This document shows, one piece after another, positions 1 through 64,000 of a stretch of 64,000 nucleotides of DNA. Below the pieces are notes generated by a model. The model saw only the letters and a list, made by a program, of their open reading frames with translations. It made no database searches and had not been told where the DNA came from. Source of the DNA: a virus (Duplodnaviria; Caudoviricetes); the IMG/VR virus record IMGVR_UViG_3300018430_000021, positions 160,001 through 224,000 of that record; one strand, written 5' to 3'. Every line of letters begins with the position of its first letter. Within the stretch, counting starts at the first letter, position 1. Made by a program: the position numbers and the translations under genes.

Positions 1-1722
1 GAATGTGTAAGCGTTACTATTCCAGAAGTATCGTTAAAAGCTGAAACTTACAAATACGGCAATAACTCTAAGGTATATGTTTATCCTGATTATGAAAAAC
101 CGGATGATTTAAAGATTGAGTTAATCGAGCATGTAGTTGAAAGATATACAGATACGAATACAAAATATATCGGTGTCGTCGAGCTTTTGGTAAATATCTT
201 TCTATCTAAACTGTTTGACGCCGCAACATATTCGTATAAGCTGACAGACTATATTCCAGAATTAAGAATCATTGTACATACTAATGATTTTACAGATAGA
301 GTATGTTATTATACGTTCAAGAACTTGAAATTGTCATCATATTCAAAATACACATTGGATTATAGTAGTTCTGACCTTTGCAAGTGGTCATTGGTTTTCT
401 CATATCAGGCTTATACACAAGAATTTAAACCGAATGCTATTCTTGCGGCTAATGACCTGTTTGGCGAAAACAAGTCTATTTCGATGTTCTCCGACCACGA
501 AGAAGCACCTGTAATTGTAGAACCTGCAGAAGAAACGATTACTCCTTCTGAAGCTACTGCTACATTGGAACGTCCTGCTGATGAACCTACACCTGTAGAT
601 ACTGAGACCGCGGAAAACAATACTGAAGCTATTGATACTCCGGTTAATCAGAATGATAATACCGATAAGATTGACGAATTGGCATATCAGATGATGCGCG
701 GTAATCTCGGAAATGGAAAGACAAGAAAAGAAAATGCTAAGACTGCTGGATATAGCGATGAAGAAATTGCCGCAGCACAAGCTATTGTTAACCAGAAAGA
801 CTGGAATGCACTCAGAGACCGTCATAACGCTCGTATGGATGCACAGGCTGAAGTAGTTACTGCTTCGAATTCTAATAAAGTGGAAACTACAGAACCAAGC
901 GTTACTACACCTTCTAAAGCGGTTGAGACAACGCCGGTCAATACCGATGCTTTGGCTAATGCGGCTACTCTCGCAAATGCTAAGGATTTGACCGCCGCTA
1001 ATGAAGGTACTTCTACTGTAATGAAATCCGATACAGGAAAGGATAATAAGTTGACTGCCGGTTCTGACGATAGAATCGACGAACTCGCATATCAGATGAT
1101 GCGTGGTACTTATGATAACGGTAATCCTCGTATCAAGAAGACACTTGCAGCTGATTATACGAATGAAGAACGTAAGGCAGCACAGAAGATTGTCAATAAG
1201 AAAGAATGGAATGCACTTAAGGATCGTCATGATGCTCGTGTCGCTGCAGAAAACGAACGTAAGACTGAAGCTTTGGCAAATGCGAATAATGGATTGACAC
1301 GTGAACCGGTAAAGGAAGAAACAACCCCTGTTGTAGCAACAACCAATAATCTCGGTGGAGATTCTGCAGATGCGGCATATAAGGCAGCATTGGCTAAGGC
1401 TTCTGAAACTAAGCCTAAGGAAAATACCGTATTGGCCAGTGCAACGCCTACTCAGAAATCTGATACTCAGGAAAAGAAAACAAATACTGAGTCGATTTCT
1501 ACAAAGACTACAAAGACTAAGGAAGACGGAAAGATTGTAACGACAACCGCTACAGTCGCACAGTTTAAGGGTTTTGACGCAGACCGAGAAAAGAAGATTG
1601 GCGAATATGCAGCAAAACGTTATAAGGAAGAGCTAGCCAAGGGTAATGTAAAGAATACTCAGATGCTTATTGAAAAGATAGACATGGAAGCTCGTAATGC
1701 TTATGCTCAAGGAAAACTTTAA
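1..1722 (+). CDS. Tail tube-fold (gp19/gp54-like) protein with C-terminal extension carrying two CW_7 (Cpl-7)-like repeats; 5' truncated
   Basis: Frame 1 is open from base 1 (ECVSVTIPEVSLKAETYKYGNNSK...YTFKNLKLSSYSKYTLDYSSSDLCKWSLVFSY), resembling the tail-tube fold pattern. Two repeats IDELAYQMMRGxxxNGxxR...AQxIVN at ~664-840 and ~1069-1245. Lies just upstream of gp15. Confidence 0.6.
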   Translation, partial: ECVSVTIPEVSLKAETYKYGNNSKVYVYPDYEKPDDLKIELIEHVVERYTDTNTKYIGVVELLVNIFLSKLFDAATYSYKLTDYIPELRIIVHTNDFTDRVCYYTFKNLKLSSYSKYTLDYSSSDLCKWSLVFSYQAYTQEFKPNAILAANDLFGENKSISMFSDHEEAPVIVEPAEETITPSEATATLERPADEPTPVDTETAENNTEAIDTPVNQNDNTDKIDELAYQMMRGNLGNGKTRKENAKTAGYSDEEIAAAQAIVNQKDWNALRDRHNARMDAQAEVVTASNSNKVETTEPSVTTPSKAVETTPVNTDALANAATLANAKDLTAANEGTSTVMKSDTGKDNKLTAGSDDRIDELAYQMMRGTYDNGNPRIKKTLAADYTNEERKAAQKIVNKKEWNALKDRHDARVAAENERKTEALANANNGLTREPVKEETTPVVATTNNLGGDSADAAYKAALAKASETKPKENTVLASATPTQKSDTQEKKTNTESISTKTTKTKEDGKIVTTTATVAQFKGFDADREKKIGEYAAKRYKEELAKGNVKNTQMLIEKIDMEARNAYAQGKL

Positions 1723-1746
1723 GAATAAATAATAAGAGGTTTTATA

Positions 1747-2169
1747 ATGGATAAGGAAAATTTTTTAACATATTTGAAAGATAAGAATTCGGCCGACATT
1801 AAGTCTTTGTTTACTTTTGCAGTTGAAACTCTTAATTTCGCTAATCAGGTTCACATCTATCATTGGTCTTGTGAAAGCGGTTTTCATCATACGCATTTCC
1901 AGGAAATTTATGAGAAGCTCCGTGACTTTGCTGATAAGCTTGTTGAAATCTGCCTTGGTAAGGAAGAGTTCTCTATCAATCTGATTCCTGCAGATATTGA
2001 CGGAAAGATTTACAATACTGAAAACGCTCTTCGTAAGCTCCGTAAGTATATTGACGATTTGACCGTCGTCGCGAAGAAGTTTGAAGCTCAGACTGCAATT
2101 AATAATTTGATTACTGATACCATTGAAGCACTTGAAGGCGAATTCGGTTTAATTTCTAAATTCTCGTAA
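1747..2169 (+). CDS. Ferritin/Dps-like four-helix protein (DUF5856-like)
   Basis: NQVHIYHW...HTHFQEIYEKLRDFADKLVE matches the Dps-like HW...H...Y...D..E pattern. GAGG SD present. Confidence 0.65.
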   Translation: MDKENFLTYLKDKNSADIKSLFTFAVETLNFANQVHIYHWSCESGFHHTHFQEIYEKLRDFADKLVEICLGKEEFSINLIPADIDGKIYNTENALRKLRKYIDDLTVVAKKFEAQTAINNLITDTIEALEGEFGLISKFS

Positions 2170-2179
2170 TAGGTAACTA

Positions 2180-3520
2180 ATGGCAATGATAAATTATACA
2201 CAGCCTGGTTTTAAACCACACATGGTTGGTTATAACAAGGCAGGTGATCCGGATAAGACTAATTTTGGTTATCCGCCGAAATATTATTTTGCCGGAACGA
2301 CAAGAGCTCTTTTGACAGCTTTTGGTAATTTCTTTAATGACATTTATATCGGTCGAAGAAATCAATACCAGGAAGTCGAAAAATGGGTTCGTGTTCCTAT
2401 CAAGTACGGTCCTAGAAAGAAGTCTCATGATTTCAGAACAGAACAGGAGACCGGAGAACCGGCATATATTTCGTTGCCAAATATAACCTATAAGCTCGAT
2501 GGCATTAGTTATGCAGCTGATAGAGATTCTGGTGTTTATGAAACTCGTGCATTCTATAATGATGTGTTGACTAGCGCTGGTATCGAATACGAAATGGAAG
2601 AACAGTTCTGGTCTGACGTTCAGCCAGCACCGATAAATCTGAATATTACAATGGAAATCAACTGTGAAGACATTGATGATGTGAATGATATTGGTGAGCA
2701 GATTCTTCCGAGATTCCGCCCAGCAGCGTTCTTAGCCGTAAAGGAATTCTGGTTCTTCAATAAACGTCGTTCTATCAAGCTTAGAATGAATGACCCTGGT
2801 ATTCAGATTGATAACGATGCAATGGGCGAAGAAGACCGTCGCGAAGTCAAGGGAACAATTACGTTTACAATCGAAGGTGTATACTACTTACCGATTAAGA
2901 CCGCGCAGATTATTACGAAAATCAATACGTTCCTTCAGACAGATAAGACTGCTGGTGCTTTATGGCATGCTCAGGCATTCGGTAATCCTAACGGAACACT
3001 TACACAGCCTCATGATTTCTCTAATGTATATGATACTCTCGTAACAAGCGCATACGTGCTTTCTGGACAGCCTGTAACCACTTGGGACGACAAGACTAAG
3101 ACTTCTACTACCGAATATTTTTACACGCGTACGAACCAATTAACGAGATATAATGCTGACGCTAAGTTGCTTGTTAAGGAAACAAAGCAATGGAGCCCTG
3201 CAGATCATCCACTTTATACTACTGAAGAACTGTATGATGATAAGAACTTCTGTTATTATACTTCTGCTGTTCCTCATTACGATGAATGGATAGAGAAAAA
3301 GGAATATATGTCGTTATCTGGTTTTGGTGATAACCAGGATGATACGATTAAATTCGGTAATAAGACAATGTATGATAAGTATTTCCGTCCGTTCTCTGCA
3401 TACTATTCAACATATACAGAAGAAGGAACTGTGAGTGGTATGAATTTCAATTTTGATACGCGAACACAGGAAGTTACGTATAGCGGTAAATACGATAAAT
3501 CAGAACCGAAATTAAAATAA
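2180..3520 (+). CDS. Tail sheath stabilizer/tail completion protein (T4 gp15-like) with C-terminal extension
   Basis: YYFAGTTRALLTAFGNFFNDIYI...VRVPIKYGPRKK...LPNIT and PAPINLNITM...EQILPRFRP are typical gp15 motifs. Confidence 0.85.
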   Translation: MAMINYTQPGFKPHMVGYNKAGDPDKTNFGYPPKYYFAGTTRALLTAFGNFFNDIYIGRRNQYQEVEKWVRVPIKYGPRKKSHDFRTEQETGEPAYISLPNITYKLDGISYAADRDSGVYETRAFYNDVLTSAGIEYEMEEQFWSDVQPAPINLNITMEINCEDIDDVNDIGEQILPRFRPAAFLAVKEFWFFNKRRSIKLRMNDPGIQIDNDAMGEEDRREVKGTITFTIEGVYYLPIKTAQIITKINTFLQTDKTAGALWHAQAFGNPNGTLTQPHDFSNVYDTLVTSAYVLSGQPVTTWDDKTKTSTTEYFYTRTNQLTRYNADAKLLVKETKQWSPADHPLYTTEELYDDKNFCYYTSAVPHYDEWIEKKEYMSLSGFGDNQDDTIKFGNKTMYDKYFRPFSAYYSTYTEEGTVSGMNFNFDTRTQEVTYSGKYDKSEPKLK

Positions 3521-3545
3521 AAAGGAGCTTTAAAGCTCCTTTTTA
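3520..3545. terminator. Bidirectional intrinsic terminator
   Basis: AAAAGGAGCTTTAAAGCTCCTTTT between convergent genes. Confidence 0.8.
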
Positions 3546-6500
3546 TTATTGTCTATAAGAAATTGCAAATTCAGCATCAGCATTATTGATAGTATAATCA
3601 CTGTCACTACGGTCAGATACTCTGAAAATAATTGTATTTATACCATCTTGTCGAGATTCTTCTACAACCATAAAGTGTAAGCCATGTTCACGCGGTCCTA
3701 AAGACTGGTCAAATATAGCAGTTACATTTTTATTTTCTTCCAAATCTGTATCAGAGAATGTAAAACTCGAACCATAATAACTATTGACAGCTTCGAATAT
3801 AACAATAGGTCTATTATTACTATCTAATTCAAGTTCTGGAAGATTATCAATAACACAATCTTCTTCGGTTGTGATATATATATTTGCAGTAGTTTGCGGA
3901 TTAGAACCAGCTAATGGGTCATTTGCTTTATACATATATGTTCTATTATGTGCAGTGACCACATTTTCATTTTCATCTTCTTTTTCAGAACGTCTGAAAA
4001 CCTTAATCCAATCAGTATCTTTATAGGCAGGATCTCGACGACCATTCTTTTTCAATAAGTAATAATTTGTATCATCACCGGCAGCAAACCAAGTCAATTC
4101 AAATACTGGTGGTGTATAATTTTTATTACCAATAATTACATATGTACGTGCATTATATGTAGATACAATATCAGGTAATCCACCATCTTCATATATCAAG
4201 TAGTCAGTACCTAATGCGATTTTGAAATCTGCAATTTGAGCAAATAATGCAATAGGTGTATGTAATGTTTCATTATTATCAACATATGATTTGTTGAAAT
4301 ATGGTCCGACACCAACTTCTTCCAATACAGACTGAGCGGCACCCATCAAGTTAAGATAGAAACCGTTTGTCTCAGAAGTAATACCTGCATAAGTACCAAT
4401 ATCAAAAATCTTTTGCGACCACATATCTGAAGTTATAGATATGTCACCTAATGGTTCACGACCAAGAAAAGCGTCTATGAGTTTAACAATTTTTGTTTGG
4501 TCTTTAGGATCACGCATTGTTAAGTCTACTGGATTGATGGTATATACAGAATAATCTTCTAATATACAAGTAAGTGTACCATTAACAGTACACCATAACT
4601 CTGGCGGTTTATATCCATATTTTTGATTAAATCGTGTTTCTATATAACAGAAATTGATACCTATCTTTTTACAGAAGGAACGCTTAAGTTTTTCCTCAAT
4701 GGAGAATAGATTATTGTAGGCATTTTTAGAAGTTACAGCATAACCATTAGGTAGTAATTCACGTGGTTCAGTTCTGCCATCGATACTAAAGCGTGGTTTT
4801 TGTGTTGGCGTTTCCATATAAGCATGCTTGTTCAAGAATACGTCAGCATACTTATTTTTTGCTTCAGCGCCTTCGATCATCTCAACCCCGAAATCTTCAC
4901 CATAAGCATTATAACGCTTCCAAGTATATTTTACTTGTGCATCCAATGCATTGAACGGGAAAAATACTTTTTCAGCTCTTATTACGCCATCAAAGTTATA
5001 AATATTTTTACTGTCTGGAACAGTCCAAGTATGATTTACACCATTATCATCTGTCGTTTTTTTGGCAGCATAGGTGTCAAGTAAATTCCAGGTATACTTA
5101 TAGTTTCGAACTTCTTGAGAACCACCGAGCTTGTCGAGTAAGAAATCTTGGAAATGAATATCTGTATTTTCGACAAAAACATATGCAAGTTTTCTTAATA
5201 CACGGTGAATAGGCTTTATTTTAAGAACTAACTTGACTATATTATAGGAAAGTTCATTAAACTCCCTAAATGTCAAACCAGTGTCCATAACGTCTACATC
5301 GAAACGAGATGTAAGATAATAACGACCAATGTCAGAAAGCTTACCTAAGTTAGAATTATAACGTTCTGCATTTAATTCATCTTCACGTGCGAAAGATTCT
5401 TCGTGTTCGAAGTTATCTGTAATTTCTCGTGAAGACCAAATTTCGACAAGCTTTACACAAAGACCAATCTGATTCAAGATAAATTTGATACCTCTATAAG
5501 TACCAGCCATCTGGTTATAGTAAGGAATATTCTTATAGATGTCTTTGATAAAGCTATTAAGTTCCAAACCGGTAATATCGCGGAATACGTAATTCTTAAG
5601 AACTTCTGTATCGGTATCTTGTGGGTCTGCCGCTCTTCTTAGACTTCTATTTGTCGAATTCGTTTGGGTTTCTTCCTCGGCTGGAGGCGGCAACTGTTTA
5701 TTTCGAAGATAGAAATTCAAGTCGTCATTGTTCGGCTGAACATTGATACCATACTGCTTACGATAAAGGTCAATAAGTGGGGCTTCCATGGCCTTAATAT
5801 CGTCGAAATTGTTAATACGTGCAAACTTTTCAAGAATACTGATATGTTTACCGTTTGTCATGGAAGTATAAACGGTATTAAAGAAATCTTCAGTAGACTG
5901 AACGAATGAAGCATAATTATCGTTCTTTAAATATTTCGGAACATTCTGTTTGAACTTAATTAAACGGCCTTCAGTTGCGCCAATCCATTCACCGTCCATT
6001 GCAGTAGCAAATGTTTTAGCTTTCAAGGTACCGTCAATTTCTGTGTTATTTACGGCAAGCCAAGCACTTACAACTACATAACCGGATTCATTGATAGGTC
6101 TTACATAGAATGTTGCTGTACCAGTTGTAGAATCATAACGATAATCATCGATAACACCAATACTATCATCTTCCAAAATTACTGTAGGTGCAATATCAAA
6201 TAATTCGGAATTAGGATTCTGAACAATAACTTTGACAGAACCTTCATTAGGCGGGTATACGATTCTGTTTTCAGGAACAGGATCTGTAAATGTAATAATA
6301 AGCGGAGTTACATCACCAATATCATTTTTATTAGTGATAGTTTTCCAAGTATATTCAGTATTGAAAGTTACCGTATTTGCGGCAATATTCCAGACTGTTA
6401 CATAAATCTGACCTTTACCAGGAACTTGTTGTTCGGCAACAATACCATTTAACATATCATCTGTAAGTTTGCTACCATCAACACATACATAGAATGTTAA

Positions 6501-6992
6501 AGTATAAAGGTCAGCATTTCGAGAAATCGAAATGTCTTTAACTGTACCATTAGAAGTAATTAAATTTTTACCACGATTTACTTCATAAAGCGTTAATGGT
6601 TCAGTCTTGTTTAACTTAATGGATAAGTTACTTGGATCTATTGGAGTTTTAGATTCAAATACGATAGTACAACGGTGAACACCAGGAGTAATTGCTTCTT
6701 CGTCATTTTGTGCATTATCGTTTTCAAGTATACTGTTGATACTTGTATATTGAATATTGGAAGATTTTACTACAACAGGAACTTTGTCAATATAAACATT
6801 CTTTACGGAAGAACTCATGACAAAGGACGAAACATCGCTATCAAAGAAAATTGTTCCAGCCGGATATTTAGATTTATCCGTTACTGGTGTTCCATCTGGA
6901 TTATACAGTTGAGTATATTCGAATTTCCAGCTACCGTCGAAGGAACGCCAGTTTGAAAAAACACCGATTGAAGAGTTAAATGTTAATGCCAT
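3546..6992 (-). CDS. Baseplate wedge protein (gp7/P2 gpI-like core) with Ig-like flanks
   Basis: VPKYL...FVQSTEDFFN...KNIPYYNQMAGTYRGIKFILNQIG...KIKPIH resembles the baseplate wedge core. Sits in the tail module. Confidence 0.55.
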   Translation of the reverse strand: MALTFNSSIGVFSNWRSFDGSWKFEYTQLYNPDGTPVTDKSKYPAGTIFFDSDVSSFVMSSSVKNVYIDKVPVVVKSSNIQYTSINSILENDNAQNDEEAITPGVHRCTIVFESKTPIDPSNLSIKLNKTEPLTLYEVNRGKNLITSNGTVKDISISRNADLYTLTFYVCVDGSKLTDDMLNGIVAEQQVPGKGQIYVTVWNIAANTVTFNTEYTWKTITNKNDIGDVTPLIITFTDPVPENRIVYPPNEGSVKVIVQNPNSELFDIAPTVILEDDSIGVIDDYRYDSTTGTATFYVRPINESGYVVVSAWLAVNNTEIDGTLKAKTFATAMDGEWIGATEGRLIKFKQNVPKYLKNDNYASFVQSTEDFFNTVYTSMTNGKHISILEKFARINNFDDIKAMEAPLIDLYRKQYGINVQPNNDDLNFYLRNKQLPPPAEEETQTNSTNRSLRRAADPQDTDTEVLKNYVFRDITGLELNSFIKDIYKNIPYYNQMAGTYRGIKFILNQIGLCVKLVEIWSSREITDNFEHEESFAREDELNAERYNSNLGKLSDIGRYYLTSRFDVDVMDTGLTFREFNELSYNIVKLVLKIKPIHRVLRKLAYVFVENTDIHFQDFLLDKLGGSQEVRNYKYTWNLLDTYAAKKTTDDNGVNHTWTVPDSKNIYNFDGVIRAEKVFFPFNALDAQVKYTWKRYNAYGEDFGVEMIEGAEAKNKYADVFLNKHAYMETPTQKPRFSIDGRTEPRELLPNGYAVTSKNAYNNLFSIEEKLKRSFCKKIGINFCYIETRFNQKYGYKPPELWCTVNGTLTCILEDYSVYTINPVDLTMRDPKDQTKIVKLIDAFLGREPLGDISITSDMWSQKIFDIGTYAGITSETNGFYLNLMGAAQSVLEEVGVGPYFNKSYVDNNETLHTPIALFAQIADFKIALGTDYLIYEDGGLPDIVSTYNARTYVIIGNKNYTPPVFELTWFAAGDDTNYYLLKKNGRRDPAYKDTDWIKVFRRSEKEDENENVVTAHNRTYMYKANDPLAGSNPQTTANIYITTEEDCVIDNLPELELDSNNRPIVIFEAVNSYYGSSFTFSDTDLEENKNVTAIFDQSLGPREHGLHFMVVEESRQDGINTIIFRVSDRSDSDYTINNADAEFAISYRQ

Positions 6993-6995
6993 ACG

Positions 6996-7790
6996 TTAGT
7001 CTTCCCATAATGCGATAGAGTCAAGTGAGCGTTTGTCGAGAACAGAGAACTTAAGCTTTGGCCAGTCGCGTCTACATTGAGCCGCACAGCTTCCGAGCAT
7101 ATAGATTCTCAAGATAATCGGATTGTTGAGAATAATCTGTTCTTCGTTCTTATTCATGTTGTTGATATGTGTATTGAGTTCTATCTTATGCTTCTTTAAT
7201 AATTCAATGCCCTTATTGATAAGGTAATTGGTTGCAAGCTTGATGTCTTCGGCCTTGCAGCTGTCAACGAACGAAGAGAAGTCGTTTGTTTCGATAACAG
7301 CTTTCTTGAAGAAATCGAAATCCTGAACTAACTGGTTCTTGCGGTCCGTAGTTAATCCGATATTATTGGAAGAGAACCATGTATCGATATTGTGATAATT
7401 CCAGAGGAACTTCTTGTACATTGTATATTTGAGTTCCTTGACAGAATCCTTGAAATTTACGGAATAGGTCAGGAAATTAATATATTCTGAATTGTCATCA
7501 TTGCTGATTGCATTATTGATATATTCCTGGAATGTCTGGGTACCTTCGACCTTGATAAGCACGTCCTGCTTATTTACCGGGTTATTTGTCGAGTTGTAGA
7601 TTGTATTGACATTCAAAGTAACCGGAATCTGCTTAGCCGTAGCGATACGCTTGAGGGTTTCGATAAGATTGAAATAATCCGTAGACACATAACCTACGGT
7701 AATGTTTTTACAAATCACGGAGCTCAATTCCTTCTTCGTAAAAGGAATCATTGGGCTATTTACATTAAAAACTTTGCTATTTAACATCAT
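6996..7790 (-). CDS. Hypothetical late protein
   Basis: 264-aa ORF directly behind TATAAATA (7793-7800). Confidence 0.7.
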   Translation of the reverse strand: MMLNSKVFNVNSPMIPFTKKELSSVICKNITVGYVSTDYFNLIETLKRIATAKQIPVTLNVNTIYNSTNNPVNKQDVLIKVEGTQTFQEYINNAISNDDNSEYINFLTYSVNFKDSVKELKYTMYKKFLWNYHNIDTWFSSNNIGLTTDRKNQLVQDFDFFKKAVIETNDFSSFVDSCKAEDIKLATNYLINKGIELLKKHKIELNTHINNMNKNEEQIILNNPIILRIYMLGSCAAQCRRDWPKLKFSVLDKRSLDSIALWED

Positions 7791-7880
7791 TATATTTATA
7801 ATATAGAAAAGTGCAAATAAAATTTAGATAAAAAGAGAAAAACTGTTTAAATTTTTTAAAAATTTGCTATATTTAACAAT

Positions 7881-8327
7881 ATGAAAGCAGTAAGTTGTGG
7901 TGTAATTATAATCGATGAGAAGACACACATGCTCTTGGCATGTCATCCGTCCCATCATCCTTATATCTATGGTCATTGGGACATTCCTAAGGGCCATGTT
8001 GAACGATATGAGGAACATTATGAAACGGCATTGCGTGAATTATATGAAGAATCTGGAATTATTCTTAAGAAAGAGGATCTGTATGATTGCGGAATGTTCG
8101 AATATACAAAATATAAAGATTTGCATGTATATGTTGCTAAGACCTCGGTTGAATTGAGTAAGTTAAACTGTTGCACATATTTTAACGTTGACGGTATGGA
8201 CGTCAAGGAAGTCGATAACTATAAGTTGATTCCGTATACCGAAGTTGACCATTATTATCGAAGTCTACGGCCTATCGTTAAATACTGTCTAATTGACTAT
8301 ATCAAGTCTCAGAAGCCTGTCACCTGA
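7881..8327 (+). CDS. NUDIX hydrolase
   Basis: Nudix box GHVERYEEHYETALRELYEESGI, preceded by WDIPKG. Confidence 0.9.
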   Translation: MKAVSCGVIIIDEKTHMLLACHPSHHPYIYGHWDIPKGHVERYEEHYETALRELYEESGIILKKEDLYDCGMFEYTKYKDLHVYVAKTSVELSKLNCCTYFNVDGMDVKEVDNYKLIPYTEVDHYYRSLRPIVKYCLIDYIKSQKPVT

Positions 8328-8338
8328 CAGGTTTCTTT

Positions 8339-8346
8339 TATAAATA
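8339..8346 (+). promoter_or_regulatory. T4-type late promoter TATAAATA
   Basis: Exact TATAAATA 4 nt before the ATG at 8351, following a terminator hairpin at 8312-8335. Confidence 0.75.
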
Positions 8347-8350
8347 ATGC

Positions 8351-8707
8351 ATGGCAACAATAGCTTCAAGAACAGAATATTTACAGAAAGTTTTGGTCGA
8401 CGGTATACTTCAGTATGACCTTTGTTCGCTTGATGCTGATGATTATGATTTCGGTAAGGAAAACTTCATAGTTGTCAGGGATAATGAAGAATGTAGACCA
8501 GACTTGATTTCTCTTAGAGCATACGGAACCATGAATTATTGGTGGTTCATTATGTGGTATAACGGCATTACTGATATTTGGAATGACTTGAAAAGAGATC
8601 CAGAAAAGCCGTTAATTTTGAAATACCCAGACTTGGAAGTTGTCCGCGATTTTTTGATAAGCATAAAGAAAGATAATAATAATCCTGAGGAACAAAATGA
8701 AGATTAA
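8351..8707 (+). CDS. Baseplate wedge LysM-like protein (gp53-like)
   Basis: ECRPDLISLRAYGTMNYWWFIMWYNGITD motif. Confidence 0.85.
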   Translation: MATIASRTEYLQKVLVDGILQYDLCSLDADDYDFGKENFIVVRDNEECRPDLISLRAYGTMNYWWFIMWYNGITDIWNDLKRDPEKPLILKYPDLEVVRDFLISIKKDNNNPEEQNED

Positions 8708-9167
8708 TTTTACGAATTATATTTCCGAGCTTAATGAAGCACAGATGATGACTATTCAGGATTTGCTTAATAACTTCAGAAAGGTTTTCCCGTATTCTGA
8801 TAAGGACCTTAGCGTTATTACTTTCCATGTTGACGGAAAAGATACGGAAGATATGGTTTGTACAGGAGTTGTTCAGTCTGAATTCGAAGAATTCGGTAAG
8901 TATAAGGTTGCTGTTAAATTCCATAGGGATGATATTGAACAGCCGTTCTCGGTAAAGAATATCGGTGAAGTTTTCTGTGAATGCAAGGCATTCCGTTATA
9001 ATACCGCATATCCGGATGTCCAGTCAAAGACATTCTTCGGTCAGATTCAGGGTTATAACCGTATTCCGAACCGTATAAGAAATCCGGAAAAAACACCGTC
9101 TGTTTGTAAGCATCTTTACAGTTTTTTAATATATTTGTACAATAAAGGATTAATTAAAAATAATTAG
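8697..9167 (+). CDS. SWIM zinc-finger protein
   Basis: VFCECKAF...VCKHL (CxC...CxH). Confidence 0.75.
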   Translation: MKINFTNYISELNEAQMMTIQDLLNNFRKVFPYSDKDLSVITFHVDGKDTEDMVCTGVVQSEFEEFGKYKVAVKFHRDDIEQPFSVKNIGEVFCECKAFRYNTAYPDVQSKTFFGQIQGYNRIPNRIRNPEKTPSVCKHLYSFLIYLYNKGLIKNN

Positions 9168-9174
9168 GAGTTAT

Positions 9175-9666
9175 ATGACTGCACGTGAAGTGACATTAAG
9201 TAATTTTCAGTTAAAGCAGGTTTTTGAAAACCTTTCAAAGAAAATCAACGAACCGGGTGAAGCACCGAAGTATTCTTGGTTCATTTTTAAGACATGCGAA
9301 GTTCTTGCTGAACCGTATGCCAAGATGATGAACGAGCTTTATGACGAACGTCGTGAACCGGATTATTCAGCATTTGATGCTGAACAGAAGAAACTTGTTC
9401 AGAAGTATGCCGACCGTGATGAACAGAATACGATTATCACCGATGATACAGGTCGTCCGGTTATTCGCGAAAACATCGTCGAATTTAGTGAAGAAAATTC
9501 AAAGCTTCTTGAAAAGTACCCGACATTAAATGAAAACTGGAAGAATAAGGAAAAGCATAATTTTGAAGTTCTTCAGAAACGTCAGACTTACAATTTGACA
9601 TGCCTTGAACTAAGTGAGTTCCCGCCGAAGACTCCTCCGTTTATTGTTGGCGTATTCGGATATTAA
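9175..9666 (+). CDS. Hypothetical protein (possible tail assembly chaperone)
   Basis: 163-aa ORF with GGAG SD, directly before the tape-measure-like gene. Confidence 0.6.
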   Translation: MTAREVTLSNFQLKQVFENLSKKINEPGEAPKYSWFIFKTCEVLAEPYAKMMNELYDERREPDYSAFDAEQKKLVQKYADRDEQNTIITDDTGRPVIRENIVEFSEENSKLLEKYPTLNENWKNKEKHNFEVLQKRQTYNLTCLELSEFPPKTPPFIVGVFGY

Positions 9667-9731
9667 TACTTCTGAAATAATTAAATTGGAAACCGGTCTA
9701 GGCCGGTTTTCTTTTTTATAAATATAGAAGT

Positions 9732-11309
9732 ATGAGTGCAATCGATGTTACACGTGCAAATAGAAACGCTACCCAGATTAACGATATAGCTAAAGCTGCC
9801 AATACCCAGCTTGGTAGTTATACTGCTATAACTAATGCTCTTAAAGAATTTAATAAGCAGGCAAAAGAGAATTCAAAGAATTCTACAGGCCAATCGAAGG
9901 CTATATCTTCGATGCAGACTGCATTGACTACACAGACCGGAATTCTTCAAGAGATTCTTAAAGTTTTGAAATCTGGTGTTGCGACTACTGGTACAGGTAC
10001 GAAGGCATTATCTGTAAACGGTCAACAAAAAGAAATGGCCGAAGCCGTTAAGAAGAGTAATCAGGTAAAAGGAAAAGTCGGAGGAGAATTAAAAATAGCT
10101 CCGTCTTCTATTCAACAGATTGCAACATTGACTTCTAGGGCTAATACGAAAGCAATGGAAGCTTCTACTAAAAAGCAAGCACAAGCTATTAGAACACAGA
10201 AGATTGCACAGTCGTTTGTAACGCCGAAAGCAAAGGAAAAAGTACAAACTGTATCGAAATCCAGCGGTAATCTTTTTGGAAGTTTAAGTAAATTGCTACC
10301 TAGATTATTGGTAGGTCTTAAAAAAATCTTATTTGCTGTATTTTCACCGGCAGCATTAATCGGTATGATTGTATCTCGATTCTTGCCGTATATTATTCTC
10401 GGTATCGCGTTCTTGTATGGATTATGGCAAGGTATAAAGGACCATCTTACTCAAATCTGGGATGACTTGCCGGATATAATTTGGGACGGTTTGAAATTAG
10501 CCGGCAAGATTTTATGGGAAGGAATTCTTTTTGTCGGTGATGTTATTTGGAAAGGTATAGATTTAATTGGTGAAATTCTTGCCAAAATAATGTTTAAGAT
10601 TTATGAAAACTTTGGCGAATGGTGGGCACAATTTAAGGAAGTTGTAAGCTTTGGCTGGAACTGGTTAAAAGAAGCATTTACAAATTGGTTTGATAAGGCT
10701 GTAGCTGTTTTCAAATTCGGTATAGACTGGGTAAAGGGGACATTCTCCGAAATGGCAGTCGACCTCAAGAATTCTGTTTTGGGATTTTTCAAGGGTATTG
10801 GAGATTATATCTCCAACTTTTTCGGCGGTATAAAAGACAAGATCGGTAATACTTGGCTTGGTAAGAAACTTGGTTTTGGTTCGTCACCGGAAACCGTAAA
10901 TACCACTACGAATGTAACCAATACAACGAATAATAAAACCGATTCTAATGCTGATGCGTTTAAGATGATGACTAAGGAGATTACCGCTCCGATGAATCAA
11001 ATGACTCGTCTTATAGAAAATCAGGATAAGTTGTTAAGAGAGATGAACATGACACCGGTTGTTCAGAATGCTAGTTTCAATACTAATATGACACCGGTTA
11101 ATGGAACAAATATCACTATTACACCGAATGACAATATTGCATCTACACTTGTAAGACAGACAACAAATATCACGAATATGCAGACTACAAATAACAAGGA
11201 ACTTGCTAACGCATTCTCTGCAGGTGTAGATAGATTGGTTACTACATTGAATGATAACTATCAGGCAAGCTTGATGGAAAAGAATCCACCAGTTACAACA
11301 GCGGGGTAA
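9732..11309 (+). CDS. Tape-measure/baseplate hub (gp29-like) protein
   Basis: Helical Ala/Gln/Lys-rich sequence with a hydrophobic segment and W/F-spaced 11-residue repeats. Late promoter at 9717-9724. Confidence 0.6.
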   Translation: MSAIDVTRANRNATQINDIAKAANTQLGSYTAITNALKEFNKQAKENSKNSTGQSKAISSMQTALTTQTGILQEILKVLKSGVATTGTGTKALSVNGQQKEMAEAVKKSNQVKGKVGGELKIAPSSIQQIATLTSRANTKAMEASTKKQAQAIRTQKIAQSFVTPKAKEKVQTVSKSSGNLFGSLSKLLPRLLVGLKKILFAVFSPAALIGMIVSRFLPYIILGIAFLYGLWQGIKDHLTQIWDDLPDIIWDGLKLAGKILWEGILFVGDVIWKGIDLIGEILAKIMFKIYENFGEWWAQFKEVVSFGWNWLKEAFTNWFDKAVAVFKFGIDWVKGTFSEMAVDLKNSVLGFFKGIGDYISNFFGGIKDKIGNTWLGKKLGFGSSPETVNTTTNVTNTTNNKTDSNADAFKMMTKEITAPMNQMTRLIENQDKLLREMNMTPVVQNASFNTNMTPVNGTNITITPNDNIASTLVRQTTNITNMQTTNNKELANAFSAGVDRLVTTLNDNYQASLMEKNPPVTTAG

Positions 11310-11312
11310 TGA

Positions 11313-12365
11313 ATGCCGTTTAGCGTATATAATTCTACAGGCTTGACAACTAATCAGCTTGGGTCGGAATCTCCGGCCTTTGCTTCTAGGTTTTTCTCTT
11401 TACAAGAACGTACCGGTACTCAGGATTTAATTGATAAAAAGACATCGATTTCTACAAAATATAATATTACCGGTATAGCAATGGAAACGCCACAAATTAG
11501 TTATTCTACTACTTTGGGCATTGCTCCGCATGTTTCTTTGGCTAACAAGGTTAATGACTTATTTAAGAACGACTTATTTAAGTTGATGGCATCTTCTAAC
11601 CGCGAATATAAGCCGCTGTTGCTTACAGACGGTTGGTCACAACAATATCCTAAAGAAGGTGCGAAGGTTTCTGTCAATTTGCATTTTCGTGCTTATCCCA
11701 CAGAGATGTATAATACTACCGATTATTTTACAATTTTTAAAATGCTCTTCTATTGTTCTGCTCCTAAGAAATATGGTTTTGGAAATAATGTTACAATTCT
11801 TGACCAGGCCATAACTACAGCTGCAGAAAAGGGACTTTTGGCAGGTGACATTATCGGAAATATGCTTATTGATTTTAACGAGTTACGTAAGCGTACTAAC
11901 GGTTTTTCACAAGCAGATAAAGACGCATTTGCTGATGCATTAAACCAATTTGACAACGAACTGGATGCACAAAAAGAAATTAGCGATAAGCTAAACTATG
12001 TTAACAATTATCGCCTTAAAGCAACGGATCCTAAACAACGACTTATTGAATCCGCTGCATATCTTGTAGCTGCTGTAGAAACATTTGCGGGAAATACTGA
12101 AACCGCATGTCCTCGTTTTACGATGAGTTACGGTAATTTGTTCCAGGCAGGTACGTACAATTATTGGATAATTGATAATTGGTCTTGTAAACCGAGCGTA
12201 AATACAACAATATTATCGGACGGTAGGATTTGCCCGATATATGTTGATTTTACTATAAACATAAGAACTGCTGGTAAGGTCGGTACAACAGATTTGGCTA
12301 GTATGCTTATGGGAACTTCTAATAATATTGCAAAGACTGAAATTAAAACCCAATTAAATTCTTAA
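11313..12365 (+). CDS. Baseplate/tube-initiator-like protein (paralog A)
   Basis: Follows the tape-measure gene. Shares motifs with 12354-13658 (PQISYS/PEISFS, NDLF/NDIF, WSCKPS/WTVKPS, PIYVDF/PVYYQF). Confidence 0.5.
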   Translation: MPFSVYNSTGLTTNQLGSESPAFASRFFSLQERTGTQDLIDKKTSISTKYNITGIAMETPQISYSTTLGIAPHVSLANKVNDLFKNDLFKLMASSNREYKPLLLTDGWSQQYPKEGAKVSVNLHFRAYPTEMYNTTDYFTIFKMLFYCSAPKKYGFGNNVTILDQAITTAAEKGLLAGDIIGNMLIDFNELRKRTNGFSQADKDAFADALNQFDNELDAQKEISDKLNYVNNYRLKATDPKQRLIESAAYLVAAVETFAGNTETACPRFTMSYGNLFQAGTYNYWIIDNWSCKPSVNTTILSDGRICPIYVDFTINIRTAGKVGTTDLASMLMGTSNNIAKTEIKTQLNS

Positions 12366-13658
12366 TTCAGTTCTTAATACTTCATTCCATTGGTCAATCG
12401 AATATGTCTGGTCGAGAGAACAGGTTAATTCGAATTGGTAATAAACGGGTCTCTGAATAAAATTAACTTCAGAACCGTTTACTACTTTTATGGTATTAAT
12501 TTCTTGCGAAGGCTTGACGGTCCAGTCTTTGACAAAAACAGTCAACGGACGTTTGAAAAGGAAATTATCATACAAGTATAATGCCCATAATTTTTCGCCT
12601 AGCGCATTTACACGATTGAATTCACCGAATACGCGAGTAGAACTGAAACGCAAAGACATAATATCAGATATATTAGAAGCAATATCTCCTATTTTACCGG
12701 TAAGCTCATGGAAAGATTGCATTGACTTTTTCAAGGCTTCTTGTTTTTGTCTTAACGGTGTTTGTGTTTCTGCCGCTGTTGTTGCTTTTTTATCTTTTTC
12801 CTTTTTAGCAGCTTCGGTATTCTTTTTGGTTTTATTAGTCATGTCAATACTTTCATAGGCTGAGAATAATGCTTGACCAACGCCCATGGTATTTACGACA
12901 CCAGAAACAATATTTTGAACTTGGTTTCTGATACTTGACTGGTTTCCGGTATATGGTGAAGCATACATGGACAACGCTTTTATCCAAACATCCGGATCTG
13001 TTTGACCGAGAGTATCTGCTGTATAAATTTTGAATTTGAGTTTTATCTCGCTGGCCTTTACACCGCTCCAAAGGTCATTAGTCAATGTACCTGTTTTTAA
13101 GATATTCTTGAAGGAACTATCTGCCGTACCCAATGCCGCACAAGCATTGAATATGTCATTACTTATAAAATTGGAAATTGTATCTTGTGCAGTCTCGCCC
13201 GGACCTTCTGTAAACTCATAAGAAAAAGAAATCTCTGGAAGTTCTTCGAGCAACGCCGATAACATTACATAATAAGTATCGTGTTTGTCAACTACTGATT
13301 CTTTAACCAATCCTACAAAGTCAGAGAATTTTACTGCTGTAGATTCTTTCTTTTGTTCATCTGAAAGCTTATATTCTTTTACGTTATAAAGCTGATTGAT
13401 AAAGTCCGTAGCGTCAAAAGTTACAAGGTGAATGCAAGAATTACCGATACCGGCATTTGAAGTTTCATGACTGAAGTTCTGACCAAATCCATAGTTTTGG
13501 TTTGTTGTATATCCGAAAACTTCGTTAAACGACTGTACTTCTGCATTGTTTTTTGCACTGTTTTTTGCATTTTGTGAAGAATTATATGCAGCAGTACCAC
13601 CGGTATTAGAACCGTTGGTACCTACATTGCCTTGTAACATTGCCGGTTGTTGTGACAT
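12354..13658 (-). CDS. Baseplate/tube-initiator-like protein (paralog B)
   Basis: Shared motifs with 11313-12365. Co-transcribed with 13672-17331. Confidence 0.5.
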   Translation of the reverse strand: MSQQPAMLQGNVGTNGSNTGGTAAYNSSQNAKNSAKNNAEVQSFNEVFGYTTNQNYGFGQNFSHETSNAGIGNSCIHLVTFDATDFINQLYNVKEYKLSDEQKKESTAVKFSDFVGLVKESVVDKHDTYYVMLSALLEELPEISFSYEFTEGPGETAQDTISNFISNDIFNACAALGTADSSFKNILKTGTLTNDLWSGVKASEIKLKFKIYTADTLGQTDPDVWIKALSMYASPYTGNQSSIRNQVQNIVSGVVNTMGVGQALFSAYESIDMTNKTKKNTEAAKKEKDKKATTAAETQTPLRQKQEALKKSMQSFHELTGKIGDIASNISDIMSLRFSSTRVFGEFNRVNALGEKLWALYLYDNFLFKRPLTVFVKDWTVKPSQEINTIKVVNGSEVNFIQRPVYYQFELTCSLDQTYSIDQWNEVLRTELRI

Positions 13659-13671
13659 ATTTTAATTATTC

Positions 13672-16600
13672 CTAGTGTTCAACCAAATCATCAACAGAAA
13701 CTTGGTCATCAACTTCAAAACTGATATTATTTGTATTTATATATTCTGAAGAAGAATATGAATATACAGCTTTTTCAAAATATAATGTTTCTGGTTGGAG
13801 ATTGTCTGGGTAATCACCACTACCGCCACAAAGAGGACATGGTTTGGTTTCATCTTCTGGGTCAATACCAGTACCATTACAAGTAGTACATCTGGTATCA
13901 ACTAATTGGCCATTTTCTTCATTGTGAATATGCGCATAAGACGGTAATTTTTCACAGTTTATATCTATTCTTTCGAGGTCCTGATGTTTGCCTACGACAT
14001 TATGTTTATTTTCTATAAATGTATTAAATTTATTAAATGTCATGTCATTTAACAAATTTGAGTATACCCAGGATTTATCGAAATAAATTCTTTGAACACG
14101 TGCATTTGCAAAATTTGTATCTTCAGTTTTAACGTCAGTTTCAGTAATCACGTAAAAGCCTATCATATTGTCAACATCTGTAGGATCTGAAATTACTCGA
14201 TATAATACAGTATTGTCAGTAAAAGTACCTTTATCTCTATCCCATGTTTTTCTATCAACGGTTTTTGTAGAGTAGATATAGTTATAACCGTAATCTACTT
14301 TGATATGGTCGTTTCCAGCATAATAGTAATATGATGTGAAATTACCGTTAAGGATATAGAAGACGGTATTGTTGATAGCCATATTGTAATATTCGTAATA
14401 CTTGTCGAAATCCAATTCAGTTCCTTGAACAGGAACATTATAATACTTACGAATTAAATAGTTGAGATATGGTTCTTCAAGTGTAGAACCTTTTTCTTTG
14501 ACCTTGTTTGTCAATATTCGGTTTTTAATATTAAGTGTGTCAAGCTTAGAAAGACTTTCAATATCAACCGGGTTTTTACCATTGTATTCCGTTAAGTTCT
14601 TAAACTCTAGAGCGTTATAGTAATAATAACGAACCATAGATTTTGTACCGGCACAGATACGGCAACGGTTTGCACAGCTAATACCTTGTTCATGGTCAAT
14701 ATTGTTAATATCCGGACAGGTATAACGTACTAAGATTTCTGGACCTTTGGAAGCATCATTAGGATTATAATTTGGATTCTTATTATAATCGTACATGCTA
14801 AGCTTACGTTTACCATTACAGAAATCACATTTTATGTTAGTATCGCCCTGACATATTGGACAAGTGAAGTAATCATCACGGGAATCCTGTTTTGTATAGA
14901 TAGAGCGGAGTTTTCTTTGATACATTAGATTCAGGAATCCTTTATATTTTTTCTGAGATTCTATTGTATCTGGAATAAGAGTAAGACCATTATCAGTAGG
15001 TTCGCGATCCATTAATTCATTATGGTACTTATAGAAAATATAGTTTTCTATAGAGGTATCAAACTTATTCTGATAATAGTTAAATATTCCTTCAGGATAA
15101 TTATTATAGTTATATTCAATTTTAGGCAACAAGTTTATGTTTGTATTGACTAAGCTATCAGTTTTAAAAGAAACTTGTTGTATGTTGGATAATACAGTTA
15201 CTTCAACAGTAATATCCATAGCAGAGACATCATATGGATTTATCTCAGGATTTTCTGAGTCACTAATTGAAAAATAGATACGCTTATTTTTAAACGGTAT
15301 ATCAATTTCGTCGATTGTTACTACACCACGGTCAATAAGCTCATAATCAGTTATATTAATTGATGTTGGCCAGACATAGCTTATATTACCATCATCGTCA
15401 ATATATATGGATTTAAATACGTCCCTTGCATCCATCTGGATTGGTCTACTAAGAAGTCGATGTTCTGTAGTAAACGTATTTCCATCGTCATCAATATCAC
15501 CATAAGTGATGTTTAAAGTAAAAACTGTAAGATATGCATCATATGGAGAAGCGTGTTTGTTTATTTTGTCTTCAGGTATGGTGATATGGAAATTAAAACA
15601 AAGATTTAAAATTTTTGTATAATTGTTAATAATTAATCCAGGGGTAGAATTAAAGTCACCAGCACGTTGTACATTGTCGCCATAACCGTTTCTAAACTCA
15701 TACGTACTATTATTTGATGCATTTGAAAGTTGTAAATGTTTCGACATTTCCAAGTTCGTTATACGATCTATACCATAAAAATAATCTATTGGATATACCG
15801 GAATTTTGTTTTCATTACCGGTAGGTTCAACCTCTGGAACAGGATCTTCTGGTTTAATTACAGCAGCATCTAATGGACTGTGGTTGGACGCAGTTTTTTG
15901 AGCTAAAATATTTTTGAAGGTAAGATTGTTGTTTTTATATAAATCTACTTCAAATGGTTTACTTGTTTCAGAAATATACAATGTATTATTGTCAAACGGG
16001 AATATCGGTAGATTTTTGTCTTTACGACAAATAAAATTCCAAATTTTATCCGTGTTTGAAATATCGGTATATGTTTCAACTAACGGCGTATGAATTGTCG
16101 CCGCATTTGTTTCAACTTCACCACAATGCTTTAAAAAGTTTTTAATACCGCCAAGTTGATACATTAAACCAGAATCATAATATTCTGGCTCTACTTGAAT
16201 TTGCATTGAACCGGATTCATGATGCGATGATAACTGATAATCACTTACGCCAAGACGATTGTAATCGTCTGGGATATTTTTTTGTGGTGCCTCGTATGGA
16301 ATCCAAAATGCATATGCTTTTAATGGTATGAGTTTTCCATCCTTATCAACATAGTTAGTTTGATAAAAACGAAAACCACTAATTATCCATTTGGTAGTTG
16401 GTTTATCGGTATCATAATCCTTTTCAACATTCTTAGTAAATATAGGAATTGCGAATATACGGTTACTTAAATCCGTTTGTTCATTAATGGGTTTACCTTC
16501 ATTTTCAGCTTTGGTTTTTTCAATAAGTTCATAAACCGCTTCAAGTGAATTTAATGGTCTATAGGTTTTAGGATCTCTATATAATTCTATATTAAAATCG

Positions 16601-17331
16601 GTAACTTTTTGTGGTTCTTTGTAGTAACCATTATCAACATTTATATAGAATTCATAAAGCATCAACCAACCGCCCTTAACAAGTTCAGTTACGGTATTTA
16701 ATTTTCCAGAACCATTACATTTTGGACATACGGTTTTAACTTCTATGTTCGGCGCAGGAATATAGGTATTGTCATTTCCTTTCGGGATTGCGACTGTTGT
16801 AGTAATGGTACCATTCTTACAAGGATTACCAGCATTATCAACATAATCACACGGTTCAGTTCCGGTAACAGTATATTCTGGTGCATAAAATTCAAGAGCA
16901 TTACCGTTATAGGATTTTGCTTTAAAATAAACAGTTCTATCGCTATCGTCAGATGACATATCATCATAATATTTGAGAGTTAACCATGGCAATATGCTCT
17001 GAAGATTTGTATCGCCAATATCGTCAGTATAGTTATAGACTGTAATAAATCTGTCGTAAGTACAGGTCTTGCATTCTACAAGGTGACAACAGAAATAGAC
17101 GAGAACTTGTTTTCTGTCTTTGAAAAGAATCTTAATCCATGCAGTACCAGTACCGACCGTATCTGGATCCGGCTTCGGGTATTGGTTTCCATATTCATCT
17201 CTGGCAGTCGGGTCCCATTTTGGAACAATATGGTTTTCAGTTTCATAATTGGCACCGACACTATCTAGGCGCCAGAGGATATTGTAGTATGCGTCTTCTA
17301 AACTTGTATTTATCTTATGCTTTATGACCAT
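13672..17331 (-). CDS. Large late protein with multiple DnaJ-type CxxCxGxG zinc-binding motifs
   Basis: Motifs CPKCNGSG, CPICQG, CDFCNGK, CRICAG, CTTCNGTG, CPLCGGSG. Late promoter at 17336-17343. Confidence 0.75.
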   Translation of the reverse strand: MVIKHKINTSLEDAYYNILWRLDSVGANYETENHIVPKWDPTARDEYGNQYPKPDPDTVGTGTAWIKILFKDRKQVLVYFCCHLVECKTCTYDRFITVYNYTDDIGDTNLQSILPWLTLKYYDDMSSDDSDRTVYFKAKSYNGNALEFYAPEYTVTGTEPCDYVDNAGNPCKNGTITTTVAIPKGNDNTYIPAPNIEVKTVCPKCNGSGKLNTVTELVKGGWLMLYEFYINVDNGYYKEPQKVTDFNIELYRDPKTYRPLNSLEAVYELIEKTKAENEGKPINEQTDLSNRIFAIPIFTKNVEKDYDTDKPTTKWIISGFRFYQTNYVDKDGKLIPLKAYAFWIPYEAPQKNIPDDYNRLGVSDYQLSSHHESGSMQIQVEPEYYDSGLMYQLGGIKNFLKHCGEVETNAATIHTPLVETYTDISNTDKIWNFICRKDKNLPIFPFDNNTLYISETSKPFEVDLYKNNNLTFKNILAQKTASNHSPLDAAVIKPEDPVPEVEPTGNENKIPVYPIDYFYGIDRITNLEMSKHLQLSNASNNSTYEFRNGYGDNVQRAGDFNSTPGLIINNYTKILNLCFNFHITIPEDKINKHASPYDAYLTVFTLNITYGDIDDDGNTFTTEHRLLSRPIQMDARDVFKSIYIDDDGNISYVWPTSINITDYELIDRGVVTIDEIDIPFKNKRIYFSISDSENPEINPYDVSAMDITVEVTVLSNIQQVSFKTDSLVNTNINLLPKIEYNYNNYPEGIFNYYQNKFDTSIENYIFYKYHNELMDREPTDNGLTLIPDTIESQKKYKGFLNLMYQRKLRSIYTKQDSRDDYFTCPICQGDTNIKCDFCNGKRKLSMYDYNKNPNYNPNDASKGPEILVRYTCPDINNIDHEQGISCANRCRICAGTKSMVRYYYYNALEFKNLTEYNGKNPVDIESLSKLDTLNIKNRILTNKVKEKGSTLEEPYLNYLIRKYYNVPVQGTELDFDKYYEYYNMAINNTVFYILNGNFTSYYYYAGNDHIKVDYGYNYIYSTKTVDRKTWDRDKGTFTDNTVLYRVISDPTDVDNMIGFYVITETDVKTEDTNFANARVQRIYFDKSWVYSNLLNDMTFNKFNTFIENKHNVVGKHQDLERIDINCEKLPSYAHIHNEENGQLVDTRCTTCNGTGIDPEDETKPCPLCGGSGDYPDNLQPETLYFEKAVYSYSSSEYINTNNISFEVDDQVSVDDLVEH

Positions 17332-17335
17332 ACAT

Positions 17336-17347
17336 TATTTATAAATA
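17336..17347. promoter_or_regulatory. Bidirectional late promoter (palindrome TATTTATAAATA)
   Basis: Overlapping TATAAATA on both strands, each 4 nt from a divergent ATG (17331 and 17352). Confidence 0.8.
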
Positions 17348-17351
17348 AGGT

Positions 17352-17756
17352 ATGTTAGCATTAAGCGCAAATTCAGATTATTTATCAAACGATAACTTTT
17401 CGTTGGTTAACGAATATTATGACTGGGACACGCAGTTTCATGACAATGAAATCTGGGGTGCGGACGCTATAAACCAGTCTATCGAGATGGTTTTGACTAC
17501 AGAACCACAAGAACGACTGTTCAATCCGACATTTGGCACGCCGTTGTTTAATCTGTTATTTGAAAATAGCTCAAATATTCAGAATATTATGCCATATGTC
17601 TATGATACAATCGAAACCTGGGTACCTATACAGATAGACCGTAACAATACGAACGTTCAGATAGACCCTAATAAACAGGTTGTATCTTTTCAGATTCCTT
17701 ACACCTCTAATAACGGTGTAATAGCCGGAATTTTCGGCAGACGAATATATAGATAG
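17352..17756 (+). CDS. Baseplate wedge subunit gp25-like
   Basis: DAINQSIEMVLTTEPQERLFNPTFGTPLFNLLFE...IETWVP motif. Confidence 0.9.
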   Translation: MLALSANSDYLSNDNFSLVNEYYDWDTQFHDNEIWGADAINQSIEMVLTTEPQERLFNPTFGTPLFNLLFENSSNIQNIMPYVYDTIETWVPIQIDRNNTNVQIDPNKQVVSFQIPYTSNNGVIAGIFGRRIYR

Positions 17757-17795
17757 CAAATATTTTTTTACTATATTTGTTAGTGAAAGGTTTAT

Positions 17796-19313
17796 ATGTT
17801 TAGTGAAAAATTTGAACAGTTATATAGTAATATTCAGAAGTTAAAGAATATAAAACTGAGGACTTTGAAAGCGCTCAAGTCCGATAAGAATAATATTGGA
17901 TTTATTTCATTAAATACTAATTCATTTGAATTTGGAATTAAGAACCTGTGCTGGGTTATTACAAGCCTTAGCGTTAAATTTGATAGGGTTTATATTTATG
18001 CAGATAGTTCTGTTTTAAAAGAACAGATAGATGATATAGTTATTCAGAATGTCTTGAAGTTATTCAGCGACATTTTTGTTTTCTTAAAGCCGGAAGATGT
18101 TACACCGCAATACGAGCAGTATAATCTTATCAAGGAACATCTGCATAATAACATTTATGTATTGCAGCCTTTTAGTAATTACGCATTATTAAACCCACCT
18201 TACATAAGCGAAGGCGTTGTTTATAGCCTTTCATACAGAAGAAATCTTCAGAGGTATGACTACTATAAGTCTATATTCAGTAATGTTAAATTCGACGGTG
18301 CATTACAGGAAATCCATGAAGAATCGTTAAAAAATCCATTACTTGACGATTTTTATATTCCTGCAAATACGCTTAAAAAGAACTGGCTCGATTTATCGAT
18401 AGACGGTTATAATTCATTATCGAATTATCTTTCTATTGTTTTCATAGTTAACAAGATTAGAAGAAATTATTTCTACGAGAATAATTGTTCTCAGGCTTAT
18501 AACTATACGTCATTCGATAAGGATGTGGTTAAGTATCTGAAAGAACATGATTTTCAGAAAGAAAAATGGCTAGAAGTTTTTGAAGATTATACGGTTACTG
18601 ATTTTAATTTTGACCTTTGTAATGCGAATATGGAAATTGCATTTGTCAATTCGTATGTTCATTATATCACGGTTGAAAATATCAATAACATAACGACATT
18701 AATGCCGAAGCTGTTTTCTAAGATTAGGGTTGTCGATAATGTTGATATGAAATATTCAGAAAAACATATAAGCAAGCTCGGTCATGTCATTCGTAAGTCT
18801 GTACCTTTGGTTATTGACTATAACAATAAGGACCAGCTTTTCAAGAAGAAGAAAAGCTATAATCCTAATCGTTATTACGGTACGGAAAGATTTGACCAGA
18901 CATTGAAATATTTGCTTGAGACTACAACAGCCGATATTCTTTATGTGGTCGGCGATAAGATTATTCTCAAACAGCCTATTGACTATAACCCAGAAAATAT
19001 CTGGGAAGGAACTTTGTTTGACGGAGATAATTCCGGATATATCAATATTTTTAATGTCAAGAAAATGAAGGAATTGGGTATTGTCTTTGAGAATACTCAG
19101 CAGTTCATGGAAGCAATAAAAGGTCAGAAGTATGAAATTATAGACTATACTAAGTTCGGAATATGCTTGCCAAAGGATTTTGATAAGTATAACAGTATTT
19201 TCTTCCGTGCTGCCAATACGTATACTACCTTGCTGTTCAGATACCTTCTTAAAAACTTTAACTTTAAATTCAGTAGCTTTGAATATGATTACAATAGGGA
19301 TAATAAATTATAA
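17796..19313 (+). CDS. Hypothetical protein, possibly glycosyltransferase-related
   Basis: 505-aa ORF with GAAAGG SD, overlapping the next GT gene. Confidence 0.6.
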   Translation: MFSEKFEQLYSNIQKLKNIKLRTLKALKSDKNNIGFISLNTNSFEFGIKNLCWVITSLSVKFDRVYIYADSSVLKEQIDDIVIQNVLKLFSDIFVFLKPEDVTPQYEQYNLIKEHLHNNIYVLQPFSNYALLNPPYISEGVVYSLSYRRNLQRYDYYKSIFSNVKFDGALQEIHEESLKNPLLDDFYIPANTLKKNWLDLSIDGYNSLSNYLSIVFIVNKIRRNYFYENNCSQAYNYTSFDKDVVKYLKEHDFQKEKWLEVFEDYTVTDFNFDLCNANMEIAFVNSYVHYITVENINNITTLMPKLFSKIRVVDNVDMKYSEKHISKLGHVIRKSVPLVIDYNNKDQLFKKKKSYNPNRYYGTERFDQTLKYLLETTTADILYVVGDKIILKQPIDYNPENIWEGTLFDGDNSGYINIFNVKKMKELGIVFENTQQFMEAIKGQKYEIIDYTKFGICLPKDFDKYNSIFFRAANTYTTLLFRYLLKNFNFKFSSFEYDYNRDNKL

Positions 19314-20532
19314 TTTACCTCATTACGTTTATTACTTGATTGAGAGTATCAAGAAACAGTGCAAGTTCGATTATGAACTTGTAGTATTTGAAGCTGGCCA
19401 GGACAGACCGATTGTTAATCATGTAGATGATGTAACTATATTGCGTAATCGTTGCTTCAAGTATTTTGATTCTACAGACATGACAGGTCTTCAGGTTTAC
19501 AATCATTCACTTGAAGAGCTGATGAAGTATTGTAAGACCGATAATTTGATTATTCTCGATAATAAGAGCCTTGTAAAAGGTGACTTATTGGCATTTGTTG
19601 ATACGTCTTATCGTGTAGTTAGTGACCCTAAACGTTCTATTGTTTATCTGAACATGAAGCGTATTCGAAAGGAACGTCTTAATGCTTATGTAAATGATAC
19701 TGACGATATGTATTCAAGTTTAATTGATGATAGCTGTTTTGAAAAATCCAGTTATAATCAGTTGGTAACTGCTGACCATAATCATACTGATGTTTTGTTT
19801 ATCGATTGGATAATGAAATATAAGCATTTATGGGCTAAGGACTATTATGACGTTGTAGTTTCGTTTACAACCTTTAGAGGCCGTATATACGATAGCACAA
19901 CACTTCAGGTTATTTCTGCATTGGTCAAGCAGCAAACAAGGTTTAATTACAAGGTTATCATGGTTCTCAGCAGAGAAGAACTTGGAAGTAACTTTGCGAT
20001 GCCTGAAGGAATACAACATCTTCTTGAATGCTTCCCAAACTTTGAAGTTCTCTGGACTGACAAGGACACGAAGCCATTGAAGAAACTCGACCCGACAATG
20101 GAAAAATATCCGGATATTCCGATTATTACATTGGACGACGACGATTTGTGTGACCCGTTTATCGTGGAACACATGATGACTGAGCATATTTTGGATCCGT
20201 TTTATGCTCTTGGAACTTGGATGGAACCGACTCCCAACATGGTTCGTTGGGTCGCTGGTGTAAGGCTCTGGCCTCCTCACTGTTTATACAAGTTTCCTCT
20301 ACAGGATTATTATACATATTATGACGGAATCTTGGATGATAACTTCAACGCCATGCGTTGTGCATACAAGATGACACCCGTTAAGGAAGTGAGCTTCAAG
20401 CACAATCAAAAGTTGAATCAGACTGATTTGAAATTGGCTCGTGAATACTTGAAGACTCCTTGGGATGAATACTATAAGCGATTCGTATTGGCCCATCTTG
20501 ACGAGGTACCTGAGGAATTATATTATGAGTGA
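19285..20532 (+). CDS. Glycosyltransferase (GT-A fold, two domains)
   Basis: Probable start MITIGIINYN. Second domain VVVSFTTFRGRI...KKLDPTMEKYPDIPIITLDDD contains a DxD motif. Confidence 0.7.
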   Translation: MITIGIINYNLPHYVYYLIESIKKQCKFDYELVVFEAGQDRPIVNHVDDVTILRNRCFKYFDSTDMTGLQVYNHSLEELMKYCKTDNLIILDNKSLVKGDLLAFVDTSYRVVSDPKRSIVYLNMKRIRKERLNAYVNDTDDMYSSLIDDSCFEKSSYNQLVTADHNHTDVLFIDWIMKYKHLWAKDYYDVVVSFTTFRGRIYDSTTLQVISALVKQQTRFNYKVIMVLSREELGSNFAMPEGIQHLLECFPNFEVLWTDKDTKPLKKLDPTMEKYPDIPIITLDDDDLCDPFIVEHMMTEHILDPFYALGTWMEPTPNMVRWVAGVRLWPPHCLYKFPLQDYYTYYDGILDDNFNAMRCAYKMTPVKEVSFKHNQKLNQTDLKLAREYLKTPWDEYYKRFVLAHLDEVPEELYYE

Positions 20533-22012
20533 TTTGATTATTGAGAAAGTGAACTCCTCGTGCGTACATTTGGTATGCGAAGATGGTTTAAGCCATAGAT
20601 TTTACAACGTATTTTCCGCTTATGCTCCGGGTTATAGATTTAACCCACGTTTTAAGCTTCATGTATGGGACGGTAAGGTTCGTTGCTACAATCCTATTAC
20701 ACAGATATTGCCTATCGGCCTTCTGAATAACCTTCTTATTTGGTGTGACCAGCATAAGATTGAATATTCTTTGCAAGGATTCGATAAGCCTCTTAGGGAC
20801 AATATCGATAAGGAAGAATTGGAAAAGCAAATGAATTCCTATATCACTGCTGGATTTCAGGCACGTGATTATCAGGTTAACGCTGTTCATGCCGCATTAA
20901 CCAATCGTAGAGGCGTTTTGTTATCCTGCACTGGTTCTGGCAAGTCTTTGATGATTTACACGTTCTTACGCTATCTATTGGACAATAAGGACGTACACAG
21001 GGCCATACTTATCGTTCCGTCCGTTTCCCTCGTAGAACAGATGTTTTCTGATTTCCGAGATTATGGATGGGATGATTTAGAAGACCATGTTGAGATGTTG
21101 TATTCTGGAAAGAAACCGACATTCAAGAAAGAAATCTTGATTTCTACATGGCAGAGTCTTGAGAAGGAAGATCCTGAATTTTTCGAAGTCTATGATGCTT
21201 GTGTAGTTGACGAATGTCATCAGGCCAAATGTAACGTTGTTACAAGGCTCTTGAAGCTCATGCACAATGCGGAATACAAGATTGGTACATCTGGTACTTT
21301 GCCTACTGAAATTTCCGAGCAGTTACAGATTAACAGTGTTATCGGTAATGTCCTTTTCGAATTGAAGTCCTGCGAACTTATTGCCCGCGGTTATCTTACT
21401 AAGTTGAATATCGCGGCAATCTTCCTTAAATATCCTTTGTCTTTTATCGAGGAAAACAAGGAAAGAACTTATCCGGAAGAAGTCAAGATGGTTGAGGAAT
21501 ATCCGAACAGGAACAAGGTATTGAATTTTATTATCGACCATACCTCGCCGATGAACAATATGCTTATCCTCGTTAACCATAGGAATCATCTTAAGGACGT
21601 CGAGGATTACTTGCATAAGAATTATCCGGAAAAGAAGGTAAGTATCATTACTGGAGATGTCAAGGCTAAGGTTCGTGAAGAAATTCGTGTCGGTATCGAA
21701 GACGAAGATGGAACTATTTTGCTTGCGACTTATCAAACCATGTCTACTGGTGTTAACATTCCTAAGTTGCACGCGATTATGTTGTTCTCTAACTCCAAGT
21801 CGAGGATTAAGGTTCTTCAGTCTATCGGTCGTGGACTCCGTAAGCACAACTCCAAGAACAAAGTTATTATCTACGATATTGTCGACGACCTCAGCTACAA
21901 GAAGAGGACTGGACGTATCGCCAAGAATTATTGTATGCAGCATTTTGATGAACGCTCCAGTTATTATATTGAACAGGAGTTTCCGGTTATTACAACAAAG
22001 TTGGATATATGA
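20525..22012 (+). CDS. uvsW: UvsW-like SF2 DNA helicase
   Basis: N-terminal GYRFNPRFKLHVWDGK, then RDYQ, TGSGKS, DECH, SGT and QSIGRGLR motifs. Confidence 0.93.
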   Translation: MSDLIIEKVNSSCVHLVCEDGLSHRFYNVFSAYAPGYRFNPRFKLHVWDGKVRCYNPITQILPIGLLNNLLIWCDQHKIEYSLQGFDKPLRDNIDKEELEKQMNSYITAGFQARDYQVNAVHAALTNRRGVLLSCTGSGKSLMIYTFLRYLLDNKDVHRAILIVPSVSLVEQMFSDFRDYGWDDLEDHVEMLYSGKKPTFKKEILISTWQSLEKEDPEFFEVYDACVVDECHQAKCNVVTRLLKLMHNAEYKIGTSGTLPTEISEQLQINSVIGNVLFELKSCELIARGYLTKLNIAAIFLKYPLSFIEENKERTYPEEVKMVEEYPNRNKVLNFIIDHTSPMNNMLILVNHRNHLKDVEDYLHKNYPEKKVSIITGDVKAKVREEIRVGIEDEDGTILLATYQTMSTGVNIPKLHAIMLFSNSKSRIKVLQSIGRGLRKHNSKNKVIIYDIVDDLSYKKRTGRIAKNYCMQHFDERSSYYIEQEFPVITTKLDI

Positions 22013-22455
22013 TAGAAGATAGATTAGCAGAAATGAAAGCTACGTTCGCCACATTCAATGGACTGGACGACAAGTGGAAGTATCTTATCTCGCTCGCGAA
22101 GTCGCACATGCCGATGAGCAGTGAGTATAAGAAGGAAGATTATATTGTTCCGGGTTGTTCGACGACGATGTACTTGGTACCGAAGTGCGACGGTCAGACG
22201 ATGCACTTTGAACTGGGGGTTGAGGTCTCAGGTTCACAGCCGTTAATCAGTCTTGGACTAGGTGTTTTGACTCTTAAGATTTACAATGACGCGACTCCGA
22301 AGGAGATTCTCTCGGTTGACAAAAAGTTCTTTGAAAATATCGGACTTAATGTCGGATTGACTCCTACGAGAAATAACGGATTTGCCAGCATACTGGATAA
22401 AATCTATAAGTCAGCCACTGTATATAGTATGATTTACGATAAAAAGCCGGAATAA
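22009..22455 (+). CDS. sufE: SufE-family sulfur acceptor
   Basis: DKWKYLISLAK...VPGC...TPKEIL...GL...LTPTRNNGF matches SufE, including the catalytic Cys. Confidence 0.85.
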   Translation: MIEDRLAEMKATFATFNGLDDKWKYLISLAKSHMPMSSEYKKEDYIVPGCSTTMYLVPKCDGQTMHFELGVEVSGSQPLISLGLGVLTLKIYNDATPKEILSVDKKFFENIGLNVGLTPTRNNGFASILDKIYKSATVYSMIYDKKPE

Positions 22456-22591
22456 AAAATGACATAAAATCGCAAAAAATAACTTACTTACTATATTTGT
22501 ATTTAGCTATAAATAAAACACCAACAGATTAAAAACTAAAATTGCGTGATGTGAATTAAGTGTTTATTAAGCGTTTATAAAGAGGAAAAGA

Positions 22592-25060
22592 ATGATTAAA
22601 AACGTAATTAAGCGAGATAATCGTCGACACGTATTCAATATTTCAAAGGTCTATACAGCAATCGAAAAGGCATTTAAAGAAGTAAATGCAGAAGTAACAG
22701 AAGAAACAATGGACCGACTTGTTGATAGCGTAGTCGAAAAGATTTCTGAAAATAATGCCAAGTCAGCTAAAGTTGAAGAAATCCAGAATGTAATCGAAAT
22801 GACATTGATGGATAACGGATTCGGAGCAGTTGCCAAGGCATTTATTTTATTTAGAGACGATCGTACTCGTGCACGTGAAACTAATTCTGCGATTATTAAG
22901 ACAATCAAGGAAATAACTGAATCTGACATTAAGAGTTCCAACATTTTGCGTGACAACGCCAATGAATCCGGCGCTACTCCTGCGGGTACATACGGAAAGA
23001 TTGCGTCTGAAACTAACAAGATGTATAACCTCTTGAATAATATCAATCGTAAATATGCCCAGGAACATAAGGACGGTCATTTGCATATTCATGACCTTAA
23101 CCAGTACAATTTGACATTTAACTGTCTCTTTGCTCCTGTAGGAAAATTGTTAAAGACTGGTTTCGATTCTGGTACAGGTTATCTTCGTTCTCCGAAGTCC
23201 ATCCAGACCGCTGCGGCTTTGACAGCTGTTATTCTTCAGCTTCAGTCTAACCAGCAGTATGGCGGTATCGCAGACGATAACCTCGATTATGATTTGGCTC
23301 CGTTCGTTGATATTTCTTTCAGAAAGAATCTCAAGAATGAACTTAATCGTTATATCGAATACAATCCGGACCATGAAGACATTGACATTAACGATGTCAC
23401 GAATGTTTCCATGAACTGGCCGGTCGAATTGCTCTATGCTAAGTTCCCGAAGATTTGCGTAGAAAATGCTATTAGAATCACCGATGACGATACTCATCAG
23501 GCTATGGAAGGTCTTATCGGTAACTTGAACTCTCTTCAGTCTCGTTCTGGAAACCAGGTTCCGTTTAGTTCGCTGAACTTCGGTCTCGATACTTCTAATT
23601 GTGGCCGTATGATTAGTAAGAACCTTATTAAGTCCCAGTATGAAGGTCTCGGCGATGGTTTGACAGCTATTTTCCCGATTTTGATTTTTAAGCTGATGAA
23701 GGGTTACACAAAGAATCCGGAAGATCCGAACTATGACTTGTATCTTGACTCCATCAAGTGCCTTGCTCGTCGTTTCTATCCGAACTTCGTCCGTGTAGAC
23801 AGTTCTTTCAACAAGCCGTATATTCGTTATTCTGAAAAGGAACTTGAAGTTTCTGAAAAGACTGTTTCTGTTAAGGTTCGTGGTAAGAATACCGCTGAAA
23901 CTATTTCTACAGAAGACCGTACTTTTGAAACTCCTATCTACGAATATGACGTAGGTGTTGGCGATTATTGGGAAATTACTGGATTCGAGAACGGTAAGAT
24001 GAAGATTCGTCGTCTTATTGAAAATTCTACAGTTTCTACAATGGGATGTCGTACTCGTGTTCTTGGTAATATCAACGGTGTCGAACAGACAACAGGTCGT
24101 GGAAACTTTGCTTTCCATACGATTAACTTGCCTCGCCTTGCTATCGAAGCTCATATCGAAGCAAAGGATCCTGAAGCACGTAAGCAGGTTTTCTTCAAGA
24201 AGCTCGCCGATATGCTCGAAGATGCAAAGAACAGTTTGCTTGACCGTTTTGCATTGATTTCTAACAAGACCTATGAAAACTTCCCGTTCACAATGCAGCA
24301 GGGTCTTTATTTGACTTCTGATGATGAACCGCATGCCGTTACTGATAAGATTGCTAATGTTCTTAAGCAGGCTTCGCTTTCTATCGGTTATGTCGGTCTC
24401 GCAGAAACCATGTTGCTCTTGACCGGTAAGACATACGGTATCGACCACGAAATCGATAACTATGCTTATTCTATCGTAAAGACCATGCGTGAATTCGTTG
24501 ATAAGACACAGAAGGAAACACACCTTAACTGGAGCTGTTTTGCTACTCCGGCTGAAGCTGTTGCCGGTCGTTTCGCGAATATCGATAAGAATCTTTACCA
24601 GAATAATAAGAAACTTGCTGATGTTGATTTGCAGCGTGTATTCGGAAAGGGTTACTACACCAATAGCCACATGCTTGACTATTCTTTGGAAACCTCTCTT
24701 GAAAATAAGATTAAGATGGAAGCACCGTATCACAAGATTACGAACGCTGGCCATATTTTCTATTACAAGTTGAACGGTGACTTGTCCAAGAATCTTGAAG
24801 CTGTCAAGGCTACAATCGATGCCATGTACGATGGTGACTTGGGATATTTCACTTGTACGTTCGATAGCGATACTTGTACCAAGTGTCATTTCCATGGTAT
24901 TATCGATAACGAATGCCCGTGCTGCGGCAACAAGAACGAAGACGAGATTATTCGTGTTAGAAGAATTACTGGATATTTGACTGGTTCACCTAAGAAGACA
25001 ATTTTCAAATCCTGGAATGATGGAAAATTGGCAGAATTGAGGGACCGCCATAATATTTAA
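22592..25060 (+). CDS. nrdD: Anaerobic (class III) ribonucleoside-triphosphate reductase with ATP cone
   Basis: VIKRD ATP cone, HIHDL, MGCRT, YYTNS, CxxC...CxxC zinc site and the RRITGYL glycyl-radical motif. Confidence 0.97.
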   Translation: MIKNVIKRDNRRHVFNISKVYTAIEKAFKEVNAEVTEETMDRLVDSVVEKISENNAKSAKVEEIQNVIEMTLMDNGFGAVAKAFILFRDDRTRARETNSAIIKTIKEITESDIKSSNILRDNANESGATPAGTYGKIASETNKMYNLLNNINRKYAQEHKDGHLHIHDLNQYNLTFNCLFAPVGKLLKTGFDSGTGYLRSPKSIQTAAALTAVILQLQSNQQYGGIADDNLDYDLAPFVDISFRKNLKNELNRYIEYNPDHEDIDINDVTNVSMNWPVELLYAKFPKICVENAIRITDDDTHQAMEGLIGNLNSLQSRSGNQVPFSSLNFGLDTSNCGRMISKNLIKSQYEGLGDGLTAIFPILIFKLMKGYTKNPEDPNYDLYLDSIKCLARRFYPNFVRVDSSFNKPYIRYSEKELEVSEKTVSVKVRGKNTAETISTEDRTFETPIYEYDVGVGDYWEITGFENGKMKIRRLIENSTVSTMGCRTRVLGNINGVEQTTGRGNFAFHTINLPRLAIEAHIEAKDPEARKQVFFKKLADMLEDAKNSLLDRFALISNKTYENFPFTMQQGLYLTSDDEPHAVTDKIANVLKQASLSIGYVGLAETMLLLTGKTYGIDHEIDNYAYSIVKTMREFVDKTQKETHLNWSCFATPAEAVAGRFANIDKNLYQNNKKLADVDLQRVFGKGYYTNSHMLDYSLETSLENKIKMEAPYHKITNAGHIFYYKLNGDLSKNLEAVKATIDAMYDGDLGYFTCTFDSDTCTKCHFHGIIDNECPCCGNKNEDEIIRVRRITGYLTGSPKKTIFKSWNDGKLAELRDRHNI

Positions 25061-25129
25061 TTAAAACTTCAGATAAAAATCATACAGACACAATAAATCT
25101 GTATGATTTTTCTATCTTTTAAAGGACTT

Positions 25130-25420
25130 ATGTTAGATACTTTAATGTTGATTTGTGGTTTTTGCGGTGCTGGAGCTTTTGCTTTCTGTTCATTGCCGCA
25201 AGTAATCAAGGCATATAAGACGAAATCGACCGGTGATATTAGTACATTCTTTATTATACTTTCTATTATCGGGAACCTTTGCAGTGCAGCATATATTTTC
25301 TACACGAATTACATAAGCGGGATGTGGCAATATCCTCAATATGTCAATTATACCCTTGCAACTATTTTTATATTCATATTGCTCGGTTTAAAAATTAAAT
25401 ACGATAAGGATAAGAAATGA
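25130..25420 (+). CDS. PQ-loop / SemiSWEET-family membrane transporter
   Basis: Three TM helices. SLPQVIKAYKTKSTGDIS is the classic PQ-loop motif. AAAGGA SD before ATG 25130. Confidence 0.85.
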   Translation: MLDTLMLICGFCGAGAFAFCSLPQVIKAYKTKSTGDISTFFIILSIIGNLCSAAYIFYTNYISGMWQYPQYVNYTLATIFIFILLGLKIKYDKDKK

Positions 25421-25932
25421 ATTATAGTAAGATTGACCCTATGAGTATTGTCGACGGTGAAGGCTGTCGAGTTACATTGTTTGTTTCCGGTTGTGAAAAC
25501 CATTGTAAGGGATGTTTTAATCCTGAAACGTGGAATTATGATTTCGGTAAAGAGTTCGACGAGATTGCCGAAAACGAGATTTTTGAAGCTTGTAAGAAAG
25601 ATTATATTTCTGGGATTACTGTTGTAGGAGGAGAACCTTTCGAAATCAGTAATCAAAAATCGCTTGTATCTTTCTTGACCAAGTTTAAGAAAACGTTTGT
25701 AAATAAGAACGTTTGGATGTTTACTGGTTATATTTACGAACGTGACCTTGTTAAAGGTGGAAAACGATACGTAGAAGGAGTTACAGATTCTATCCTCGAT
25801 ATGGTAGATGTCCTGGTTGACGGTCCATTTATTTTGGAAGAACGAGACTTGACTTTGAAATTCCGAGGGAGCAGAAATCAACGACTTCTGACACATGAAG
25901 ACAGAGCAAATATTAAAAAAACCGGTGTTTAA
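25417..25932 (+). CDS. nrdG: Anaerobic RNR activating enzyme (radical SAM)
   Basis: DGEGCRVTLFVSGCENHCKGCFN, GGEP, DVLVDG and FRGSRNQR motifs. Confidence 0.96.
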   Translation: MNYSKIDPMSIVDGEGCRVTLFVSGCENHCKGCFNPETWNYDFGKEFDEIAENEIFEACKKDYISGITVVGGEPFEISNQKSLVSFLTKFKKTFVNKNVWMFTGYIYERDLVKGGKRYVEGVTDSILDMVDVLVDGPFILEERDLTLKFRGSRNQRLLTHEDRANIKKTGV

Positions 25933-25941
25933 CCGGTTTTT
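25915..25941. terminator. Bidirectional terminator
   Basis: AAAAAACCGGTGTTTAACCGGTTTTT between convergent genes. Confidence 0.75.
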
Positions 25942-25957
25942 TATTTTATACTTTGAA

Positions 25958-26368
25958 TTAGAAATTATTTAGGAATGCATGCATGATAGCAGCTTTTCTA
26001 AACACCTCTACGCATTCATCGATGTTCTTAGCATCCTTAAAGTCGTCTTCTACGTAACCGTCAGGATCTTCTATTGTCCAACCGAGATTCCAAGCCTCCT
26101 GGAGCTCTTTTTTCGAGGTCTCATAGTCTTTGCAATAGTGCTTGATAATAAGCCCACCGATGTCATCTCCTGCGGTCTTAAGGTCCTTTTCGGAAAGTAC
26201 AGTATTAATAGTACCAATCTTAACTTGGTTTTGGTAATAACCCTTAGCCTTCGTAAAGTCGATAAATTGGTCCATGCTGTCGAATCGTAAATCGGATTCA
26301 TTCAACGCAGGTTTTTCAGCTACGAAGTGATGTTCTTTAAGAAGTTGTAATGCGTTTTCTAATTCCAT
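25958..26368 (-). CDS. Putative internal head protein
   Basis: Late promoter 4 nt upstream. N-terminus MELENALQLLKEHHFVAE resembles those of 41440 and 46093. Confidence 0.55.
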   Translation of the reverse strand: MELENALQLLKEHHFVAEKPALNESDLRFDSMDQFIDFTKAKGYYQNQVKIGTINTVLSEKDLKTAGDDIGGLIIKHYCKDYETSKKELQEAWNLGWTIEDPDGYVEDDFKDAKNIDECVEVFRKAAIMHAFLNNF

Positions 26369-26375
26369 ATTTTAT

Positions 26376-27038
26376 TTATACCTCAGTAGACGCAGTATAG
26401 AAGAAATCTTCATCTGTTGCGTAAGTAATAGCATCAGCAGAATCTAGCATATCTTCATATTTCTTTAGTCGTTCTTCTGTTAAGAATGCGTCAGGTTCTA
26501 TATTCTTCAAAACCATTTTTGCTTCTCTGAACGAACCTGTCTGAACCAATGAAATTACTGTCAATAACTTCTGTGCAATTTCAAGCGGAGTTACTGTTTC
26601 GAAATCTGTAAAGATACATTCTTCTCTAAATAGTGAAATGAAGTCGTTACCTACAGAAATATTGTAATTAACTTCGCCTGCAACTCCGTCTATTGCATTT
26701 ATACGGTCAACGTTCTGATTAAGTTCTCGTTTAAATCTATCTAAAGAAACCAGTGCTCTTTCTTCTTCAGGTTTAGAAACTTCGATGAAATCATAAACTT
26801 TATGATTTTCGTAATCTTCTATAATAGATGGTGCTTCTTTAGTCCACCAATCTTTATTCATATAAACTACTTTACCATCTACTTCTACAATTCTGCTTAC
26901 GTATTTCATTCCAATTTCCTCAGTGAAGACACAATCATCTTCTAATATTCCTTCTTTGTTTAACATCTCTTTGGCAAATTTCATATTATCAAATCTGCCA
27001 ATGAATTTAAAGTTTTCTTTATTTAGAACATAAATCAT
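26376..27038 (-). CDS. Hypothetical protein (tail fibre assembly-like)
   Basis: 220-aa ORF downstream of the fibre/adhesin genes. Confidence 0.55.
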   Translation of the reverse strand: MIYVLNKENFKFIGRFDNMKFAKEMLNKEGILEDDCVFTEEIGMKYVSRIVEVDGKVVYMNKDWWTKEAPSIIEDYENHKVYDFIEVSKPEEERALVSLDRFKRELNQNVDRINAIDGVAGEVNYNISVGNDFISLFREECIFTDFETVTPLEIAQKLLTVISLVQTGSFREAKMVLKNIEPDAFLTEERLKKYEDMLDSADAITYATDEDFFYTASTEV

Positions 27039-27040
27039 AA

Positions 27041-28696
27041 TTAAGACTCCATCAAAATTTCGTGCTTGTGCGTAGTGTTGACTGTAAGACCACTAAGATC
27101 GGTAGAATCTAAATAGTCATAATAAGTCGAAATGTTATTGTTGGTAAGTTCTGTCAACTTAGCTTTCATATTGTTAGTTTCATCAACTATATAATCGGAG
27201 GTATTTAGTTTTGTCATTAAGTAGTCGTCTTCAGACACACTTGTGACTTTCCAGATACCCTGATCTGCATAATGGCTACTGTACTTACCATAGTTAAAAC
27301 TGTTAAGAACTAAATACACATCGTCCATAGCTACAGATCCAACGGCTGGCGCACTGCTTATTGCCGCAGTTATACTTATAACATTTCTACAACTATAAAA
27401 CTTATTCTGTTCAAATTTATTATCAAAACTATTTCCAGTGAATTTGAAAATTTGTGCAGGATCACTACAAGAAAGAATTGTCGAATAGTCATTTGTTTTA
27501 GTAACAGTTACTGAAGCTCCACTCTTTACATAGCTCTTATTTCCTAGACTCATAGCGCCAGCCTGGCCGTTGTAAGTACCAATAGCACCATCAGCCATAG
27601 TCAGTAATTCACAATCATCATCAGTAGTTCCAGTGTATGTGAATACCTGTTTACACTTATAAACCTGCTTTGAGGAGAAGCAGTTAGAAGGTCCAGTATA
27701 TCTTGCGTAGTGATTAACAGCAGATACTGTAAGCATCGCTGCTTCTGTGTTCTTTTCTCCTTCATATGTAAGTGAACTGATATTATAGGTCGAACCTGGT
27801 GCATTTATGTTTCCAGTTACGAAACCGACTATACCTAGGATTCCTCCATTCCTATAGTAATAGTGATTGTCATTGTTAGAAGCATGCTTTATCTTGATGT
27901 AGTATTTGTTTCCACGCTTTAGAGAGAAAGTACCTGTACTTAATGCAGTAAGATCAACGGTGACATAGTTATAGGTCACCCCGCCATGTTCTTGCGTTGT
28001 CACGGAAGGAGTGTACCAGTTTGAATCATATTTGTAAACTAGCAAACCGCTTTCATGAAATACATAGATTGAAGTAGCACCTGCTCCAGTATATGTGGTT
28101 GCGACCTTAATGGTCTTAATCTCTATAGGTGTGTTTGACGTATTTTGACTAACTATAATCCAAATATCATTAGTAGAAGTATCTTCAGTTAATGTGTATG
28201 GAACTACTACATTATTCTGACATGCTATAGAACCGGAACTTGGGAATGCGCCACCAGCTTTAGATGTAATCTCGCTTGCGTCTATATGATACTCGCCCTT
28301 AGTATTATCATATCTTGAATCAGCGATATGTTCTTCATTCTTACATGCATTTATTAGTTCTGCGATAGAAAATTCTGTTCCATCAGCAATTATAGTGCTA
28401 TAAGGTATGTTATGAACGAACAAACGATAGGCTGGCAGAACATCGTTTACGATATATGCCCAGCCCTTTAAGTGATCTAAACTGCTCGTTACGTCCTTAC
28501 CGTCCTTCATTACCTGAACAGTAAATTTTTGTGTAGTATCATCACCAGTAATTATTATAGAGCAAGTAGCATTATAAGGAACATATCCTTCTTTTTCCCA
28601 AATGAGTGTATTTCCGAAATATATCTTGGCAACTGGAATGTTGCCGAAATACATTTCAGGAATCTGTTTATTGCCAAATAAGAACTTATCAAACAT
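27041..28696 (-). CDS. Putative tail fibre adhesin/receptor-binding protein
   Basis: N-terminal FGNKQIPEMYFGNIPVAKIYFGNTLIWEK attachment motif and a beta-rich body. Follows the collagen fibre gene. Confidence 0.65.
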   Translation of the reverse strand: MFDKFLFGNKQIPEMYFGNIPVAKIYFGNTLIWEKEGYVPYNATCSIIITGDDTTQKFTVQVMKDGKDVTSSLDHLKGWAYIVNDVLPAYRLFVHNIPYSTIIADGTEFSIAELINACKNEEHIADSRYDNTKGEYHIDASEITSKAGGAFPSSGSIACQNNVVVPYTLTEDTSTNDIWIIVSQNTSNTPIEIKTIKVATTYTGAGATSIYVFHESGLLVYKYDSNWYTPSVTTQEHGGVTYNYVTVDLTALSTGTFSLKRGNKYYIKIKHASNNDNHYYYRNGGILGIVGFVTGNINAPGSTYNISSLTYEGEKNTEAAMLTVSAVNHYARYTGPSNCFSSKQVYKCKQVFTYTGTTDDDCELLTMADGAIGTYNGQAGAMSLGNKSYVKSGASVTVTKTNDYSTILSCSDPAQIFKFTGNSFDNKFEQNKFYSCRNVISITAAISSAPAVGSVAMDDVYLVLNSFNYGKYSSHYADQGIWKVTSVSEDDYLMTKLNTSDYIVDETNNMKAKLTELTNNNISTYYDYLDSTDLSGLTVNTTHKHEILMES

Positions 28697-28699
28697 TCA

Positions 28700-30499
28700 C
28701 TAACTCTCTAATATAATGTGCAATATTCCATCATCAGTTAGACCAGCGGTAGTATTAGCAGTTACGGCAGGAATTAAGTATGCTGTAGTTCCACCGTGTT
28801 GAACTTGAACTAATTGGTCATTAGTTGCATTTGGACTAATGTTGACTTGTGTAGTGTGATTGTTCGCATCGTCTACCTTCAATGCTAACGGTCCGTTGCT
28901 ACCTAGACCGACGCGTCCATGCCCAGCAATACCTTCTCTAATAAGTTTTAAGAACTGTGAGTCAAAGTTCGCGCTAGTAGCACTTACTATGAGTTGACCT
29001 GATACTGTTCCACCAGAAGTCGGCAGATAACTACCAGATAATCCAACTTCATATCTTTCATTAGTTGTATCTTTCTTAGCGGAAATACCATTATTTCCAA
29101 TTATATCATAATCCGTTCCACCGCCACCTTCTGAAATTTCGGTCCAACCAGTACCAGGTTGATAACCGTACTTCTTATTAGAATCCGGATTGTTTATTTT
29201 TAAATCTAATGGACTCTGAGATGTACCGTCACCAGAGAACGCAGTTGTATTTACAGTTACGTTTGCAATATAATGTTGGTTTTCGATCCATGTATGTGTA
29301 GCTAAAACATCGGTATTTACACCATATGGATCATTGGATTTACCAGTACCAGATATGGTAGTATTATCAAATACATCACTACTTCCATGACCATCTTGAC
29401 CATCCATTACATCAAAATTGGCTAATGGGTTTGTATCTGGATTTGCTGCACTGGTATAGAAAATTTTGACATTATGACCATTTGTAATTTCTGTAGATTT
29501 TGCAGAAATCGGACATGCGTCAGCACCATTAGTACCATCTGTACCATCTGTACCATCTGTACCATCTTTACCATCTTTACCTTCTGCAACAATTCCGGTA
29601 TCGTCTGCACCAATATACCAATGTTTATTTGTTGAATTTATGTATGGAGTTTCACCTTGTTCGCCACGGAAATTACCTAAATTAGTCCAATCTGATGTAG
29701 CATCTGAATATTTCCAATATAAATTATAACTATTGGCAGATAATACAGGTGTTTTACCGCTAGGACCAGTTGGACCATCTTCGCCCTTCGGACCTTTGAT
29801 ATTTGTAGTAGTAGGAGCAGTTGTTGTCGGATTCCATTCCCATGCGATATTACCGGCAGCATCGACAGTCGGGTACCAGGCCATATTATAAGAAGTTCCA
29901 CCACCACCGCCGCCAGCAGCACTGAAAGAATAGATTATTTTATCATCTTGTTCGTCTTTGTGTACTGTAACTGTAGTAGAATCAACGAATTCAAGTTCTT
30001 TTTGGTTTCCACCGATAACGGTATATGGACTATCACTAGTACCATTACCTGAAATAGTATTTGCATCTACATAGATTTTATCTTGCTTATTATTCTGAAG
30101 ATTACTGATAGCTTCGGATTCACTTGCAACTGCGGCCGATAGAGTATTAAAATTATTGCCTAGTGTTTCAATAGATTCGCCGTGAGCAGAAACAGCATCT
30201 GACATTTCAGTTACAGTTGTCTGTATAGCTTCAACATCATCTTGTGCTTCATTTGCGGCGGAAATTGCATTAGTGGCCTGGGTCTTTGCGGCATCGGCTA
30301 CATTGCTAATATTGTTGATAGTTTCATTATAACCGTCAACAGTATTCTTAACCTGGTCGATTGCTGTAGCAAGTGCAAGGTCCTTTTGATGGGTTAGTTC
30401 CAAAAAATTCTGATTTAATGCATTACCATCGGCTACAGTGGATTTCGACCATGGAGCCGGTTTCATATTCTTGATTGTATCGTATGTAGTATTGGCCAT
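28700..30499 (-). CDS. Tail fibre protein with coiled coil and collagen-like repeats
   Basis: GPKGEDGPTGPSG and GKDGKDGTDGTDGTDGTNG repeats, repeated ISGxGxxxSP motif, C-terminal DDGILHII. Confidence 0.8.
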   Translation of the reverse strand: MANTTYDTIKNMKPAPWSKSTVADGNALNQNFLELTHQKDLALATAIDQVKNTVDGYNETINNISNVADAAKTQATNAISAANEAQDDVEAIQTTVTEMSDAVSAHGESIETLGNNFNTLSAAVASESEAISNLQNNKQDKIYVDANTISGNGTSDSPYTVIGGNQKELEFVDSTTVTVHKDEQDDKIIYSFSAAGGGGGGTSYNMAWYPTVDAAGNIAWEWNPTTTAPTTTNIKGPKGEDGPTGPSGKTPVLSANSYNLYWKYSDATSDWTNLGNFRGEQGETPYINSTNKHWYIGADDTGIVAEGKDGKDGTDGTDGTDGTNGADACPISAKSTEITNGHNVKIFYTSAANPDTNPLANFDVMDGQDGHGSSDVFDNTTISGTGKSNDPYGVNTDVLATHTWIENQHYIANVTVNTTAFSGDGTSQSPLDLKINNPDSNKKYGYQPGTGWTEISEGGGGTDYDIIGNNGISAKKDTTNERYEVGLSGSYLPTSGGTVSGQLIVSATSANFDSQFLKLIREGIAGHGRVGLGSNGPLALKVDDANNHTTQVNISPNATNDQLVQVQHGGTTAYLIPAVTANTTAGLTDDGILHIILES

Positions 30500-30522
30500 A
30501 TTATATACCCTATTCTTCTTAT

Positions 30523-30534
30523 TATTTATAAATA
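30523..30534. promoter_or_regulatory. Bidirectional late promoter TATTTATAAATA
   Basis: Palindrome between divergent genes starting at 30499 (-) and 30561 (+). Confidence 0.75.
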
Positions 30535-30560
30535 TAGAAGTTAGGAAGTTTTGAGGTATT

Positions 30561-32984
30561 ATGTTATACGGTAATGGATTAAACTTTGATTTTATTAGTG
30601 AATCACCATGTTTAGTTGCTGATTATGATGAAGTTAGTGGGTATTATAATACAATACGTACACATTATTTAGAAAATCAAGACGATAAGTGGCAGGATTT
30701 TGGCTATGATTCTGAAGTTCAAATTACACGAAATAGCAGTTCAATGACAGTAATGTCTCAAAATTTACAAGTTAATGATATAGTAGTATACCCAACCTGG
30801 TCATATACCATTACCGCAGTAACCGTACATGAGGGCTGTGATACCGCTGATTATTTCTGGAAACATGATAATATTGTACGTAATGGTACTAGAATAACCG
30901 CTAAGATGGGAGATCTTTTACCTGGTGATAAAAAAGTATCAGATGATAATTCTTATATTCAATATCATGCGATAGATAAGCGCGTTGAATTAAAAGCACA
31001 ACTTATGAATATATTGTGTTCTAATTCTGGTTTTCATTATCCCGAAAACACAACAGATGCATTATTTGTTGCTAGAACTGTTCAATATGATAATGCAAGT
31101 GCAAGAAATGAACATATATATTCTATTGGTTCTTTACTTACACGGGTAATTGATGGAGAATATGATAATACGTCAAAAGTACCAATAAGTACATATGCAG
31201 GTCCTTGGGGAATTGATAATTATAATGTACCATTTTATAGATTGTATCAATGTACAAATTGGTGGGAATTTGCTAAAACACCAATAGATATATCTACTAT
31301 TCCATCAGCACATTTAGACGCAATAAATAGTGATTATGGTGGTTATGGAACAGTTTCAATAACTGCTTATATAAATCGTGCAGAAAAGCAAGTAATTCCA
31401 AATAAGAATATTAATATTAATTATTTTAGTACGACAAAACCATTGGATTTTAAAGTAACAAATCCGAACGGCATGCCAGATCAAATGGGCGGAGCTATAT
31501 TATTTTCTGCAAATGATACTTTTGATTCTAATAAACTTGTAGGTATAGGTTTTAAAGGTCTTCGCTCATATAATATTAATGATAATGATGATATTTCTTT
31601 TAAACTTTATCGATTTACAAATGAGTATTTTAAAAGTATTGGAAATAATTTTTATACATTTAATGATCCTAAAATGATTTGTGTAAAAGGTATGGATAAT
31701 AGTGATGGTCCATATGCTTTTGGATATGCTGGCCCATTTTTTGTTACTGCGGAAATGGAAGCCGGTTCTTATACAGATACAAATAAAAATAAAGATGAAA
31801 AAATAAAAATTACTAAATCAGATTATATAAGAGATCCATATTTATTTACCAGTATATCGTATCTATCAACTGGCTTTGATGCTGTACCTACATCTGGTAA
31901 ACCAGAAACATGGTTTTCTTGTAGTGATTTTTCAGCAGATTGTCATTTAAAGACATGGACAGATTCAAGTAATGGTATAACATATTTTGATTGTGTTCCT
32001 ATGGCACCAGGCATACCTATTTCTACTGGCACTCATATGCAGTTTGAACTACAATCTGATATAACCGAATTTGAATTTGGTTGTGCAATGTCTGCTATGG
32101 GTTGTATATCAAAATATGATAATTCTACTGGCTTAAGCCAATTAAAAGCTGTTAATGGTTCTTGGAAATATTGTAATAATATAGTAGATTTTGGTTATCC
32201 TGGCGGTAATTCAAATAATTTATTTTATAATGCTAGTAGTCTTGAAACAATACCAAGTAGTTGGGAAGGTTTGGAAAGCGTAACATCATTTAATGCAAAT
32301 AGCATGTTTTATAATTGTCAAAAACTTGTTTCTATCCCAAGTTCATTTAATCATCTTGGAAATAAATCATATACTGCTACTTGTAGCATGTTTTATAATT
32401 GTTATGCACTAAAAAATGGACTTAAAACCTGGGAAAATCTGGATAATGTAACAACCGCAGATTCAATGTTTTATAATTGTGTTTCTCTGGAAAGTATACC
32501 AGATAATTTTGAACATTTGGGTAATTTAATTGGTTGTCAATCAATGTTCTATAATTGTTATAAACTAAAAGAAGTTAAATCTTGGAATGGTATTAATGGT
32601 ATATATAATGGATATAATATGTTTTATAATTGTTCTGGATTAAGCGCAATTCCTTCAACATTTAATGGCATTAATACTAAATTTAAAGCACCATCAATGT
32701 TTCAAAATTGCTTTAATTTAAAATCTATACCAGCTGCATCAGAATGGGATAGTTTATTTCAAAGATTAACTGTTAGTAATTATCCTAATCCATGTAGTTC
32801 AACTGATGTAGTATCTATATCAAACATTTTTAATGGATGTTCTGCTATTACTGGTACTGTAAAAGAAATATTAGATGTTTTTATTCGTTATAATATTTCA
32901 AAAGCTGGACAATTTTATGGTTGTAGTGGTTTTAGTGATTATAATGAATGTCACGGTACATCAACATATAGTGGATATATTTAA
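30561..32984 (+). CDS. BspA/DUF285-like leucine-rich-repeat protein (putative host-recognition protein)
   Basis: C-terminal SMFYNCxxLxSIP repeats (about 7). Late promoter upstream. Confidence 0.75.
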   Translation: MLYGNGLNFDFISESPCLVADYDEVSGYYNTIRTHYLENQDDKWQDFGYDSEVQITRNSSSMTVMSQNLQVNDIVVYPTWSYTITAVTVHEGCDTADYFWKHDNIVRNGTRITAKMGDLLPGDKKVSDDNSYIQYHAIDKRVELKAQLMNILCSNSGFHYPENTTDALFVARTVQYDNASARNEHIYSIGSLLTRVIDGEYDNTSKVPISTYAGPWGIDNYNVPFYRLYQCTNWWEFAKTPIDISTIPSAHLDAINSDYGGYGTVSITAYINRAEKQVIPNKNININYFSTTKPLDFKVTNPNGMPDQMGGAILFSANDTFDSNKLVGIGFKGLRSYNINDNDDISFKLYRFTNEYFKSIGNNFYTFNDPKMICVKGMDNSDGPYAFGYAGPFFVTAEMEAGSYTDTNKNKDEKIKITKSDYIRDPYLFTSISYLSTGFDAVPTSGKPETWFSCSDFSADCHLKTWTDSSNGITYFDCVPMAPGIPISTGTHMQFELQSDITEFEFGCAMSAMGCISKYDNSTGLSQLKAVNGSWKYCNNIVDFGYPGGNSNNLFYNASSLETIPSSWEGLESVTSFNANSMFYNCQKLVSIPSSFNHLGNKSYTATCSMFYNCYALKNGLKTWENLDNVTTADSMFYNCVSLESIPDNFEHLGNLIGCQSMFYNCYKLKEVKSWNGINGIYNGYNMFYNCSGLSAIPSTFNGINTKFKAPSMFQNCFNLKSIPAASEWDSLFQRLTVSNYPNPCSSTDVVSISNIFNGCSAITGTVKEILDVFIRYNISKAGQFYGCSGFSDYNECHGTSTYSGYI

Positions 32985-32985
32985 T

Positions 32986-33015
32986 AAAAAGACCTCATTA
33001 CGAGGTCTTTCTTTT
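32986..33015. terminator. Bidirectional terminator
   Basis: AAAAAGACCTCATTACGAGGTCTTTCTTTT. Confidence 0.75.
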
Positions 33016-33311
33016 TAACATTCTGTTTTCTTATCGTACCAGTAGAAACCTACATGGTTTTCGTTTTCGTAATAATTGAAACAGTATCTGGATTTTTCAA
33101 GAGATGAACCGTGATTCATGATTTGAGTAATCGTAGAAGCAAGTTCAGTCGAATTTCGTTTGTATTGCATAAAAGCAATATCCAAATCTTTTTGCATTCC
33201 AGGAAGAACCTGCTTTGTAAAGAGCTCTCGTTCTTTTTCGGTCATTTCTGGAATTTCAAGTAATGTCAAATGCGGACTTTCGTCCATATAGTTTAAAGAT
33301 ACTTTTACCAT
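33015..33311 (-). CDS. Hypothetical protein
   Basis: 98-aa ORF with AAAGGA SD. Confidence 0.6.
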   Translation of the reverse strand: MVKVSLNYMDESPHLTLLEIPEMTEKERELFTKQVLPGMQKDLDIAFMQYKRNSTELASTITQIMNHGSSLEKSRYCFNYYENENHVGFYWYDKKTEC

Positions 33312-33322
33312 TTTATTTTCCT

Positions 33323-33931
33323 TTAAAGTTTTGGAAATCCTATTACATCTATAATACCGACTTTTCGAGCTTCTTCGGCAGACATGTAATAGTCCTTTTC
33401 AAGTTTTTTTGTAAACCAGGAAGCAGTTTTGGAAGAGTGTCTAGCAAGAATCTTAGAAAACGCTTCATTGGTTACAGTTAATTCTTTCTTACAAATATCA
33501 ATACTGTCAATATGACCGTCAATGTCGTCATAGTAACTGTTGTGAATCATGACTCTGGAATTCTTTGTACAGAACCTTGCACCTTCTGTACCGTTAGCAA
33601 GAATAATAGAAGCCATACTGGAACATTCGCCACAAGCAACGGTCCAGACTTCGATTCCACAATCTTTCAAACAGTCAATAGCATCAACAACAGCCATACC
33701 AGAAGTGGTATCGCCGCCTTCTGAATTGATAAAGATACATACACGTTTTCCAGAATTGTCATTCCAGTAAACGAGATATTTTAGAATATCAGAAACACTT
33801 TCCTCGTTAATCGGACCCTCAAGCCAGAGAATACGGTTTTCAAGGAAATATGTATCGCGGGAAAGCTCAATGTCATTATCCATTTTTTCTTCTCGTTTCT
33901 GTTGTTTATTCTTTTTAAATATTCCGCTCAT
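33323..33931 (-). CDS. clpP: ClpP-like ATP-dependent protease proteolytic subunit
   Basis: RILWLEGPI, INSEGG, CSSMASIIL (catalytic Ser), RVMIH and DYYMSAEEARKVGIID motifs. Confidence 0.92.
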   Translation of the reverse strand: MSGIFKKNKQQKREEKMDNDIELSRDTYFLENRILWLEGPINEESVSDILKYLVYWNDNSGKRVCIFINSEGGDTTSGMAVVDAIDCLKDCGIEVWTVACGECSSMASIILANGTEGARFCTKNSRVMIHNSYYDDIDGHIDSIDICKKELTVTNEAFSKILARHSSKTASWFTKKLEKDYYMSAEEARKVGIIDVIGFPKL

Positions 33932-33932
33932 T

Positions 33933-34799
33933 TCAACCTCCGATTGTACCTAAATCTAACCTGCCGCTACACGGTGTAAACGTCATTTCACCGAAGTATG
34001 GTCTTCCGCCGACATAATAAAAATCTACTCTCACAAAGTCAAAAGGTTTCGCCATAATTTCTACATAAGGAATCATGGAATCAATCATTTCTTTTTGCTT
34101 CTTATTTAGATTATCCATGGCCGGTTTTACACCGATATACCAAGGATTCTGTTTTCCTTCCTTATCTACAAATGCGATATATTCTTCAAGATTCTTTCCG
34201 AGTTTCTTGGTCAAAGAAATTCCTTCGATATTGCCGTTGATGCACCAGAAACCGTAATCGGTTGGTGTATCGACAAGGATCTTTTGGAATAAAACACCAG
34301 CCGGCATTTTTTCATACTGGGCTTCATATCCGGCAATATAGGCGTATTTCAGATTACTCCATTCAGCTATTTTCTGAACTACATGTTCGATAACCTTGTC
34401 GTTTACAGTATTGACTTTAATATTCCAGCCGCTGCCGTGAGTCATCTTTACAATCATTCCGGGTTGTAAGTATTTCTTACATGTATCGAAATCAATAGGA
34501 CCACCCCAATGCATAAACGGCGTAGGAATCTTAAGTTCTGGTGCAATATGATTCTGGGCATAATATTTATCAGCCCATTTGGAACAAAGGTCACAATACT
34601 TTTCATCGGTAGCTATTCTGAGTTTTTGCTTACAGATAATATCGACGACATTGGAAGGATTATCGACATTGGCCCAAGGTACATTTTCCTTAAGCCAGTC
34701 CTTGCAATACTGTACCTTGTCTTCTGCGAATCTGCAGGAGTTATAGACACTTTGATGTTTTCCGGCGAGCCATTCTTGTTTGTATTCTTCTTCTGTCAT
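33933..34799 (-). CDS. TupA-like ATP-grasp protein
   Basis: ADKY, KMTHGSGWN and FDFVRVDFY...YFGEMTFTPCSG motifs. Confidence 0.88.
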   Translation of the reverse strand: MTEEEYKQEWLAGKHQSVYNSCRFAEDKVQYCKDWLKENVPWANVDNPSNVVDIICKQKLRIATDEKYCDLCSKWADKYYAQNHIAPELKIPTPFMHWGGPIDFDTCKKYLQPGMIVKMTHGSGWNIKVNTVNDKVIEHVVQKIAEWSNLKYAYIAGYEAQYEKMPAGVLFQKILVDTPTDYGFWCINGNIEGISLTKKLGKNLEEYIAFVDKEGKQNPWYIGVKPAMDNLNKKQKEMIDSMIPYVEIMAKPFDFVRVDFYYVGGRPYFGEMTFTPCSGRLDLGTIGG

Positions 34800-34806
34800 T
34801 TTCTAC

Positions 34807-35961
34807 CTATAAGTTTGCAAGTGCTTCGTATTCTTTATATTCGTCACGGTAATGCGTAAGGATGTTATAGAACGTTTCTGGCGGGTGTCGTTTTTCATTC
34901 GGAGAATTGATAATCTTTCCTACATATGAATAGTAATAGTGCCACAAGATAAGGATGATTCTTGTACATGCATTACGCATATAGAATTCCGTCCAGATAG
35001 TTCCATAAATTGAAAGGTCATAAATGGATTCTTCGTAGTCCCTGTCGCGTTCGATATGACCGTCTTCGAAAGTAAACTGATAATCGCTCGGTTTATTTCC
35101 AGGAAGGCAATAATGGAGCATGTCAGTATTTGGAATATTAAACGGGTCATGGAATTCTTCGTTAGCCCAACTATAAACACGAACATTCAACGAAGAATGC
35201 TTTTCGACATGGAAATAGTCGGTATTCGCATAGAGATAAACGTAGAAAGACTCGTCGCTTCCGAAAATATTATGGTGTTCAAACCAGAAAGAATTCCTGT
35301 ATCTTTCAAATTCTTCTTCGAAATGGTTTTCTCGGAAATCCTTTGAATAATAGACTAGACCGCCATTTGGCCAAAGAATATTAAAATCTATTTCATTCTT
35401 GGAGATGTTACGGATTTCATTAAGAAGCGTATGGAAATTCATCTTATGTGCCTTGGCGACACAGAAAATAAACGACTTTAATGTACCGGAACAAATCGTA
35501 GTCCCATCATAAGATTCGAATAATTGAATTCCGGTATTTGTGATAATGTGCTTTTCCCAGTCTACCTTTTTAACAAAAAGCATATCGGTATCGCAGATAA
35601 TAATATCTTCGCCCTTTGCTATATTCTTAATGCAGTATACCTTAGCATTATAGATATTTTCCTGCGAGGTAAACGTATGTGCCGAAGTGGGAGTTTTCTT
35701 GTCGGCCAATCCTATATAATTATTCTGGTTAAATACTTCATATTTGTCGACAACCTGATAGGAAATCAGATTGCCACAATTTTCATAAAACAGGAATTCA
35801 TCCAATAACTTTTTTGTCGAAAGATGCGTAATAGCGACAATAATCGGAAGCGTATTTCCGTGCATAATGTAGCTTTTGAGAATTGTCAAAAGTAGCTTAT
35901 GGTCATTATCCGGAATTTCAGTATAGCCACAATTATAGAGGAACGGTATAACTAGTTTCAT
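34807..35961 (-). CDS. Glycosyltransferase (GT8-like)
   Basis: IICDTDMLF (DxD), NGGLVYY, GSDESF and LHY motifs. Confidence 0.65.
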   Translation of the reverse strand: MKLVIPFLYNCGYTEIPDNDHKLLLTILKSYIMHGNTLPIIVAITHLSTKKLLDEFLFYENCGNLISYQVVDKYEVFNQNNYIGLADKKTPTSAHTFTSQENIYNAKVYCIKNIAKGEDIIICDTDMLFVKKVDWEKHIITNTGIQLFESYDGTTICSGTLKSFIFCVAKAHKMNFHTLLNEIRNISKNEIDFNILWPNGGLVYYSKDFRENHFEEEFERYRNSFWFEHHNIFGSDESFYVYLYANTDYFHVEKHSSLNVRVYSWANEEFHDPFNIPNTDMLHYCLPGNKPSDYQFTFEDGHIERDRDYEESIYDLSIYGTIWTEFYMRNACTRIILILWHYYYSYVGKIINSPNEKRHPPETFYNILTHYRDEYKEYEALANL

Positions 35962-36026
35962 ATCATGGTAAATATAGAAAAAACATGCTGGTTTGTAACC
36001 TGCATGAGCATGTTTTTCTAAAAATA

Positions 36027-36947
36027 TTAAAATAAAGAATTAATAAAATCCAGAACTTTTTGAAAAAATGATTTTGTCACTTTTTCTTCTTTTTTGACAA
36101 CTTTGCGAACTTCGGTAAACTTGATATTTTCTGTTTTTACTGGTTCTTGTTTGACTTCTACGACCGGTTCTTTGACAGGTTCTGGTTCTGGAATTACCTT
36201 CGGCTTCGTATCTTCAATCCATTGGTCTTCGACGAAACGGATCTGTTCATACGGGAAATCGAACTTGTCCTTGCGTACCTGTGTATGCGTGAAGATTCCG
36301 CAGAAGTTTTGAGCTTCTTTGTCGTTTTCAAACATACCGTCGAGCTTGTAGTTGTGTTGAATTCCGCAAGCTTCGCAAAGGTAGTTAACAAGGTCATAGA
36401 TAGCGTTCTTCTGGTCTACCGTAAGTCTGGAATAATAATCATATCCTCGGAAGCTTATGTTTTCGACATGTCTATCTTCGGTACAATACAACTGCTTGTA
36501 GGCATTGTAATAACCGTCTTCTTTCTTGGTCAAAGGACCATAGTTAGATACTTCGATTCCGATAGCGGACTTGCTCATTTTAGAATTAGTACCTACACAG
36601 CCAGAGCCGAGATGATATGACCAGTTTTTTCCAGAATCCAACGGAATAAGATTATAGATTCTACCATGTCTGTCGATAACATAATGTACGGACATATGGT
36701 TATTCGGTTTTGTCAGAGTAGCGACATCGCCAGAAATGGTTCCAACCGTAAAATGGAGGCATATTTGTGTCTTCTTTGCGGTTGTCGTGTAGTAGTAACT
36801 AGAATCGGCCATTTTAAGCACATAAATGCTTGTTCTAGGTGTTATTTTAATTTCCCTTTCTATCTGGTAGGTCTTACCGGATGAGTCCTTATGACGCGTG
36901 AAAAAGGTATTTTCTTTTGATTCTAAGGTATCTACTATTGCACTCAT
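36027..36947 (-). CDS. N-acetylmuramoyl-L-alanine amidase (Amidase_2), probable endolysin
   Basis: ICLHFT, SVHYVIDRHG, WSYHLG, IGIEVSN and FTHTQVRKDKFD motifs. Late promoter CATAAATA 4 nt upstream. Confidence 0.9.
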   Translation of the reverse strand: MSAIVDTLESKENTFFTRHKDSSGKTYQIEREIKITPRTSIYVLKMADSSYYYTTTAKKTQICLHFTVGTISGDVATLTKPNNHMSVHYVIDRHGRIYNLIPLDSGKNWSYHLGSGCVGTNSKMSKSAIGIEVSNYGPLTKKEDGYYNAYKQLYCTEDRHVENISFRGYDYYSRLTVDQKNAIYDLVNYLCEACGIQHNYKLDGMFENDKEAQNFCGIFTHTQVRKDKFDFPYEQIRFVEDQWIEDTKPKVIPEPEPVKEPVVEVKQEPVKTENIKFTEVRKVVKKEEKVTKSFFQKVLDFINSLF

Positions 36948-36950
36948 GAA

Positions 36951-37712
36951 TTATTTATGAGTGTGACCTTTTATTACCTCTATCATTATGTTTATGGCTT
37001 TCTTTGCATGGTCTAAAACATCTTTCTTTTGAAGAGAACTGATAACATAAAGTTCCAGACCTCTGAAAAAAGATATAACGGCAAAACCTTCATTTTCCTT
37101 ATAACCGATAACCAGCTTCGAGTTATCTGCAAGGTCATTGAATGTATAGGTATGACTGAGCTCACCAACATCGTCGTTGACTATGGTATCAGCATCGAAG
37201 TTATTTTCGGTTCTTTTTTCGAATTTGAACTTACATGTTTCGGTCAGATAGCGTTCAATATCGTCGAATACGGTAAGATCCAGGCAATCGATAGCGAAAG
37301 CATTGCGTTCGTTGATTTTGATATTATAAAGCCTGTAAAGTTCCTTTTCGACTAAATCGCAATAATCTGCAATTTCTTCTATGGCTAACATGGGTTCATG
37401 GATAATCTTGGCAAGAAGGTTATCCTTGTCCTTAAAATGTTCTTCGAATGTGGTAATACCGCGAAGCTTGGTTGTGTTAGAATAGTCCATGATGGAATAA
37501 TTAACATCGTCAACCTTTACTATGGTAAATACAAAATCAGTATTTGTATATTTAGGGCCGTTATGGTAGAAATCTGCAAGTTTCTTATCTGCAAGGTGTC
37601 TGGAAAATGAAAATTCATCATCACGAATATAGATATACCATGAAACCGGATGGAGCGTACAGGCTCTTTCCAATTCTTTGAAGATTGGATCTATTACTTT
37701 GGTATTTGCCAT
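36951..37712 (-). CDS. Hypothetical protein
   Basis: 253-aa ORF in a tightly packed operon. Confidence 0.65.
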   Translation of the reverse strand: MANTKVIDPIFKELERACTLHPVSWYIYIRDDEFSFSRHLADKKLADFYHNGPKYTNTDFVFTIVKVDDVNYSIMDYSNTTKLRGITTFEEHFKDKDNLLAKIIHEPMLAIEEIADYCDLVEKELYRLYNIKINERNAFAIDCLDLTVFDDIERYLTETCKFKFEKRTENNFDADTIVNDDVGELSHTYTFNDLADNSKLVIGYKENEGFAVISFFRGLELYVISSLQKKDVLDHAKKAINIMIEVIKGHTHK

Positions 37713-37715
37713 TAA

Positions 37716-38423
37716 TTACCGTTTGATAAAATATTTTTTGTTTCCAACGCTGAAACTCTTGAGCCAAGGCGCAGCATACTTGATAAGTGTCTTCCAGGAG
37801 AACTTCCAGTATTTCTTTGTACGTTTCATGGGAAGTTCATAGAGTGCGTCAATGCATTCCTTCAAATCATCCATTTCTGCCGTGGAAGTACAGATACGGT
37901 TTAAATAACCCCAGACATCTCCATGACGGATGAAATAGAAAACATTGTCGCTGTTGACGAGGATAACTCCGAGTTTTCCCTTCGTAGTTCCCCAACAGAT
38001 TTGGCCGTTCGGAAGAGAACAGTAACCTGTAAAGTAAGGCGAGATAACGCCATTGTCGAGAAGATAATCCAGACACTGTTTCGCTGTCATGGACTGCATC
38101 TTCTTTGAAATAATAATATTCTTTTTGGCCTTAAGGTCATCGGCCTTGGATTCGTACTTAAGGATAGAATCAATAACGGTCCTGGTAATAACTTCGGTAT
38201 CGTAACTGTCGATATAAAGGCGTTGGAAACCGCGGATTTCTACCATTGAGCCGACATTGATAACGTCGTAGTCATTGTAGGTATAAAGGTCCGGACTGAA
38301 TGTACCGACGATAATTCCGTCATATACCAGTCTGGTCATATCCGTTTCACGCTTCGTCGTGATGTGATAGCCCTTTTCCTTGAACAGGTTTAACAATTCC
38401 TCGATATTGATTTGTGTGTACAT
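37716..38423 (-). CDS. Hypothetical protein
   Basis: 235-aa ORF with AAGGA SD. Confidence 0.65.
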   Translation of the reverse strand: MYTQINIEELLNLFKEKGYHITTKRETDMTRLVYDGIIVGTFSPDLYTYNDYDVINVGSMVEIRGFQRLYIDSYDTEVITRTVIDSILKYESKADDLKAKKNIIISKKMQSMTAKQCLDYLLDNGVISPYFTGYCSLPNGQICWGTTKGKLGVILVNSDNVFYFIRHGDVWGYLNRICTSTAEMDDLKECIDALYELPMKRTKKYWKFSWKTLIKYAAPWLKSFSVGNKKYFIKR

Positions 38424-38431
38424 AGGTTTCC

Positions 38432-38728
38432 TTATTTAAGATCCAATGGAACAAAAGCGCTTGAGTGACAATTCTGCGGGTCTTCGAGTTCATAAACACC
38501 CATGTCACGTAAAACATTAGGAAGTTCCTTGAAGGAACATGTCCTGTCGTTAAAATCAATACATTCGGTCTTAATGGTAGCGTTCTGTGTAGCTACGTCA
38601 TAAGTGATAGTAAATTTCTTGGAACCGTTTATGTATTTAGTAACGAAGAATTCGCTAGCATAGAAATGCTTGAGCTTTCCTTCGATATTCTTGAATTTCC
38701 ATAATGCAAAAACGTCAATGCCCATCAT
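38432..38728 (-). CDS. Hypothetical protein
   Basis: 98-aa ORF in the same operon. Confidence 0.55.
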   Translation of the reverse strand: MMGIDVFALWKFKNIEGKLKHFYASEFFVTKYINGSKKFTITYDVATQNATIKTECIDFNDRTCSFKELPNVLRDMGVYELEDPQNCHSSAFVPLDLK

Positions 38729-38729
38729 A

Positions 38730-38927
38730 TTAGAACCTTATAGTAAAAGTAAAGGACTGATAACCTTCTGCAATTTTAACCCAGTTAGGTGCGATTTCGA
38801 AATACTTATATTTTACTGTATTAGAATTCCAGAAGTCAATCTCCTGGCAGAACTGCGTTGTAAAGAACGGAGAGCAACAGCACCCGAATGAACAGAGAAA
38901 TAACAGTAACAATATAATCTTTCTCAT
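38730..38927 (-). CDS. Small putative lipoprotein
   Basis: MRKIILLLLFLCSFGC signal and lipobox. Early promoter (TTGACA-17-TATATT) ends 7 nt upstream. Confidence 0.55.
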   Translation of the reverse strand: MRKIILLLLFLCSFGCCCSPFFTTQFCQEIDFWNSNTVKYKYFEIAPNWVKIAEGYQSFTFTIRF

Positions 38928-38949
38928 AGTATTAAATATAGCAAAAAAC

Positions 38950-39396
38950 TTACTTTTTGTCAACCTTCTTTTTGGTTTTCTTATTATTTATGGCCATGTT
39001 CTTTTGTACACGGACCGGCATAATCTGGTCAAGGTCGGCGTCACCTATTGCATTGACGAGAATTTTCAGCTTATGCATGATTTCGTTCTTATTCTTGGAA
39101 TATTCAATCATGGCCGTTAAGTCCTTAAGTCTTATGGCCCAACGGTATTCATTGTAGTATTTCAGACTGACTTTCTTTACGTTAAATCCGGACTGTAAAA
39201 GTTCTACATCCGGATAGGCCTTCGCGAGCAAGTGATGGGCGATAAGGTGTTCTTTTGGTGTAAGGTAAATCCAATTTGTTGGAACATCTGGACCGCCGAG
39301 GGACTGTGGAATAATATGATGCTTATCGTAGAGAATCGATGGTTCCCTACCTGCAGCTTTGGAAATAATCGCGAAGTAAATTTTCAAATAATTCAT
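38950..39396 (-). CDS. HNH homing-endonuclease-like protein
   Basis: MNYLKIY...KHHIIPQSLGG...NWIYLTPKEHLIAHHLL. Confidence 0.85.
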   Translation of the reverse strand: MNYLKIYFAIISKAAGREPSILYDKHHIIPQSLGGPDVPTNWIYLTPKEHLIAHHLLAKAYPDVELLQSGFNVKKVSLKYYNEYRWAIRLKDLTAMIEYSKNKNEIMHKLKILVNAIGDADLDQIMPVRVQKNMAINNKKTKKKVDKK

Positions 39397-39465
39397 TTAT
39401 AAACCGTAATACACGATAATACAATTACTACTGCAGTAATTAGTAATATCGTAATGATGTCTGCT

Positions 39466-39759
39466 TTAGACTTCATATTTATAACCACGTTCCTTGAGGA
39501 TTTTTTGAATTTCTTCTTTAAGAATTGTATATGTTCCTAAGTCCATTCGCTGGTCGAGAAGATAGAGTAAATCGTCGTCAATATTTGTATATTCATGAGA
39601 CGCATCGTCAAGCTCAGATTCTAGTCTTTCAACTTCTTCCTTATTAGAATCGTTTTCACGTTCGAGGTCGTCATACTTTTCCTGAAGGTCATCTGCATAA
39701 CTCTTGATACGTTCGACAATATCTTCAAAATCATTGCTGTCGTTAAAATAAAGTGACAT
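39466..39759 (-). CDS. Acidic coiled-coil hypothetical protein
   Basis: AAGGAG SD, with a -10 TATATT upstream. Confidence 0.65.
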   Translation of the reverse strand: MSLYFNDSNDFEDIVERIKSYADDLQEKYDDLERENDSNKEEVERLESELDDASHEYTNIDDDLLYLLDQRMDLGTYTILKEEIQKILKERGYKYEV

Positions 39760-39835
39760 AATAAAAATCTCCTTGAAACAAATATAGTAATTATTCCAAG
39801 GAGATTAAACTTAATCGGTAAAATATTTGGGTATT

Positions 39836-40633
39836 TTATAAAATGTCGTTATCGTAAAGGAATTCGGCAGATTCTACTGTCATTGCGTCTTCGAAATTGA
39901 ATTCATCATCGGCGAACAGATAGTTTCTGCGTCCGTTGTCATACATGTACTGGACGAAATCAGCAGCGGTAACATTCTTAAGGAACGAATACTTAATGTC
40001 GGACTGAGAAGATTCAACTGGTTTGTTTTCGAATCCGCCCATTGCTACATGCTGTGTAAATACCGGGTTTTTGTAATAGTTAACCTTGAAACCACGTCTT
40101 CTGAGAGAATTGATTTCTGGTCCGTAAAGCATCTTTACAAAAACACCAATCGGGAAATAAACCTTTTCGCCAGTCTTGTCGTCGACATAGTATGTGTCCT
40201 TGTAGACAAAGAACATACCATTGCTCTGGCGTTCAAGGCTCTTAAGTTTATTACCAGAAGTATATCGCATTAACGGATATTTAAACTTGAACTTGCTGTT
40301 GAGTTCTGCACATTTCTTTACAAATGCGGGTCCATGACCGGCAAGATTCTTGAAGTCGTCATTAACATGCGGGTCATATTCATCTTGCCAGGCGTGAATC
40401 ATCTCATGCACGATAGTATTTCTCATGATTTCTTCAGAAACACTTTGCATGTTAATATTGAAAGTGATATAATGAACATCATCTACTGTTTTTTCATGAG
40501 CATTCGTATCACTTTTGGCATTGTAAAGTTGCTTAGACCATTTAACAACGATAGGTAACTTTATTTCATTATTGAAATAAATCCTATTATAGCTTTTTAC
40601 TTTTCGTTGAAGTATGTCTAGTGTCCATTCCAT
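39836..40633 (-). CDS. SprT-like zinc metalloprotease
   Basis: YNRIYFNNEI...NTIVHEMIHAWQ...GHGPAF. Confidence 0.85.
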   Translation of the reverse strand: MEWTLDILQRKVKSYNRIYFNNEIKLPIVVKWSKQLYNAKSDTNAHEKTVDDVHYITFNINMQSVSEEIMRNTIVHEMIHAWQDEYDPHVNDDFKNLAGHGPAFVKKCAELNSKFKFKYPLMRYTSGNKLKSLERQSNGMFFVYKDTYYVDDKTGEKVYFPIGVFVKMLYGPEINSLRRRGFKVNYYKNPVFTQHVAMGGFENKPVESSQSDIKYSFLKNVTAADFVQYMYDNGRRNYLFADDEFNFEDAMTVESAEFLYDNDIL

Positions 40634-40636
40634 AAA

Positions 40637-41440
40637 TTATCCAAAAATACGCTTGATTACATCACTAGGAGGGTCATCCGGGTCATATCCGTAAACTTCT
40701 TCATATTCTACAGCGTTGCTGGGAATATCGAGGTCGGGATATTTCGATGAAGCGATACGATATGCGGCGTCATAAGCGGCATGCGGGCCGTAGCTTCTGG
40801 AATCGTCTGCATTCATGTTAGAAAGAATCGCTTTTTCAACTGCTGGATCTGGGTCGGGAAGATAGTCGCTGTAATCTTCATTCAGCAAGTAGTTTTCTGC
40901 GAGAAGTGAAGCGGCAGCATCAAAAGCTGGATTGCTGGATTCATTGATATAGCCATTTCCAAGGCAAGTAGAAACCCACTTTAATACGTCTTCTTCGTTT
41001 TCGGTAGAAACGTAGGCAACACCACGCAATTTTTCTTGTTTCTTCTTATCGATACCACCGATAACACAATCGAAGTTGATTCCATTTACGCCGTTATTGA
41101 CATGAATCTGTAAGAACGGACCACCAATGACACCATCATCAGTAGTTCTGATTTGAATAGTCCTGTAATCATAACGCTTTACGAAATAATCGTAGTCTTC
41201 GAAACGATTACAAACTTCGTCAACCTTCGCAATAAGTTGGTTTGTATACTTTGCTTCCTGTTCTTCGCTTTTTTCGCGTTCACGACTAAAATTTTCAGGG
41301 CCTTCCATGTTATTCCATGATTTTTCAGAATCACGATAATTGTCTTCCTTTGTTCTCTTGTCGAGCGGATTGCTTACATCGCGGAATTCACAGAGATAAC
41401 CGGCCTGTTTTAAAATTTCTTGAGCTTCATTTAATTCCAT
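40637..41440 (-). CDS. Putative internal head protein
   Basis: Late promoter at 41464-41471. N-terminus MELNEAQEILKQAGYLCE. Confidence 0.55.
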   Translation of the reverse strand: MELNEAQEILKQAGYLCEFRDVSNPLDKRTKEDNYRDSEKSWNNMEGPENFSREREKSEEQEAKYTNQLIAKVDEVCNRFEDYDYFVKRYDYRTIQIRTTDDGVIGGPFLQIHVNNGVNGINFDCVIGGIDKKKQEKLRGVAYVSTENEEDVLKWVSTCLGNGYINESSNPAFDAAASLLAENYLLNEDYSDYLPDPDPAVEKAILSNMNADDSRSYGPHAAYDAAYRIASSKYPDLDIPSNAVEYEEVYGYDPDDPPSDVIKRIFG

Positions 41441-41521
41441 GATTTCTCCTTAAACTTTTATATTATTTATAAAAACCCAGGCTGTTAACCCGGGCTTTAT
41501 ATGGAGATGATAAAATCGGAA

Positions 41522-44500
41522 TTACTTGTTTGTCGGTCTCTTGTAACCAAATACCTTCATGGTGTCGTCCTTCTTGACGGTTCTATCACCCTTCTTCTGG
41601 TCCTTATAGTCACAACGGTGTTTAGCGACGGACTTGCTGAAGAGTTTTGTGATATAGGCTCCGGTACCAAGAGAGTGATGGTTCTTAGCCTTTACGTTAC
41701 CGTCGCGGTCAGAGAGCCAATCTATGACCATCTGGACTGTACCTGCACTAGTAGTCTTGGCCTCGTCATTCAACGTAAATTCGATATTGAAATCGTTTAC
41801 GTAGTTCGCATTGTTGGTATAGACCCAGAGATGCAAGTTGTATGTAACGTCATAAAGCGGAATATTCAAACCATTCTTCTTGTATTCCTTCTGGAATTCT
41901 TCTGTACAATGTTCTTCAACATATTGATCGACAGGAATTCCCTTTGTGGAGGCACCAACGATATTACCCTTGTCGTCAACCGGAATCTGACCGTTCTTCA
42001 CGATGTCATCGAGCGTAGCAAGAGAACCAGTCGGAGAAACGGACGGAAGAACAATATCGACCTTGAAACCGACACCGATTACGTCCGGAATTGTATCATT
42101 CTTTGGATCCACAAACTTCACGTCATACGGTTTCTTGTCATTGTACTTGTGACCATTGGAATAGTATTCGTCAACCTTGTCCTGGTCAACCATAGTAACC
42201 GGATGTACAAGTTCAATGTCAATATCCTTAGCTTCCTTCATGATAACCATGACAGTATCGGCAGCTACGTTTCCAGCCTTATCGACGTAACGACGGATAA
42301 CATTGTTAACACCCTTTTCGAGACGCTGCAAGTTCAAGGTATCTTGGGTTTCACCGTTGACAGTCCATTTTACCGGAATAGCATTGGTGTTATATACCTG
42401 ACCGTGAACAGGGTCGAGAATTTCAAGCTTAGGCGGAATATCGTCGAAGACAATTTCTACGCTTGCAGAAGCCTTGTTTCCAAATTCATCTGTATAGTCA
42501 TAACTAATCGTATATGCGATATTTCCTTCCTTATTCTTGACAATCTTCTTCTTGTCGTCGAGGTTGTAAGAAACAGTAGTACAGGAATCGATGTTATACG
42601 ATACAGAATAATCTGTAATTCTCTGGCCAGTAAGATTGTCAACCTTATAAGAAACAGTTACGTCCTTGCCGTTGACTTTCTTCGTATAGGTAACAGTCTG
42701 AACTGTATCTAAACGATTTCCGTTTTTATCTACAAGCTGAGTAAGAGTAATCTTGGTTCCGTCAACTTCGATAACTTCCTTCATTTCGATAACACCCTTG
42801 CCGATAGTTGTAGATGTAGCGAGAGATTCATCGATGAGATAGTTGTATTCCTTAACCTTAATATCCTTGGTCGGGATAGTATCAAGTTTTACGGTAATAT
42901 CGAAGTGCTTTTCAGTCTTATGAACTGTGTCTTTGACAGTAACCATAATCTGATTTTCCTTCTTATTAACATAAATCTTGTCGTCTTTTTCTTCTTCGAT
43001 TGTGATGTAGTCAATCAAAGCGTCAGTAGACTTAGCATTTGTCAAAGTAACAACCGGAGGAGCATCGTTGAATATAACTACGATAGAATCACAGACAGTC
43101 TTCTTTTCGTTACAAACCTTGATAGTCGTATCTTTCTTGATATGCGGGAATTCCTTATTGGTTTCACAGCTATCACCTTCACAAAGTGTCCATTCAAACT
43201 TATGGTCCGGGTCATTTGTTTTAACCGTGTCCTTAGGCTTTTCGTCGTCCCAAGTAGTGATTTCAACCTTTTCAGGTTCATCCAAAACTCGGATAACTAC
43301 TGTAGCAGTATCATAGAAAGTACCGTCGGTAACAACAACCTTAACAGTGTCCTTGGTCTTCTTTTCGTAATCTATAGGATTCTTTATTACAAGAGTACCG
43401 GTAGAATCAATCTGATAATTAGTTGTATCGGTCAAGAAATACTTAGGAGTAGTCTTGTCTTCGTCCGTTGCCGGAATCTGACAAACCTTACCGGTATAAT
43501 TTTCCTTGACAGAACAAGTGGTGTCGTTTACGTGAACTGGCTCATTGACATTACCAACGGTAATCTTATATGTTGCCGTATCAGCTGCGCCGCTGGAATC
43601 CTTTGCGATAACAGTAATCTTGACTTCTGGAGTTTTTTCATAATCAAGCGGCTTTGTAACTGTCACCTTGCCGGTAGAATCAATCTTGAAACCAGGTTCC
43701 TTGATTTCGTAAATGACCTTATCTGTGTCTGGGTCAACGGCGACAATAATTCCTACGAAGCAGGTATCGCAATTTTCAGGAACAGTAAGGGAATCATTCG
43801 GCTGTAAAACCGGAGGTTCATTTACATTTGCAACATTAATGTAGATTATGGCAGTATCAGTATTGCCATTGACGTCAGTAACAACAACCTTGAGCGTATC
43901 GGCCTTTGTTGTCTCGTAATCGAAAGGATCTACCAGTCTAAGAACACCAGTATTACTATCGATGCTGTAATGCACAGTATCATCGCAAGAAAATTTAACA
44001 GGCTTTCCATCTTCATCTTCTCCTTTAACGGTTCCGATGATTCCCGTAACTCCCTCTTTAACAGTTAACGTGGTATCATAAGCATGTACAGGTTCATCGA
44101 CATCTATAATATTTACAATAAATGTCGTGTCCTTCTTAGAACCGTCAGTGGAGGTAACAGTAACAGTTACAGGATATTTGTCCTTAGTTTCGAAATCGAA
44201 GATAGTATTTGTAGTAATTACACCAAGAACCGGGTCAATCTTGAAATTAACCACGTCGTTAATGGAGTAAGTAACATCTGTACTATCTGCATCCTTACCG
44301 ATGATAGCACCGATAATAGTTCCTACATCTGCATTTTCTTCAACTTTTTCAATCTTTCCAGAAACAGTAATCGGTTCCTGAATGTTCGTAATCTTGATGG
44401 TATAGTTAGCACTGTCAGCAAATTCACCGTCTTCGACTTTGACCTTGACTACATAAACAGTATCTTCAGTTTCATAGTCGAATACGTGCTTAGTCTTGAT

Positions 44501-46003
44501 TACACCGTCTTCGATAGTGAACAATCCACTGGTATCTTCAATAGACCAGACGAGCGGAGCTAAACCGTCATCTGTATACTTAATTTCCCCGACTTTTCCA
44601 GTTCCTGGCGGAATACGTAATTCTTCCTGATAGGTCTTGATAGTATCAGACTTGTCGAGAACGATAGAAGTATTCTGCTTGAGTTGAGCATCTTCAATTT
44701 TAATTGGAAGTTCACCAGAAGTTTCACCATTAGGCAAAACTGCACCAGTGATACTATCAATTCTCATAATCAAGTAATCATTATCTTCAACTAGGCTATC
44801 AATTTTGACATTGACTTTGATTGTATCAAGCGGAGATTTTTGACCAATAGGAATTTTTGTTGTAACAGCAGATTCACCGCAAATCGGTAAATTTGGTCCA
44901 ATAGGTTCCATATTAAAGTCATCTACAGTGACACCATCTTTCAAATCGAAACAATATGTAAAATAGACATCAATAGTAGCTGTATCAGATAGACTAAGCG
45001 GAATAACAACAGTAGAATCGTTTTCTTTTAGACCTCCTTGCTTTTTTAATTCTGGAAAATCAAGCGTATCAGGGTCATATTTAACGAATCTGAAATTTTC
45101 ACCTTTAAAATCATTACCGATTTCAAGTTGATTTGCTAACAACTGACCAGAAAAATCAAGGTTACACTTTAAGAAAATCTTAGATGTGGTGATAAATGAA
45201 CCTTGAATTGGAACATTATCAGTATTATCAAATATAATGTTTTTATTAGAATAAATTAAAACATTACCTTTATACTTATTTTGTGGTAATATAGAATCAC
45301 CAAGAATAACACTAATTGTTGTATGGTTTCCAATATACAAAGAGTCAACAAAAATTCGAGTTAGACGGTTCTTTTCCATCTTAATATAAATTTTACATTT
45401 ATCATGACCACCCACACAAGTATGAATATTCTTAAAATATAAATCATATTGACCTTCGCCTTCTGGAACATAAATGGTATCAGATTGTTCATCTTTTGTC
45501 AAAATAATATCATTTTGATAACCTTCGGTAGGCCATGCAATGGTAGGTATCTGTAATGTAGCTGATGCATCAGGAACAGAATCACAACTGAAGTTTCCGG
45601 TTACATTAGAAGCATTTTTATCTATCAAACAAATATTTCCAGCATATTCGCCACGAACATCTGAATTAAAGGTATTAGCTCTAACTGGGCCAGTAGTAAA
45701 TTTGCTGTCCATACCTAAAGTTATATCGCCAGTTGTTAATACTGGACCGCCTAAAACAATCTGACCATTACCATCGGAATAAATGTTTCCTCTTGAACCA
45801 TTCCAACCAGATTTATCTGTGATTTTTATATTATGCCCCATTTTAATATAATCGGTACCCCATAACTTATATTGAAGCATATAATCAAACTGGTTCTGCT
45901 GTGTTGCAGAATCAACGGCAATGCCTGGGAATTCGAACGGCTTATAGTCCGCACCTACTGCGAACGCTATGAATAGAAGTAATAATGCAATAATTTTCTT
46001 CAT
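41522..46003 (-). CDS. Secreted cadherin-repeat protein with Fibrobacter-type C-terminal module
   Basis: Signal peptide, several DYE/DFE...NVNEPP cadherin repeats, and C-terminus LGTGAYI...FGYKRP recalled from Fibrobacter outer-surface paralog families. Early promoter at 46048-46076. Confidence 0.8.
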   Translation of the reverse strand: MKKIIALLLLFIAFAVGADYKPFEFPGIAVDSATQQNQFDYMLQYKLWGTDYIKMGHNIKITDKSGWNGSRGNIYSDGNGQIVLGGPVLTTGDITLGMDSKFTTGPVRANTFNSDVRGEYAGNICLIDKNASNVTGNFSCDSVPDASATLQIPTIAWPTEGYQNDIILTKDEQSDTIYVPEGEGQYDLYFKNIHTCVGGHDKCKIYIKMEKNRLTRIFVDSLYIGNHTTISVILGDSILPQNKYKGNVLIYSNKNIIFDNTDNVPIQGSFITTSKIFLKCNLDFSGQLLANQLEIGNDFKGENFRFVKYDPDTLDFPELKKQGGLKENDSTVVIPLSLSDTATIDVYFTYCFDLKDGVTVDDFNMEPIGPNLPICGESAVTTKIPIGQKSPLDTIKVNVKIDSLVEDNDYLIMRIDSITGAVLPNGETSGELPIKIEDAQLKQNTSIVLDKSDTIKTYQEELRIPPGTGKVGEIKYTDDGLAPLVWSIEDTSGLFTIEDGVIKTKHVFDYETEDTVYVVKVKVEDGEFADSANYTIKITNIQEPITVSGKIEKVEENADVGTIIGAIIGKDADSTDVTYSINDVVNFKIDPVLGVITTNTIFDFETKDKYPVTVTVTSTDGSKKDTTFIVNIIDVDEPVHAYDTTLTVKEGVTGIIGTVKGEDEDGKPVKFSCDDTVHYSIDSNTGVLRLVDPFDYETTKADTLKVVVTDVNGNTDTAIIYINVANVNEPPVLQPNDSLTVPENCDTCFVGIIVAVDPDTDKVIYEIKEPGFKIDSTGKVTVTKPLDYEKTPEVKITVIAKDSSGAADTATYKITVGNVNEPVHVNDTTCSVKENYTGKVCQIPATDEDKTTPKYFLTDTTNYQIDSTGTLVIKNPIDYEKKTKDTVKVVVTDGTFYDTATVVIRVLDEPEKVEITTWDDEKPKDTVKTNDPDHKFEWTLCEGDSCETNKEFPHIKKDTTIKVCNEKKTVCDSIVVIFNDAPPVVTLTNAKSTDALIDYITIEEEKDDKIYVNKKENQIMVTVKDTVHKTEKHFDITVKLDTIPTKDIKVKEYNYLIDESLATSTTIGKGVIEMKEVIEVDGTKITLTQLVDKNGNRLDTVQTVTYTKKVNGKDVTVSYKVDNLTGQRITDYSVSYNIDSCTTVSYNLDDKKKIVKNKEGNIAYTISYDYTDEFGNKASASVEIVFDDIPPKLEILDPVHGQVYNTNAIPVKWTVNGETQDTLNLQRLEKGVNNVIRRYVDKAGNVAADTVMVIMKEAKDIDIELVHPVTMVDQDKVDEYYSNGHKYNDKKPYDVKFVDPKNDTIPDVIGVGFKVDIVLPSVSPTGSLATLDDIVKNGQIPVDDKGNIVGASTKGIPVDQYVEEHCTEEFQKEYKKNGLNIPLYDVTYNLHLWVYTNNANYVNDFNIEFTLNDEAKTTSAGTVQMVIDWLSDRDGNVKAKNHHSLGTGAYITKLFSKSVAKHRCDYKDQKKGDRTVKKDDTMKVFGYKRPTNK

Positions 46004-46092
46004 GTTTAACTTCCTTTAACTTTCAATATATATTTATAACAGCCACAAATATAGCAAATTTATTGCATCTTGTAAACCCCATAAATATAATG

Positions 46093-47061
46093 ATGAATTT
46101 AATAGAAGCAAAATCGGTTTTAAAGTCCTCTGACTATATCCTCGAGTCCAAGGGTGACATAGTTATTCAGAATTTGTTGAATACTCTCGTTACGGCATGT
46201 GAACTTTACATTTCGCATGACTATGAAAGAATTCAGAAGGCTTACAGGTCTGCAAGGGCACAGACGTTTCTGTCAAGTGACCCGATAATTCTCCCGAAGA
46301 AAACGTATACCAAGGCCGGTATGACATTTACCGTTCCTCCCGTTATGTTCATGATGGACAAGGACTTCAAGCAGTTCAATCATGATAATTCATGGAATGT
46401 TAGCGGTGTCTATGAATCAAAGATTTCAGAAAATCCGAAAGTAAGTGCTCTTATGGACAAATTCGGTGTCAAGAAGACATGGGCCGGCGTCGTTATTATT
46501 ACCGAGCAGACAAAGTTCAGTAAGTTTAGCAAACCGGAATTCTTGGATGTATTTAGGACAAATATCCGAATGACTTTGAAACATGAGCTTCTTCATTATG
46601 TTCAAGGAATTGCGAAGAGAATCGCGGAAGACAGGATTACTCCTATTATCGAGGAACAGAACAGTTATATTCTGAATATTCTTAAAGATACGAGCATTGT
46701 ATATGATAACGAAGAAGTAGATTCCGAAGACGAATATACAAGATATATGCTCAAGAGTAAGGAAATCGATGCAAGATTCCATCAGGAAATCACGACATTC
46801 CTTGTTACCCGCAAGATAGATCCAAATAATCTGGAAGATGCGGCCAATAAGTTTATTTCCACATATATCTGGAAGCTTGAAGACTTACCGGAAAAAACAA
46901 AGACCGCAATTTATAATCGACTCATCTTTATTTTAGAGCAGTGCAAGGAACTTGGATTGTTTGAAAAAGTCACCGATGAAGACGGTGACGAAGAAGTAAA
47001 GATTAAGCAGATTTATAGAGAAAAGGGCGATGCCGCCCTTTGGAATCTTATTGGGAAATAG
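46093..47061 (+). CDS. Putative internal virion zinc metallopeptidase (HExxH)
   Basis: LKHELLHYVQ...EIDA motif. CATAAATA promoter. N-terminus MNLIEAKSVLKSSDYILE. Confidence 0.55.
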   Translation: MNLIEAKSVLKSSDYILESKGDIVIQNLLNTLVTACELYISHDYERIQKAYRSARAQTFLSSDPIILPKKTYTKAGMTFTVPPVMFMMDKDFKQFNHDNSWNVSGVYESKISENPKVSALMDKFGVKKTWAGVVIITEQTKFSKFSKPEFLDVFRTNIRMTLKHELLHYVQGIAKRIAEDRITPIIEEQNSYILNILKDTSIVYDNEEVDSEDEYTRYMLKSKEIDARFHQEITTFLVTRKIDPNNLEDAANKFISTYIWKLEDLPEKTKTAIYNRLIFILEQCKELGLFEKVTDEDGDEEVKIKQIYREKGDAALWNLIGK

Positions 47062-48343
47062 TTTTCACGAAAGTCTTATTGAATGACTGGAAAGGAATTT
47101 CCTCTTCTATTTCGTAATCGTCGTCATAACATAGGATTACGTTATTGACGTCATCTACTTCGATTTCCGGATAACGCTTGTCGAACATGAGCTTACCGGT
47201 AGTTGTATTCAACAGGTTTTGACCTGCATGGAAATAACTTACGGTAAACAGGTTCATCATTGGCGTTTCGTTTAAACTCTGACATTTTTCATCGTCGACA
47301 AAACGTTTTCTCTTCAAGTCAAAAATCAAATAATCGTATTTACCTTCGCAAAGAACAAAATTTGATAAATCGGAACGATAAGACTTCATGACCAATCTGG
47401 TAAACTTCTTATCGGTAAGAAATTTTCCGTTTTTATCAATAAGGGTATACTGACCGAAACGACCGCTTTCATCTGCACAGATTGCCGCGAATACTTCATA
47501 ACCTATATGCTTATAGACACAGGCATAAATGTCGTTATCCCAAAGTTTTGTATTCATCTTGAAGAACAACTTGTTCGGCAAGAAATTATAGGTTAAAACT
47601 TTGACATTCTTCAGTGTCTTAAGGTTATTGATATTCAGTTCGTCTTCGGCGACAGTTCTATGACGACCAACGAGATATGCGGTAAAAGCCCAGTTGACAT
47701 CGTTGTTTTCTACTTCGGCGGACATGACGACATAAAAATGTTTATTGACGTCAAGATTTGTTTCATCATCGTCGTCATCTTCTATATTTCCACTATTCGT
47801 AGGAACATGTGCGAAGTCTAAAGCGATATGTTTCGAAACAGAGAAAGAATTAAATTCCTTTGTAGTGTTATCGAGCATAGGAATAATTCTTTCGGGATTA
47901 TAAAAGATTTTCTTGTCTTTCTTATATGCCGAGATAATATCAGTAAGCGAAAGAGTCAGACCGCGATAAACTGTTGTATAGCCTTTGCTCATGTACTTTT
48001 TAAGGAAATTCCATTCGCACTGAACAAGGTCGTTAGCTTCGCGGTTTTTCTTAAGATAATTCGCTACGTCTTCATTGGATTCGAGTTCTTTCAAAGTAAT
48101 ATCGTTAATTGCATTGACGTCAATCATGCCAGAAAGGACCGCAAGAGCGATAGTATAATAATCCTTCTGTTTTACATTCAACCATAAGGATCCGTCCTTA
48201 TCGTTGTAATGAGTTGAAGTATAATCTACTTTTCGTTTTTCGCGGCCCTGTTTGGCCAAATCTGCATACTTACCGTATTTTTTCTGGGTAAGAGCAGGAA
48301 GTTCAGACATTTCATTTAGATAATTTGAAAGACTCTTGTACAT
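47048..48343 (-). CDS. Putative ADP-ribosyltransferase-domain virion protein with C-terminal WG-like repeats
   Basis: VYRG...FNSFSVS...IALDFA...EDE (R-S-E triad pattern). Late promoter. N-terminal YLNE motif. Confidence 0.55.
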   Translation of the reverse strand: MYKSLSNYLNEMSELPALTQKKYGKYADLAKQGREKRKVDYTSTHYNDKDGSLWLNVKQKDYYTIALAVLSGMIDVNAINDITLKELESNEDVANYLKKNREANDLVQCEWNFLKKYMSKGYTTVYRGLTLSLTDIISAYKKDKKIFYNPERIIPMLDNTTKEFNSFSVSKHIALDFAHVPTNSGNIEDDDDDETNLDVNKHFYVVMSAEVENNDVNWAFTAYLVGRHRTVAEDELNINNLKTLKNVKVLTYNFLPNKLFFKMNTKLWDNDIYACVYKHIGYEVFAAICADESGRFGQYTLIDKNGKFLTDKKFTRLVMKSYRSDLSNFVLCEGKYDYLIFDLKRKRFVDDEKCQSLNETPMMNLFTVSYFHAGQNLLNTTTGKLMFDKRYPEIEVDDVNNVILCYDDDYEIEEEIPFQSFNKTFVKTISQ

Positions 48344-48359
48344 ACATTATTTATGACTA

Positions 48360-49172
48360 CTATATCTTTTCAAAATATTTCTTTATAGTCATATCTATTG
48401 TATCGTAACCGCCATAACCCGGATTGTTATGTATATTCTCGTCATACGGGTGTTTCTCGCATGCGGCACTTCCACGAGCCCATTTCTTTTTCCAGTCGTC
48501 GATAGACTTCAGATGATAGTGGTAAAGACGAATTCCAGCTTCATGGTCAGTAAGACCGTAAGTAGAATCCTTTGTAATGTCAGAACCGACTACCTTAGCC
48601 ATACGGAACCATTCCTTGCTTCCAGGATATTTGGTAAACGGAATATGACCGACTTCTCTGTTATTCTTGCTGAAACAGAACTTAATATTCGGACTGTATA
48701 AAATAATACACTTTCCTTGGCTGGAAACGTCGTTTCTTCTATAATAATTGGTAAACACGTAAGGAGCAGAACGCTGTTCATTAAGATGTTTGGAACTCAT
48801 ATAGATTTGCGGTACACAGATAACATCGAGGGGCGTTTCCAAGAATACGTCACCGATTCGTGCTTCCCATCTTCCGTCAAACCAGAAATATTCGTCATCG
48901 TCAGCAAATATAACATAGTCGTTTTCCGCAATATTATATGGATTTTCGGAAAGTATGGTATCAAACAGCTTCCACTGGTTTGGCCAGCCAGAAAGTTTTT
49001 CATAGGTATCTGGGTCCTTGACGACAGACTTGATGTCGACTGAGGAATCGTTGTCTATAACATGGATCTTGACGTTTCCGCCCAGGGAACGATAGTATTT
49101 GTACCAGGTTTCGAAATCGAGAATGTTATAGGATTTGGTGAGACAGATTATATGGAGGGTATTATTTGTCAT
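48360..49172 (-). CDS. Glycosyltransferase (GT2/GT92-like)
   Basis: WYKYY...HVIDNDS...VIFADDDEY...KCI...LYHYHLKS. Confidence 0.75.
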   Translation of the reverse strand: MTNNTLHIICLTKSYNILDFETWYKYYRSLGGNVKIHVIDNDSSVDIKSVVKDPDTYEKLSGWPNQWKLFDTILSENPYNIAENDYVIFADDDEYFWFDGRWEARIGDVFLETPLDVICVPQIYMSSKHLNEQRSAPYVFTNYYRRNDVSSQGKCIILYSPNIKFCFSKNNREVGHIPFTKYPGSKEWFRMAKVVGSDITKDSTYGLTDHEAGIRLYHYHLKSIDDWKKKWARGSAACEKHPYDENIHNNPGYGGYDTIDMTIKKYFEKI

Positions 49173-49320
49173 CTGGGTAATCTTGTCCAAGAACGGCTAA
49201 AAGTACGGCACCTACGATAGTTAAAATGCTTGAAGCGGCATAGGATTCGAAAATAACCCATATTGCCCAAGCTACAAAGATAAGTAATAGTGCTGAAATT
49301 AAAGTTATTTTGTGTTTCAT
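49162..49320 (-). CDS. Small two-TM membrane protein (not in ORF track)
   Basis: MKHKITLISALLLIFVAWAIWVIFESYAASSILTIVGAVLLAVLGQDYPDDK. -10 TATATT 7 nt upstream. Confidence 0.6.
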   Translation of the reverse strand: MKHKITLISALLLIFVAWAIWVIFESYAASSILTIVGAVLLAVLGQDYPDDK

Positions 49321-49386
49321 ATATTTAAATATAGCAAACTTTTAAAAAATGTTTATAAATAAGATATATAAGAATTTGGAGTTTTT

Positions 49387-49836
49387 ATGCCTAATAACAA
49401 TTTTTTGACAGAAGCGAGCATGATTCTCGATTACGGCTACGGTGCAACGCCTAAGATGAACGAAAATGCCTATGACGACCGTGTAGCCCAGGATGCAAAC
49501 GAAGACGAACAGTTTATGAACCAGATTGAAGAACCTGAGGCAACAGCCGAACCTGACGAAACAGCAGACTTGCTTGCCAAGGCAGCAGAACTTTCAGAAG
49601 TTGCTCAGACTCTTATCGAAGTCAAACCTGAACAGGTAAAGGCCATGGGTGAAGAAGGTGCAAGGAAGATTTTTGCTCTTGCCTATCTCGGTTCTGAATG
49701 TAATGCCATTGAACAGGCTTATTCTGACTTCATGAACGCCGATGAGACTATTGAAGTTAAAGAATCCACTGACAATATGGATTATCTGGCCAGCCGAATG
49801 CTCCGCGAACCTGGTATGCTGGAAGACGAAGAATAA
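49387..49836 (+). CDS. Acidic late protein (possible head-associated protein)
   Basis: TATAAATA at 49354-49361, GGAG SD, N-terminal FLTE motif. Confidence 0.6.
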   Translation: MPNNNFLTEASMILDYGYGATPKMNENAYDDRVAQDANEDEQFMNQIEEPEATAEPDETADLLAKAAELSEVAQTLIEVKPEQVKAMGEEGARKIFALAYLGSECNAIEQAYSDFMNADETIEVKESTDNMDYLASRMLREPGMLEDEE

Positions 49837-49856
49837 TTTTACTCACCTGAAACATA

Positions 49857-49882
49857 AAACCGACCTTATGGGTCGGTTTTTC
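49857..49882. terminator. Bidirectional terminator
   Basis: AAAACCGACCTTATGGGTCGGTTTTT. Confidence 0.75.
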
Positions 49883-49893
49883 TTTATAATTAC

Positions 49894-50490
49894 CTACTTG
49901 TGTTTGATAGGTTCTTTATAATGATGTACTTCAACAGTTTTCTTAACCGTATCTACGATGAGTAAATCCAGATTGGAAAACTTAAAACCCTTGGAGTTAA
50001 TAACGTCATAAGCACTAATTCCCGGATTTCCGGTCATATAGTGATAGATATAACGAATTAACATTCCATGAGAAATAGCAATTACAGCATTCGTGTTATT
50101 TTCGTGACGAATGTCGTTTCCCATATCATGCAAGACAATCTTGGCACGTTTTTCCATCGTAGAAGCTGGAAGGAAAACTAGCCGATTGAATTCTTCTTCT
50201 GTAATTTCCCAGAACTTTTTGTTTCCGAGAGCCTTGCATTCGAATTCTCCAAGACTCTTGGTCACTTCGCACGGAAAACGGTCAAAAAGAAGTTTTGCCG
50301 TGCTGATGCATCGTTTTGTAGGAGAACTGACAATAACCTTCCTGTCTTCTTCAGGAATAAACTTGCCAACACAATCTTCCCAATCGTCCGGCTTGTCATA
50401 AAGGTTAATATCCGAGTTTTCATATCCGGCAATCATCGAACCAGAGAGGTTTGCCGAAGTCGGTGCATGTCTGATGAAATAGAATTTCAA
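49894..50490 (-). CDS. Histidine phosphatase (phosphoglycerate mutase family)
   Basis: FIRHAPT, SSPTKRCISTA, LGE and ISHG motifs. Confidence 0.88.
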   Translation of the reverse strand: MKFYFIRHAPTSANLSGSMIAGYENSDINLYDKPDDWEDCVGKFIPEEDRKVIVSSPTKRCISTAKLLFDRFPCEVTKSLGEFECKALGNKKFWEITEEEFNRLVFLPASTMEKRAKIVLHDMGNDIRHENNTNAVIAISHGMLIRYIYHYMTGNPGISAYDVINSKGFKFSNLDLLIVDTVKKTVEVHHYKEPIKHK

Positions 50491-50687
50491 CGGTAACTAT
50501 CTCCAATAGTGAGTTCTTGTTCAACTAAAACGTTTTCGTCGTTAAAGATATTCTTAAGTTCAATAACCTTGAGGTTATATTCTTCTGCGACTTTATTAAA
50601 TGGATCAATGTTATTAAACAACATCTGGTCAACGAGTTCTTGCGGGATTGCCTTATCACTTAAATTCTTAACTTTTACTGTAACCAT
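50487..50687 (-). CDS. Hypothetical protein
   Basis: GAGGA SD, 66 aa. Confidence 0.55.
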   Translation of the reverse strand: MVTVKVKNLSDKAIPQELVDQMLFNNIDPFNKVAEEYNLKVIELKNIFNDENVLVEQELTIGDSYR

Positions 50688-50703
50688 AATATCCTCTAAA
50701 TAT

Positions 50704-50880
50704 TTATTTTTCGGTAAAGTGATCGAATATACCGGCTAGAATCGAAATTCCGATAATCAATAAAACGACAAAACCTGCCGCATAGACTGCTGAGGCGAGT
50801 TCACTATAAATTCCGGCTGTTCCTGAACCTGCATTCTGGGCGGCGAGGAGGATTCTCATTGTTTCTACGTCAGTGTTCAT
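50704..50880 (-). CDS. Small membrane protein (not in ORF track)
   Basis: MNTDVETMRILLAAQNAG...FVVLLIIGISILAGIFDHFTEK. -10 TATATT 6 nt upstream. Confidence 0.55.
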   Translation of the reverse strand: MNTDVETMRILLAAQNAGSGTAGIYSELASAVYAAGFVVLLIIGISILAGIFDHFTEK

Positions 50881-50944
50881 ATATTAAATATAGTTTTCGC
50901 CGTAATTTATTCGTAAAAAGCCAGTGATATAAATCACTATAAAG

Positions 50945-51109
50945 TATGTAAGCCGTGAATATGTCCGTGTCACCCTATCCTTAGTAGCCGAGTCCACGAA
51001 TCTCCGCCGGGGTGTAACTACCTCCCCAACTGCTTTATTAACCACGTGAATAATTGCGCTTTCGGCGCCAGCGCCCTATCGGACCACAGACATATTCACG
51101 ACTTACATA
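50945..51109 (-). ncRNA. Structured ncRNA of unknown family (~165 nt)
   Basis: 25-bp terminal stem with G-U pairs only on the minus strand. Own TTGACA-17-TATATT promoter at 51113-51141 and a downstream hairpin plus T-run. Confidence 0.8.
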
Positions 51110-51144
51110 TACAATATAGTAATTTTTTATCCTCTTGTCAACCC

Positions 51145-51912
51145 TTAATCTTCGTCTTCGCCATCAACATTGAAATAATGTTCATAGGCTTCGTCGATGT
51201 TCTTAATGCCGAGATCCTTAAGACTTGGAATAGGAAGTTCATAAAATTCATCCTTCTTCGCGTCATATCCGGTAATCGAAATACCGTCAATCTTGAATCG
51301 GTTGCACGGTTCATAGAAGAAACCATGAAGATAAAATTCCAAAAAATCTTGAAGTGATCCAAGATTATACCATGCGCCATCATAATCAGAAAGGTCATCA
51401 TAGTGTTCAAGAATTGCCAGCTTGATTAGCTCTTCAACGCTTGGCTCGCCATCCTGTTGACTTGAAACCGTAATACAGTCAGCATCACGTTGGTCAATAT
51501 CGAATGTGACGACATAGTAAGATTTCTTCTTCTTGACAGTCTTCTTGAAAGAATCGATACCGGAAGGAATCTTTGATTCATCAAATTCGGGTCTACCCGC
51601 TACAAGCTTGATAGCTGCAATATTTTGAGAGCCGAATCTAAATTTTCTTGTATCATTGCCGTTTTTTACTTCGAACTTCGTACAGTATTCACCAAGACCG
51701 CTTACATATTCTTCATAAACTCTGGTAATTTCGCCGGTAAATGGTTCATTGAGATACTTTGTAATTCCATCACGATTGTAAGTATAAACGGAAACGGTGT
51801 CACCGCGTCTTACCTTTTTAACATCGGGCAAAGATTCGTCGATTTCCGGGGCGACAATTTCTGGTGTTTGTTTTGCAAGGATAGAGTTAAGCATTTCTTC
51901 TTTTGTAGGCAT
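51145..51912 (-). CDS. Hypothetical protein
   Basis: 255 aa, AGGAG SD. Confidence 0.65.
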   Translation of the reverse strand: MPTKEEMLNSILAKQTPEIVAPEIDESLPDVKKVRRGDTVSVYTYNRDGITKYLNEPFTGEITRVYEEYVSGLGEYCTKFEVKNGNDTRKFRFGSQNIAAIKLVAGRPEFDESKIPSGIDSFKKTVKKKKSYYVVTFDIDQRDADCITVSSQQDGEPSVEELIKLAILEHYDDLSDYDGAWYNLGSLQDFLEFYLHGFFYEPCNRFKIDGISITGYDAKKDEFYELPIPSLKDLGIKNIDEAYEHYFNVDGEDED

Positions 51913-51926
51913 TATTTGTTCTCCTA

Positions 51927-52691
51927 TTAGCCAAATCTTTTACGGATTGCCGCTTTTTCTACTTTGGTCTGCTTGATACCAAGTTCTTCGCACTTTTCAG
52001 CATCGTTAATAATACGGTCGTAGATTTGACGAGGCGTAGCGTGCATATCCAAATCGTAATCCTTCGGGTGTGCTTCATAATACGGGATAACGAACTTTTC
52101 CACGAATTCTTTTTTATATAACTTATTAATTTCTTTTTTACGCTGATCAATGACCTTACATGCCTGTGCGCGGGTCATACGTTTTCCGTCGACCCACATT
52201 TCATCCATCGGGTCGTCGACATCCTGCATAAGATACTTTTGAACTTCTTTAAGAATCTTAGGACCGTAATTCAACAGATAGAAATAAGAAAAATAGAAAT
52301 GCTTGTCATAACCAAATTCTACGTTAGCACTCTGAGATTGTGCAACGTTTTCATAAGGAATACCAAGTGCAATAGGACATGATAAGGAAAAACGATAAGA
52401 CTTGTATTCATCGCTCGCCCATAGATGAATACAGGCATCACGCCATGAACCTGTATAACATTCGTTATAAAGAGAATTAGCCGTATGCCAGCCGTGTACT
52501 TTTTTAATTTTTGTTTCCGGTAAAAGCAGATAAGCTTCAGCGCCGATATTCTTGAAAGGACAGGCATCATCAAGATGACAATCGGCATATCGATAGTTGC
52601 TGAATTGCTCTTTATTACCATACCCATGTTTGAGAGGCATTATATCTTTAAAAGCTTCGTTGAGTCTTTCAAATGATTTAGTAAAATCCAT
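51927..52691 (-). CDS. Hypothetical protein
   Basis: 254 aa, AAGGA SD, promoter at 52714-52743. Confidence 0.65.
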   Translation of the reverse strand: MDFTKSFERLNEAFKDIMPLKHGYGNKEQFSNYRYADCHLDDACPFKNIGAEAYLLLPETKIKKVHGWHTANSLYNECYTGSWRDACIHLWASDEYKSYRFSLSCPIALGIPYENVAQSQSANVEFGYDKHFYFSYFYLLNYGPKILKEVQKYLMQDVDDPMDEMWVDGKRMTRAQACKVIDQRKKEINKLYKKEFVEKFVIPYYEAHPKDYDLDMHATPRQIYDRIINDAEKCEELGIKQTKVEKAAIRKRFG

Positions 52692-52745
52692 TATGTTTTT
52701 CCTTTTTTATCATAATATAAAAAAAAGAGTTGACTTTCGTCAACC

Positions 52746-53699
52746 CTATAATGTGTAAGTCTTTGCTGAGCCCTTGCCGGTAAAATATACCATACGGTGT
52801 CGCTTATAGGTATTACCGTCTTTACCTTTCCAGCTCGGAGGATAAATCAACTGTGCAAGAGAAATATCATTCTTACCCTTGTTTATACTATCCTTCATTA
52901 TCCACTTGTCCATAAAATATTCAGAAAAACGTCCTTTATTGAATTTGAGTTCGGCCAGGACTTCTTTCTTGTTTTTCTCGATAGCCTTGGCCAGATAGAA
53001 CAGACTTCCACCGGCCGCATATTCAAGATGCAACATTCCTTTGATAGTAGACTTGTCCATGTGTGAAAGAACTTCAGGATCTATCTGTTTCAGTTTCTTG
53101 ATATAATATCGCTTGATAGTTCGGTCAATGTCCTTAGCGGACGTCTCGTCAAGAATCCACTGCGACCAGACAGATTCCAAATCGGTACGCCCGATAGACC
53201 ACCTGATAATATCTTCGATAGTGCCTTTAAACCTTTCACCGCTGTTCTTGTTTACGATAACGATAGGCTTATCATACTTGATAACTTTCTGCATCATGAA
53301 AGCGGTATTGCCGCCGCCGAAATTAAGCCCGCTCGGATTACTTTTTCCGTCCATCTTGTTGTGATAGAAAGAATTGATATTTCCTTCCTTGATGCCGATG
53401 GAACCGTTATAGATTTCGCTTTCGAAGAAGTTATCGAAAACGTCCTGAGTAATCTTTGTCTGGCCGAGAAGACCTTCACGAGGACGTTCTTTCGTTTCCA
53501 TCATGATACTGTGTTTCTTTTCGGTTTCAGGTACGTAATGATACTTGTATTCGAGCATGCAGTAACAACCGAGGAACATTAGACCTGGTAAGATTTCCAT
53601 GACGAAAAACTTTACAACGGCCCAAGGCTTTCTCTTCAGCCAGTACCAAGTGTAAAGGATTGTACATACCAAAAATAATATTAAGAATGTTATAATCAT
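52746..53699 (-). CDS. Membrane-anchored hypothetical protein
   Basis: Two N-terminal TM segments. Promoter at 53710-53738. Confidence 0.65.
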   Translation of the reverse strand: MIITFLILFLVCTILYTWYWLKRKPWAVVKFFVMEILPGLMFLGCYCMLEYKYHYVPETEKKHSIMMETKERPREGLLGQTKITQDVFDNFFESEIYNGSIGIKEGNINSFYHNKMDGKSNPSGLNFGGGNTAFMMQKVIKYDKPIVIVNKNSGERFKGTIEDIIRWSIGRTDLESVWSQWILDETSAKDIDRTIKRYYIKKLKQIDPEVLSHMDKSTIKGMLHLEYAAGGSLFYLAKAIEKNKKEVLAELKFNKGRFSEYFMDKWIMKDSINKGKNDISLAQLIYPPSWKGKDGNTYKRHRMVYFTGKGSAKTYTL

Positions 53700-53715
53700 T
53701 TCGGCCTATAATATA

Positions 53716-53742
53716 GAAAAAGAGTTGACTTTTGTCAACCCT
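53716..53742 (-). terminator. Terminator of tRNA operon overlapping -35 box of next promoter
   Basis: AGGGTTGACAAAAGTCAACTCTTTTT on the minus strand. Confidence 0.75.
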
Positions 53743-53747
53743 TATAG

Positions 53748-53829
53748 CGGAAGATGAGTGACTCGAACACCCAAGCCATGACGGCGGCAACGTTCGAAAT
53801 TGCTGGCTTACCAATTAGCCTAATCTTCC
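53748..53829 (-). tRNA. tRNA-Ser(CGA)
   Basis: GGAAGAT/ATCTTCC acceptor, GCAAT-TTCGAAC-GTTGC anticodon arm, long V arm, TTCGAGT T loop. Confidence 0.9.
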
Positions 53830-53834
53830 ATTAG

Positions 53835-53926
53835 AAGAGGTGGTAGGATTCGAACCCACGGCCCGGGATGATTACCGGATCACTGGAGTTCAAATCCAGC
53901 GCCATAAACCGCTCGGCCACACCTCC
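53835..53926 (-). tRNA. tRNA-Ser(TGA)
   Basis: GGAGGTG/CACCTCT acceptor, CTGGA-TTTGAAC-TCCAG anticodon arm, long V arm, TTCGAAT T loop. Confidence 0.9.
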
Positions 53927-53935
53927 GAAATTTAG

Positions 53936-54021
53936 CTGAGGATGAAAGACTCGAACTTTCAAGCAGATTACTCCACGGCGGCCTTCCAAGCCACTCCCTT
54001 ACCAATTAGGGTTAATCCTCA
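53936..54021 (-). tRNA. tRNA-Ser(GGA)
   Basis: TGAGGAT/ATCCTCA acceptor, GTGGC-TTGGAAG-GCCGC anticodon arm, long V arm. Confidence 0.9.
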
Positions 54022-54025
54022 AAAT

Positions 54026-54184
54026 GAATACATGCAATGTTTTATACTGACGAGACTCGAACTCGCTTCATACGAATTGTAATTGGCATTTGCAAGAGTA
54101 TCTACCAATAAACGTACCCTTTCCTGATACTTTCGGACGCACGTTCTCTCCTACCTTGATCCAATATAGAGCACGCACATATTC
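54026..54184 (-). ncRNA. tRNA-mimic ncRNA (acceptor-like stem + T arm, large insert, extended closing stem)
   Basis: TATATTG/CAGTATA stem stacked on GCGAG-TTCGAGT-CTCGT. Outer stem GAATATGTGC/GCATGTATTC. Confidence 0.6.
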
Positions 54185-54188
54185 TTAG

Positions 54189-54265
54189 TCGGCAACATAG
54201 GACTTGAACCTACATGTAACCATTTACTCTTTCTACGCCTTATCAGAGCGAGGAGATAGATGCCG
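54189..54265 (-). tRNA. Non-canonical tRNA-Ile(GAT)-like RNA, copy 1
   Basis: Acceptor CGGCATC/GTTGCCG, CGCT-CTGATAA-GGCG anticodon arm, GTAGG-TTCAAGT-CCTAT T arm. No D arm in the normal position. Confidence 0.7.
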
Positions 54266-54276
54266 ATAATATTTAG

Positions 54277-54353
54277 TCGGTATCATAGGAATTGAACCTA
54301 CATGCAACCAATTACCCTTTCGACGCCTTATCAGAGCGAGGGGATAGATACCG
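54277..54353 (-). tRNA. Non-canonical tRNA-Ile(GAT)-like RNA, copy 2
   Basis: Acceptor CGGTATC/GATACCG, same anticodon arm, GTAGG-TTCAATT-CCTAT T arm. Covaries with copy 1. Confidence 0.7.
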
Positions 54354-54420
54354 ATAGATATTGACATTTTTCAGTGATCCAGTTATTGGCTTAGATATGT
54401 CCAATGTCAATAATTTTTAG

Positions 54421-54494
54421 TCCCGGAGGTTGGGCTCGAACCAACGACCTTTTGATTATGATTCAAACGCTCTAACCAGCTGAGCTACTCCGGG
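54421..54494 (-). tRNA. tRNA(CAT): elongator Met or Ile2
   Basis: CCCGGAG/CTCCGGG acceptor, GCTC D stem, TTTGA-ATCATAA-TCAAA anticodon arm, TTCGAGC T loop. Confidence 0.9.
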
Positions 54495-54497
54495 AAA

Positions 54498-54559
54498 ATA
54501 GCGAGAAGTATATATTACGGATTTAAAGTCCGTTTTTATATAGGAACTTCTTTTGCTAT
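54498..54559 (-). ncRNA. Conserved-stem hairpin RNA A
   Basis: ATAGCAAAAGAAGTTCCTAT...ACTTCTCGCTAT with apical ACGGA-CTTTAAA-TCCGT. Confidence 0.55.
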
Positions 54560-54569
54560 TAAACTTTTT

Positions 54570-54656
54570 ATAGCGGGATGTAATCGCCATACGGCTTCGG
54601 ATTTGAACCGATAAGGCATGTGAGCCTATTACCAAAATAGGAACATCCTATGCTAT
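54570..54656 (-). ncRNA. Conserved-stem RNA B with T-arm-like hairpin
   Basis: ATAGCATAGGATGTTCCTAT...ACATCCCGCTAT, containing TCGG-TTCAAAT-CCGA. Confidence 0.55.
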
Positions 54657-54660
54657 GTAG

Positions 54661-54750
54661 AGCTATCTGCAGGATTCGAACCTGCGACGGGGATTTTATC
54701 CACAGCGGAGTTGCAGTCCGCTACCTTCGACCGCTCGGTTACAAGACAGC
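54661..54750 (-). tRNA. tRNA-Cys(GCA) with long variable arm
   Basis: GCTGTCT/AGATAGC acceptor, U73, GCGGA-CTGCAAC-TCCGC anticodon arm, GGAT-AAA-ATCC V arm, GCAGG-TTCGAAT-CCTGC T arm. Confidence 0.85.
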
Positions 54751-54761
54751 TTAATTTTAAA

Positions 54762-54885
54762 TTCCACCGCGTGCTTTTACCGAAGAGCCCGCGAAAACTT
54801 CAGTGGCCTACCACCTTGTTGTTTCATACTAAACACGACCGCTGTTTTAAGGCCGCAGCCTTTTTCGCACAGCGTCACGGCGAAC
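54762..54885 (-). ncRNA. GC-rich structured ncRNA of unknown family
   Basis: Nested stems TTCGCCGTG/CGCGGTGGA and GCGAAAA/TTTTCGC enclosing three hairpins. Confidence 0.5.
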
Positions 54886-54893
54886 TATTTTCG

Positions 54894-54980
54894 TGCTAGC
54901 TAAGGGAGTCGAACCCCTGTTGTTAACTCGTAAGAGACGTGATCTACAGTCACGCGCAATCGCCACTCTGCCAAACTAGC
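54894..54980 (-). tRNA. tRNA-Tyr(GTA)
   Basis: GCTAGTT/AGCTAGC acceptor, CGTGA-CTGTAGA-TCACG anticodon arm, long V arm. Confidence 0.88.
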
Positions 54981-54987
54981 ATTTTAG

Positions 54988-55072
54988 TGACAGCGGTAGG
55001 ACTCGAACCTACGGAAGCTCGTTAGAGCGGGAGGGTTACAGCCTCCAGGAATTGCCGCTATCCGACACTGCC
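54988..55072 (-). tRNA. tRNA-Tyr(GTA)
   Basis: GGCAGTG/CGCTGTC acceptor, GGAGG-CTGTAAC-CCTCC anticodon arm, long V arm. Confidence 0.9.
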
Positions 55073-55151
55073 AAATATCGGGCTTTCACCGATTGCCCGA
55101 ACAAACGATCCTATACAACATACGTCTCAAGGGTCTGTTCGATCATATAAT

Positions 55152-55310
55152 AAAAAAATAAAAGCGTCACTTTTCGGTGACGCCTTGAAACTCTATAAAT
55201 GAGTATTCTTGGTGTCACCCACCAGTCTTAATAATATACATGCCATAGATTGAGGATGTGGAGCATCCGCAAATCGAAGAACATTAATATGTATATAACT
55301 GGTGAGTCAT
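55152..55310 (-). promoter_or_regulatory. Leader-peptide transcription attenuator upstream of tRNA operon
   Basis: SD AAAGGA and ATG at 55310. Helix 1:2 (55307-55297 with 55227-55217), antiterminator 2:3 (55219-55211 with 55184-55176), terminator 3:4 GCGTCAC-CGAAAA-GTGACGC plus U tract. Confidence 0.75.
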
Positions 55311-55380
55311 TGCTTTTATCCTTTTAATATTATATATAAAAAATTTTTTGTGTTTTTTGCTTTTTGTTTTAACGTTGTTA

Positions 55381-55413
55381 AATATAGTAAATTGTGTTGT
55401 ACTTGTAAACCCC
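55381..55413 (-). promoter_or_regulatory. Early sigma70-like promoter of leader/tRNA operon
   Basis: GGGGTTTACA-17 nt-TATATT. The same consensus recurs at 38935, 46048, 51113, 52714, 53710, 58928, 60684, 61664 and 62798. Confidence 0.8.
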
Positions 55414-55415
55414 TT

Positions 55416-55655
55416 TTAGAAAAAATTTTTTTCTTCCGAGTTTTTCCCTCTGATTCGGAACCACAAGAATACGACACTGCCAAGCATTATGACACCATGA
55501 ACCAGACATCCGGTGAAGTGTATTATCGACATGGAACCTTTGTGTGGACCTACAACTTCATAAAGATGTTGGTAGTTAAAAATAAACATACCGACATTGA
55601 ATATTATATAGGCCAATACGCCGAGCATCACATAAATCTTTTCTTCTTTCATCAC
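55416..55655 (-). CDS. Small two-TM membrane protein
   Basis: Two hydrophobic segments. Start overlaps the upstream stop codon. Confidence 0.55.
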   Translation of the reverse strand: MMKEEKIYVMLGVLAYIIFNVGMFIFNYQHLYEVVGPHKGSMSIIHFTGCLVHGVIMLGSVVFLWFRIRGKNSEEKNFF

Positions 55656-56461
55656 CAGCTCTCCTCATAGAGTAATACTTCGCACGGCATGCGATCTTCG
55701 TCTCGCCATTTCTTGAATCGTTCCAAGTATGTTTTGATACTGTCAAAATACCAGTAATCATAATGTAAATTACCGAAGAAAAATCCAGGACGTGACGGAA
55801 GATATTTCGCAGCTGCTTCGTTTTGATCTTGCGTAGCAGTCCAGTTGTTATGCCAGTCTACAGCTTCTGGAATATACCAACCTTCGTCGTTAGTTTCTGG
55901 TTTGTTGAATGTTTCTGCGAACGTCTTGAATTCGCCAGCGGCCATAATCTTTTCCATACGGTCGATAATGTCGTTGACATGCTGAAGAGTCAGAATCGCT
56001 AATCCGTCTTCAAGAATTTTGTTATCATAACCAGATTCAACATGCAGCCTTTCAGGAAACGAGTTATAGACATATTGAAGCATCCAGTTCTTTTTTCTCA
56101 TGTATAAAGGTTGATATTGACCTTCATAAGTAAAGCCAATTTCCTTTTTGAGAGACTCATAACGGTTTTCAACATATTCCCAGCCTGAAAGGTCAATGGG
56201 ATTCATGAAATCCTTAATGTCATAGTTAGGTTCGTTGGTACGGTCAAAGTCATAGTCGATACCTTGTTCATTTTTCTCTTCCATGATTTTACATTGTTCG
56301 TTATACCACTTGTTCCATTTCTTACTGGCTTTGTCAAGCGGCTCGCGATACTTTTCACCATAGGCGTTATAGGCAATATCATATTGCTTACTTGCATCGA
56401 GAAATTCTTCGGCTTTTTCTTTCGACGATACCCGATAAAAATAAATGTCTAAACCCATCAT
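55652..56461 (-). CDS. Conserved phage hypothetical (MGLD...Y.SW family)
   Basis: MGLDIY...YMRKKNW...LPSRPGFFFG...YDYWYF...YEESW. GGAGG SD. Confidence 0.7.
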   Translation of the reverse strand: MMGLDIYFYRVSSKEKAEEFLDASKQYDIAYNAYGEKYREPLDKASKKWNKWYNEQCKIMEEKNEQGIDYDFDRTNEPNYDIKDFMNPIDLSGWEYVENRYESLKKEIGFTYEGQYQPLYMRKKNWMLQYVYNSFPERLHVESGYDNKILEDGLAILTLQHVNDIIDRMEKIMAAGEFKTFAETFNKPETNDEGWYIPEAVDWHNNWTATQDQNEAAAKYLPSRPGFFFGNLHYDYWYFDSIKTYLERFKKWRDEDRMPCEVLLYEESW

Positions 56462-56582
56462 TCCTCCGATGGATATTCGTTTCTTATAGTTTCGAATTCG
56501 CGTTGTTGTTTTTCAACATCTACACGTTCGAACTTTACGCCTTCGCCTAATTCTTCTTTAGTTTCTTCGTCCATAAAACCTC

Positions 56583-57002
56583 CTAGAACATCTGGCCGAC
56601 AGCTTCGATATAGATTTCGAACCAGTATTTATCTTGTTCATCCTTTCTCAGCTTAACGATGAGTTTCGGAGAGATGATTTCCGGATTATCTTCCAATAAG
56701 TACATGTTGACTTCTTCGGTCAATATTCCTGCATCATCGTAATAGGTATTATTTTCCAGATGTTCTGTTTCGTCATATTGCCAGTTACTTTCGTATTTCT
56801 CGATAAGGTCTGTACAGACTTTATATATTACTTCGAGAAGCGAACCTGCGGAAACCGGATCCTCGTCTGTACCTGACCATTGCAGTTTAAGCCTACGGGC
56901 CAAATCAACCGCACTGTCAAGTTCAAAAGCTTCTACGGATTCAATCAATATGTTATGCCATTTATTCCAATCAATAGTCATGTTAACCTCGGTTTTCTCC
57001 AA
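56583..57002 (-). CDS. Acidic hypothetical protein
   Basis: 139-aa ORF in the early operon. Confidence 0.6.
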   Translation of the reverse strand: MEKTEVNMTIDWNKWHNILIESVEAFELDSAVDLARRLKLQWSGTDEDPVSAGSLLEVIYKVCTDLIEKYESNWQYDETEHLENNTYYDDAGILTEEVNMYLLEDNPEIISPKLIVKLRKDEQDKYWFEIYIEAVGQMF

Positions 57003-57382
57003 ACCATATGTCCGTCTTCTTCTTCGACGAACCTTCTTTTTTCATAAAATATTTTGCTTTCTGGTAATGTCGTAAGGTCGATATAATTATGGTCTTCCTT
57101 CAGTCGGTCAATCATTTTTCTTCCGATGGATTCACAACGGTTATTCGGATGTACTTCGAGAGAATATACATGTATATTTTCAGGAGTTCTTTCTTCGAAT
57201 ATCATAATGGCCAACGGATGTGTTACTTCCTGACTGATAAGGAACCTGATAACGATACCTTCTGTATCTATAAATTGTTTAGCACATTTAAAGGATAACG
57301 GAAAACTGTCCGGGTCTATAAGGCCCAGGCATTCCCTAGTAAACGGAAGGTCTTTCAAATATCGCATATTACGGTTTATCAA
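56978..57382 (-). CDS. GNAT-family acetyltransferase
   Basis: HVYSLEVHPNNRCESIGRKMI (motif A) and SKIFYEKRRF (motif B). Confidence 0.8.
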   Translation of the reverse strand: MINRNMRYLKDLPFTRECLGLIDPDSFPLSFKCAKQFIDTEGIVIRFLISQEVTHPLAIMIFEERTPENIHVYSLEVHPNNRCESIGRKMIDRLKEDHNYIDLTTLPESKIFYEKRRFVEEEDGHMVWRKPRLT

Positions 57383-57489
57383 ACGGACGTGTAAAGAAGT
57401 CCATTATCCAGCTAAATATGATAAAAATAACTACCATGAGAAATCCGATAATAGCTACCGGAAACATGGCAACATCTACAAGAAATTCT

Positions 57490-57702
57490 TTAACTTTTGG
57501 CATTTAATTCTTCCCTACATTGCTTGAGTACCTTTTCGAATTCGCCGGACTGTATTGCTTCGTGGAGAATGTGGCTTACAAGGTCTTCAACGGTAATACC
57601 TTTTTCATCAGCTTCTTTTTGAAGCTTTTCATAAAGTTCATCAGGAAGGTCAAACGACAATACATCTGTGTTTTCATTATTCTGCATCTGGATTTTCCTC
57701 AT
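57490..57702 (-). CDS. Ribbon-helix-helix DNA-binding protein
   Basis: LSFDLPDELYEKLQKEADEKGITVEDLVSHIL. Confidence 0.7.
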   Translation of the reverse strand: MRKIQMQNNENTDVLSFDLPDELYEKLQKEADEKGITVEDLVSHILHEAIQSGEFEKVLKQCREELNAKS

Positions 57703-58039
57703 CTATCGGCATTAGAACGCCGGTTCGCATGTTTTGATAAAATTTTTTACTGTAAGCTTTTCTTACTTTAGAATAATATTCTGAATCATGTTGTGCGTAT
57801 GGATTTGCCCAAACAAGTAAATACCGAACATTCTGTAGGTCTCTACGACATACAGGACATTCGGTAATAGGAGTTATACTTCCATTAACATCGAAATACC
57901 ATGGGTTTTCGTCTGTACCACGATAGAATAGGCATTTTTTAGCTTTGGTGTCATCGCGTTTGAACGTTTTAAACCAAAGCCTTGTAGTGGCATCCCATGG
58001 GCCAGACTTATATTGTATGGTTTCGCAATACTCACACAT
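57677..58039 (-). CDS. Zinc-binding hypothetical protein
   Basis: MCEYC...CPVCRRDL. Confidence 0.65.
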   Translation of the reverse strand: MCEYCETIQYKSGPWDATTRLWFKTFKRDDTKAKKCLFYRGTDENPWYFDVNGSITPITECPVCRRDLQNVRYLLVWANPYAQHDSEYYSKVRKAYSKKFYQNMRTGVLMPIDEENPDAE

Positions 58040-58040
58040 C

Positions 58041-58904
58041 TTATCCCCATTTTTCTACTTCTTTCCGAATATCTTCATTGGCTAAGGCATGACTTATATA
58101 AGTACGAACCTGCCTGAAGAACTCCTGCTCTGTAACAGGTCGTTCTTGTTTGTGACCATAAACTAAATCGTCAAGTTTTTCGGAAAACGCTTCCAGAGAC
58201 AATTTTTTCGGGTATTTGCGTTTTCTAAACCAGTCATCGATGTCTTTTCTGGTAACATCGGTCGGGATAGCGATTTTTTCACGTTTCATCCAGTCTTCGT
58301 GATGGTCGTTGAAATCCCAGTCGATAACACGGTCAAACCCGAAGTTGTTGAGCATTCCGTCCATGGTTTTCGGACCAAGGTTACGGAGAACTTCCATAAT
58401 TTCGGCAGCATGTTCAAGAGTAAGATACTGGTCGAAATATTTGAATTTATTCATCAAACGAATACGGTAGAGCTGGTCACGTTTTGCTTCCAGTTTATCG
58501 TAGTTTTCTGAACTAAAGTCATAAAGTTTTCCATACGGCTGTTCGTCGAAAATGATGTCGTTTACTCGAAGCAATACTTCTTCGACGTCCATATAACGAG
58601 CGAGAGCTTTAAGGAAAGCTTTGGTTTCACGTGCCGTTTCTTCAAATTCGCGGTCACGCAAAGAACCAATAACAGTAATCACACCGTTATCGTAACCGTC
58701 AGCGTTGTCTGAAGAATACGACGACGCATGCTGGGTCGCATAAACGGAAGTTTCGATTGGACCTTCAGAACCGGTAATATTAAATCCACGTTTTTCCATA
58801 TCACGAAGAGCCCAGTTGACATAATCAACAAGACGATCTTTGCGAACCGTTTCAAACGGAAGGCGAATTCTGACAATACCACTTATATACGTCCAATGAC
58901 TCAT
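58041..58904 (-). CDS. Hypothetical phage protein
   Basis: MSHWT...GSEG...GSLRDR. Promoter at 58928-58956. Confidence 0.7.
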   Translation of the reverse strand: MSHWTYISGIVRIRLPFETVRKDRLVDYVNWALRDMEKRGFNITGSEGPIETSVYATQHASSYSSDNADGYDNGVITVIGSLRDREFEETARETKAFLKALARYMDVEEVLLRVNDIIFDEQPYGKLYDFSSENYDKLEAKRDQLYRIRLMNKFKYFDQYLTLEHAAEIMEVLRNLGPKTMDGMLNNFGFDRVIDWDFNDHHEDWMKREKIAIPTDVTRKDIDDWFRKRKYPKKLSLEAFSEKLDDLVYGHKQERPVTEQEFFRQVRTYISHALANEDIRKEVEKWG

Positions 58905-58960
58905 TATATTTCCTTTTGTTTTAGCAAAATATAATAAAAACTATTCGGTTTGTAAACCCT

Positions 58961-59287
58961 TTAGAATGTAGCGTTAGCAAATTCGTTAAATAATTTAAGT
59001 TTTTCAAATGTTACGAATACAATATCGCCATTATTATATTTGAACATTATATAAGAACAGATTTCATTATTATTCTGAGATAAAGCGACATACGGATCTG
59101 CTGCAACCGGAATAGCAGGACTTTCTGGAAATGCCTGAAATAAATTGAAGTTATCTACCTTAGCTATTAAATAATGCGAGCCAGAACTAAGGTCTTTTGG
59201 TTCACGAGACAATACACTAAATACAGTAAACAAATCCGGAGTCATATAAATGCACATGACTTTAGAATAGTCAATGTGACTATCCAC
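58961..59287 (-). CDS. Hypothetical protein
   Basis: 108-aa ORF. Confidence 0.45.
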   Translation of the reverse strand: MDSHIDYSKVMCIYMTPDLFTVFSVLSREPKDLSSGSHYLIAKVDNFNLFQAFPESPAIPVAADPYVALSQNNNEICSYIMFKYNNGDIVFVTFEKLKLFNEFANATF

Positions 59288-59404
59288 GAATTTAAGAATA
59301 CCGTTAAATCTTTCGCTACTTCACCGAGATTTCTTTTTCTTGAAAATCTTATTAAACCACGATTTTTCCGGATCTTTATACTTATATCGAATAATTTTCA
59401 TCAT

Positions 59405-59647
59405 TTACTCCTGTGAGCGGTGCTTAGGGTAGTCAAGATACGGCGGAAAATCTTTGCAAGAAGGATGAGAAGTATCAATCCACTCGCTGTTTTTATTCGG
59501 TTGTATAACCGGCTGTTTATCGTTAGAGTTATTTTTCTCATCAAATACCCCGAGGCGTTGAAGTTCTACAAATTCTGCAGGAGTGCAGGTAATTACTGTA
59601 TTATTTCCAATCATTACTGTCATATTAAATATCCCATTTTGTAACAA
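59405..59647 (-). CDS. Hypothetical protein
   Basis: Short ORF in the early operon. Confidence 0.5.
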   Translation of the reverse strand: MLQNGIFNMTVMIGNNTVITCTPAEFVELQRLGVFDEKNNSNDKQPVIQPNKNSEWIDTSHPSCKDFPPYLDYPKHRSQE

Positions 59648-60119
59648 TGTCGTTAAAATCGTTTTTAGCGGTTTCGATTAATTCCATTGCTTTTTCTTTT
59701 GTGATAATTTCATCGATTTGGTCTTCACGTATATCATATTGTTCATCTTCAAGATAACTTACGTAAACAGAACCCCAATCATTTGCTGTAAGGTGTGAGA
59801 ATTGCCGGTAGTCATCGTCAAACTTAATATGAACACCTTTGACTTTACATCTGAAAAAACCTCTACCGGCAAATACAATTTCTATGATATGGATAATCTC
59901 CATATCCTTTTTGTTTACTGTACTAAAAGCCTTGCGGACATTACGTCCATATTTGAGCAGATACGTATCTTTATACTTGTTTTCAAGCTTAGCCTTACAC
60001 TTGAATGCCTTTGACTCTTTAACTTGCTGGAGGCACTTATCTGCGTACTCACGGAGCTCTCTGAGGTCATCCTCGTTTGTAATAGCTTTAATCTTGGTTT
60101 TTAAATCGTTTACCGCCAT
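59625..60119 (-). CDS. Hypothetical protein
   Basis: GAGGA SD, 164 aa. Confidence 0.65.
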   Translation of the reverse strand: MAVNDLKTKIKAITNEDDLRELREYADKCLQQVKESKAFKCKAKLENKYKDTYLLKYGRNVRKAFSTVNKKDMEIIHIIEIVFAGRGFFRCKVKGVHIKFDDDYRQFSHLTANDWGSVYVSYLEDEQYDIREDQIDEIITKEKAMELIETAKNDFNDIVTKWDI

Positions 60120-60331
60120 AAATCCTCTAATTCAGATAAAAATAACTTACGGTCGCAGTTAATTTCGAGAATACAAGGTTCTGAGTCAACCTTATGTCCG
60201 TCATGATTATTCAACGGGGTAATACCGCTAACGGCTCGGCACTCCTTGCCCCAAGCGGTATTAATCCCGATAGCAATCTGTGGATTCCCTTTAATTTTCT
60301 GTAATTCAGCGATAAGTTCTTCTTTATTCAT
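60110..60331 (-). CDS. Hypothetical protein
   Basis: MNKEELIAELQK start, typical of small phage proteins. Confidence 0.55.
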   Translation of the reverse strand: MNKEELIAELQKIKGNPQIAIGINTAWGKECRAVSGITPLNNHDGHKVDSEPCILEINCDRKLFLSELEDLWR

Positions 60332-60332
60332 A

Positions 60333-60656
60333 TTAAATCGTACTCCAATGCTGAACAAGACCGATAATCATGAGCACCAGCATCGGAGAACAATAGAAGA
60401 AATGAACTACGCCCTTAGCCGGATTGCCGGTAAGAATATTGATAAAGCTTCCGATAATGCCGAGTAACATACCAGTTGCCCAGATGACACCGATAACGAA
60501 CAGCGTCATTCCGCCGAAATAAAGCGCGGCGACCACGGAACCGATGGTGATGAGACTCGCGACAAATCCGGTAGCAGAACCTTTTTCACCGAAGAGCTCA
60601 CGGAGCATACCGAGAATTTGAACACCGAGAATGATATAGAGAAGAACTGTAATCAT
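60333..60656 (-). CDS. Four-TM membrane protein
   Basis: Hydrophobic throughout. Promoter at 60684-60712, AAGGA SD. Confidence 0.7.
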   Translation of the reverse strand: MITVLLYIILGVQILGMLRELFGEKGSATGFVASLITIGSVVAALYFGGMTLFVIGVIWATGMLLGIIGSFINILTGNPAKGVVHFFYCSPMLVLMIIGLVQHWSTI

Positions 60657-60768
60657 GTTTTTTATTCCTTTTTGTTTGATTAAAATATAGTAAAAGTAAA
60701 CCAGGTTGTAAACCCTAAATTAGGTCTTTAACCTGGTAATTATTATTTAACGACCCAAAATAGGGACA

Positions 60769-61635
60769 TTAGACTGAACGGAACAGCCAATGTAGAATCT
60801 TCGGAATTCGATATAGATAACCGCGATTGACTGTCGGGCGGGTAAAGTATTCCACCTCGTTGCTTTTCAGAGTTGAATCAGTAGAATGCGTAACGTATTC
60901 GAAACCGTCGTTCTTGGCATACTTCTTCGTAAAAGAACTCTTGGTTTCAAACGTCGGAAATTGCGTAGACGTATGACATGCAATCTGATTACCCCGTGTA
61001 TCATATTCACGAGTAGTAATCATAAGGCAATGATGGAACGTATTATAATGAATTTCCTTGATTGCGTTGTTACCGGTATCTTCATAAACATATTCGTCAG
61101 TTGTATACCAGGTTCGGCCACGCTGCGTAGTTGTAGTCTTGTTATACAAATAACGACCGTATTCATCATATAATGTAATTGTATGGTCAACGAATTCGTT
61201 GTTATCACCATAACGCTGGGTTTTTTCTTCAACACGAGCGCCAGCATGACCTGCAAAATCGGTTTCTTTTTCGGTATAAGTACCGTCTTCATTAAAGTTA
61301 CGATACTTTACAACATTGCCTTCGTCATTGTAGAATGCAATAAAATGACAATCAAGACGACGCTTGCCATTGACATCGTACTTATAGCAGAATCGTTCAA
61401 CCGTATGAGTACCGTCTTCGGCATACGTAAGCTTATCAATATTGTCGATTTTACCGTTGGACGTATCGATAGTCATGATACGTCTGAATTTTTCATCATA
61501 AAGATTTCGTTCGACGCGAAGACGACCGACGAGATGATGCTTACGGCGAGTTACGAAATGTGAACCCGGAAGAAACCATTGGGTTTCAATGGGAGTCAGC
61601 TTAGATACACAGAGATTCTGGAGAAATTTAAACAT
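60769..61635 (-). CDS. YD/RHS-like repeat protein
   Basis: YDVNGK, YNDEGN, YDEYGR and YDTRGN repeats. Promoter at 61664-61692. Confidence 0.65.
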   Translation of the reverse strand: MFKFLQNLCVSKLTPIETQWFLPGSHFVTRRKHHLVGRLRVERNLYDEKFRRIMTIDTSNGKIDNIDKLTYAEDGTHTVERFCYKYDVNGKRRLDCHFIAFYNDEGNVVKYRNFNEDGTYTEKETDFAGHAGARVEEKTQRYGDNNEFVDHTITLYDEYGRYLYNKTTTTQRGRTWYTTDEYVYEDTGNNAIKEIHYNTFHHCLMITTREYDTRGNQIACHTSTQFPTFETKSSFTKKYAKNDGFEYVTHSTDSTLKSNEVEYFTRPTVNRGYLYRIPKILHWLFRSV

Positions 61636-61698
61636 TGTATTGTTCCTTTTGGTTTATGCGTACAATATAGTAAAAGGATTGACTAGTGTCAACCCTTT

Positions 61699-62028
61699 TT
61701 ATTCAAGAACAGATAGAATCTCGGTCATTTCTTCATCATGCATCTTTTTAAGGTTTACTTCCCATTCTTTTAATATCATGTCTTCTGCTAATGAACGGGC
61801 TGTATATTTCTTAAACATTTCGCAATTATATTTGGTTGGATTGACGTCCATTCGTATAATGCTATAAATGACACCGCCTTTACATTCAAAATATGCAGGA
61901 ATATCCATATTTAGAATGTTATTATGAAGCCATAACTTTTTAGGTTTTGGACCCATGAAGCTATGTATCATTTCTTCAAGCGTATCTATTTCATCGGAAT
62001 GCTTTACTTTCCATTCATGTGTCGTCAT
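61699..62028 (-). CDS. Hypothetical protein
   Basis: 109 aa, overlapping the upstream stop codon. Confidence 0.55.
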   Translation of the reverse strand: MTTHEWKVKHSDEIDTLEEMIHSFMGPKPKKLWLHNNILNMDIPAYFECKGGVIYSIIRMDVNPTKYNCEMFKKYTARSLAEDMILKEWEVNLKKMHDEEMTEILSVLE

Positions 62029-62546
62029 GAGTTAATCAATGTCTCCACATCTTTAATGACACTTTTGAGGTCATGCTTTTTCTTTTTAGGTTCTTTTTCG
62101 GTATTGTCGAGTAACCAGTACGGAAGCTTGTAGAAGAAAAAGACAAAGATATTTCCAATCATAAACACGACATTAGTAACTAACCATCCGGTAAGCCTTA
62201 TAGTCATGTCAATAATAAGTGTCGGGTACATAAGTTGAGACGCTAAGAAATAAATCTTTCCAAGTCGTTTCTTTACTGGATTTTTTGATGTTTCCATACT
62301 TGTACCCAAGAAAAAGAATACAATATGTGCAGCAAAGTATACTACGGCAATAATACTTAAAATTCCCGGATGTGCAGGCCAGATGCGTTCTGGAACAGTA
62401 AGAATATATGGGGCATTATACCTAGCAATAGTATTTGCTAGCAATACGAGACCCAAATATACTGCCGTAATACCCCAGATAAAAGGTGGGCTGATAAAAT
62501 TACGGCTAAACGCCTCATTGATGTCTTTGAGTTTCATGTAGTACAT
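62025..62546 (-). CDS. Membrane protein
   Basis: Three to four TM segments. Confidence 0.65.
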   Translation of the reverse strand: MYYMKLKDINEAFSRNFISPPFIWGITAVYLGLVLLANTIARYNAPYILTVPERIWPAHPGILSIIAVVYFAAHIVFFFLGTSMETSKNPVKKRLGKIYFLASQLMYPTLIIDMTIRLTGWLVTNVVFMIGNIFVFFFYKLPYWLLDNTEKEPKKKKHDLKSVIKDVETLINS

Positions 62547-62562
62547 TTAGCCGTTCCTTTTA

Positions 62563-62769
62563 TTAGTCCTGGCAATCGCGGTTGATGATATACTTTTCCT
62601 TAATCTCGTCGGGTGCGTCGACGAGTTCAACCTTGATCTTGGTCTTATCGATTCCCTTGTCGGCCAGACCCAAAAGGGCAACAGCCTTGAGTTCGTCGTA
62701 CTCTTCATCCGTCGCGTTATCCGGAACGGTGAATTCGCCAACATTGTAAGTAATCTTGAATTTCTTCAT
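62563..62769 (-). CDS. Hypothetical protein
   Basis: AGGAG SD. Promoter at 62798-62826. Confidence 0.6.
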   Translation of the reverse strand: MKKFKITYNVGEFTVPDNATDEEYDELKAVALLGLADKGIDKTKIKVELVDAPDEIKEKYIINRDCQD

Positions 62770-62859
62770 ATTATTATCTCCTATTTTTTATGCTTTTAAT
62801 ATAGCAAAAAATATCGTCGATGTAAACCCTAAAAATAAAAGAGAACTTTTTAAGTTCTC

Positions 62860-63297
62860 TTACATATTTTCATCGACAAGTTTTTGTTTAAGCTCTTCCA
62901 TCTCGTTATCCAGGTTATTGACCATGTTTACCAGATGTTGCTTATGTTCAAGAATACCATTAATCTGCTCATTGTACTTGTCAATTTGCGCTTGATTTCG
63001 GGTCTTGTCGATTTTCTTTTTCAACTTATTGACTTCAATATCGGCCTGACGGATAGACTTGTCATAGTCCTGATGCCAATGTGTATTTGCGCCGTTAAAA
63101 TATGCGAACGTACCTTTAGAATTATGACCTGAAACACCTGGAGCTTGCCAGAGATAATCGAAAAGGTCTTCAACCTGTACAATTTCTACTTTTGTATTAA
63201 AATCATAGATAATATCCTTTTCGGTATCGAAAGTTTCCTTAAGAGTACCGTAAGAACATCTTCCCAAATCTCTAAAGCTCTTTAGCGTAAAAATCAT
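62860..63297 (-). CDS. Coiled-coil hypothetical protein
   Basis: 145 aa. Confidence 0.6.
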   Translation of the reverse strand: MIFTLKSFRDLGRCSYGTLKETFDTEKDIIYDFNTKVEIVQVEDLFDYLWQAPGVSGHNSKGTFAYFNGANTHWHQDYDKSIRQADIEVNKLKKKIDKTRNQAQIDKYNEQINGILEHKQHLVNMVNNLDNEMEELKQKLVDENM

Positions 63298-63566
63298 TAT
63301 TCTTCCCCATAAGTATAGATATATTCGCCGCGTAAGTTAACGGCAATATCAAGGAACTTCAAGCCTACCATTTTAACCGGCATACGCTTGTTTTCCTTAC
63401 ATGCCACCTTTGCGTAATGCTTCCACTTGACACCAGATACATAGTCGTTTTCAATCCACTGTGTAACTTCACAGCCGCTGCGACGTGCCGAAATCAGGAA
63501 GTCAAGCTTTACGTCAGCGAATGCCGACGCAAATGCAAGCAACGCAATCAATATTACTTTTTTCAT
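63297..63566 (-). CDS. Small secreted protein
   Basis: MKKVILIALLAFASAFA signal peptide and two Cys residues. Confidence 0.65.
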   Translation of the reverse strand: MKKVILIALLAFASAFADVKLDFLISARRSGCEVTQWIENDYVSGVKWKHYAKVACKENKRMPVKMVGLKFLDIAVNLRGEYIYTYGEE

Positions 63567-64000
63567 TTTTTGTCCTTCTTATCTTTCTTTTCTTTGTTTT
63601 CTAAAGTGTCACGATATGCTTTAATTTCATCGATAAATCCCTGACACATCATTGTTCGACCCTTTGCTTCGAGGTTTGGCAAGAAATCTTTAAAATGCCA
63701 TGTAATAAATGACCATGCATCAATCGCCGGATAATCGCCAGTAATTAAGTCTTTGTATTCTCTAGCAAATAACCCCTTAATATAGTTACGATATTCTATA
63801 AGAATATTCTGCTCCCAATCACTATGATGTTTTTCAACATCTGCAAGATAATTCATTGCAGTAAATGGAGTTAAGTGGACATAAGCAGAATGTTTGTCAT
63901 CATAATTACTAATACGTAATATATAATCCTTAAGATACGGTTCATCTACTAAGGCTTCACGGATTTTACAATATTTATTAATCGCACCTTTTATACCAGT
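63563..64000 (-). CDS. Hypothetical protein, 5' truncated
   Basis: The frame of the 63563-63856 ORF stays open to the window end (TGIKGAINKYCK...TAMNYLAD). Confidence 0.6.
   Translation of the reverse strand, partial: TGIKGAINKYCKIREALVDEPYLKDYILRISNYDDKHSAYVHLTPFTAMNYLADVEKHHSDWEQNILIEYRNYIKGLFAREYKDLITGDYPAIDAWSFITWHFKDFLPNLEAKGRTMMCQGFIDEIKAYRDTLENKEKKDKKDKK

What the first reader, a model, noticed from the sequence alone, without database searches (positions are those of the whole stretch)
50915..51145. Stand-alone ~165-nt ncRNA with 25-bp terminal stem, own promoter and a pseudoknot
Seen: a consensus promoter (TTGACA-17-TATATT) fires right at the stem start. TATGTAAGTCGTGAATATGTCTGTG pairs with CACGGACATATTCACGGCTTACATA (two G-U pairs, minus strand only). 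The interior has hairpins GTCC/GGGC, GCGC-CGAAA-GCGC, TTATT/AATAA and GTTGGGG/CCCCGGC, and the last loop GGTAGTT can pair with downstream GGCTACT. A hairpin plus T-run follows. No credible ORF. The GAATATGT stem motif recurs in the 54026-54184 RNA. Inference: an early phage RNA such as a 6S-like or retron-ncRNA-like decoy, a protein sponge or a ribozyme.
Basis: partly seen in the sequence, partly recalled or inferred. Interest (0 to 1): 0.7.

Follow-up and report, generated by a model that had tools for sequence, protein, structure and literature searches.

The report
New structured RNA gene in jumbo phages
A group of giant T4-like phages from ruminant and other animal guts carries a small gene that makes a folded, non-coding RNA of a previously undescribed family; the RNA is real and under selection, but what it does is still unknown.

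Summary
On the minus strand a phage promoter (51141-51113) is followed by a 25-bp terminal stem (51109-51085 with 50969-50945), a 115-nt core and a weak hairpin plus U-run (50938-50915).

I found 11 further versions in gut and rumen metagenomes, always directly after the same 255-aa gene. Compensatory changes support the terminal stem, a GNRA hairpin and a 7-bp hairpin: 20 pairs changed on both sides, 0 of 500 shuffles reach this, and slid controls give 2-5. G-U pairs and an 18 kcal/mol strand asymmetry place the structure on the promoter strand.

- It is a genuine, single-copy ncRNA gene.
- It has no Rfam match in three versions.
- It is absent from close relatives, where the same promoter drives a protein gene.

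Not supported:
- The proposed pseudoknot is not kept in the second subtype.
- The GAATATGT recurrence is at chance level.
- The 25-bp stem is specific to one subtype (about 11 irregular bp in the other).
- The 6S, retron and Y RNA analogies fail. No reverse transcriptase, Ro or RtcB gene lies on the contig.

The core is very conserved yet folds no better than shuffled sequence. I read it as an early trans-acting protein-binding scaffold or decoy (about 0.4).

The parts
51113..51145 (-). Promoter: AGGG upstream element, -35 TTGACA (51141-51136), 17-nt spacer and -10 TATATT (51118-51113). The transcription start is inferred at about 51106 +/- 2, inside the first bases of the stem.
   Evidence: 11 of 12 consensus; class of 6 copies, 0 expected. 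The same promoter is kept after the 255-aa gene in all homologues, including one without the RNA. The start site is inferred, not measured.
51085..51109 (-). P1, 5' arm of the terminal stem (25 nt in this subtype).
   Evidence: (I21). In helix 1, 12 of 25 pairs change on both sides across homologues. The L071 version keeps 25 perfect pairs with many compensatory changes. In type B only about 11 irregular pairs remain.
50970..51084 (-). Conserved 115-nt core, made of:
- hairpin GUCC/GGGC (51084-51073)
- GNRA-type hairpin P3 (51068-51056)
- segment S2 CACG (51048-51045)
- hairpin P5, a 7-bp stem with an 11-nt loop ending GUUACA (51030-51006)
- segment S3 CGUG (50998-50995)
- invariant GGACUCG (50995-50989)
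- the first 11 nt of the invariant GGAUAGGGUGAC (50980-50969; its last base, C50969, is the first base of the P1 3' arm).
   Evidence: Alignments A1 and A2 list the invariant columns. P3 has 2 and P5 has 4 pairs changed on both sides, and 99-100% of cells pair. S1-S4 change in concert. The core GC is 0.50 against 0.387 for the genome. The core alone is no more stable than shuffles.
50945..50969 (-). P1, 3' arm of the terminal stem. Its first four bases, CACG (50969-50966), are segment S4.
50915..50938 (-). 3' hairpin AGUGAU-UUAU-AUCACU followed by GGC and U5, the presumed weak intrinsic terminator. The GUGAU...AUCA hairpin is also kept in type B, where a separate 14-bp terminator follows.
   Evidence: It is not flagged by the terminator scan because it has fewer than 3 G-C pairs. 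Termination is inferred.
50704..50880 (-). Gene for a 58-aa single-pass membrane protein. It follows the RNA in every RNA-bearing locus. A -10-like CTATATT lies 6 nt before its ATG (50893-50878) and there is no Shine-Dalgarno sequence.
   Evidence: tblastn, alignment A4 and motif enrichment of 8 against 1.36 expected. A distant homologue occurs without the RNA and with a normal Shine-Dalgarno sequence (L127).
51145..51912 (-). Upstream 255-aa gene, the synteny anchor. The RNA unit starts at its stop codon. Residues 30-110 fold like the ribosomal protein bL19 barrel.
   Evidence: 62 homologues, loci, structure model with pLDDT 82.8, and fold searches (Z 8-9.5 for the 10 best rows, all bL19).

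Best explanation
This is a stand-alone gene for a structured non-coding RNA of a new, narrowly distributed family. The RNA is about 165 nt, or about 190 nt with its 3' hairpin. It is carried by one clade of T4-like jumbo phages of ruminant and other animal guts.

Shown:
- A phage sigma-70-type promoter of a recurrent class sits at the stop codon of the preceding gene.
- The RNA folds with its two ends paired into a terminal stem whose length is free to vary (25 bp here, about 11 bp in the sister subtype).
- The stem closes a 115-nt core holding a GNRA hairpin and a 7-bp hairpin with a conserved 11-nt loop.
- The core also has long invariant stretches that are not explained by ordinary helices: GGUCC, GGACUCG, GUUACAC, GGAUAGGGUGAC, and two copies of RRUARGGYG.
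- The unit lies in a variable accessory region. Close relatives use the same promoter for a protein gene instead.

Inferred:
- The RNA is made early in infection and is released as its own transcript by the 3' hairpin and U-run.
- It acts in trans. The terminal stem serves as a stabilising clamp, and the invariant, weakly paired core is a specific binding surface for a host or phage protein.
- It would therefore be a scaffold or decoy used in host takeover or counter-defence, within the RNA-rich tRNA island of the genome.

My confidence that it is a real, selected ncRNA gene is about 0.9. The confidence figure given for this explanation is for the whole statement including the trans-acting protein-binding mechanism.
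For: - Anatomy and strand.
- Promoter class. It is also conserved in a 424-kb relative.
- Homologues: 11 further versions, always directly after the homologous 255-aa gene.
- Covariation: 88% of cells pair and 20 pairs change on both sides. 0 of 500 shuffles reach this, and slid controls give 2-5. RNAalifold finds 15 compensatory pairs.
- Copy number: one per genome or locus.
- Composition: GC 0.50 against 0.387 for the genome.
- Conservation among strains: a metatranscriptome-library contig over 50921-51144 has 1 difference in 224 nt. Flanking contigs have 10-20 differences per roughly 170-250 nt (table 8).
- Core stability: the core is invariant in sequence but not thermodynamically special. 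This fits recognition by a partner or a tertiary fold rather than plain helices.
- Independence from the downstream gene: that gene has the -10-plus-ATG arrangement seen at other genes.
- Accessory nature: RNA-less relatives keep the promoter, and the RNA is absent from G002, L073, L084-86, L092-97 and L107-110.
Against: - No transcript ends or abundance were measured. The RNA-library data are contigs that cover the flanks as well, one contig includes the -35 box, and DNA carry-over cannot be excluded.
- No binding partner is identified.
- The strongly conserved unpaired core would suit a ligand-binding or catalytic RNA equally well.
- The RNA is always followed by the small membrane-protein gene in the clade that has it, which would also fit a cis-acting role.
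- Only about 3 independent lineages (window/L078, L071/L076, type B) carry the covariation, so the inner architecture is unresolved.
Confidence: 0.4

Rival explanations
1. It is an RNA that works by its own fold, as a ligand-binding, catalytic or self-associating (homodimer or oligomer) RNA. It would be a small counterpart of the RNA-only assemblies formed by ROOL and GOLLD, which are also phage RNAs near tRNA islands.
For: - Covarying helices are combined with long invariant joining strands and a GNRA tetraloop hairpin (GAGA, GGGA, or C+GAAA), the pattern of aptamers and ribozymes.
- Four 4-nt segments S1-S4 change in concert in all three lineages: UGUG/CACG/CGUG/CACG, then CGCG four times, then CACG/CGUG/CACG/CGU. 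Both S1:S4+S2:S3 and S1:S2+S3:S4 pairings stay possible.
- S2 lies in a palindrome in each lineage (CACGUG, CGCG, ACGU). This would allow alternative or intermolecular pairing.
- ROOL and GOLLD set the precedent (PMC12286853).
Against: - No ribozyme or riboswitch family matches.
- The concerted S1-S4 change rests on three lineages only.
- Nothing was tested biochemically.
- The RNA is a quarter of the size of ROOL.
Confidence: 0.2
2. It is a cis-acting 5' leader, an attenuator-type regulator of the small membrane-protein gene. The structured RNA would decide whether transcription passes the hairpin and U-run into the ORF.
For: - The order promoter, structured RNA, terminator, ORF is kept in every RNA-bearing locus.
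- The strong promoter upstream of the RNA is the only consensus promoter for that ORF.
- The S1-S4 segments are alternately complementary, as in attenuators.
Against: - A 25-bp terminal stem would lock the fold.
- I found no antiterminator pairing between the core and the terminator in either subtype (inspection).
- The ORF has a -10-like box 6 nt before its ATG, like other genes of this phage, so it probably has its own start.
- Type B has a strong 14-bp terminator directly before the ATG.
- The RNA core is far more conserved than the ORF, which is 33-45% identical between subtypes.
- The ORF family exists without the RNA (L127).
Confidence: 0.15
3. It is a Y RNA-like or tRNA-mimic RNA that tethers or decoys an RNA-repair or quality-control factor (Ro60/Rsr, RtcB, an anticodon nuclease).
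For: - The paired ends with a GGUCCGA-like sequence at the top of the stem recall Y RNA. That resemblance is from my own memory and is only a lead.
- The gene lies in a tRNA island.
- RtcB lies about 2.5 kb downstream in type B loci.
- YrlA RNAs occur in phages (PMC4201824).
Against: - No Y_RNA or YrlA hit at E <= 10.
- No TROVE gene on this contig, in the complete relative G002 or in four other related records.
- No RtcB gene on this contig.
- GGUCC has no partner on the 3' strand of the stem.
- The T-loop-like GAGAUUCGUGGACUC lacks A58, and its U54 becomes G in L075 and L082.
- There is no D arm.
Confidence: 0.05
4. It is a 6S-like RNA polymerase decoy.
For: It has a similar size, a long closing stem and an early promoter.
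Against: - No 6S family hit.
- The interior is a multi-branch core with conserved sequence, not a central bubble flanked by a second long stem.
- The long stem is not kept in type B.
Confidence: 0.03
5. It is a DNA-level element: an inverted-repeat mobile element (MITE), a cruciform, or a retron msr-msd template.
For: It has 25-bp terminal inverted repeats, and the plus strand also folds with z = -5.9. It is present or absent among relatives.
Against: - It is single-copy.
- G-U pairs fit one strand only, with an 18 kcal/mol asymmetry.
- Internal hairpins covary.
- The repeat arms themselves diverge by compensatory change, and in type B they are short.
- The promoter and terminator frame it.
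- No reverse transcriptase gene is on the contig.
Confidence: 0.02

Closest known systems
ROOL and GOLLD RNAs (Rfam; PMC12286853)
   Same: They are phage or prophage-encoded structured ncRNAs of unknown function, often beside tRNA islands. ROOL was found in cow rumen. They have covarying helices and conserved joining strands.
   Different: They are 4-5 times larger (about 600-800 nt) and form RNA-only cages. No sequence or structure match was found to this RNA. Self-association of this RNA is untested.
Phage T4 species 1 and species 2 RNAs (rnaC, rnaD)
   Same: They are small stable RNAs (139 and 119 nt) of unknown function in the tRNA region of a T4-type phage.
   Different: They lie at the end of the tRNA cluster with no annotated promoter of their own. 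rnaC carries a canonical T arm. The covariance model gives only noise on the T4 region (7.6 bits, E 0.25).
Bacterial and phage Y RNAs (YrlA; PMC4201824)
   Same: They are about 100-130-nt RNAs whose ends pair into a long stem that closes a structured module. They are found in some phages and are linked to RNA repair genes.
   Different: YrlA is defined by tRNA-like D and T arms and by a neighbouring Ro60 gene. This RNA has neither.
OLE RNA with its membrane protein OapA
   Same: It is a structured ncRNA gene with a conserved neighbouring gene for a small membrane protein. This comparison rests on my own knowledge and the OLE references listed in PMC12286853.
   Different: OLE is about 600 nt and bacterial. 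Here the membrane protein is acidic and lacks an obvious RNA-binding surface. It also occurs without the RNA.
6S RNA
   Same: It has a similar length and a long terminal helix, and it is a trans-acting protein decoy.
   Different: There is no central-bubble architecture and no Rfam match. The helix length is not conserved.

Membership tests
Any Rfam 15 family | Covariance-model score at or near the gathering threshold | tested here: not met
   Across the whole window only tRNAs pass. For the window, L070 and L071 versions at E <= 10, the best hits score 15-21 bits against gathering scores of 39-80 and are all unrelated families.
Y RNA / YrlA | tRNA-like D and T stem-loops with tRNA-invariant bases | tested here: not met
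   The only T-loop-like stretch lacks A58, and its U54 is G in two members. Its bases covary with another segment instead. There is no D arm. The definition comes from PMC4201824.
Y RNA / YrlA | A Ro60 (TROVE) gene encoded nearby | tested here: not met
   PF05731 is absent from the 291-kb contig (70% complete) and from five related records, including a complete 424-kb genome. The controls were positive. A host-encoded Ro60 cannot be excluded.
6S RNA | A rod of closing stem, large central bubble and terminal stem | tested here: not met
   The consensus structure is multi-branched, with two or three internal hairpins. No 6S hit was found.
6S RNA | Binds the sigma-70 holoenzyme and templates pRNA | not testable with these tools
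   This needs biochemistry.
Retron ncRNA (msr-msd) | A linked reverse transcriptase gene | tested here: not met
   PF00078 is absent from the contig and the controls were positive. The neighbouring genes are a 255-aa bL19-like-domain protein and a 58-aa membrane protein.
MITE / DNA inverted-repeat element | Multiple copies with terminal inverted repeats and target-site duplications | tested here: not met
   There is one copy in 291 kb. The arms evolve by compensatory change with strand-specific G-U pairs.
Riboswitch / attenuator leader | Mutually exclusive terminator and antiterminator pairing tied to the conserved core | tested here: inconclusive
   The alternately complementary S1-S4 segments exist. 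I found no pairing that competes with the terminator in either subtype. The 25-bp clamp argues against switching.
ROOL / GOLLD | Match to the family model; large multi-pseudoknot fold | tested here: not met
   No hit was found. The RNA is about 165 nt.
T4 rnaC / rnaD | Sequence or structure similarity to the T4 RNAs | tested here: not met
   Model R1 on the T4 tRNA region gives only noise. No blastn match was found in 50,697 phage records.
Structured ncRNA gene (generic) | Own promoter and terminator, no ORF, and helices kept by compensatory change on the transcribed strand | tested here: met
Structured ncRNA gene (generic) | A discrete transcript is detected | tested here: inconclusive
   Six RNA-library runs hold the stretch. 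The four that I laid cover it, but as contigs that also cover the flanks. Strand, ends and level are not readable.

The most novel reading that the evidence does not exclude
The RNA is a new class of compact, self-organising phage RNA. Its four co-evolving segments S1-S4 would let it switch between two junction topologies, or pair between molecules. It would then be a miniature relative in kind of the RNA-only ROOL and GOLLD assemblies of phage tRNA islands. Alternatively it is a new ligand-sensing or catalytic fold used during host takeover.
Probability: 0.15. Interest if true: 0.75.

Novelty: new variant of a known kind. Interest (0 to 1): 0.5.

Why it matters
Giant phages carry islands of tRNAs and odd RNAs whose purpose is largely unknown. 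ROOL, GOLLD and the T4 species 1 and 2 RNAs have resisted explanation for years.

This is a small RNA with clean boundaries from the same setting:
- it has its own promoter
- its helices are supported by covariation
- its core is extremely conserved
- it has natural presence/absence variants and two subtypes that differ in stem length

That makes it more tractable for probing, pull-downs and structure work than the very large RNAs. It could show what such phage RNAs bind. If it proves to be a decoy for a host defence or RNA-processing factor, it would add an RNA-based counter-defence tool. If it folds or assembles on its own, it would be a new RNA fold.

Tried and rejected
- **Short-motif scans.** Exact-motif scans with GTGGTCCGATAGGG, the 5' degenerate motif, the GTTACACCC...GGACTCG motif and the 3' motif in bacterial and archaeal genomes gave only chance matches (coding DNA or tRNA genes). 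nhmmer and the covariance model rejected them all.
- **GenBank phages.** blastn and megablast against GenBank phages found nothing.
- **Viral contigs with the neighbour protein.** Searching viral contigs with the single 255-aa protein found nothing.
- **Relatives found through the UvsW helicase.** This gave relatives. The only complete one, G002 (424 kb), shares the promoter class but not the RNA. The other records are 6-21% complete fragments.
- **RNA-less homologue loci.** L073, L084-86, L092-97 and L107-110 carry the 255-aa gene but not the RNA.
- **RNA libraries.** Contigs of four metatranscriptomic runs cover the whole 1.7-kb stretch. They give no ends, strand or level, so expression is neither shown nor refuted.
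- **Type I toxin-antitoxin idea.** I saw no conserved complementarity by eye between the RNA and the 5' part of the small ORF in both subtypes. The script machine was lost, so no duplex search was run.
- **RNA plus membrane protein as an obligate pair.** This is weakened by L127, which has the protein without the RNA.
- **phi29 pRNA-like packaging RNA.** There is no Rfam match, and these are T4-type phages by their UvsW gene. That T4-type phages package DNA without an RNA is from my own knowledge.
- **ESM Atlas search of the 255-aa protein.** Feature scores were below 0.8 and not informative.
Full report
**Where it lies.** The window is bases 160001-224000 of a 291-kb viral contig, about 70% complete. 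The contig carries a UvsW helicase, an anaerobic ribonucleotide reductase and seven tRNA genes. UvsW places it among T4-type phages at about 36% identity to cultured ones. Relatives include a complete 424-kb genome. The stretch is held by many runs of animal feces, bovine gut and sheep gut. Genes in this part of the window run on the minus strand.

**Check of the observation.** Read on the minus strand, the region contains, in order:
- the stop codon of a 255-aa gene (51147-51145)
- AGGG-TTGACA (51141-51136), a 17-nt spacer and TATATT (51118-51113)
- a stem whose 5' arm is 51109-51085
- 115 nt of core
- the 3' arm at 50969-50945
- a 6-bp AU-rich hairpin (50938-50923), then GGC and U5 (50919-50915)

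The repeat finder gives the two 25-nt arms at 92% DNA complementarity (I21). The two exceptions are G-U pairs on the minus strand. The minus strand folds at -76.1 kcal/mol (z = -5.96) and the plus strand at -57.8 kcal/mol. The promoter scores 11 of 12. It is one of six AGGGTTKACA-N16-18-TATATT sites in the window, all on the minus strand, against none expected. The inferred start, about 7 nt after the -10 box, falls in the first bases of the stem.

Four qualifications apply.
- The 3' hairpin is too weak for the terminator scan.
- GAATATGT is a common word, with 9 hits against 4.5 expected.
- The covariance model finds no second copy in the window, so the RNA at 54026-54184 is unrelated.
- All of the thermodynamic signal is in the terminal stem. 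The core with only 4-5 closing pairs has z between +0.9 and -0.2 in five versions.

**Relatives.** GenBank phages hold nothing similar, and short-motif scans gave only chance matches. The upstream 255-aa protein has 62 homologues at 43-98% identity. Fetching their contigs showed the same RNA directly after the gene in L070, L071, L072, L082, L087 and L088-91. A conserved 3' motif found L074 and L075 in IMG/VR, and L076-L078 and L080 in metagenomes.

This gives twelve distinct sequences in two subtypes (A2).
- Type A comprises the window, L078, L071 and L076. It has the 25-bp stem.
- Type B comprises eight sequences. It has about 11 irregular pairs, a roughly 8-10-nt 5' tail and an added strong 14-bp terminator.

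The RNA is absent in several settings:
- loci whose 255-aa protein is 85-86% identical (L086, L092-97)
- more distant loci (L073, L084, L085, L107-110)
- the complete 424-kb relative

In L086 the same promoter follows the stop codon but drives a protein gene. The unit is thus an accessory insert in a variable, early-promoter region. It is single-copy. The motif scan of 185,579 prokaryotic species gave only chance hits.

**Structure.** RNAalifold predicts 41 pairs, 15 with compensatory changes. I counted a 44-pair model on A2.

| Measure | Result |
|---|---|
| Cells paired | 88.2% (shuffled 78.4 +/- 0.8) |
| Pairs with changes on both sides | 20 (shuffled 13.0 +/- 2.2; 0 of 500 shuffles reach it) |
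| Same count in slid controls | 2-5 |

Three helices are well supported.
- The terminal stem has 12 pairs with double changes.
- Hairpin P3 reads GCGC-GAGA-GCGC in L078, GCCA-GGGA-UGGC or GCUA-GGGA-UAGC elsewhere, and has a one-base-larger loop in the window. It is a GNRA-type tetraloop hairpin.
- Hairpin P5 is a 7-bp stem with 4 double changes. Its 11-nt loop ends in the invariant GUUACA.

The invariant stretches GGUCC, GGACUCG and GGAUAGGGUGAC carry no covariation, so nothing can be said for or against their pairings. Candidates include GGUCC:GGACU and GUUAC:GUGAC.

One unusual feature stands out. Four 4-nt segments change in concert in the three lineages.

| Lineage | S1 | S2 | S3 | S4 |
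|---|---|---|---|---|
| Window | UGUG | CACG | CGUG | CACG |
| L071 | CGCG | CGCG | CGCG | CGCG |
| Type B | CACG | CGUG | CACG | CGU |

As a result, S1:S4 with S2:S3 and S1:S2 with S3:S4 are equally well kept. That may mean alternative conformations or intermolecular pairing. With only three lineages it may also be coincidence.

**RNA or DNA, coding or not.** Four things place the selected structure on the transcribed strand as RNA: the strand-specific G-U pairs, the 18 kcal/mol asymmetry, covariation in internal hairpins and the promoter/terminator frame. Indels of 1-2 nt between versions and compensatory rather than synonymous change rule out the 53-aa ORF that overlaps it. GC is 0.50 against 0.387 for the genome. 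Among strains in RNA-library contigs, 50921-51144 shows 1 difference in 224 nt. Neighbouring coding contigs show 10-20 per roughly 170-250 nt. Those contigs do not prove transcription. They also cover the flanks, and one includes the -35 box.

**Context.**
- Upstream are tRNA arrays and three proteins with no Pfam family, of 317, 254 and 255 aa.
- The 255-aa protein models well (pLDDT 82.8). Its residues 30-110 resemble the ribosomal protein bL19 barrel: the ten best VIA rows are all bL19 at Z 8.1-9.5, with Foldseek E about 3e-3. This is a lead for RNA binding. The protein also occurs without the RNA.
- Downstream is a 58-74-aa single-pass membrane protein. It follows the RNA in every RNA-bearing locus and is only 33-45% identical between subtypes.
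- That ORF has no Shine-Dalgarno sequence. It has CTATATT 6 nt before the ATG, an arrangement enriched in the window at 8 against 1.36 expected. It therefore probably starts its own, leaderless-type transcript.
- A distant homologue of that protein sits in an ordinary coupled operon without the RNA (L127).
- RtcB lies about 2.5 kb downstream in type B loci. It is not on this contig.

**Comparison with known RNAs.** No Rfam 15 family matches any of three versions, even at E <= 10.
- Y RNA/YrlA is defined by tRNA-like D and T arms and a neighbouring Ro60 gene (PMC4201824). Neither is present.
- There is no 6S-like rod.
- There is no reverse transcriptase for a retron.
- T4 rnaC and rnaD share only the setting. 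rnaC has a canonical T arm, and the model scores noise on T4.
- ROOL and GOLLD are the nearest in kind, being orphan phage RNAs near tRNA islands, and ROOL comes from rumen (PMC12286853). They are unrelated in size and sequence.

**Reading.** That this is a real, selected, independently promoted ncRNA gene of a new narrow family I hold at about 0.9. For mechanism I commit, at about 0.4, to the following. It is an early trans-acting RNA whose variable-length terminal stem is a stabilising clamp. Its invariant, weakly paired core is a binding surface for a protein, making it a scaffold or decoy in host takeover or counter-defence.

The rivals are:
- an RNA that works by its own fold, through ligand binding, catalysis or self-association (0.2)
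- a cis leader of the membrane-protein gene (0.15)
- a Y RNA or tRNA mimic (0.05)
- a 6S-like RNA (0.03)
- a DNA-level element or retron (0.02)

Shown: the anatomy, the promoter class, homologues, covariation, single copy, accessory distribution and the absence of known-family features. Inferred: the transcription start and stop, early timing, trans action and protein binding.

**Limits.** The script machine was lost, so no duplex search or R-scape-type statistics were run. The covariation rests on about three lineages. The host is unknown.

Noticed in passing
window 7867-7883 (+), 38925-38941 (-), 49318-49334 (-), 50878-50893 (-): A -10-like CTATATT box lies 5-8 nt before an ATG start codon. 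There are 8 such sites against 1.36 expected, and 0 of 100 shuffles reach this. Several have no Shine-Dalgarno sequence, which suggests this phage uses leaderless mRNAs.
   Followed up: partly
window 51113-62830, minus strand: A promoter class AGGGTTKACA-N16-18-TATATT has six exact copies against none expected. At 53743-53720 and 52747-52726 the -35 box sits inside a terminator-like hairpin, giving back-to-back terminator-promoter units. The class is also present in the 424-kb relative.
   Followed up: partly
window 51145-51912 (-): The 255-aa protein has no Pfam or PHROG family. Its residues 30-110 fold like the ribosomal protein bL19 beta-barrel (VIA Z 8.1-9.5 for the ten best rows, all bL19). 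Invariant DQRDAD and CNRFK motifs lie in the C-terminal half. It may be an RNA- or ribosome-binding phage protein.
   Followed up: partly
window 54185-54268 and 54273-54356 (-): These are tandem 84-nt repeats, 89% alike, with T-arm-like 3' parts inside the tRNA array. Neither ARAGORN nor Rfam calls them (D4, 15).
   Followed up: no
L070 7460-8650; L089 3505-3681; ENA and Logan places: Type B relatives carry an RtcB RNA ligase gene a few kb downstream of the RNA, after a second tRNA array. The window's contig has no RtcB.
   Followed up: partly
L071 4428-5621 (-): A TnpB-type gene (OrfB_IS605, Cas12f1-like_TNB) lies about 1.6 kb downstream of the RNA in the L071 phage. It is not present in the window.
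   Followed up: no
L127 1501-1674: A 41%-identical homologue of the small membrane protein lies in a 69-kb viral contig. It is translationally coupled to the preceding gene, has a normal Shine-Dalgarno sequence and has no RNA upstream.
   Followed up: yes
window vs L071: 50860-50940 vs L071 2800-2880: The stretch from the 3' hairpin to the start of the small ORF is letter-for-letter identical between the window and L071. The terminal stem differs at many positions, and the upstream protein is only 58% identical. This suggests a recombination junction at or in the RNA gene.
   Followed up: no
window 49894-50490 (-): A histidine phosphatase superfamily protein (His_Phos_1, E 3.5e-14) lies two genes downstream of the RNA. 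It is syntenic in L071.
   Followed up: no

Follow-up and report, generated by a model that had tools for sequence, protein, structure and literature searches.

The window analysed here spans 64,000 nt of the 291-kb record of a giant uncultured phage (positions 160,001 to 224,000 of IMGVR_UViG_3300018430_000021, Caudoviricetes), and carries on its minus strand a tRNA array, designated array A, behind a short open reading frame and a hairpin. All coordinates given for this locus are window positions on that strand. The upstream end is marked by a σ70-type promoter (55409-55381; 10 of 12 matches) with a -35 TTTACA (55409-55404), a 17-nt spacer and a -10 TATATT (55386-55381). A conserved A/T-rich module follows (55347-55319), comprising an A-run, a T-run and TATATATAATA, and its 3′ end is the Shine-Dalgarno sequence AAAGGA (55324-55319), which ends 8 nt upstream of an ATG at 55310. 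The module's role is possibly that of a ribosome-loading site, a pause site or a second promoter. From the ATG, a leader frame of 32 codons (55310-55215) extends to a TGA at 55217-55215, with an in-frame TAA at codon 9 (55286-55284) that reads TCA (Ser) in near-identical contigs. An intrinsic terminator hairpin with a 10-bp stem and a 6-nt loop (55186-55161) is followed by a T-tract (55160-55150), and a conserved 77-nt spacer in which two hairpins are possible (55149-55073; z = -1.7) connects the attenuator to the first tRNA. The promoter, Shine-Dalgarno sequence, start codon, frame and terminator (55186-55150) described in the initial annotation, which was made without database searches, are all present at these positions.

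Seven of the nine anticodons assigned to the array by that annotation belong to called tRNA genes. ARAGORN and Rfam call two tRNA-Tyr genes (GTA; 55072-54987 and 54980-54893) and three tRNA-Ser genes (GGA, 54021-53935; TGA, 53926-53834; CGA, 53829-53747, the final gene of the array). Between them lie an unusually long tRNA-Cys (GCA; 54750-54660, 91 nt, Rfam 36.5 bits) and a tRNA with anticodon CAT, specific for Met, or Ile2 if modified (54494-54420; 68.8 bits). The two remaining anticodons, both GAT, did not hold up as canonical genes: tRNA-Ile(GAU)-like element 1 (54354-54277) possesses an acceptor stem, a CUGAUAA loop and a T arm yet lacks a D arm, element 2 (54266-54189) is a tandem copy of it, and neither is called by ARAGORN or by Rfam RF00005. 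Relatives carry a canonical tRNA-Ile(GAT) in their place. Amongst the uncalled spacers of the array, 54659-54510 folds better than its shuffles (z = -2.4; 3 of 200 equally good), and the other three fold unremarkably (z = -0.2 to -1.7). The operon closes with a terminator (53743-53720) that overlaps the promoter of the next gene (TTGACA-17-TATATT, 53738-53710).

Codon content of the leaders and their arrays

Within codons 6-27 of leader A, 17 of 22 specify Tyr (four), Cys (three), Ser by TCN (five), Ile (four) or Met (one), reproducing the count in the initial annotation. All four TCN codons are present and AGY is absent, and the Ser tRNAs of array A are likewise solely TCN readers. Over the full frame, 17 of the 29 sense codons are read by array A, against a background of 18.8% (P = 2e-6), with no enrichment in the other two frames (5/31 and 7/31 codons matched). 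Array A has no cognate tRNA for the Thr, Gly, Lys, His, Gln and Leu codons that the leader also contains.

The same record repeats this leader design for three more tRNA arrays (B, C and D) and for an alaS gene. The promoter and 5′ UTR module recur upstream of each array, followed by an ORF of 28-37 codons and a hairpin with a T-tract, and the arrays behind them serve Leu/Ser-AGY/Trp, Asp/Lys/Gly/His(/Arg) and Ala/Glu/Phe. Each leader matches its own array, with 18/27 codons in B (P = 1e-11) and 21/36 in D (P = 3e-8); for C the match is 21/32 (P = 6e-8) if an ambiguous tRNA is counted as Arg(ACG) and 17/32 if it is not, the tRNA at the Arg position of this array scoring 33.6 bits with an ambiguous anticodon loop. 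When all four leaders are scored against all four arrays, the diagonal sums to 77 and any other assignment to at most 47, and no enrichment is found off the diagonal or in the other two frames of leaders A-D. The correspondence extends to codon boxes: the Ser codons of leader B are exclusively AGY and the only Ser tRNA of array B is Ser(GCT), while the Lys codons of leader C are exclusively AAG and the only Lys tRNA of array C is Lys(CTT).

The U-tracts of B, C and D are followed by the first tRNA after 0-2 nt, and the interval from leader to tRNA contains no promoter-like site; transcription of these arrays must therefore cross the terminator. A genome-wide motif scan for the shared terminator family returned exactly the attenuators of B, C, D and alaS. 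A generic scan for a short ORF followed by a hairpin proved too strict, recovering one known leader, and was dropped. The alaS gene lies outside the window (genome 278787-280124), and lies behind a leader that contains a run of four Ala codons and behind a terminator of the same family. The encoded AlaRS contains no alanine in 445 residues (P = 1e-11), which hints that the shortages met by the phage are severe and specific.

As a search pattern, the 5′ UTR module identified 21 IMG/VR loci, each with the module followed by an ATG and one leader type. Across the 23 leader-array pairs at these loci, the mean match is 0.53 to the leader's own array and 0.10 across types. In total, 31 related loci carry the same leaders along with a fifth type, rich in Asn, Thr and Pro codons and located upstream of an Asn-Asn-Pro-Pro-Pro-Thr array. 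The leaders and arrays jointly cover all 20 amino acids. Leader codons thus track array anticodons amongst paralogues and relatives, the covariation that the initial annotation had put forward as a check, and a single codon pair illustrates it well: CAG-CAG in the leader is accompanied in all seven complete arrays by a terminal tRNA-Gln(CTG), and both complete arrays behind a window-type leader (the window and L034) lack CAG-CAG and tRNA-Gln(CTG) alike. Moreover, the amino-acid changes in C leaders are radical in chemical terms yet stay within the set served by the array (His/Lys, Lys/Asp, Asp/Gly, His/Arg). The match has exceptions. D leaders contain CGT and their arrays have no Arg tRNA, a D-variant leader has Ile and Asn codons that its array does not serve, and in several C arrays Arg(ACG) is not called. 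The Val codons of the D variant were not used as evidence, as their match to tRNA-Val is partial, the array of L016 having no Val tRNA. When the locus was compared by blastn with 50,697 phage records, matches were confined to the tRNA level (75-80% identity) and never covered the leader.

Terminator, antiterminator and predicted folding

The last codons of leader A and its stop are complementary to the 5′ arm of the terminator, 28 nt downstream. The 5′ strand of the candidate antiterminator, GGTGACACC (segment 2; 55219-55211), spans the TGA and is invariant in 11 homologues; its partner is GGCGTCACC (segment 3; 55184-55176). The duplex is predicted at -10.0 kcal/mol, a value equalled by 38 of 2000 shuffles, and the 236-nt leader as a whole folds with z = -6.5. 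The same pairing between ORF end and terminator arm is found in all six leader types, though their terminator sequences differ. Predicted energies range from -10 to -13.5 kcal/mol, matched by 3-39 of 2000 shuffles in five of the six types; each pairing is stronger than at any other site of its ORF, and in A and B the pairing is specific for the cognate terminator. The alignment of A-type homologues also supports these helices, following the second check that the initial annotation had suggested. All 10 terminator pairs form in 11/11 homologues, as does the core of the segment 1 helix (alignment A3). Pairing in the antiterminated fold reaches 80%, compared with 34-45% in slid controls, and four of its pairs have changed on both sides.

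Segment 1 (codons 2-5; 55307-55297) pairs with 55227-55217 near the ORF end. The initial annotation read the leader as a set of trp-type alternative helices, and both the 1:2 and the 2:3 helix do appear in predicted folds; the mutual exclusion of trp does not. In type A the two helices use adjacent, non-overlapping bases and coexist in the predicted fold, so the strict trp logic is not reproduced. Folding of type A accordingly yields no 1:2 helix that excludes the antiterminator in an untranslated leader, and termination of the untranslated leader is not predicted. For B-D, the predicted fold of the untranslated leader depends on whether the 3′ arm of the terminator is included. Until this arm is synthesized, the untranslated RNA is, across the leaders, predicted to be antiterminated. 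When equilibrium folding was combined with a ribosome mask and a complete terminator, the terminator was predicted at almost every ribosome position, and the switch would therefore have to be kinetic. It was assessed instead by folding the transcript before the terminator 3′ arm exists; under this treatment, the pairing of the 5′ arm with the ORF end is predicted to be absent only when the ribosomal A site is within about five codons of the stop.

Attenuation model and alternative readings

The promoter and genes of array A are thus separated by a ribosome-binding site and a short ORF (interrupted by TAA), an enrichment of the codons that the array reads, an intrinsic terminator and an alternative antiterminator helix, which together have the anatomy expected of a ribosome-mediated attenuator. 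The anatomy, the codon match, the conservation, the complementarity and the lack of promoter room in three arrays are direct observations. The central proposal of the initial annotation, a codon-sensing leader-peptide attenuator that mirrors the tRNA operon, is supported by paralogues, relatives and complementarity, and we consider it likely, on sequence grounds, that array A is controlled by a ribosome-mediated transcription attenuator that senses the decoding speed of its own codons. Host RNA polymerase would start at the σ70-type promoter and transcribe the short Shine-Dalgarno-led ORF. A ribosome reaching the stop unhindered would cover segment 2, such that the terminator hairpin forms and transcription stops before the tRNAs. 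A ribosome lagging at Tyr, Cys, Ser-TCN, Ile or Met codons would instead permit segments 2 and 3 to pair, and the array would be transcribed. Since the new tRNAs would decode these same codons, the loop would close as a negative-feedback supply. We infer leader translation, the direction of the switch and its physiological trigger; the phage probably makes the tRNAs of array A only when their codons are decoded slowly. Ribosome-mediated attenuation needs coupling of transcription and translation, which some bacteria lack, and the model thus presupposes a host with such coupling.

What such a switch would respond to is a separate question. An inducible counter-defence against anticodon nucleases may be its purpose, yet the same switch could equally follow another signal, either tuning tRNA supply to demand (as set by translation of late genes, by host tRNA loss that the phage itself drives or by tRNA pools that differ between hosts) or sensing aminoacylation during amino-acid starvation. 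We regard a signal other than host defence as a serious contender that falls slightly short of probable. Coverage of all 20 amino acids is closer to general supply control than to a reply to one anticodon nuclease, and a gene whose product charges tRNA, alaS, has the same leader design; amino-acid starvation, on the other hand, would not be relieved by extra tRNA. The alanine-free AlaRS argues for a severe and specific shortage of Ala-tRNA in infection, which fits targeted loss and general demand alike. The ribosome senses the availability of ternary complexes, and thus cannot tell the causes of a tRNA shortage apart. Two further readings dispense with transcription attenuation. If translation of the leader governed the processing or stability of the tRNA precursor, e.g. 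by deciding whether RNase E, RNase III or RNase P can reach the hairpin, the failure of equilibrium folding alone to predict a switch would be no obstacle, and in three arrays the first tRNA adjoins the hairpin and U-tract, so that 5′ processing must occur there. We nevertheless judge this unlikely, as all hairpins combine a high GC content with a downstream T run, the signature of an intrinsic terminator, and the alternative pairing specifically takes away the 5′ arm of that hairpin. Very hard to credit is a reading in which the short ORF and terminator form a separate unit encoding a micro-protein or small RNA, with the terminator as an insulator and the tRNAs transcribed from a promoter of their own. 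Array A does have a 77-nt interval from T-tract to first tRNA, but the sole candidate before tRNA-Tyr, GTGACG-17-TATGAT (9/12 matches), overlaps the terminator and varies in spacing among relatives, making a promoter here improbable; B, C and D leave no room for one. A separate unit would also leave unexplained both the array-specific codon match and the complementarity of ORF end and terminator arm in every type, and leader substitutions alter the chemistry of the peptide freely.

The attenuator of array A may yet be inactive in this particular genome. The initial annotation translated the frame past codon 9 without remark; taken literally, leader A is an ORF of eight codons, ended by the TAA at 55286-55284, which overlaps a +1-frame ATG (TAATG). 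If this TAA is real, segment 2 would never be reached by the ribosome, and constitutive read-through of array A might be expected, though we hold this with low confidence. A dead sensor, leaving array A permanently on or permanently off, is in our view doubtful, albeit to be taken seriously. In its favor, the TAA stands in the record, and ARAGORN at normal stringency found no tRNA with a stop-reading anticodon in the genome. Stop reassignment or a suppressor tRNA was rejected on the same result. Moreover, leaders end in TAG (B-D), TGA (the window's leader) and TAA (alaS and the D variant), so no stop codon appears to be reassigned, and TCA in the near-identical contigs also speaks against it. 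Against a dead sensor, the frame 3′ of the TAA holds 15 of the 17 matched codons, with 15 of 22 codons there matched, and the stretch from Shine-Dalgarno sequence to terminator differs from that of L034 and L039 solely by TAA for TCA, a single-base difference, and by a T-tract that is 2 nt shorter in those two contigs. No stop interrupts the frame in 12 homologous loci (L034, L039, L011, L022, L030 and seven further metagenome loci). The identity to the TCA contigs elsewhere and the matched codons past the TAA indicate that the change arose very recently, belongs to a minority allele or stems from an assembly error.

Relation to known systems

Codon-sensing attenuation of array A may be one instance of a wider system. 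We lean towards the view that these giant phages, a clade sampled from anaerobic gut or rumen-type material, distribute a near-complete tRNA set over some five operons, each behind a codon-matched leader; the phage would sense for each codon set separately which decoding capacity is lacking and transcribe only the missing tRNAs under direct negative feedback, with the alanine-free AlaRS behind its Ala-codon leader extending this logic to charging. Such shortages could stem from defence nucleases, host shut-off or the tRNA pool of a foreign host. Growth rate and stringent control, both acting at the promoter, are generally held to determine how strongly tRNA genes are transcribed. Were a leader peptide to gauge decoding speed and thereby regulate the genes of its own decoding tRNAs, this would be a new regulatory loop, and our literature search found no published account of such leader control for tRNA genes; if the clade-wide reading is true, a self-tuning translation-supply system of this kind is not known to have been described for any virus or cell. 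It would also bear on the purpose of the dozens of tRNAs found in large phages and on the timing of their use, matters usually settled by appeal to codon usage alone. The model predicts that loss of one tRNA family should induce one array. Because the leaders are small, modular and apparently orthogonal, with at least five codon sets, they could be natural sensors of tRNA availability, and they would flag phages prepared for shut-off or for defences aimed at tRNA.

The tRNAs of T4 and T5 replace host tRNAs lost to PrrC, PARIS, retron-type systems or host shut-off, and like those of the window they supply decoding capacity during infection; to our knowledge, reports on them cover the tRNAs and anticodon-loop changes, not codon-sensing control of transcription. 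The ilvGMEDA (Ile/Leu/Val) and thr (Thr/Ile) leaders of enterobacterial amino-acid operons share with the phage a promoter, a multi-amino-acid ORF led by a Shine-Dalgarno sequence and an intrinsic terminator, and in both the position of the ribosome would choose between the terminator and pairing of its 5′ arm with the ORF end. Unlike these, the phage element would regulate tRNAs rather than biosynthetic enzymes, so that the product acts directly on the sensor, and three to six amino acids would be sensed together by regulatory codons distributed along most of the ORF. No relation to ilvGMEDA or thr was found in sequence: a cmscan of 52000-57000 against Rfam (E up to 1) returned only tRNA hits and three weak unrelated ones, with no match to the leader families (Trp, His, Leu, Thr, Phe and others) or to the T-box model with its specifier loop and T-box sequence. 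The trp, his, leu and pheA attenuators, each sensing a single amino acid, resemble the phage leaders in their 1:2, 2:3 and 3:4 helices and in a stop codon positioned for a terminating ribosome to cover segment 2, and differ from the window in that its 1:2 and 2:3 helices can coexist. T-box riboswitches likewise tie read-through to a specific tRNA state by a choice between terminator and antiterminator, but they bind uncharged tRNA directly without translation, where the phage has an ORF. The closest counterpart of the alaS leader is the attenuator of E. coli pheST with its pheM leader, which follows the same logic as the four Ala codons; it controls a synthetase and not tRNA genes, and the phage AlaRS is distinguished by lacking the very amino acid that its leader would sense.

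Anatomy of the leader locus

The whole IMG/VR record comprises 291,102 bp (38.7% G+C; estimated completeness 70%), contains 42 tRNA genes called by ARAGORN, and includes the window as its bases 160001-224000. Window coordinates are used below for the minus strand unless marked, and G000 denotes coordinates of the whole record. The elements upstream of the window's tRNA array (array A) lie on the minus strand: a sigma-70-type promoter (TTTACA-17-TATATT, 55409-55381), an A/T-rich module 5' of the leader ATG whose 3' end is the SD AAAGGA, a 32-codon leader frame from the ATG at 55310 to a TGA at 55217-55215, and a 10-bp hairpin with a T-tract (55186-55150). The tRNAs follow in the order Tyr, Tyr, Cys, CAT, Ser(GGA), Ser(TGA) and Ser(CGA), and a terminator closes the array at 53743-53720. 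The initial annotation's leader codon counts were exact on recount, and the frame stands as read, with the exception of an in-frame TAA at codon 9.

Neither a tRNA with a stop-reading anticodon in this genome nor any sign of a changed genetic code was found that would allow this TAA to be decoded. Two metagenome contigs, L034 and L039, share 92-98% identity with this locus, and between the SD and the terminator they differ from it only in having TCA at codon 9 and a T-tract shortened by 2 nt. The TAA is therefore attributed to a single C-to-A change. A-type leaders are uninterrupted in 12 of 12 homologues, and the functional form of leader A is a 31-codon ORF; the copy in the window is possibly a nonsense variant, whose TAA may reflect a rare allele or an error of assembly. 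The nonsense codon also creates a TAATG, a stop overlapping a start (55281-55289, minus), from which the +1 frame runs for 18 codons and ends 13 nt before the leader TGA; judged from sequence, a ribosome terminating here could restart in that frame.

Two further features flank the leader. A module comprising an A-run, a T-run and TATATATAATA lies directly upstream of the SD (55320-55347, minus); it is conserved across leader types A-D, is present in one of two leaders examined of a fifth type (E) found in relatives, and in leaders C and D is distant from the sigma-70-type promoter. Candidate roles for it are ribosome loading, pausing, or action as a second promoter. A conserved 77-nt spacer (55073-55149, minus) separates the putative attenuator from the first tRNA; it can form two hairpins, and types B-D have no such spacer.

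Leader codons track the anticodons of their arrays

The promoter and UTR module of array A recur upstream of three further tRNA arrays in the same genome (B, C and D), each copy being followed by a short ORF, then a hairpin with a T-tract. Array B encodes Trp, six Leu and Ser(GCT) tRNAs, and its leader contains 12 Leu, 5 Ser (all AGY) and 1 Trp codons; array C encodes Asp, Lys(CTT), Gly and His tRNAs behind a leader of Asp, His, Gly, five Lys (all AAG) and CGN Arg codons; array D pairs Phe, Glu and Ala tRNAs with a leader of Ala, Glu and Phe codons. The split of Ser codons between leaders A (TCN) and B (AGY) parallels the split of the Ser tRNAs. Every leader was scored for codon matches against every array under simple wobble rules, with background codon frequencies taken from 159 long ORFs. 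Each leader was enriched for its own array (A 17/29, B 18/27, C 21/32, D 21/36; P 2e-6 to 1e-11), and none of leaders A-D was enriched for another's. The diagonal sum of matches is 77, while any other leader-array assignment reaches at most 47, and the other two reading frames of these leaders carry no codon-match signal.

Using the UTR module as a search pattern in IMG/VR, we collected 21 loci on contigs of up to 424 kb, and at all 21 the module precedes a leader of one of the types and then the array that matches it. The initial annotation's expectation that leader codons covary with array anticodons was borne out: across 23 leader-array pairs from relatives, the mean own-array match is 0.53, against 0.10 across types. 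The fifth leader type is rich in Asn, Thr and Pro and precedes an Asn-Asn-Pro-Pro-Pro-Thr array; with it included, every one of the 20 amino acids is served by a leader-controlled array. C leaders show radical amino-acid changes (His/Lys, Lys/Asp, Asp/Gly, His/Arg), none of which falls outside their array's set. Where an A-type leader contains CAG-CAG, tRNA-Gln(CTG) ends the array in seven of seven complete arrays; the window-type leader lacks CAG-CAG, and its array lacks this tRNA. These two sequence patterns argue for selection on which codons the leader uses, and not on the peptide they encode. The codon/anticodon match is strong but not perfect, since several C arrays include a tRNA-Arg(ACG) and others do not, and Val tRNAs only partially track a Val-rich D variant.

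A gene for an AlaRS catalytic domain lies outside the window (G000 278787-280124, minus; L008:1555-2889:-; Pfam PF01411, E 1e-183). Upstream of it is a short ORF (ATG near G000 280266) in which four Ala codons follow one another, and then a terminator belonging to the leader B-D family. The AlaRS protein itself contains no Ala in 445 residues, versus 5.5% Ala in other long ORFs (P 1e-11), a composition suggesting that Ala-tRNA becomes severely limiting in some states reached during infection.

A putative kinetic switch

In all leader types the last ORF codons, together with the stop codon or directly beside it, show complementarity to the terminator 5' arm 21-32 nt downstream, even though A, B and the C/D/E group have terminators of different sequence. 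We modeled the transcript as it exists before the terminator 3' arm is made; the 5' arm is predicted to pair with the ORF end unless the ribosome A site is within about 5 codons of the stop. Because this pairing is predicted to be lost near the stop, a ribosome reaching the ORF end on time would melt the antiterminator and permit termination, while one delayed anywhere in the codon-rich stretch would leave it in place. In arrays B, C and D only 0-2 nt separate the U-tract from the first tRNA, with no promoter-like site in between, so these arrays are reachable only through the terminator.

The alternative helices of the initial annotation were retained in part. Within the A family all 11 sequences form the terminator pairing, the antiterminated fold reaches 80% pairing versus 34-45% for slid controls, and four pairs show changes on both sides. 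Helix 1:2 within the leader, however, does not exclude the antiterminator 2:3, as the two can coexist in type A; the trp-type rule, under which an untranslated leader terminates, was therefore not reproduced. The complete leader at equilibrium favors the terminator, so the switch has to be kinetic.

On this sequence evidence, leader A is probably an attenuator of array A, in which slow decoding would admit transcription of the tRNAs; candidate triggers are a defence nuclease, shut-off, demand and host mismatch. The phage leaders share the design of leader-peptide attenuation, the closest systems being the multivalent ilv and thr leaders and, for AlaRS, pheM-pheST. Unlike ilv and thr, the output here is tRNA genes, so that the putative loop would close directly on decoding, and the system is located in a phage as a set of parallel candidate sensors. 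Rfam leader models and the T-box model have no match at the locus. Full-text literature searches returned no description of tRNA operons, phage or cellular, under leader-peptide attenuation, an absence that is not proof. An NrdD-like anaerobic ribonucleotide reductase (22592-25060, plus; PHROG 487, E 3.5e-170) suggests that the host is anaerobic; the remaining large ORFs of the window mostly have no PHROG match.

Atypical elements of the tRNA regions

The two GAT tRNAs previously assigned to array A are present as tandem tRNA-Ile(GAU)-like elements (54277-54354 and 54189-54266, minus). Both have an acceptor stem, a T arm and a CUGAUAA loop; the D arm is missing, and they are called by neither ARAGORN nor Rfam. 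The CCC/GGG helix of one is CTC/GAG in the other, and relatives carry a canonical tRNA-Ile(GAT) in their place. Three further stretches of 140-170 nt within the array (54751-54892, 54495-54659 and 54022-54188, minus) yielded no tRNA or Rfam family; relaxed ARAGORN gives weak tRNA-like calls in them, and two of the three contain T-arm-like motifs, GGTTCAAATCC or GAGTTCGAGTCTC.

Array C contains an insertion of ~830 nt between its first and second tRNA-Asp (G000 271518-272347), with promoter-like sites inside; relatives have only ~70 nt at this position. Two tRNA genes with six-base anticodon loops (G000 277468-277540 and 272656-272729, minus), reported by ARAGORN as 'tRNA-???' with a two-letter anticodon, have equivalents in loci L013, L015-L018, L021, L023, L024, L028 and L029. 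One is conserved directly upstream of leader C, between promoter and leader; these may be non-decoding tRNAs or decoys. Upstream of leader D, two tRNA-like genes (G000 278317-278429 and 278560-278675, minus), each with its own consensus promoter, carry 24-33-nt insertions in the anticodon region and are called intron-bearing by relaxed ARAGORN.

The motif GTTCCTAT occurs in 12 copies on the genome minus strand, 9 of them within tRNA regions; copies lie at window 54540-54547 and 54637-54644 and G000 272741, 278371, 278486, 278731, 286571, 286884 and 289143 (all minus). It often follows a purine-rich context (...GCA.A.GA.), and could mark either a processing site or the point where an unrecognised small RNA starts.

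Follow-up and report, generated by a model that had tools for sequence, protein, structure and literature searches.

The tRNA clusters of phages have been known for some fifty years to hold extra stable RNAs, as with species 1 and species 2 of phage T4. In the T4 tRNA cluster, which also contains a homing endonuclease gene, rnaC and rnaD adjoin tRNA-Arg. When rnaC, the gene for the 139-nt species 1 RNA, is folded (z = -4.6), its ends are paired, there are two internal hairpins and a canonical T arm, CCGGG-UUCGAAU-CCCGG, is beside the 3′ end strand. In a recent T4 transcriptome paper RNAC and RNAD are still described as RNAs of unknown function (PMC9697503). Two RNAs of bacteria are also relevant. 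The structure of tmRNA is that of the upper half of a tRNA, with processing by RNase P (PMC3985003). The Y RNA known as YrlA has a terminal helix formed from both of its ends together with a module that mimics T and D features of tRNA, and between its T and D arms the acceptor-like stem forms a closed hairpin (PMC4201824).

The element described here, element A, is within a 64,000-nt stretch of DNA (the window) that covers bases 160001-224000 of a 291-kb linear IMG/VR virus record, from a jumbo phage and estimated to be ~70% complete. The record has phage genes for a tail sheath stabilizer, a DnaB-type helicase and an anaerobic ribonucleotide reductase, and ARAGORN finds 42 tRNA genes in clusters across it. 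In the minus-strand cluster that contains element A the order is Tyr, Tyr, a structured segment, a 91-nt Cys, a small tRNA-like unit, Met, a hairpin, two non-canonical Ile(GAT)-like genes (B1 and B2), element A, Ser(GGA), Ser(TGA) and Ser(CGA). No good promoter of its own was found for element A at the locus, and it shares one predicted transcription unit with the tRNAs, between the promoter of the operon and the terminator (Table 1), which supports the proposal of the first-pass annotation that it is made alongside them. The 5′ strand of its outer stem starts directly past the trailer, CTAA, of the tRNA-Ile-like gene upstream, the same trailer being found after the discriminator of several neighbouring tRNA genes, and the 3′ strand stops 5 nt ahead of the first base of tRNA-Ser(GGA). 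On the 3′ side of element A itself, in the internal loop there, CCA and the CTAA trailer of the neighbours are both absent. The outer, acceptor, hairpin and T stems include G·U pairs that would be A·C mismatches on the opposite strand, so the transcribed strand is minus, as for the tRNAs.

Table 1. Positions in the window of element A, its parts and other features of the tRNA operon that are mentioned in the text
Feature	Position	Strand	Description
Promoter of tRNA operon	55409-55381		predicted, sigma-70-like; upstream of cluster
Promoter and leader terminator region	55409-55161		ahead of tRNA cluster
In-frame TAA of leader ORF	55284-55286	minus	upstream of array
Structured RNA of ~140 nt	54752-54890	minus	conserved; between tRNA-Tyr and the 91-nt tRNA-Cys
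tRNA-Cys(GCA)	54660-54750	minus	91 nt
B1 and B2	54188-54352	minus	non-canonical tRNA-Ile(GAT)-like genes without D arm
Element A	54184..54026	minus	159 nt; inside one tRNA operon
Outer stem GAATATGTGC/GCATGTATTC	54184-54175 with 54035-54026	minus	10 bp including 2 G·U
Internal loop, 5′ side, GTGCTC	54169..54174	minus	variable, ATGTTC in L046
Acceptor-like stem TATATTG/CAGTATA	54168-54162 with 54049-54043	minus	perfect 7 bp
D-like segment GATCAAGGTAGGAGAG	54146..54161	minus	stemless, 16 nt, GG-bearing
Hairpin 1, stem AACGTGC/GTACGTT	54111..54145	minus	7 bp; 21-nt loop including AGTATC
Hairpin 2, stem ATTGGTA/TGCCAAT	54082..54109	minus	7 bp; 14-nt loop, GATACT first
20-mer of hairpin 2	54087-54106		identical to groEL codons (see text)
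Linker TACAATTCGTATGAA	54067..54081	minus	possible 3-bp mini-hairpin TTC-GTAT-GAA
T arm GCGAG-TTCGAGT-CTCGT	54050..54066	minus	directly abuts acceptor 3′ strand
Internal loop, 3′ side, AAACATT	54036..54042	minus	AAATTTT in L046
Terminator of tRNA operon	53743-53720		downstream of cluster

Several other features of this array and its relatives merit mention. The ORF in the leader upstream of the array is interrupted by an in-frame TAA specific to the record of the window; TCA (Ser) is at this codon in L029, L038 and L056, giving an uninterrupted leader peptide. The tRNA-Cys(GCA) gene has a long extra arm, which is unusual for Cys, and is identical in L029, and in L056 the tRNA-Cys gene is itself interrupted. 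The conserved structured RNA of ~140 nt that precedes it is also present in G002, L025, L029, L038 and L056 and has no Rfam match; between the window and L029 there are clear compensatory changes in two of its hairpins, GGTGGTAGGCCACT to GGTAGTAGGCTACT in one and the stem CGCGGGC...GCACGCG to CGCGAAT...ATTCGCG in the other.

All the helices that the first-pass annotation had listed for element A are present on the minus strand where it had placed them, as is the general form it had proposed, an RNA shaped like a tRNA with the anticodon half replaced: the tRNA top half is there, with a 95-nt insert below. The 7-bp acceptor is stacked on a 5-bp T stem with a loop that fits UUCRANY, features expected for the tRNA family (RF00005), and in the T arm the conserved tRNA positions G53, U54, U55, C56, R57, A58 and C61 are all present. 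Because the T arm is contiguous with the acceptor 3′ strand, tRNA-like stacking of the two is possible. Counting on from the acceptor, the GG in the D-like segment corresponds to tRNA positions 18-19. The loop of hairpin 1 has a possible inner extension of 3 bp (TCC/GGA). No tRNA is called at element A by ARAGORN or, even at E up to 10, by the Rfam tRNA model. A tRNA as such was rejected, as element A lacks a D stem and an anticodon loop of 7 nt (its loops are of 21 and 14 nt), and so was an intron-containing tRNA, since any internal removal leaves no D arm or 7-nt anticodon loop.

The closest known analogue, judged by likeness of layout, is the T4 species 1 RNA. The order of parts is equal and the sizes are comparable (139 nt for the rnaC product and 159 nt for element A); both are in a phage tRNA operon, with a homing endonuclease gene in that of T4 and homing-endonuclease-like ORFs in arrays related to that of the window. 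The acceptor-like stem of rnaC has mismatches, and rnaC is without an extra outer helix, whereas the acceptor-like stem of element A is a perfect 7 bp inside a 10-bp outer stem. Homology to rnaC was not found: the covariance model built for element A (R1) scored 14.2 bits against the 6 kb of the T4 cluster (E = 0.013), the T arm alone being matched. The homing-endonuclease-like ORFs, which have faint zinc-finger matches and parallel segB of the T4 tRNA cluster, are at differing points of the arrays in L025, L026/L028 and L046, the one in L046 being upstream of the Ile genes.

Element A has no family match in Rfam, whether the whole window is searched at gathering thresholds or the region at E up to 10; the residue is a sub-threshold YrlA match and a tmRNA fragment. 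The first-pass annotation had suggested kinship with tmRNA or with bacterial Y RNAs, and neither suggestion held. As in the tRNA-like domain of tmRNA, the acceptor of element A is stacked on the T arm and the D-like loop is stemless, and from this could be imagined a chargeable tRNA mimic of which the acceptor end is freed by RNase P and 3′ trimming, CCA is added and the product aminoacylated for ribosome entry, with a small ORF perhaps as message. To its credit are A73, an AGGAG 5 nt ahead of the GTG with which a 24-codon frame in the core begins, and a CCA-adding-type enzyme encoded in a complete relative (G002). However, the 3:70 pair (columns 19 and 140 of the alignment) is U-A in each of the three sequence variants available, not the G·U that alanine charging needs; CCA is not encoded, and there is no pseudoknot ring. 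The ARAGORN tmRNA search finds no tmRNA gene in the window or the whole record, the Rfam tmRNA model (RF00023) gives 7.8 bits, on 15 nt, and element A is far shorter than tmRNAs. Its acceptor end is buried by a conserved outer helix, and the small frame stops three codons sooner in L029 and L046 owing to one of the two changes in the core, the other being non-synonymous. Such a mimic is thus very improbable.

The likeness to YrlA is that the ends of element A also form a terminal helix and are associated with a tRNA-like module. That element A is a YrlA-like RNA tethering a Ro60/Rsr protein seems extremely improbable, as the matches to the YrlA model (RF02553), at 19.3 and 18.0 bits, are far under the 69-bit threshold and are driven by the T arm and its flank alone. 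Genes with a TROVE domain (PF05731) were found neither in the ~70%-complete 291-kb record nor in the complete 424-kb G002, though control genomes matched, and the motif GNCGAAN0-1G was not seen in the terminal helix of element A. The topology also differs: the acceptor stem of element A is formed from distal strands, as in tRNA, and that of YrlA is the closed hairpin referred to above.

A coding function was also considered. The small ORFs present are of 24 or 36 codons, the freezing of the core extends to all codon positions, and element A is, on the sequences compared, probably noncoding.

For comparison, relatives were sought by several routes. A helicase search led to the complete relative G002, which has a syntenic array; a 24-mer of tRNA-Ser(GGA) together with homologues of two flanking proteins gave about a dozen further arrays, and useful loci came from tracing the 317-aa neighbour protein and a 269-aa upstream protein through a large protein collection and contigs. 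Element A was found in two metagenomic phage lineages besides that of the window, L029/L033 and L046, so that the comparison is of three sequence variants with one diverged homologue, L046. Of the 159 positions, 2 differ between the L029/L033 version and that of the window, neither of them paired, and this comparison says little because the flanking genes are ~95% identical and much of the array is nearly identical. The L046 version, in which the abutting CTAA trailer and the spacing to tRNA-Ser are the same as in the window, aligns without gaps and has 18 differences, while the gene for the 317-aa neighbour has ~74% DNA identity and 70% protein identity between the two. These differences are very unevenly distributed, as the scaffold (64 positions) has 16 of them and the core (95 positions) has 2 (Fisher p = 9.6e-6), so that the core is 98% identical.

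In the scaffold the pairing is kept. Three pairs change on both sides in L046, two in the T stem (C-G to U-A and A-U to G-C, with the T loop invariant) and one in the outer stem (C-G to U-A), and four further pairs are altered on one side and still paired, one of them within the proposed loop-loop pairing. The outer stem retains 8 of its 10 pairs, with two G·U pairs becoming A-U and the only losses being the two outermost pairs. In the acceptor-like stem one U·G becomes C-G and the remaining six pairs never vary. When, as a control, the 3′ partners were slid by 1-3 columns there were no double changes and pairing was 26-52%, versus 98% for the real partners, and RNAalifold independently recovered the same helices from the three variants. 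Covariation in homologues was where the first-pass annotation had left its reading open to refutation, and for these helices that reading survives, the acceptor-like helix keeping its pairs and the T and outer helices showing compensatory change in L046. Outside these helices the D-like segment has one A to T change in L029/L033 and is identical in L046, hairpin 1 has an invariant stem and one C to T change in its loop in L046, hairpin 2 is invariant in all three variants, and the linker TACAATTCGTATGAA has one C to T change common to L029/L033 and L046. The invariant stems of hairpins 1 and 2 support constraint on the sequence, their pairing being a prediction. From these comparisons element A looks like a strand-specific folded RNA gene under selection, and it is very likely to be functional.

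The pattern of drift and constancy bears on three other explanations. The first is of a decayed tRNA gene or neutral spacer, formerly a class II tRNA and possibly a Ser-like duplicate, of which the lower half was lost and which is kept by linkage alone. The T loop TTCGAGT equals that of the adjacent tRNA-Ser genes, arrays of this type are hot spots of recombination with homing-endonuclease-like ORFs and swapped cassettes, and most relatives are without element A. Nevertheless helices maintained through compensatory changes, and a core 98% identical when a nearby gene is 74% identical in DNA, are unlike neutral decay, and this origin is decidedly unlikely as an account of what element A now is. 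The second explanation is that element A is a cis-acting processing or regulatory element, in which the outer stem, internal loop and acceptor helix would be a nuclease site (RNase III-like or RNase P) that sets the maturation or stability of the Ile-like and Ser tRNAs, the excised RNA having no job. The outer helix is conserved with compensation and is within 4-5 nt of both neighbouring genes, and its helix-loop-helix layout is like that of phage RNase III sites such as those of T7. A processing signal, however, leaves unexplained a 95-nt core that is 98% identical while the helices drift, and relatives with the same flanking tRNAs do without element A; it is accordingly an unlikely explanation.

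The third possibility operates at the DNA level. The core could seem more conserved than it is if phages have exchanged it recently, and a mobile cassette passed from phage to phage by homing or recombination, or a DNA site recognized by a protein, would give a near-identical core. The presence of element A is patchy (window, L029/L033 and L046, and absent from L034 despite a neighbouring protein that is 97% identical), homing-endonuclease-like ORFs are inserted in related arrays, and hairpins 1 and 2 do not vary on either strand. On the other hand, the boundaries of high identity coincide with RNA domain boundaries, the RNA-type compensation in the scaffold points to a folded RNA long kept in both lineages, and no repeat copies of element A were found elsewhere in its own genome. 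This explanation is, on balance, improbable.

Energetically, element A is unremarkable as a single sequence, with a fold energy that is ordinary compared with shuffles (z = -0.8). In the window sequence the pair probability of the outer and acceptor-like helices is 0.85-0.99, that of the hairpin 1 stem 0.95-0.98 and that of the hairpin 2 stem 0.65-0.85; for the T arm it is 0.18, there being a competing helix. The loops of hairpins 1 and 2 have the complementary words AGTATC and GATACT, as the first-pass annotation had noticed, with potential for 6 bp. As 2.6% of shuffles of the two loops have such a complement, and 15% of shuffles have a comparable match between some pair among all unpaired segments, this is by itself weak evidence. 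The extended loop-loop duplex has a calculated energy of -8.2 kcal/mol in the window and -5.6 in L046, and the pairing has one informative change, C-G to U·G in L046. A kissing-loop interaction is plausible on this modelling.

The distribution of element A is narrow. In G002, L025, L027, L031 and L037 nothing occupies the slot that separates the Ile genes from Ser(GGA); other short segments are there in L034 and L038, the latter closed by an 11-bp terminal helix, and L026 has a different conserved unit. Closure by a terminal helix, as in L038, is seen in other spacers of these arrays too. Because most relatives with the same array lack element A it is dispensable, and its absence from L034, in spite of the close similarity of the neighbouring protein, is the behavior of an accessory cassette. 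It co-occurs with B-type Ile-like genes in all three lineages that have it, and the B genes are absent where it is absent. Relatives without element A have ordinary tRNA-Ile genes at the place of B1 and B2. L046 (523-585) has a shorter, 62-nt B-type version, the 5′ part of which is 97% identical.

Most relatives have a further unit, element X, by tRNA-Ser(GGA). It is ~145 nt, with a hairpin and T-run end, and is mostly downstream of the Ser gene (L027:2265-2409, L023:1792-1940) and upstream of it in L026 (L026:2570-2698). Homology between element X and element A was ruled out after alignment.

Other searches yielded no further instance. With isolated GenBank phages, blastn gave T-arm matches to tRNAs only. 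Exact-pattern scans of IMG/VR with three words from element A gave no matches, and a search of IMG/VR for the 317-aa neighbour protein gave none. In bacterial and archaeal genomes the first word had no match and the second had five, all in groEL coding sequence for RGVDTLANA. The 20-mer of hairpin 2 (Table 1) has the same sequence as the groEL codons that specify GVDTLANA in Ectobacillus and Gracilibacillus (L060-L063); the match was judged to be chance, with about one expected in 596 Gb. Model R1 found no additional copy of element A in its own genome, in the related jumbo-phage records G002 and G006 or in ~40 loci, the weak matches being other tRNA-like genes. Among possible antisense targets in the phage's own genome the best match is a 14-mer, with ~0.3 expected by chance, that includes a variable base. 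Pairing of element A with the neighbouring Ile-like RNAs is not above that of shuffles (7.7% did as well), and a local 7-nt match to an Ile-like RNA is not kept in the second copy. Element A represents a new RNA family with a narrow distribution, its kind having been known since T4.

A tRNA-like gene in G002 near 420 kb (L052:680-790) has canonical acceptor, D and T arms and a CTAA trailer, but its anticodon and variable arms are replaced by ~60 nt, so that in this phage group the replacement of the lower half of a tRNA body is a recurrent feature.

We consider it somewhat probable that element A is a chassis derived from tRNA that carries a near-invariant cargo RNA, is cut out by tRNA processing and acts in trans. 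The chassis would be the acceptor-like stem on its T arm, the GG-bearing D-like strand, which could close a tRNA-like elbow, and the outer helix that pairs the ends, all evolving by compensatory change. The cargo would be the 95 nt of two hairpins, with their conserved loops, and linkers that replace the D, anticodon and variable arms. Element A would be transcribed within the polycistronic tRNA precursor and released when the tRNA-Ile-like gene upstream is trimmed at its 3′ end and RNase P cuts at tRNA-Ser(GGA). The freed RNA may then be protected by having paired ends and a fold like that of a tRNA, and the cargo may act in trans on a conserved protein or RNA partner. Two precedents bear on such an arrangement. 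Spacers of E. coli tRNA precursors, such as 3′ETS-leuZ, can serve as RNA sponges once cut out, and with the engineered tRNA scaffold a cargo RNA in place of the anticodon arm is processed and stabilised by the cell. The E. coli spacers are short pairing sites that are unstructured and have no tRNA fold, and the scaffold is man-made; in contrast, the arrangement of element A is natural and has the tRNA fold.

What the cargo acts on is a further matter. It is conceivable, if rather unlikely, that it serves as a phage counter-measure, a tRNA-shaped decoy or inhibitor that titrates a tRNA-recognising host factor and is encoded by an accessory cassette moving with the Ile-like genes among related jumbo phages. 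Candidate factors would be RNase P, a T-box leader or a defence nuclease that cuts tRNAs. Besides its CCA-adding-type enzyme G002 has a gene for an RtcB ligase, so that functions for tRNA end repair and maturation exist in the phage group; neither was found in the examined part of the 291-kb record.

From the perspective of phage tRNA clusters, element A provides an unrelated example of the design of T4 species 1, from an uncultured rumen-type jumbo phage. The contrast between a drifting frame and a frozen insert separates the likely chassis from the likely working part and gives a defined sequence of 95 nt. Its presence or absence among close relatives, together with that of the Ile-like genes, suggests an accessory role, possibly in interaction with the host, rather than a core one in translation.

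What the first reader, a model, noticed from the sequence alone, without database searches (positions are those of the whole stretch)
54189..54353. Tandem non-canonical tRNA-Ile(GAT)-like genes with the D-loop motif placed after the anticodon arm
Seen: two 77-nt copies, each with a normal top half (7-bp acceptor, A73, 5-bp T arm with TTCAAGT/TTCAATT). The acceptor 5' strand runs directly into an extended helix TATCYC..CGCT-CTGATAA-GGCG..GAAA-GRGTA with no D arm. A D-loop-like TAA(A/T)TGGTT (compare CTAATTGGTAA in neighbouring Ser tRNAs) then lies 3' of the anticodon arm, in the variable position. Compensatory changes between copies (C-G vs T-A in the acceptor; CTC/GAG vs CCC/GGG) show the fold is under selection. 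The leader has four ATT/ATC codons and the array has no canonical Ile(GAT) tRNA, which suggests these work as decoders. Inference: a topologically rewired L-shaped tRNA that may evade host tRNA nucleases, or a nuclease decoy. Standard tRNA scanners would probably miss it or call it pseudo.
Basis: partly seen in the sequence, partly recalled or inferred. Interest (0 to 1): 0.85.

Follow-up and report, generated by a model that had tools for sequence, protein, structure and literature searches.

The report
Rewired non-cloverleaf phage isoleucine tRNAs
Two neighbouring 77-base genes in a giant phage's tRNA cluster very probably encode isoleucine tRNAs that keep every standard tRNA part but join the parts in a different order; hundreds of phages share this layout, gene finders miss it, and I found no paper describing it.

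Summary
On the minus strand, 54353-54277 and 54265-54189 are two 77-nt tRNA-like genes. ARAGORN misses both, and both fall below Rfam's tRNA threshold.

They belong to a large family: I found 213 copies in 203 viral contigs. The family also occurs, unannotated, in cultured Streptomyces phages and in a crAss-like Bacteroides phage. It was absent from isolate bacterial genomes among 185,579 species representatives.

Covariation supports four helices (97.6% of cells paired; score 0.725 against 0.186 for shuffles). It also supports a 15:48-like tertiary pair. The layout is a canonical tRNA-Ile in which block 10-21 (the 5' D-stem strand plus the D loop) has moved to the 3' side of the anticodon arm. 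This keeps ten stacked layers and the conserved U8, A14, G18G19, G10-C25 and G45.

Every anticodon seen is GAU, UAU or CAU. The rewired genes complement the canonical Ile isoacceptors in the same arrays. In a complete 415-kb relative, Ile is the only amino acid with no ARAGORN-called tRNA, and the rewired pair fills that gap.

Best reading: working Ile decoders charged by the host IleRS (about 0.75). Expression, charging and any anti-nuclease role are untested. Other agents of this scan reported the same family on other genomes.

The parts
54277..54353 (-). Rewired tRNA-Ile(GAU) gene, copy A (77 nt, no encoded CCA; followed by CTAA)
   Evidence: Sequence. Model R1 scores it 93.6 bits; it was part of the model's training set. 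It is 93.5% identical to its orthologue in the complete relative G001, and one of the differences is a compensatory double change in the inner helix.
54189..54265 (-). Rewired tRNA-Ile(GAU) gene, copy B (77 nt; U6.U67 mismatch in the acceptor stem)
   Evidence: (91.8 bits).
54266..54276 (-). 11-nt spacer between the copies (CTAAATATTAT)
54347..54353 (-). Copy A acceptor 5' strand (pairs with 54278-54284); followed by U8 A9 at 54346-54345
   Evidence: The acceptor pairs covary in the family (all 7 pairs show double changes). U8 and A9 are invariant in 84 of 84.
54341..54343 (-). Copy A D-stem-equivalent helix, 5' strand (positions 23-25, CCC); pairs with 54315-54317 (positions 10-12, GGG)
   Evidence: alignment columns 11-13 with 37-39 are 100% paired, with 4-5 pair types at two of the pairs. 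G10-C25 is invariant.
54324..54338 (-). Copy A anticodon arm: stem CGCT/GGCG, loop CTGATAA, anticodon GAT at 54332-54330
   Evidence: The stem is 100% paired in the family, and the loop matches the ordinary tRNA-Ile loop.
54318..54323 (-). Copy A junction U43 N44 G45 A A A (TCGAAA) between the anticodon stem and the helix 3' strand
   Evidence: G and AAA are invariant in 84 of 84.
54302..54314 (-). Copy A transposed D-loop block U13 A14 R15 NN G18 G19 U20 N R21, then C A Y48 (TAATTGGTTG CAT)
   Evidence: A14 84/84, GG 83-84/84, U20 79/84, CA 84/84. R15 and Y48 covary (A-U 42, G-C 26).
54285..54301 (-). Copy A T arm (GTAGG TTCAATT CCTAT)
   Evidence: 99% paired in the family.
54236..54250 (-). 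Copy B anticodon arm, anticodon GAT at 54244-54242
54217..54226 (-). Copy B transposed D-loop block (TAAATGGTTA). The helix strands are at 54253-54255 (CTC) and 54227-54229 (GAG).
54197..54213 (-). Copy B T arm (GTAGG TTCAAGT CCTAT)
53747..55072 (-). The tRNA array that holds the pair: Tyr, Tyr, Cys, Met, [Ile, Ile], Ser, Ser, Ser
   Evidence: ARAGORN and Rfam. Promoter-like sites lie at 55218-55142 and a terminator-like hairpin at 53743-53720, both on the minus strand (consensus matches only).

Best explanation
Both genes encode functional elongator tRNA-Ile(GAU) molecules with a non-cloverleaf chain order.

In standard tRNA numbering the chain runs: 1-7, U8, A9, [22-25, 26, anticodon arm 27-43, 44, G45, AAA], [G10-U13, D loop A14-R21], C, A, Y48, T arm, 66-72, A73. 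In other words, block 10-21 has moved from the 5' side to the 3' side of the anticodon arm.

The D stem still forms (G10-C25, 11-24, 12-23, U13.U22), but the anticodon arm closes it instead of the D loop. The stack from elbow to anticodon still has ten layers, and the partners of the usual tertiary contacts are kept.

Inferred steps, none shown here:
- The RNA folds into the usual L shape.
- It is cut out of the array transcript by RNase P and 3' processing.
- It receives CCA.
- It is charged by the host IleRS.
- It reads the phage's AUU and AUC codons.

Why phages keep this wiring is unknown. Escape from some tRNA-directed host or phage enzyme is one possibility.
For: Structure:
- Covariation supports all four helices and a 15:48-like pair.
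- RNAalifold predicts the same helices independently.
- U8, A9, G10-C25, G45, A14 and G19 are invariant, and G18 is present in 83/84.
- The layer count (4+1+5) equals that of a canonical tRNA (read from alignment A1).

Decoding:
- A scan that did not fix the anticodon found 130 distinct members with only GAT (78), TAT (49) and CAT (3), the three Ile anticodons.
- Neighbouring canonical Ile genes are complementary. Next to a rewired GAT the canonical gene is TAT in 44 loci and GAT in 14. Next to a rewired TAT or CAT it is GAT in 17 and TAT in 1 (Fisher p=1e-7, not corrected for relatedness).
- The complete 415,750-bp relative G001 has 47 ARAGORN tRNAs for 19 amino acids. Only Ile is missing, and its rewired pair sits at 309140-309303.
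- The window's own 291-kb record has 42 ARAGORN tRNAs, none of them Ile. None of the extra RF00005 matches I read carries a GAU loop.
- Ile makes up 7.4% of codons in long ORFs, and AUU plus AUC make up 6.0%.

Identity elements:
- A73 is present in 83/84 members. U33, A37 and A38 are kept, and U20 is present in 79/84. These are bacterial IleRS determinants according to PMC9976931.
- Arg-anticodon genes with the same wiring carry A20, the ArgRS determinant.

Other:
- No class Ia synthetase (Pfam PF00133, the family that holds IleRS) is encoded in four genomes that carry the family, so the host enzyme would have to charge the tRNA.
- G001 encodes a protein with a CCA-adding-type domain.
- The next base after A73 is C in 82/84 members.
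- Against the orthologue in G001, copy A changed only at loop or junction positions or by a compensatory pair.
Against: - There is no evidence of transcription, processing, CCA addition or aminoacylation.
- No 3D model was made; the L shape is inferred from conserved partners.
- Some minor E. coli IleRS determinants are not kept: U12-A23 and C29-G41 vary.
- Positions 27 and 43 form a conserved U.U, so the anticodon stem has only four Watson-Crick pairs.
- Copy B has a U.U mismatch in the acceptor stem.
- The complementarity statistic treats related phages as independent.
- 14 loci carry both a rewired and a canonical GAU gene, so the rewired form is not always the sole reader.
Confidence: 0.75

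Rival explanations
1. The RNA is a tRNA mimic rather than a decoder. It imitates tRNA-Ile towards a protein (a defence nuclease, IleRS, a modification enzyme or a toxin acting on Ile-tRNA) and soaks it up or regulates it without being used on the ribosome.
For: - The anticodon loop and acceptor end are kept while the core is unusual.
- Defence nucleases that cut tRNA-Ile(GAU) among other tRNAs exist (HepS, PMC13043305).
- 14 loci carry a canonical GAU gene as well.
Against: - A decoy would not need three different Ile anticodons distributed to complement the canonical isoacceptors.
- It would not need to be the only Ile species in an otherwise complete 47-tRNA set.
- The T arm, the 7/5 acceptor/T lengths, A73 and the following C, and the ten-layer anticodon limb are all kept as translation needs them.
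Confidence: 0.12
2. The genes are working Ile decoders, and in addition the rewiring is an anti-defence adaptation. The changed core connectivity makes the phage tRNA a poor substrate for a host (or phage) nuclease or modifying enzyme that reads the D arm or the elbow, while IleRS, EF-Tu and the ribosome still accept it.
For: - The family was found only in viral contigs and in MAG contigs, and never in isolate genomes among 185,579 species.
- It is spread over unrelated phage groups: Streptomyces siphophages, Crassvirales and giant phages.
- Phage tRNAs that escape anticodon nucleases through loop changes are documented (PMC10264068, abstract).
Against: - No enzyme is identified.
- The anticodon loop, the usual nuclease target, is unchanged.
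- No conserved protein neighbour was seen.
- This is an inference only.
Confidence: 0.3
3. The primary transcript is a precursor that is cut and rejoined (or edited) into the canonical order, as happens with permuted or split tRNA genes.
For: Permuted tRNA genes processed through circular intermediates exist in some algae and archaea (my own knowledge).
Against: - The acceptor strands already lie at the two ends, so circularisation cannot restore the standard order.
- Swapping two internal blocks would need two cuts and two ligations.
- No bulge-helix-bulge motif is present.
- The helix that encloses the anticodon arm covaries, which implies that the unrearranged fold is the one selected.
Confidence: 0.03
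4. The genes are decayed tRNA pseudogenes or chance tRNA-like sequence.
For: Scanners do not call them.
Against: - There are 213 copies in 203 loci with compensatory changes in every helix.
- The orthologue comparison shows changes only at tolerated positions.
Confidence: 0.01

Closest known systems
Canonical bacterial and phage tRNA-Ile (GAU, UAU, k2C-AU isoacceptors; Rfam RF00005)
   Same: - 7-bp acceptor stem, A73, 5-bp T stem and UUCRANU T loop.
- CUGAUAA anticodon loop.
- D-loop motif A14 R15 NN G18 G19 U20 N R21 of normal length.
- G10-C25, G45, the R15:Y48 covariation and a ten-layer anticodon limb.
- The same three anticodons.
   Different: - The order of the blocks along the chain differs: 10-21 lies after 44-47 instead of before 22.
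- There is no D hairpin.
- The variable region is split (N G A A A ... C A Y48).
- 27.43 is U.U.
- The genes score below the RF00005 cut-off and ARAGORN does not call them.
D-arm-lacking mitochondrial tRNAs (for example metazoan mt tRNA-Ser(AGY))
   Same: In both, the secondary structure shows three arms, with an extended anticodon-side helix starting right after the acceptor stem.
   Different: - The mitochondrial forms have lost the D stem and the G18G19 elbow contacts. They have a replacement loop 5' of the anticodon arm and work with adapted mitochondrial factors (PMC4013460 abstract).
- Here the D stem and all D-loop motifs are kept and only moved, and the setting is bacterial translation.
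Circularly permuted and split tRNA genes (Cyanidioschyzon merolae, some archaea) - my own knowledge
   Same: The gene order of tRNA parts differs from the order in the standard cloverleaf.
   Different: In those cases the gene is permuted at the termini and processing restores a normal cloverleaf. Here the termini are normal and two internal blocks are exchanged, so the mature RNA itself would be non-cloverleaf.
Other natural non-canonical tRNAs: tRNA-Sec, allo-tRNAs (8/4, 9/3), tRNA-Pyl (review PMC7609411; PMC5389517)
   Same: They are working tRNAs that depart from the standard cloverleaf, and some are found in phages.
   Different: Those change arm lengths but keep the order of the arms. 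The review's section list holds no class with reordered arms.
Laboratory evolution of E. coli to use a D-arm-lacking tRNA (PMC11551756)
   Same: It shows that bacterial translation can use a tRNA with a non-canonical fold.
   Different: That system is engineered. [quoted passage not shown] The family here would be a natural counter-example used by phages.

Membership tests
Canonical cloverleaf tRNA (Rfam RF00005) | 7-bp acceptor stem with a discriminator base | tested here: met
   columns 1-7 with 71-77 are 94.7% paired and all 7 pairs covary. A73 is present in 83/84.
Canonical cloverleaf tRNA (Rfam RF00005) | 5-bp T stem with a 7-nt T loop (UUCRANY) | tested here: met
   99% paired; G53-C61 is invariant.
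Canonical cloverleaf tRNA (Rfam RF00005) | Anticodon stem-loop with a 7-nt loop, U33 and a purine at 37 | tested here: met
   The loop is CTNATAA or CTNATAC in 83 of the 84 aligned members. The stem has four Watson-Crick pairs plus a conserved U27.U43.
Canonical cloverleaf tRNA (Rfam RF00005) | A D stem-loop hairpin between position 9 and the anticodon arm (arm order acceptor, D, anticodon, variable, T) | tested here: not met
   the only helix after position 9 encloses the anticodon arm, and the D-loop motif lies 3' of it.
Canonical cloverleaf tRNA (Rfam RF00005) | Score at or above the family's gathering score (29 bits) | tested here: not met
   No match. Copy A scores 25.0 bits and copy B is not listed. 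Relatives score 30.8 bits (Jay2Jay) and 24.5 bits (tikkala).
Canonical cloverleaf tRNA (Rfam RF00005) | Mature 3' CCA and aminoacylation | not testable with these tools
   CCA is not encoded in the window copies (ACTA). It is encoded in 7 of 84 members. No read data could be obtained.
   both window copies match at every fixed position.
   93.6 and 91.8 bits, against at most 26 bits for canonical tRNAs. The window copies and close copies of the other top hits were in the training alignment, so the high scores are partly by construction. The gap to canonical tRNAs is the informative part.
   Both copies have GAT. All 130 members from the scan that did not fix the anticodon have an Ile anticodon.
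D-arm-lacking mitochondrial-type tRNA | Loss of the D stem and of the G18G19 elbow motif | tested here: not met
   The helix equivalent to 10-12/23-25 is 100% paired and covaries. GG is present in 83-84 of 84.
Circularly permuted tRNA gene | The 3' half is encoded upstream of the 5' half, so the acceptor strands are internal to the gene | tested here: not met
   The acceptor strands are the first and last 7 nt of the unit.

The most novel reading that the evidence does not exclude
Bacterial translation naturally uses tRNAs that are not cloverleaves. Phages carry isoleucine (and arginine) tRNAs whose core blocks are exchanged but which still fold into the L shape, are charged by host synthetases and decode. 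On this reading the rewiring persists because it makes these tRNAs invisible to a tRNA-directed defence or shut-off enzyme that reads the D-arm connectivity.
Probability: 0.3. Interest if true: 0.92.

Novelty: new variant of a known kind. Interest (0 to 1): 0.85.

Why it matters
- The cloverleaf arm order is treated as universal for bacterial tRNAs. One 2024 paper states that all known bacterial tRNAs adopt it (PMC11551756).
- A widespread natural family with exchanged core blocks would show that RNase P, the CCA-adding enzyme, IleRS, EF-Tu and the ribosome tolerate a different chain topology, provided the three-dimensional contacts are kept.
- It would explain some apparent gaps for Ile (and some for Arg) in phage tRNA sets, and it exposes a blind spot in tRNA annotation: ARAGORN called 1 of 213 copies.
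- It offers natural scaffolds for orthogonal tRNA design.
- It raises the question of what selects for this wiring in phages only.
- Cultured carriers exist (Streptomyces cluster phages such as Jay2Jay, and Kehishuvirus 'tikkala' on Bacteroides), so the claim can be tested directly.

Tried and rejected
- **Plus-strand reading.** Rejected. The G.U pairs of the minus-strand fold become A.C on the plus strand, and the array is on the minus strand.
- **The 44-codon ORF at 54233-54367 (minus strand) that overlaps the genes.** Treated as spurious.
- **Rfam at E up to 10.** No family covers the genes. The only match is a 17-bit 'Plastid-ycf2' hit on the opposite strand.
- **A canonical fold with the 23-nt hairpin as an insert in the D loop.** This is the same secondary structure under another name. 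It leaves no anticodon arm in the usual place, so I did not prefer it.
- **Ralstonia phage RsoM2USA.** It is published as having tRNAs for all amino acids except Ile (PMC8504454). Model R1 finds no member there, only canonical tRNAs at 23-26 bits, so that gap is not explained by this family.
- **A phage-encoded IleRS.** None is present in G000, G001, Jay2Jay or tikkala.
- **Sequencing runs for expression evidence.** I made no other attempt, and read laying was not used.
- **Putting the blocks back into canonical order in silico and rescoring.** Not done. I compared natural sequences only.
- **Literature.** Seven full-text searches and one review outline found no description of this layout. The library lacks most subscription-journal papers, so absence is not proof.

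Full report
**What is there**

The window is G000:C1:160001-224000 of a 291-kb IMG/VR phage record that CheckV rates 70% complete. Its GC content is 38.7%. A tRNA array lies on the minus strand at 55072-53747.

Read on that strand, 54353-54277 (copy A) and 54265-54189 (copy B) are two 77-nt units separated by 11 nt. Each unit has:
- a 7-bp acceptor stem and discriminator A;
- a 5-bp T stem with a TTCAAKT loop;
- a stem-loop carrying CTGATAA.

There is no D hairpin. After the acceptor stem come T, A, T. A 3-bp helix then encloses the anticodon stem-loop. After that helix comes a D-loop-like run (T A A N T G G T T R), then C A T, then the T arm.

ARAGORN calls neither copy. Rfam reports nothing there at its thresholds or at E up to 10.

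**It is a large family**

From these I extracted 213 copies in 203 loci, and ARAGORN calls only one of them.

The consensus is: acceptor, TAT NNC CT CNNN, loop, NNNG TN GAAA GNN TA R NN GG T N R CA Y, T arm, acceptor, A, C.

A BLAST search of GenBank phages found the family, unannotated in all but one phage (EGole, whose records show 'tRNA-Leu' under the match), in 40 records of Streptomyces phages (Jay2Jay, Peebs, NootNoot and others). It also found it in the crAss-like Kehishuvirus 'tikkala' of Bacteroides cellulosilyticus and in two uncultured gut phages. In tikkala the element fills a 90-nt unannotated gap between tRNA-Trp and tRNA-Met.

The same anticodon-free pattern in one genome for each of 185,579 prokaryote species gave only 18 true members. 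All 18 are in MAG contigs and none is in an isolate genome. Two of these contigs have the same length as IMG/VR phage contigs that carry an identical element. The family therefore looks phage-specific. This is an inference, since one strict pattern was used.

**Structure**

I aligned 84 distinct members (A1). The retrieval patterns did not fix any of the covarying positions, except the anticodon stem in two of the scans.
- The proposed structure has 97.6% of cells paired.
- The covariation score is 0.725, against 0.186 for shuffles (0 of 500 reach it) and at most 0.12 for slid controls.
- The inner helix (columns 11-13 with 37-39) and the anticodon stem are 100% paired, with up to five pair types.
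- RNAalifold, given no structure, predicts the same four helices, and 16 of its 19 pairs show double changes.
- A purine after the invariant T-A and a pyrimidine just before the T stem covary (A-U 42, G-C 26, other 12). This is the pattern of the 15:48 Levitt pair.

**Mapping to a standard tRNA**

The chain can be numbered as 1-7, U8, A9, U22 N23 N24 C25, C26, U27 C28 N N N31, loop 32-38, N39 N N G42 U43, N44, G45, A A A, G10 N11 N12 U13, A14 R15 N N G18 G19 U20 N R21, C A, Y48, 49-65, 66-72, A73. With this numbering every block has the length and the conserved letters of an ordinary tRNA-Ile. Only blocks 10-21 and 22-47 have changed places.

The following are invariant in 84 of 84 members: U8, A9, A14, G19, G10-C25, G45, the AAA run and the CA. 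G18 is present in 83 of 84.

The stack from the top of the D-stem equivalent to the anticodon loop has 4+1+5 layers, as in a canonical tRNA. U8 and A14 could pair either as the usual tertiary pair or as a Watson-Crick extension of the helix with U22 bulged. Both positions are invariant, so the data cannot decide between these.

That this chain can close into the L shape is my inference from the known tRNA structure. There, 45 lies next to 10-25, 8-14 stacks on 13-22, and 21 lies next to 8-14 and 48. No 3D model was made.

**Evidence that the genes decode isoleucine**

1. In the anticodon-free scan, all 130 distinct members have GAT (78), TAT (49) or CAT (3). No other anticodon occurs.
2. In arrays that also hold a canonical Ile gene, the two forms are complementary. 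A rewired GAT sits with a canonical TAT in 44 loci and with GAT in 14. A rewired TAT or CAT sits with a canonical GAT in 17 loci and with TAT in 1 (Fisher p=1e-7). Related phages are counted as independent, so the p value is only indicative.
3. G001 is a 415,750-bp relative with terminal repeats, rated 100% complete, and it carries the same tandem pair (93.5% identity). It has 47 ARAGORN tRNAs for 19 amino acids, and Ile alone is missing. None of its other RF00005 matches has a GAU loop.
4. The window's own record has 42 ARAGORN tRNAs, none for Ile, and none of the further RF00005 matches I read carries a GAU loop. Yet Ile makes up 7.4% of its codons, and AUU plus AUC make up 6.0%.
5. Bacterial IleRS determinants listed in PMC9976931 are kept: A73, the anticodon, A37, A38 and U20. 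The minor stem determinants U12-A23 and C29-G41 are not conserved.
6. None of four carrier genomes encodes a class Ia synthetase, so a host enzyme must do the charging. G001 encodes a protein with a CCA-adding-type domain. Most members lack an encoded CCA but keep C after A73 in 82 of 84.
7. Copy A differs from its G001 orthologue at five positions. Two of them form a compensatory C-G to U-A change in the inner helix, and the other three lie in loops or junctions.

**A sister group with arginine anticodons**

Other agents of this scan reported that the same wiring occurs in Arg tRNAs. I checked this with a structural descriptor on the loci I held. Seven further genes have the same block order with anticodons TCT (five), ACG and TCG.

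Their transposed D-loop motif reads TAAYTGGA. This puts A at position 20, the main determinant for bacterial ArgRS (PMC9976931), whereas the Ile genes have U20. The fact that each group keeps the D-loop letter its own synthetase reads supports the idea that the moved block occupies the usual place in 3D.

The window's genome has a probable member of this Arg group at G000:C1:271356-271435 on the minus strand (anticodon ACG). It lies outside the window, and its inner helix is weak.

**What is not shown, and the rival readings**

Nothing here shows transcription, processing, CCA addition, charging or use on the ribosome.

- A pure decoy is hard to reconcile with the anticodon spectrum and with the gap-filling, but it is not excluded.
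Defence nucleases that cut tRNA-Ile(GAU) exist (HepS, PMC13043305), but they read the anticodon, which is unchanged here.
- Processing back to the canonical order is unlikely, because the unrearranged fold covaries and the termini are normal.
- The covariation excludes pseudogenes.

**Comparison with what is known**

The closest relatives are ordinary tRNA-Ile genes. The new genes fail the cloverleaf's arm-order criterion and fall below the RF00005 cut-off, so I describe them as a new variant of tRNA rather than as members of the Rfam family as it is defined.

They are not D-armless in the mitochondrial sense, because the D stem and the GG motif are kept. They are not circularly permuted genes, because the termini are normal. 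The 2020 review of natural non-canonical tRNAs lists Sec, Sec-like, allo-, Pyl and mitochondrial types only. Seven full-text searches found no description of this layout. Several agents of this scan found the same family on other genomes within the past few days; these are unchecked notes that agree with my reading.

**Verdict**

The feature is real and conserved. It is very probably a pair of working isoleucine tRNAs with exchanged core blocks. The reason for the rewiring is open.

Noticed in passing
window 54660-54750 (-): The tRNA-Cys(GCA) is 91 nt long and has a long variable arm. It also has mismatches at the inner end of the acceptor stem (RF00005 36.5 bits). It is 93% identical to a gene in the complete relative G001. 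A class-II-like Cys tRNA is unusual.
   Followed up: partly
window 54022-54188 (-): This is a 167-nt gap between tRNA-Ser(GGA) and Ile copy B. It holds a good T arm (GCGAG TTCGAGT CTCGT) whose 3' flank CAGTATA can pair with TATATTG about 130 nt upstream. That would make a tRNA-shaped RNA of about 140 nt with a large insert. BLAST found no match in the loci I held.
   Followed up: partly
window 54495-54659 (-): This 165-nt gap between tRNA-Met and tRNA-Cys contains tRNA-like pieces: a D-arm-like CCTA TTTTGGTAA TAGG, and CGG TTCAAAT CCG. They sit inside a 6-bp closing helix GGATGT/ACATCC, in a non-standard order. The 3' part matches L005 at 85%.
   Followed up: no
window 54751-54892 (-): This 142-nt structured spacer between tRNA-Tyr and tRNA-Cys is 79% identical over 104 nt to G001 (L249). 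Its MFE is -40 kcal/mol.
   Followed up: no
G000:C1:271356-271435 (-), outside the window; homologue at G001:C1:304297-304376: An 80-nt gene with anticodon loop CTACGAA (Arg ACG). It has no D hairpin, and a TAACTGGA motif lies 3' of the anticodon arm. It is probably a member of the rewired Arg group. RF00005 gives it 33.6 bits and ARAGORN is silent. The acceptor and anticodon stems covary between the two phages.
   Followed up: partly
G000:C1:278318-278429, 278561-278675, 286516-286628 (-), outside the window; G001:C1:310757-310993: Several 112-117-nt genes have a normal acceptor stem, D arm and T arm but about 50 nt of other sequence where the anticodon arm and variable region should be. They share the motif TTCCTAT.
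   Followed up: no
G001:C1:369587-369687 (+): A 101-nt gene with a typical tRNA-Ile body. It appears to carry an insert of about 27 nt within a CTTAT...ATAA anticodon loop, so it may be an interrupted Ile(UAU) gene.
   Followed up: no
L002:3650-3813 (-): A class-II-type tRNA with a long variable arm and an encoded CCA. It carries the Ile-like anticodon arm CCGCT CTGATAA GGCGG.
   Followed up: no
L017:3553-3628 (-) and L021: A family member with loop CTTACTG, discriminator G and a shortened D-loop motif that lacks one G. It may be a diverged or disabled copy.
   Followed up: no
window 56978-57382 (-) and 49894-50490 (-): ORFs near the array give a weak GNAT acetyltransferase match (E 4e-4, below the cut-off) and a histidine phosphatase match (E 3.5e-14). 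The eight other flanking ORFs have no significant Pfam match; one has only a sub-threshold FIP-domain hit at E 0.008.
   Followed up: partly
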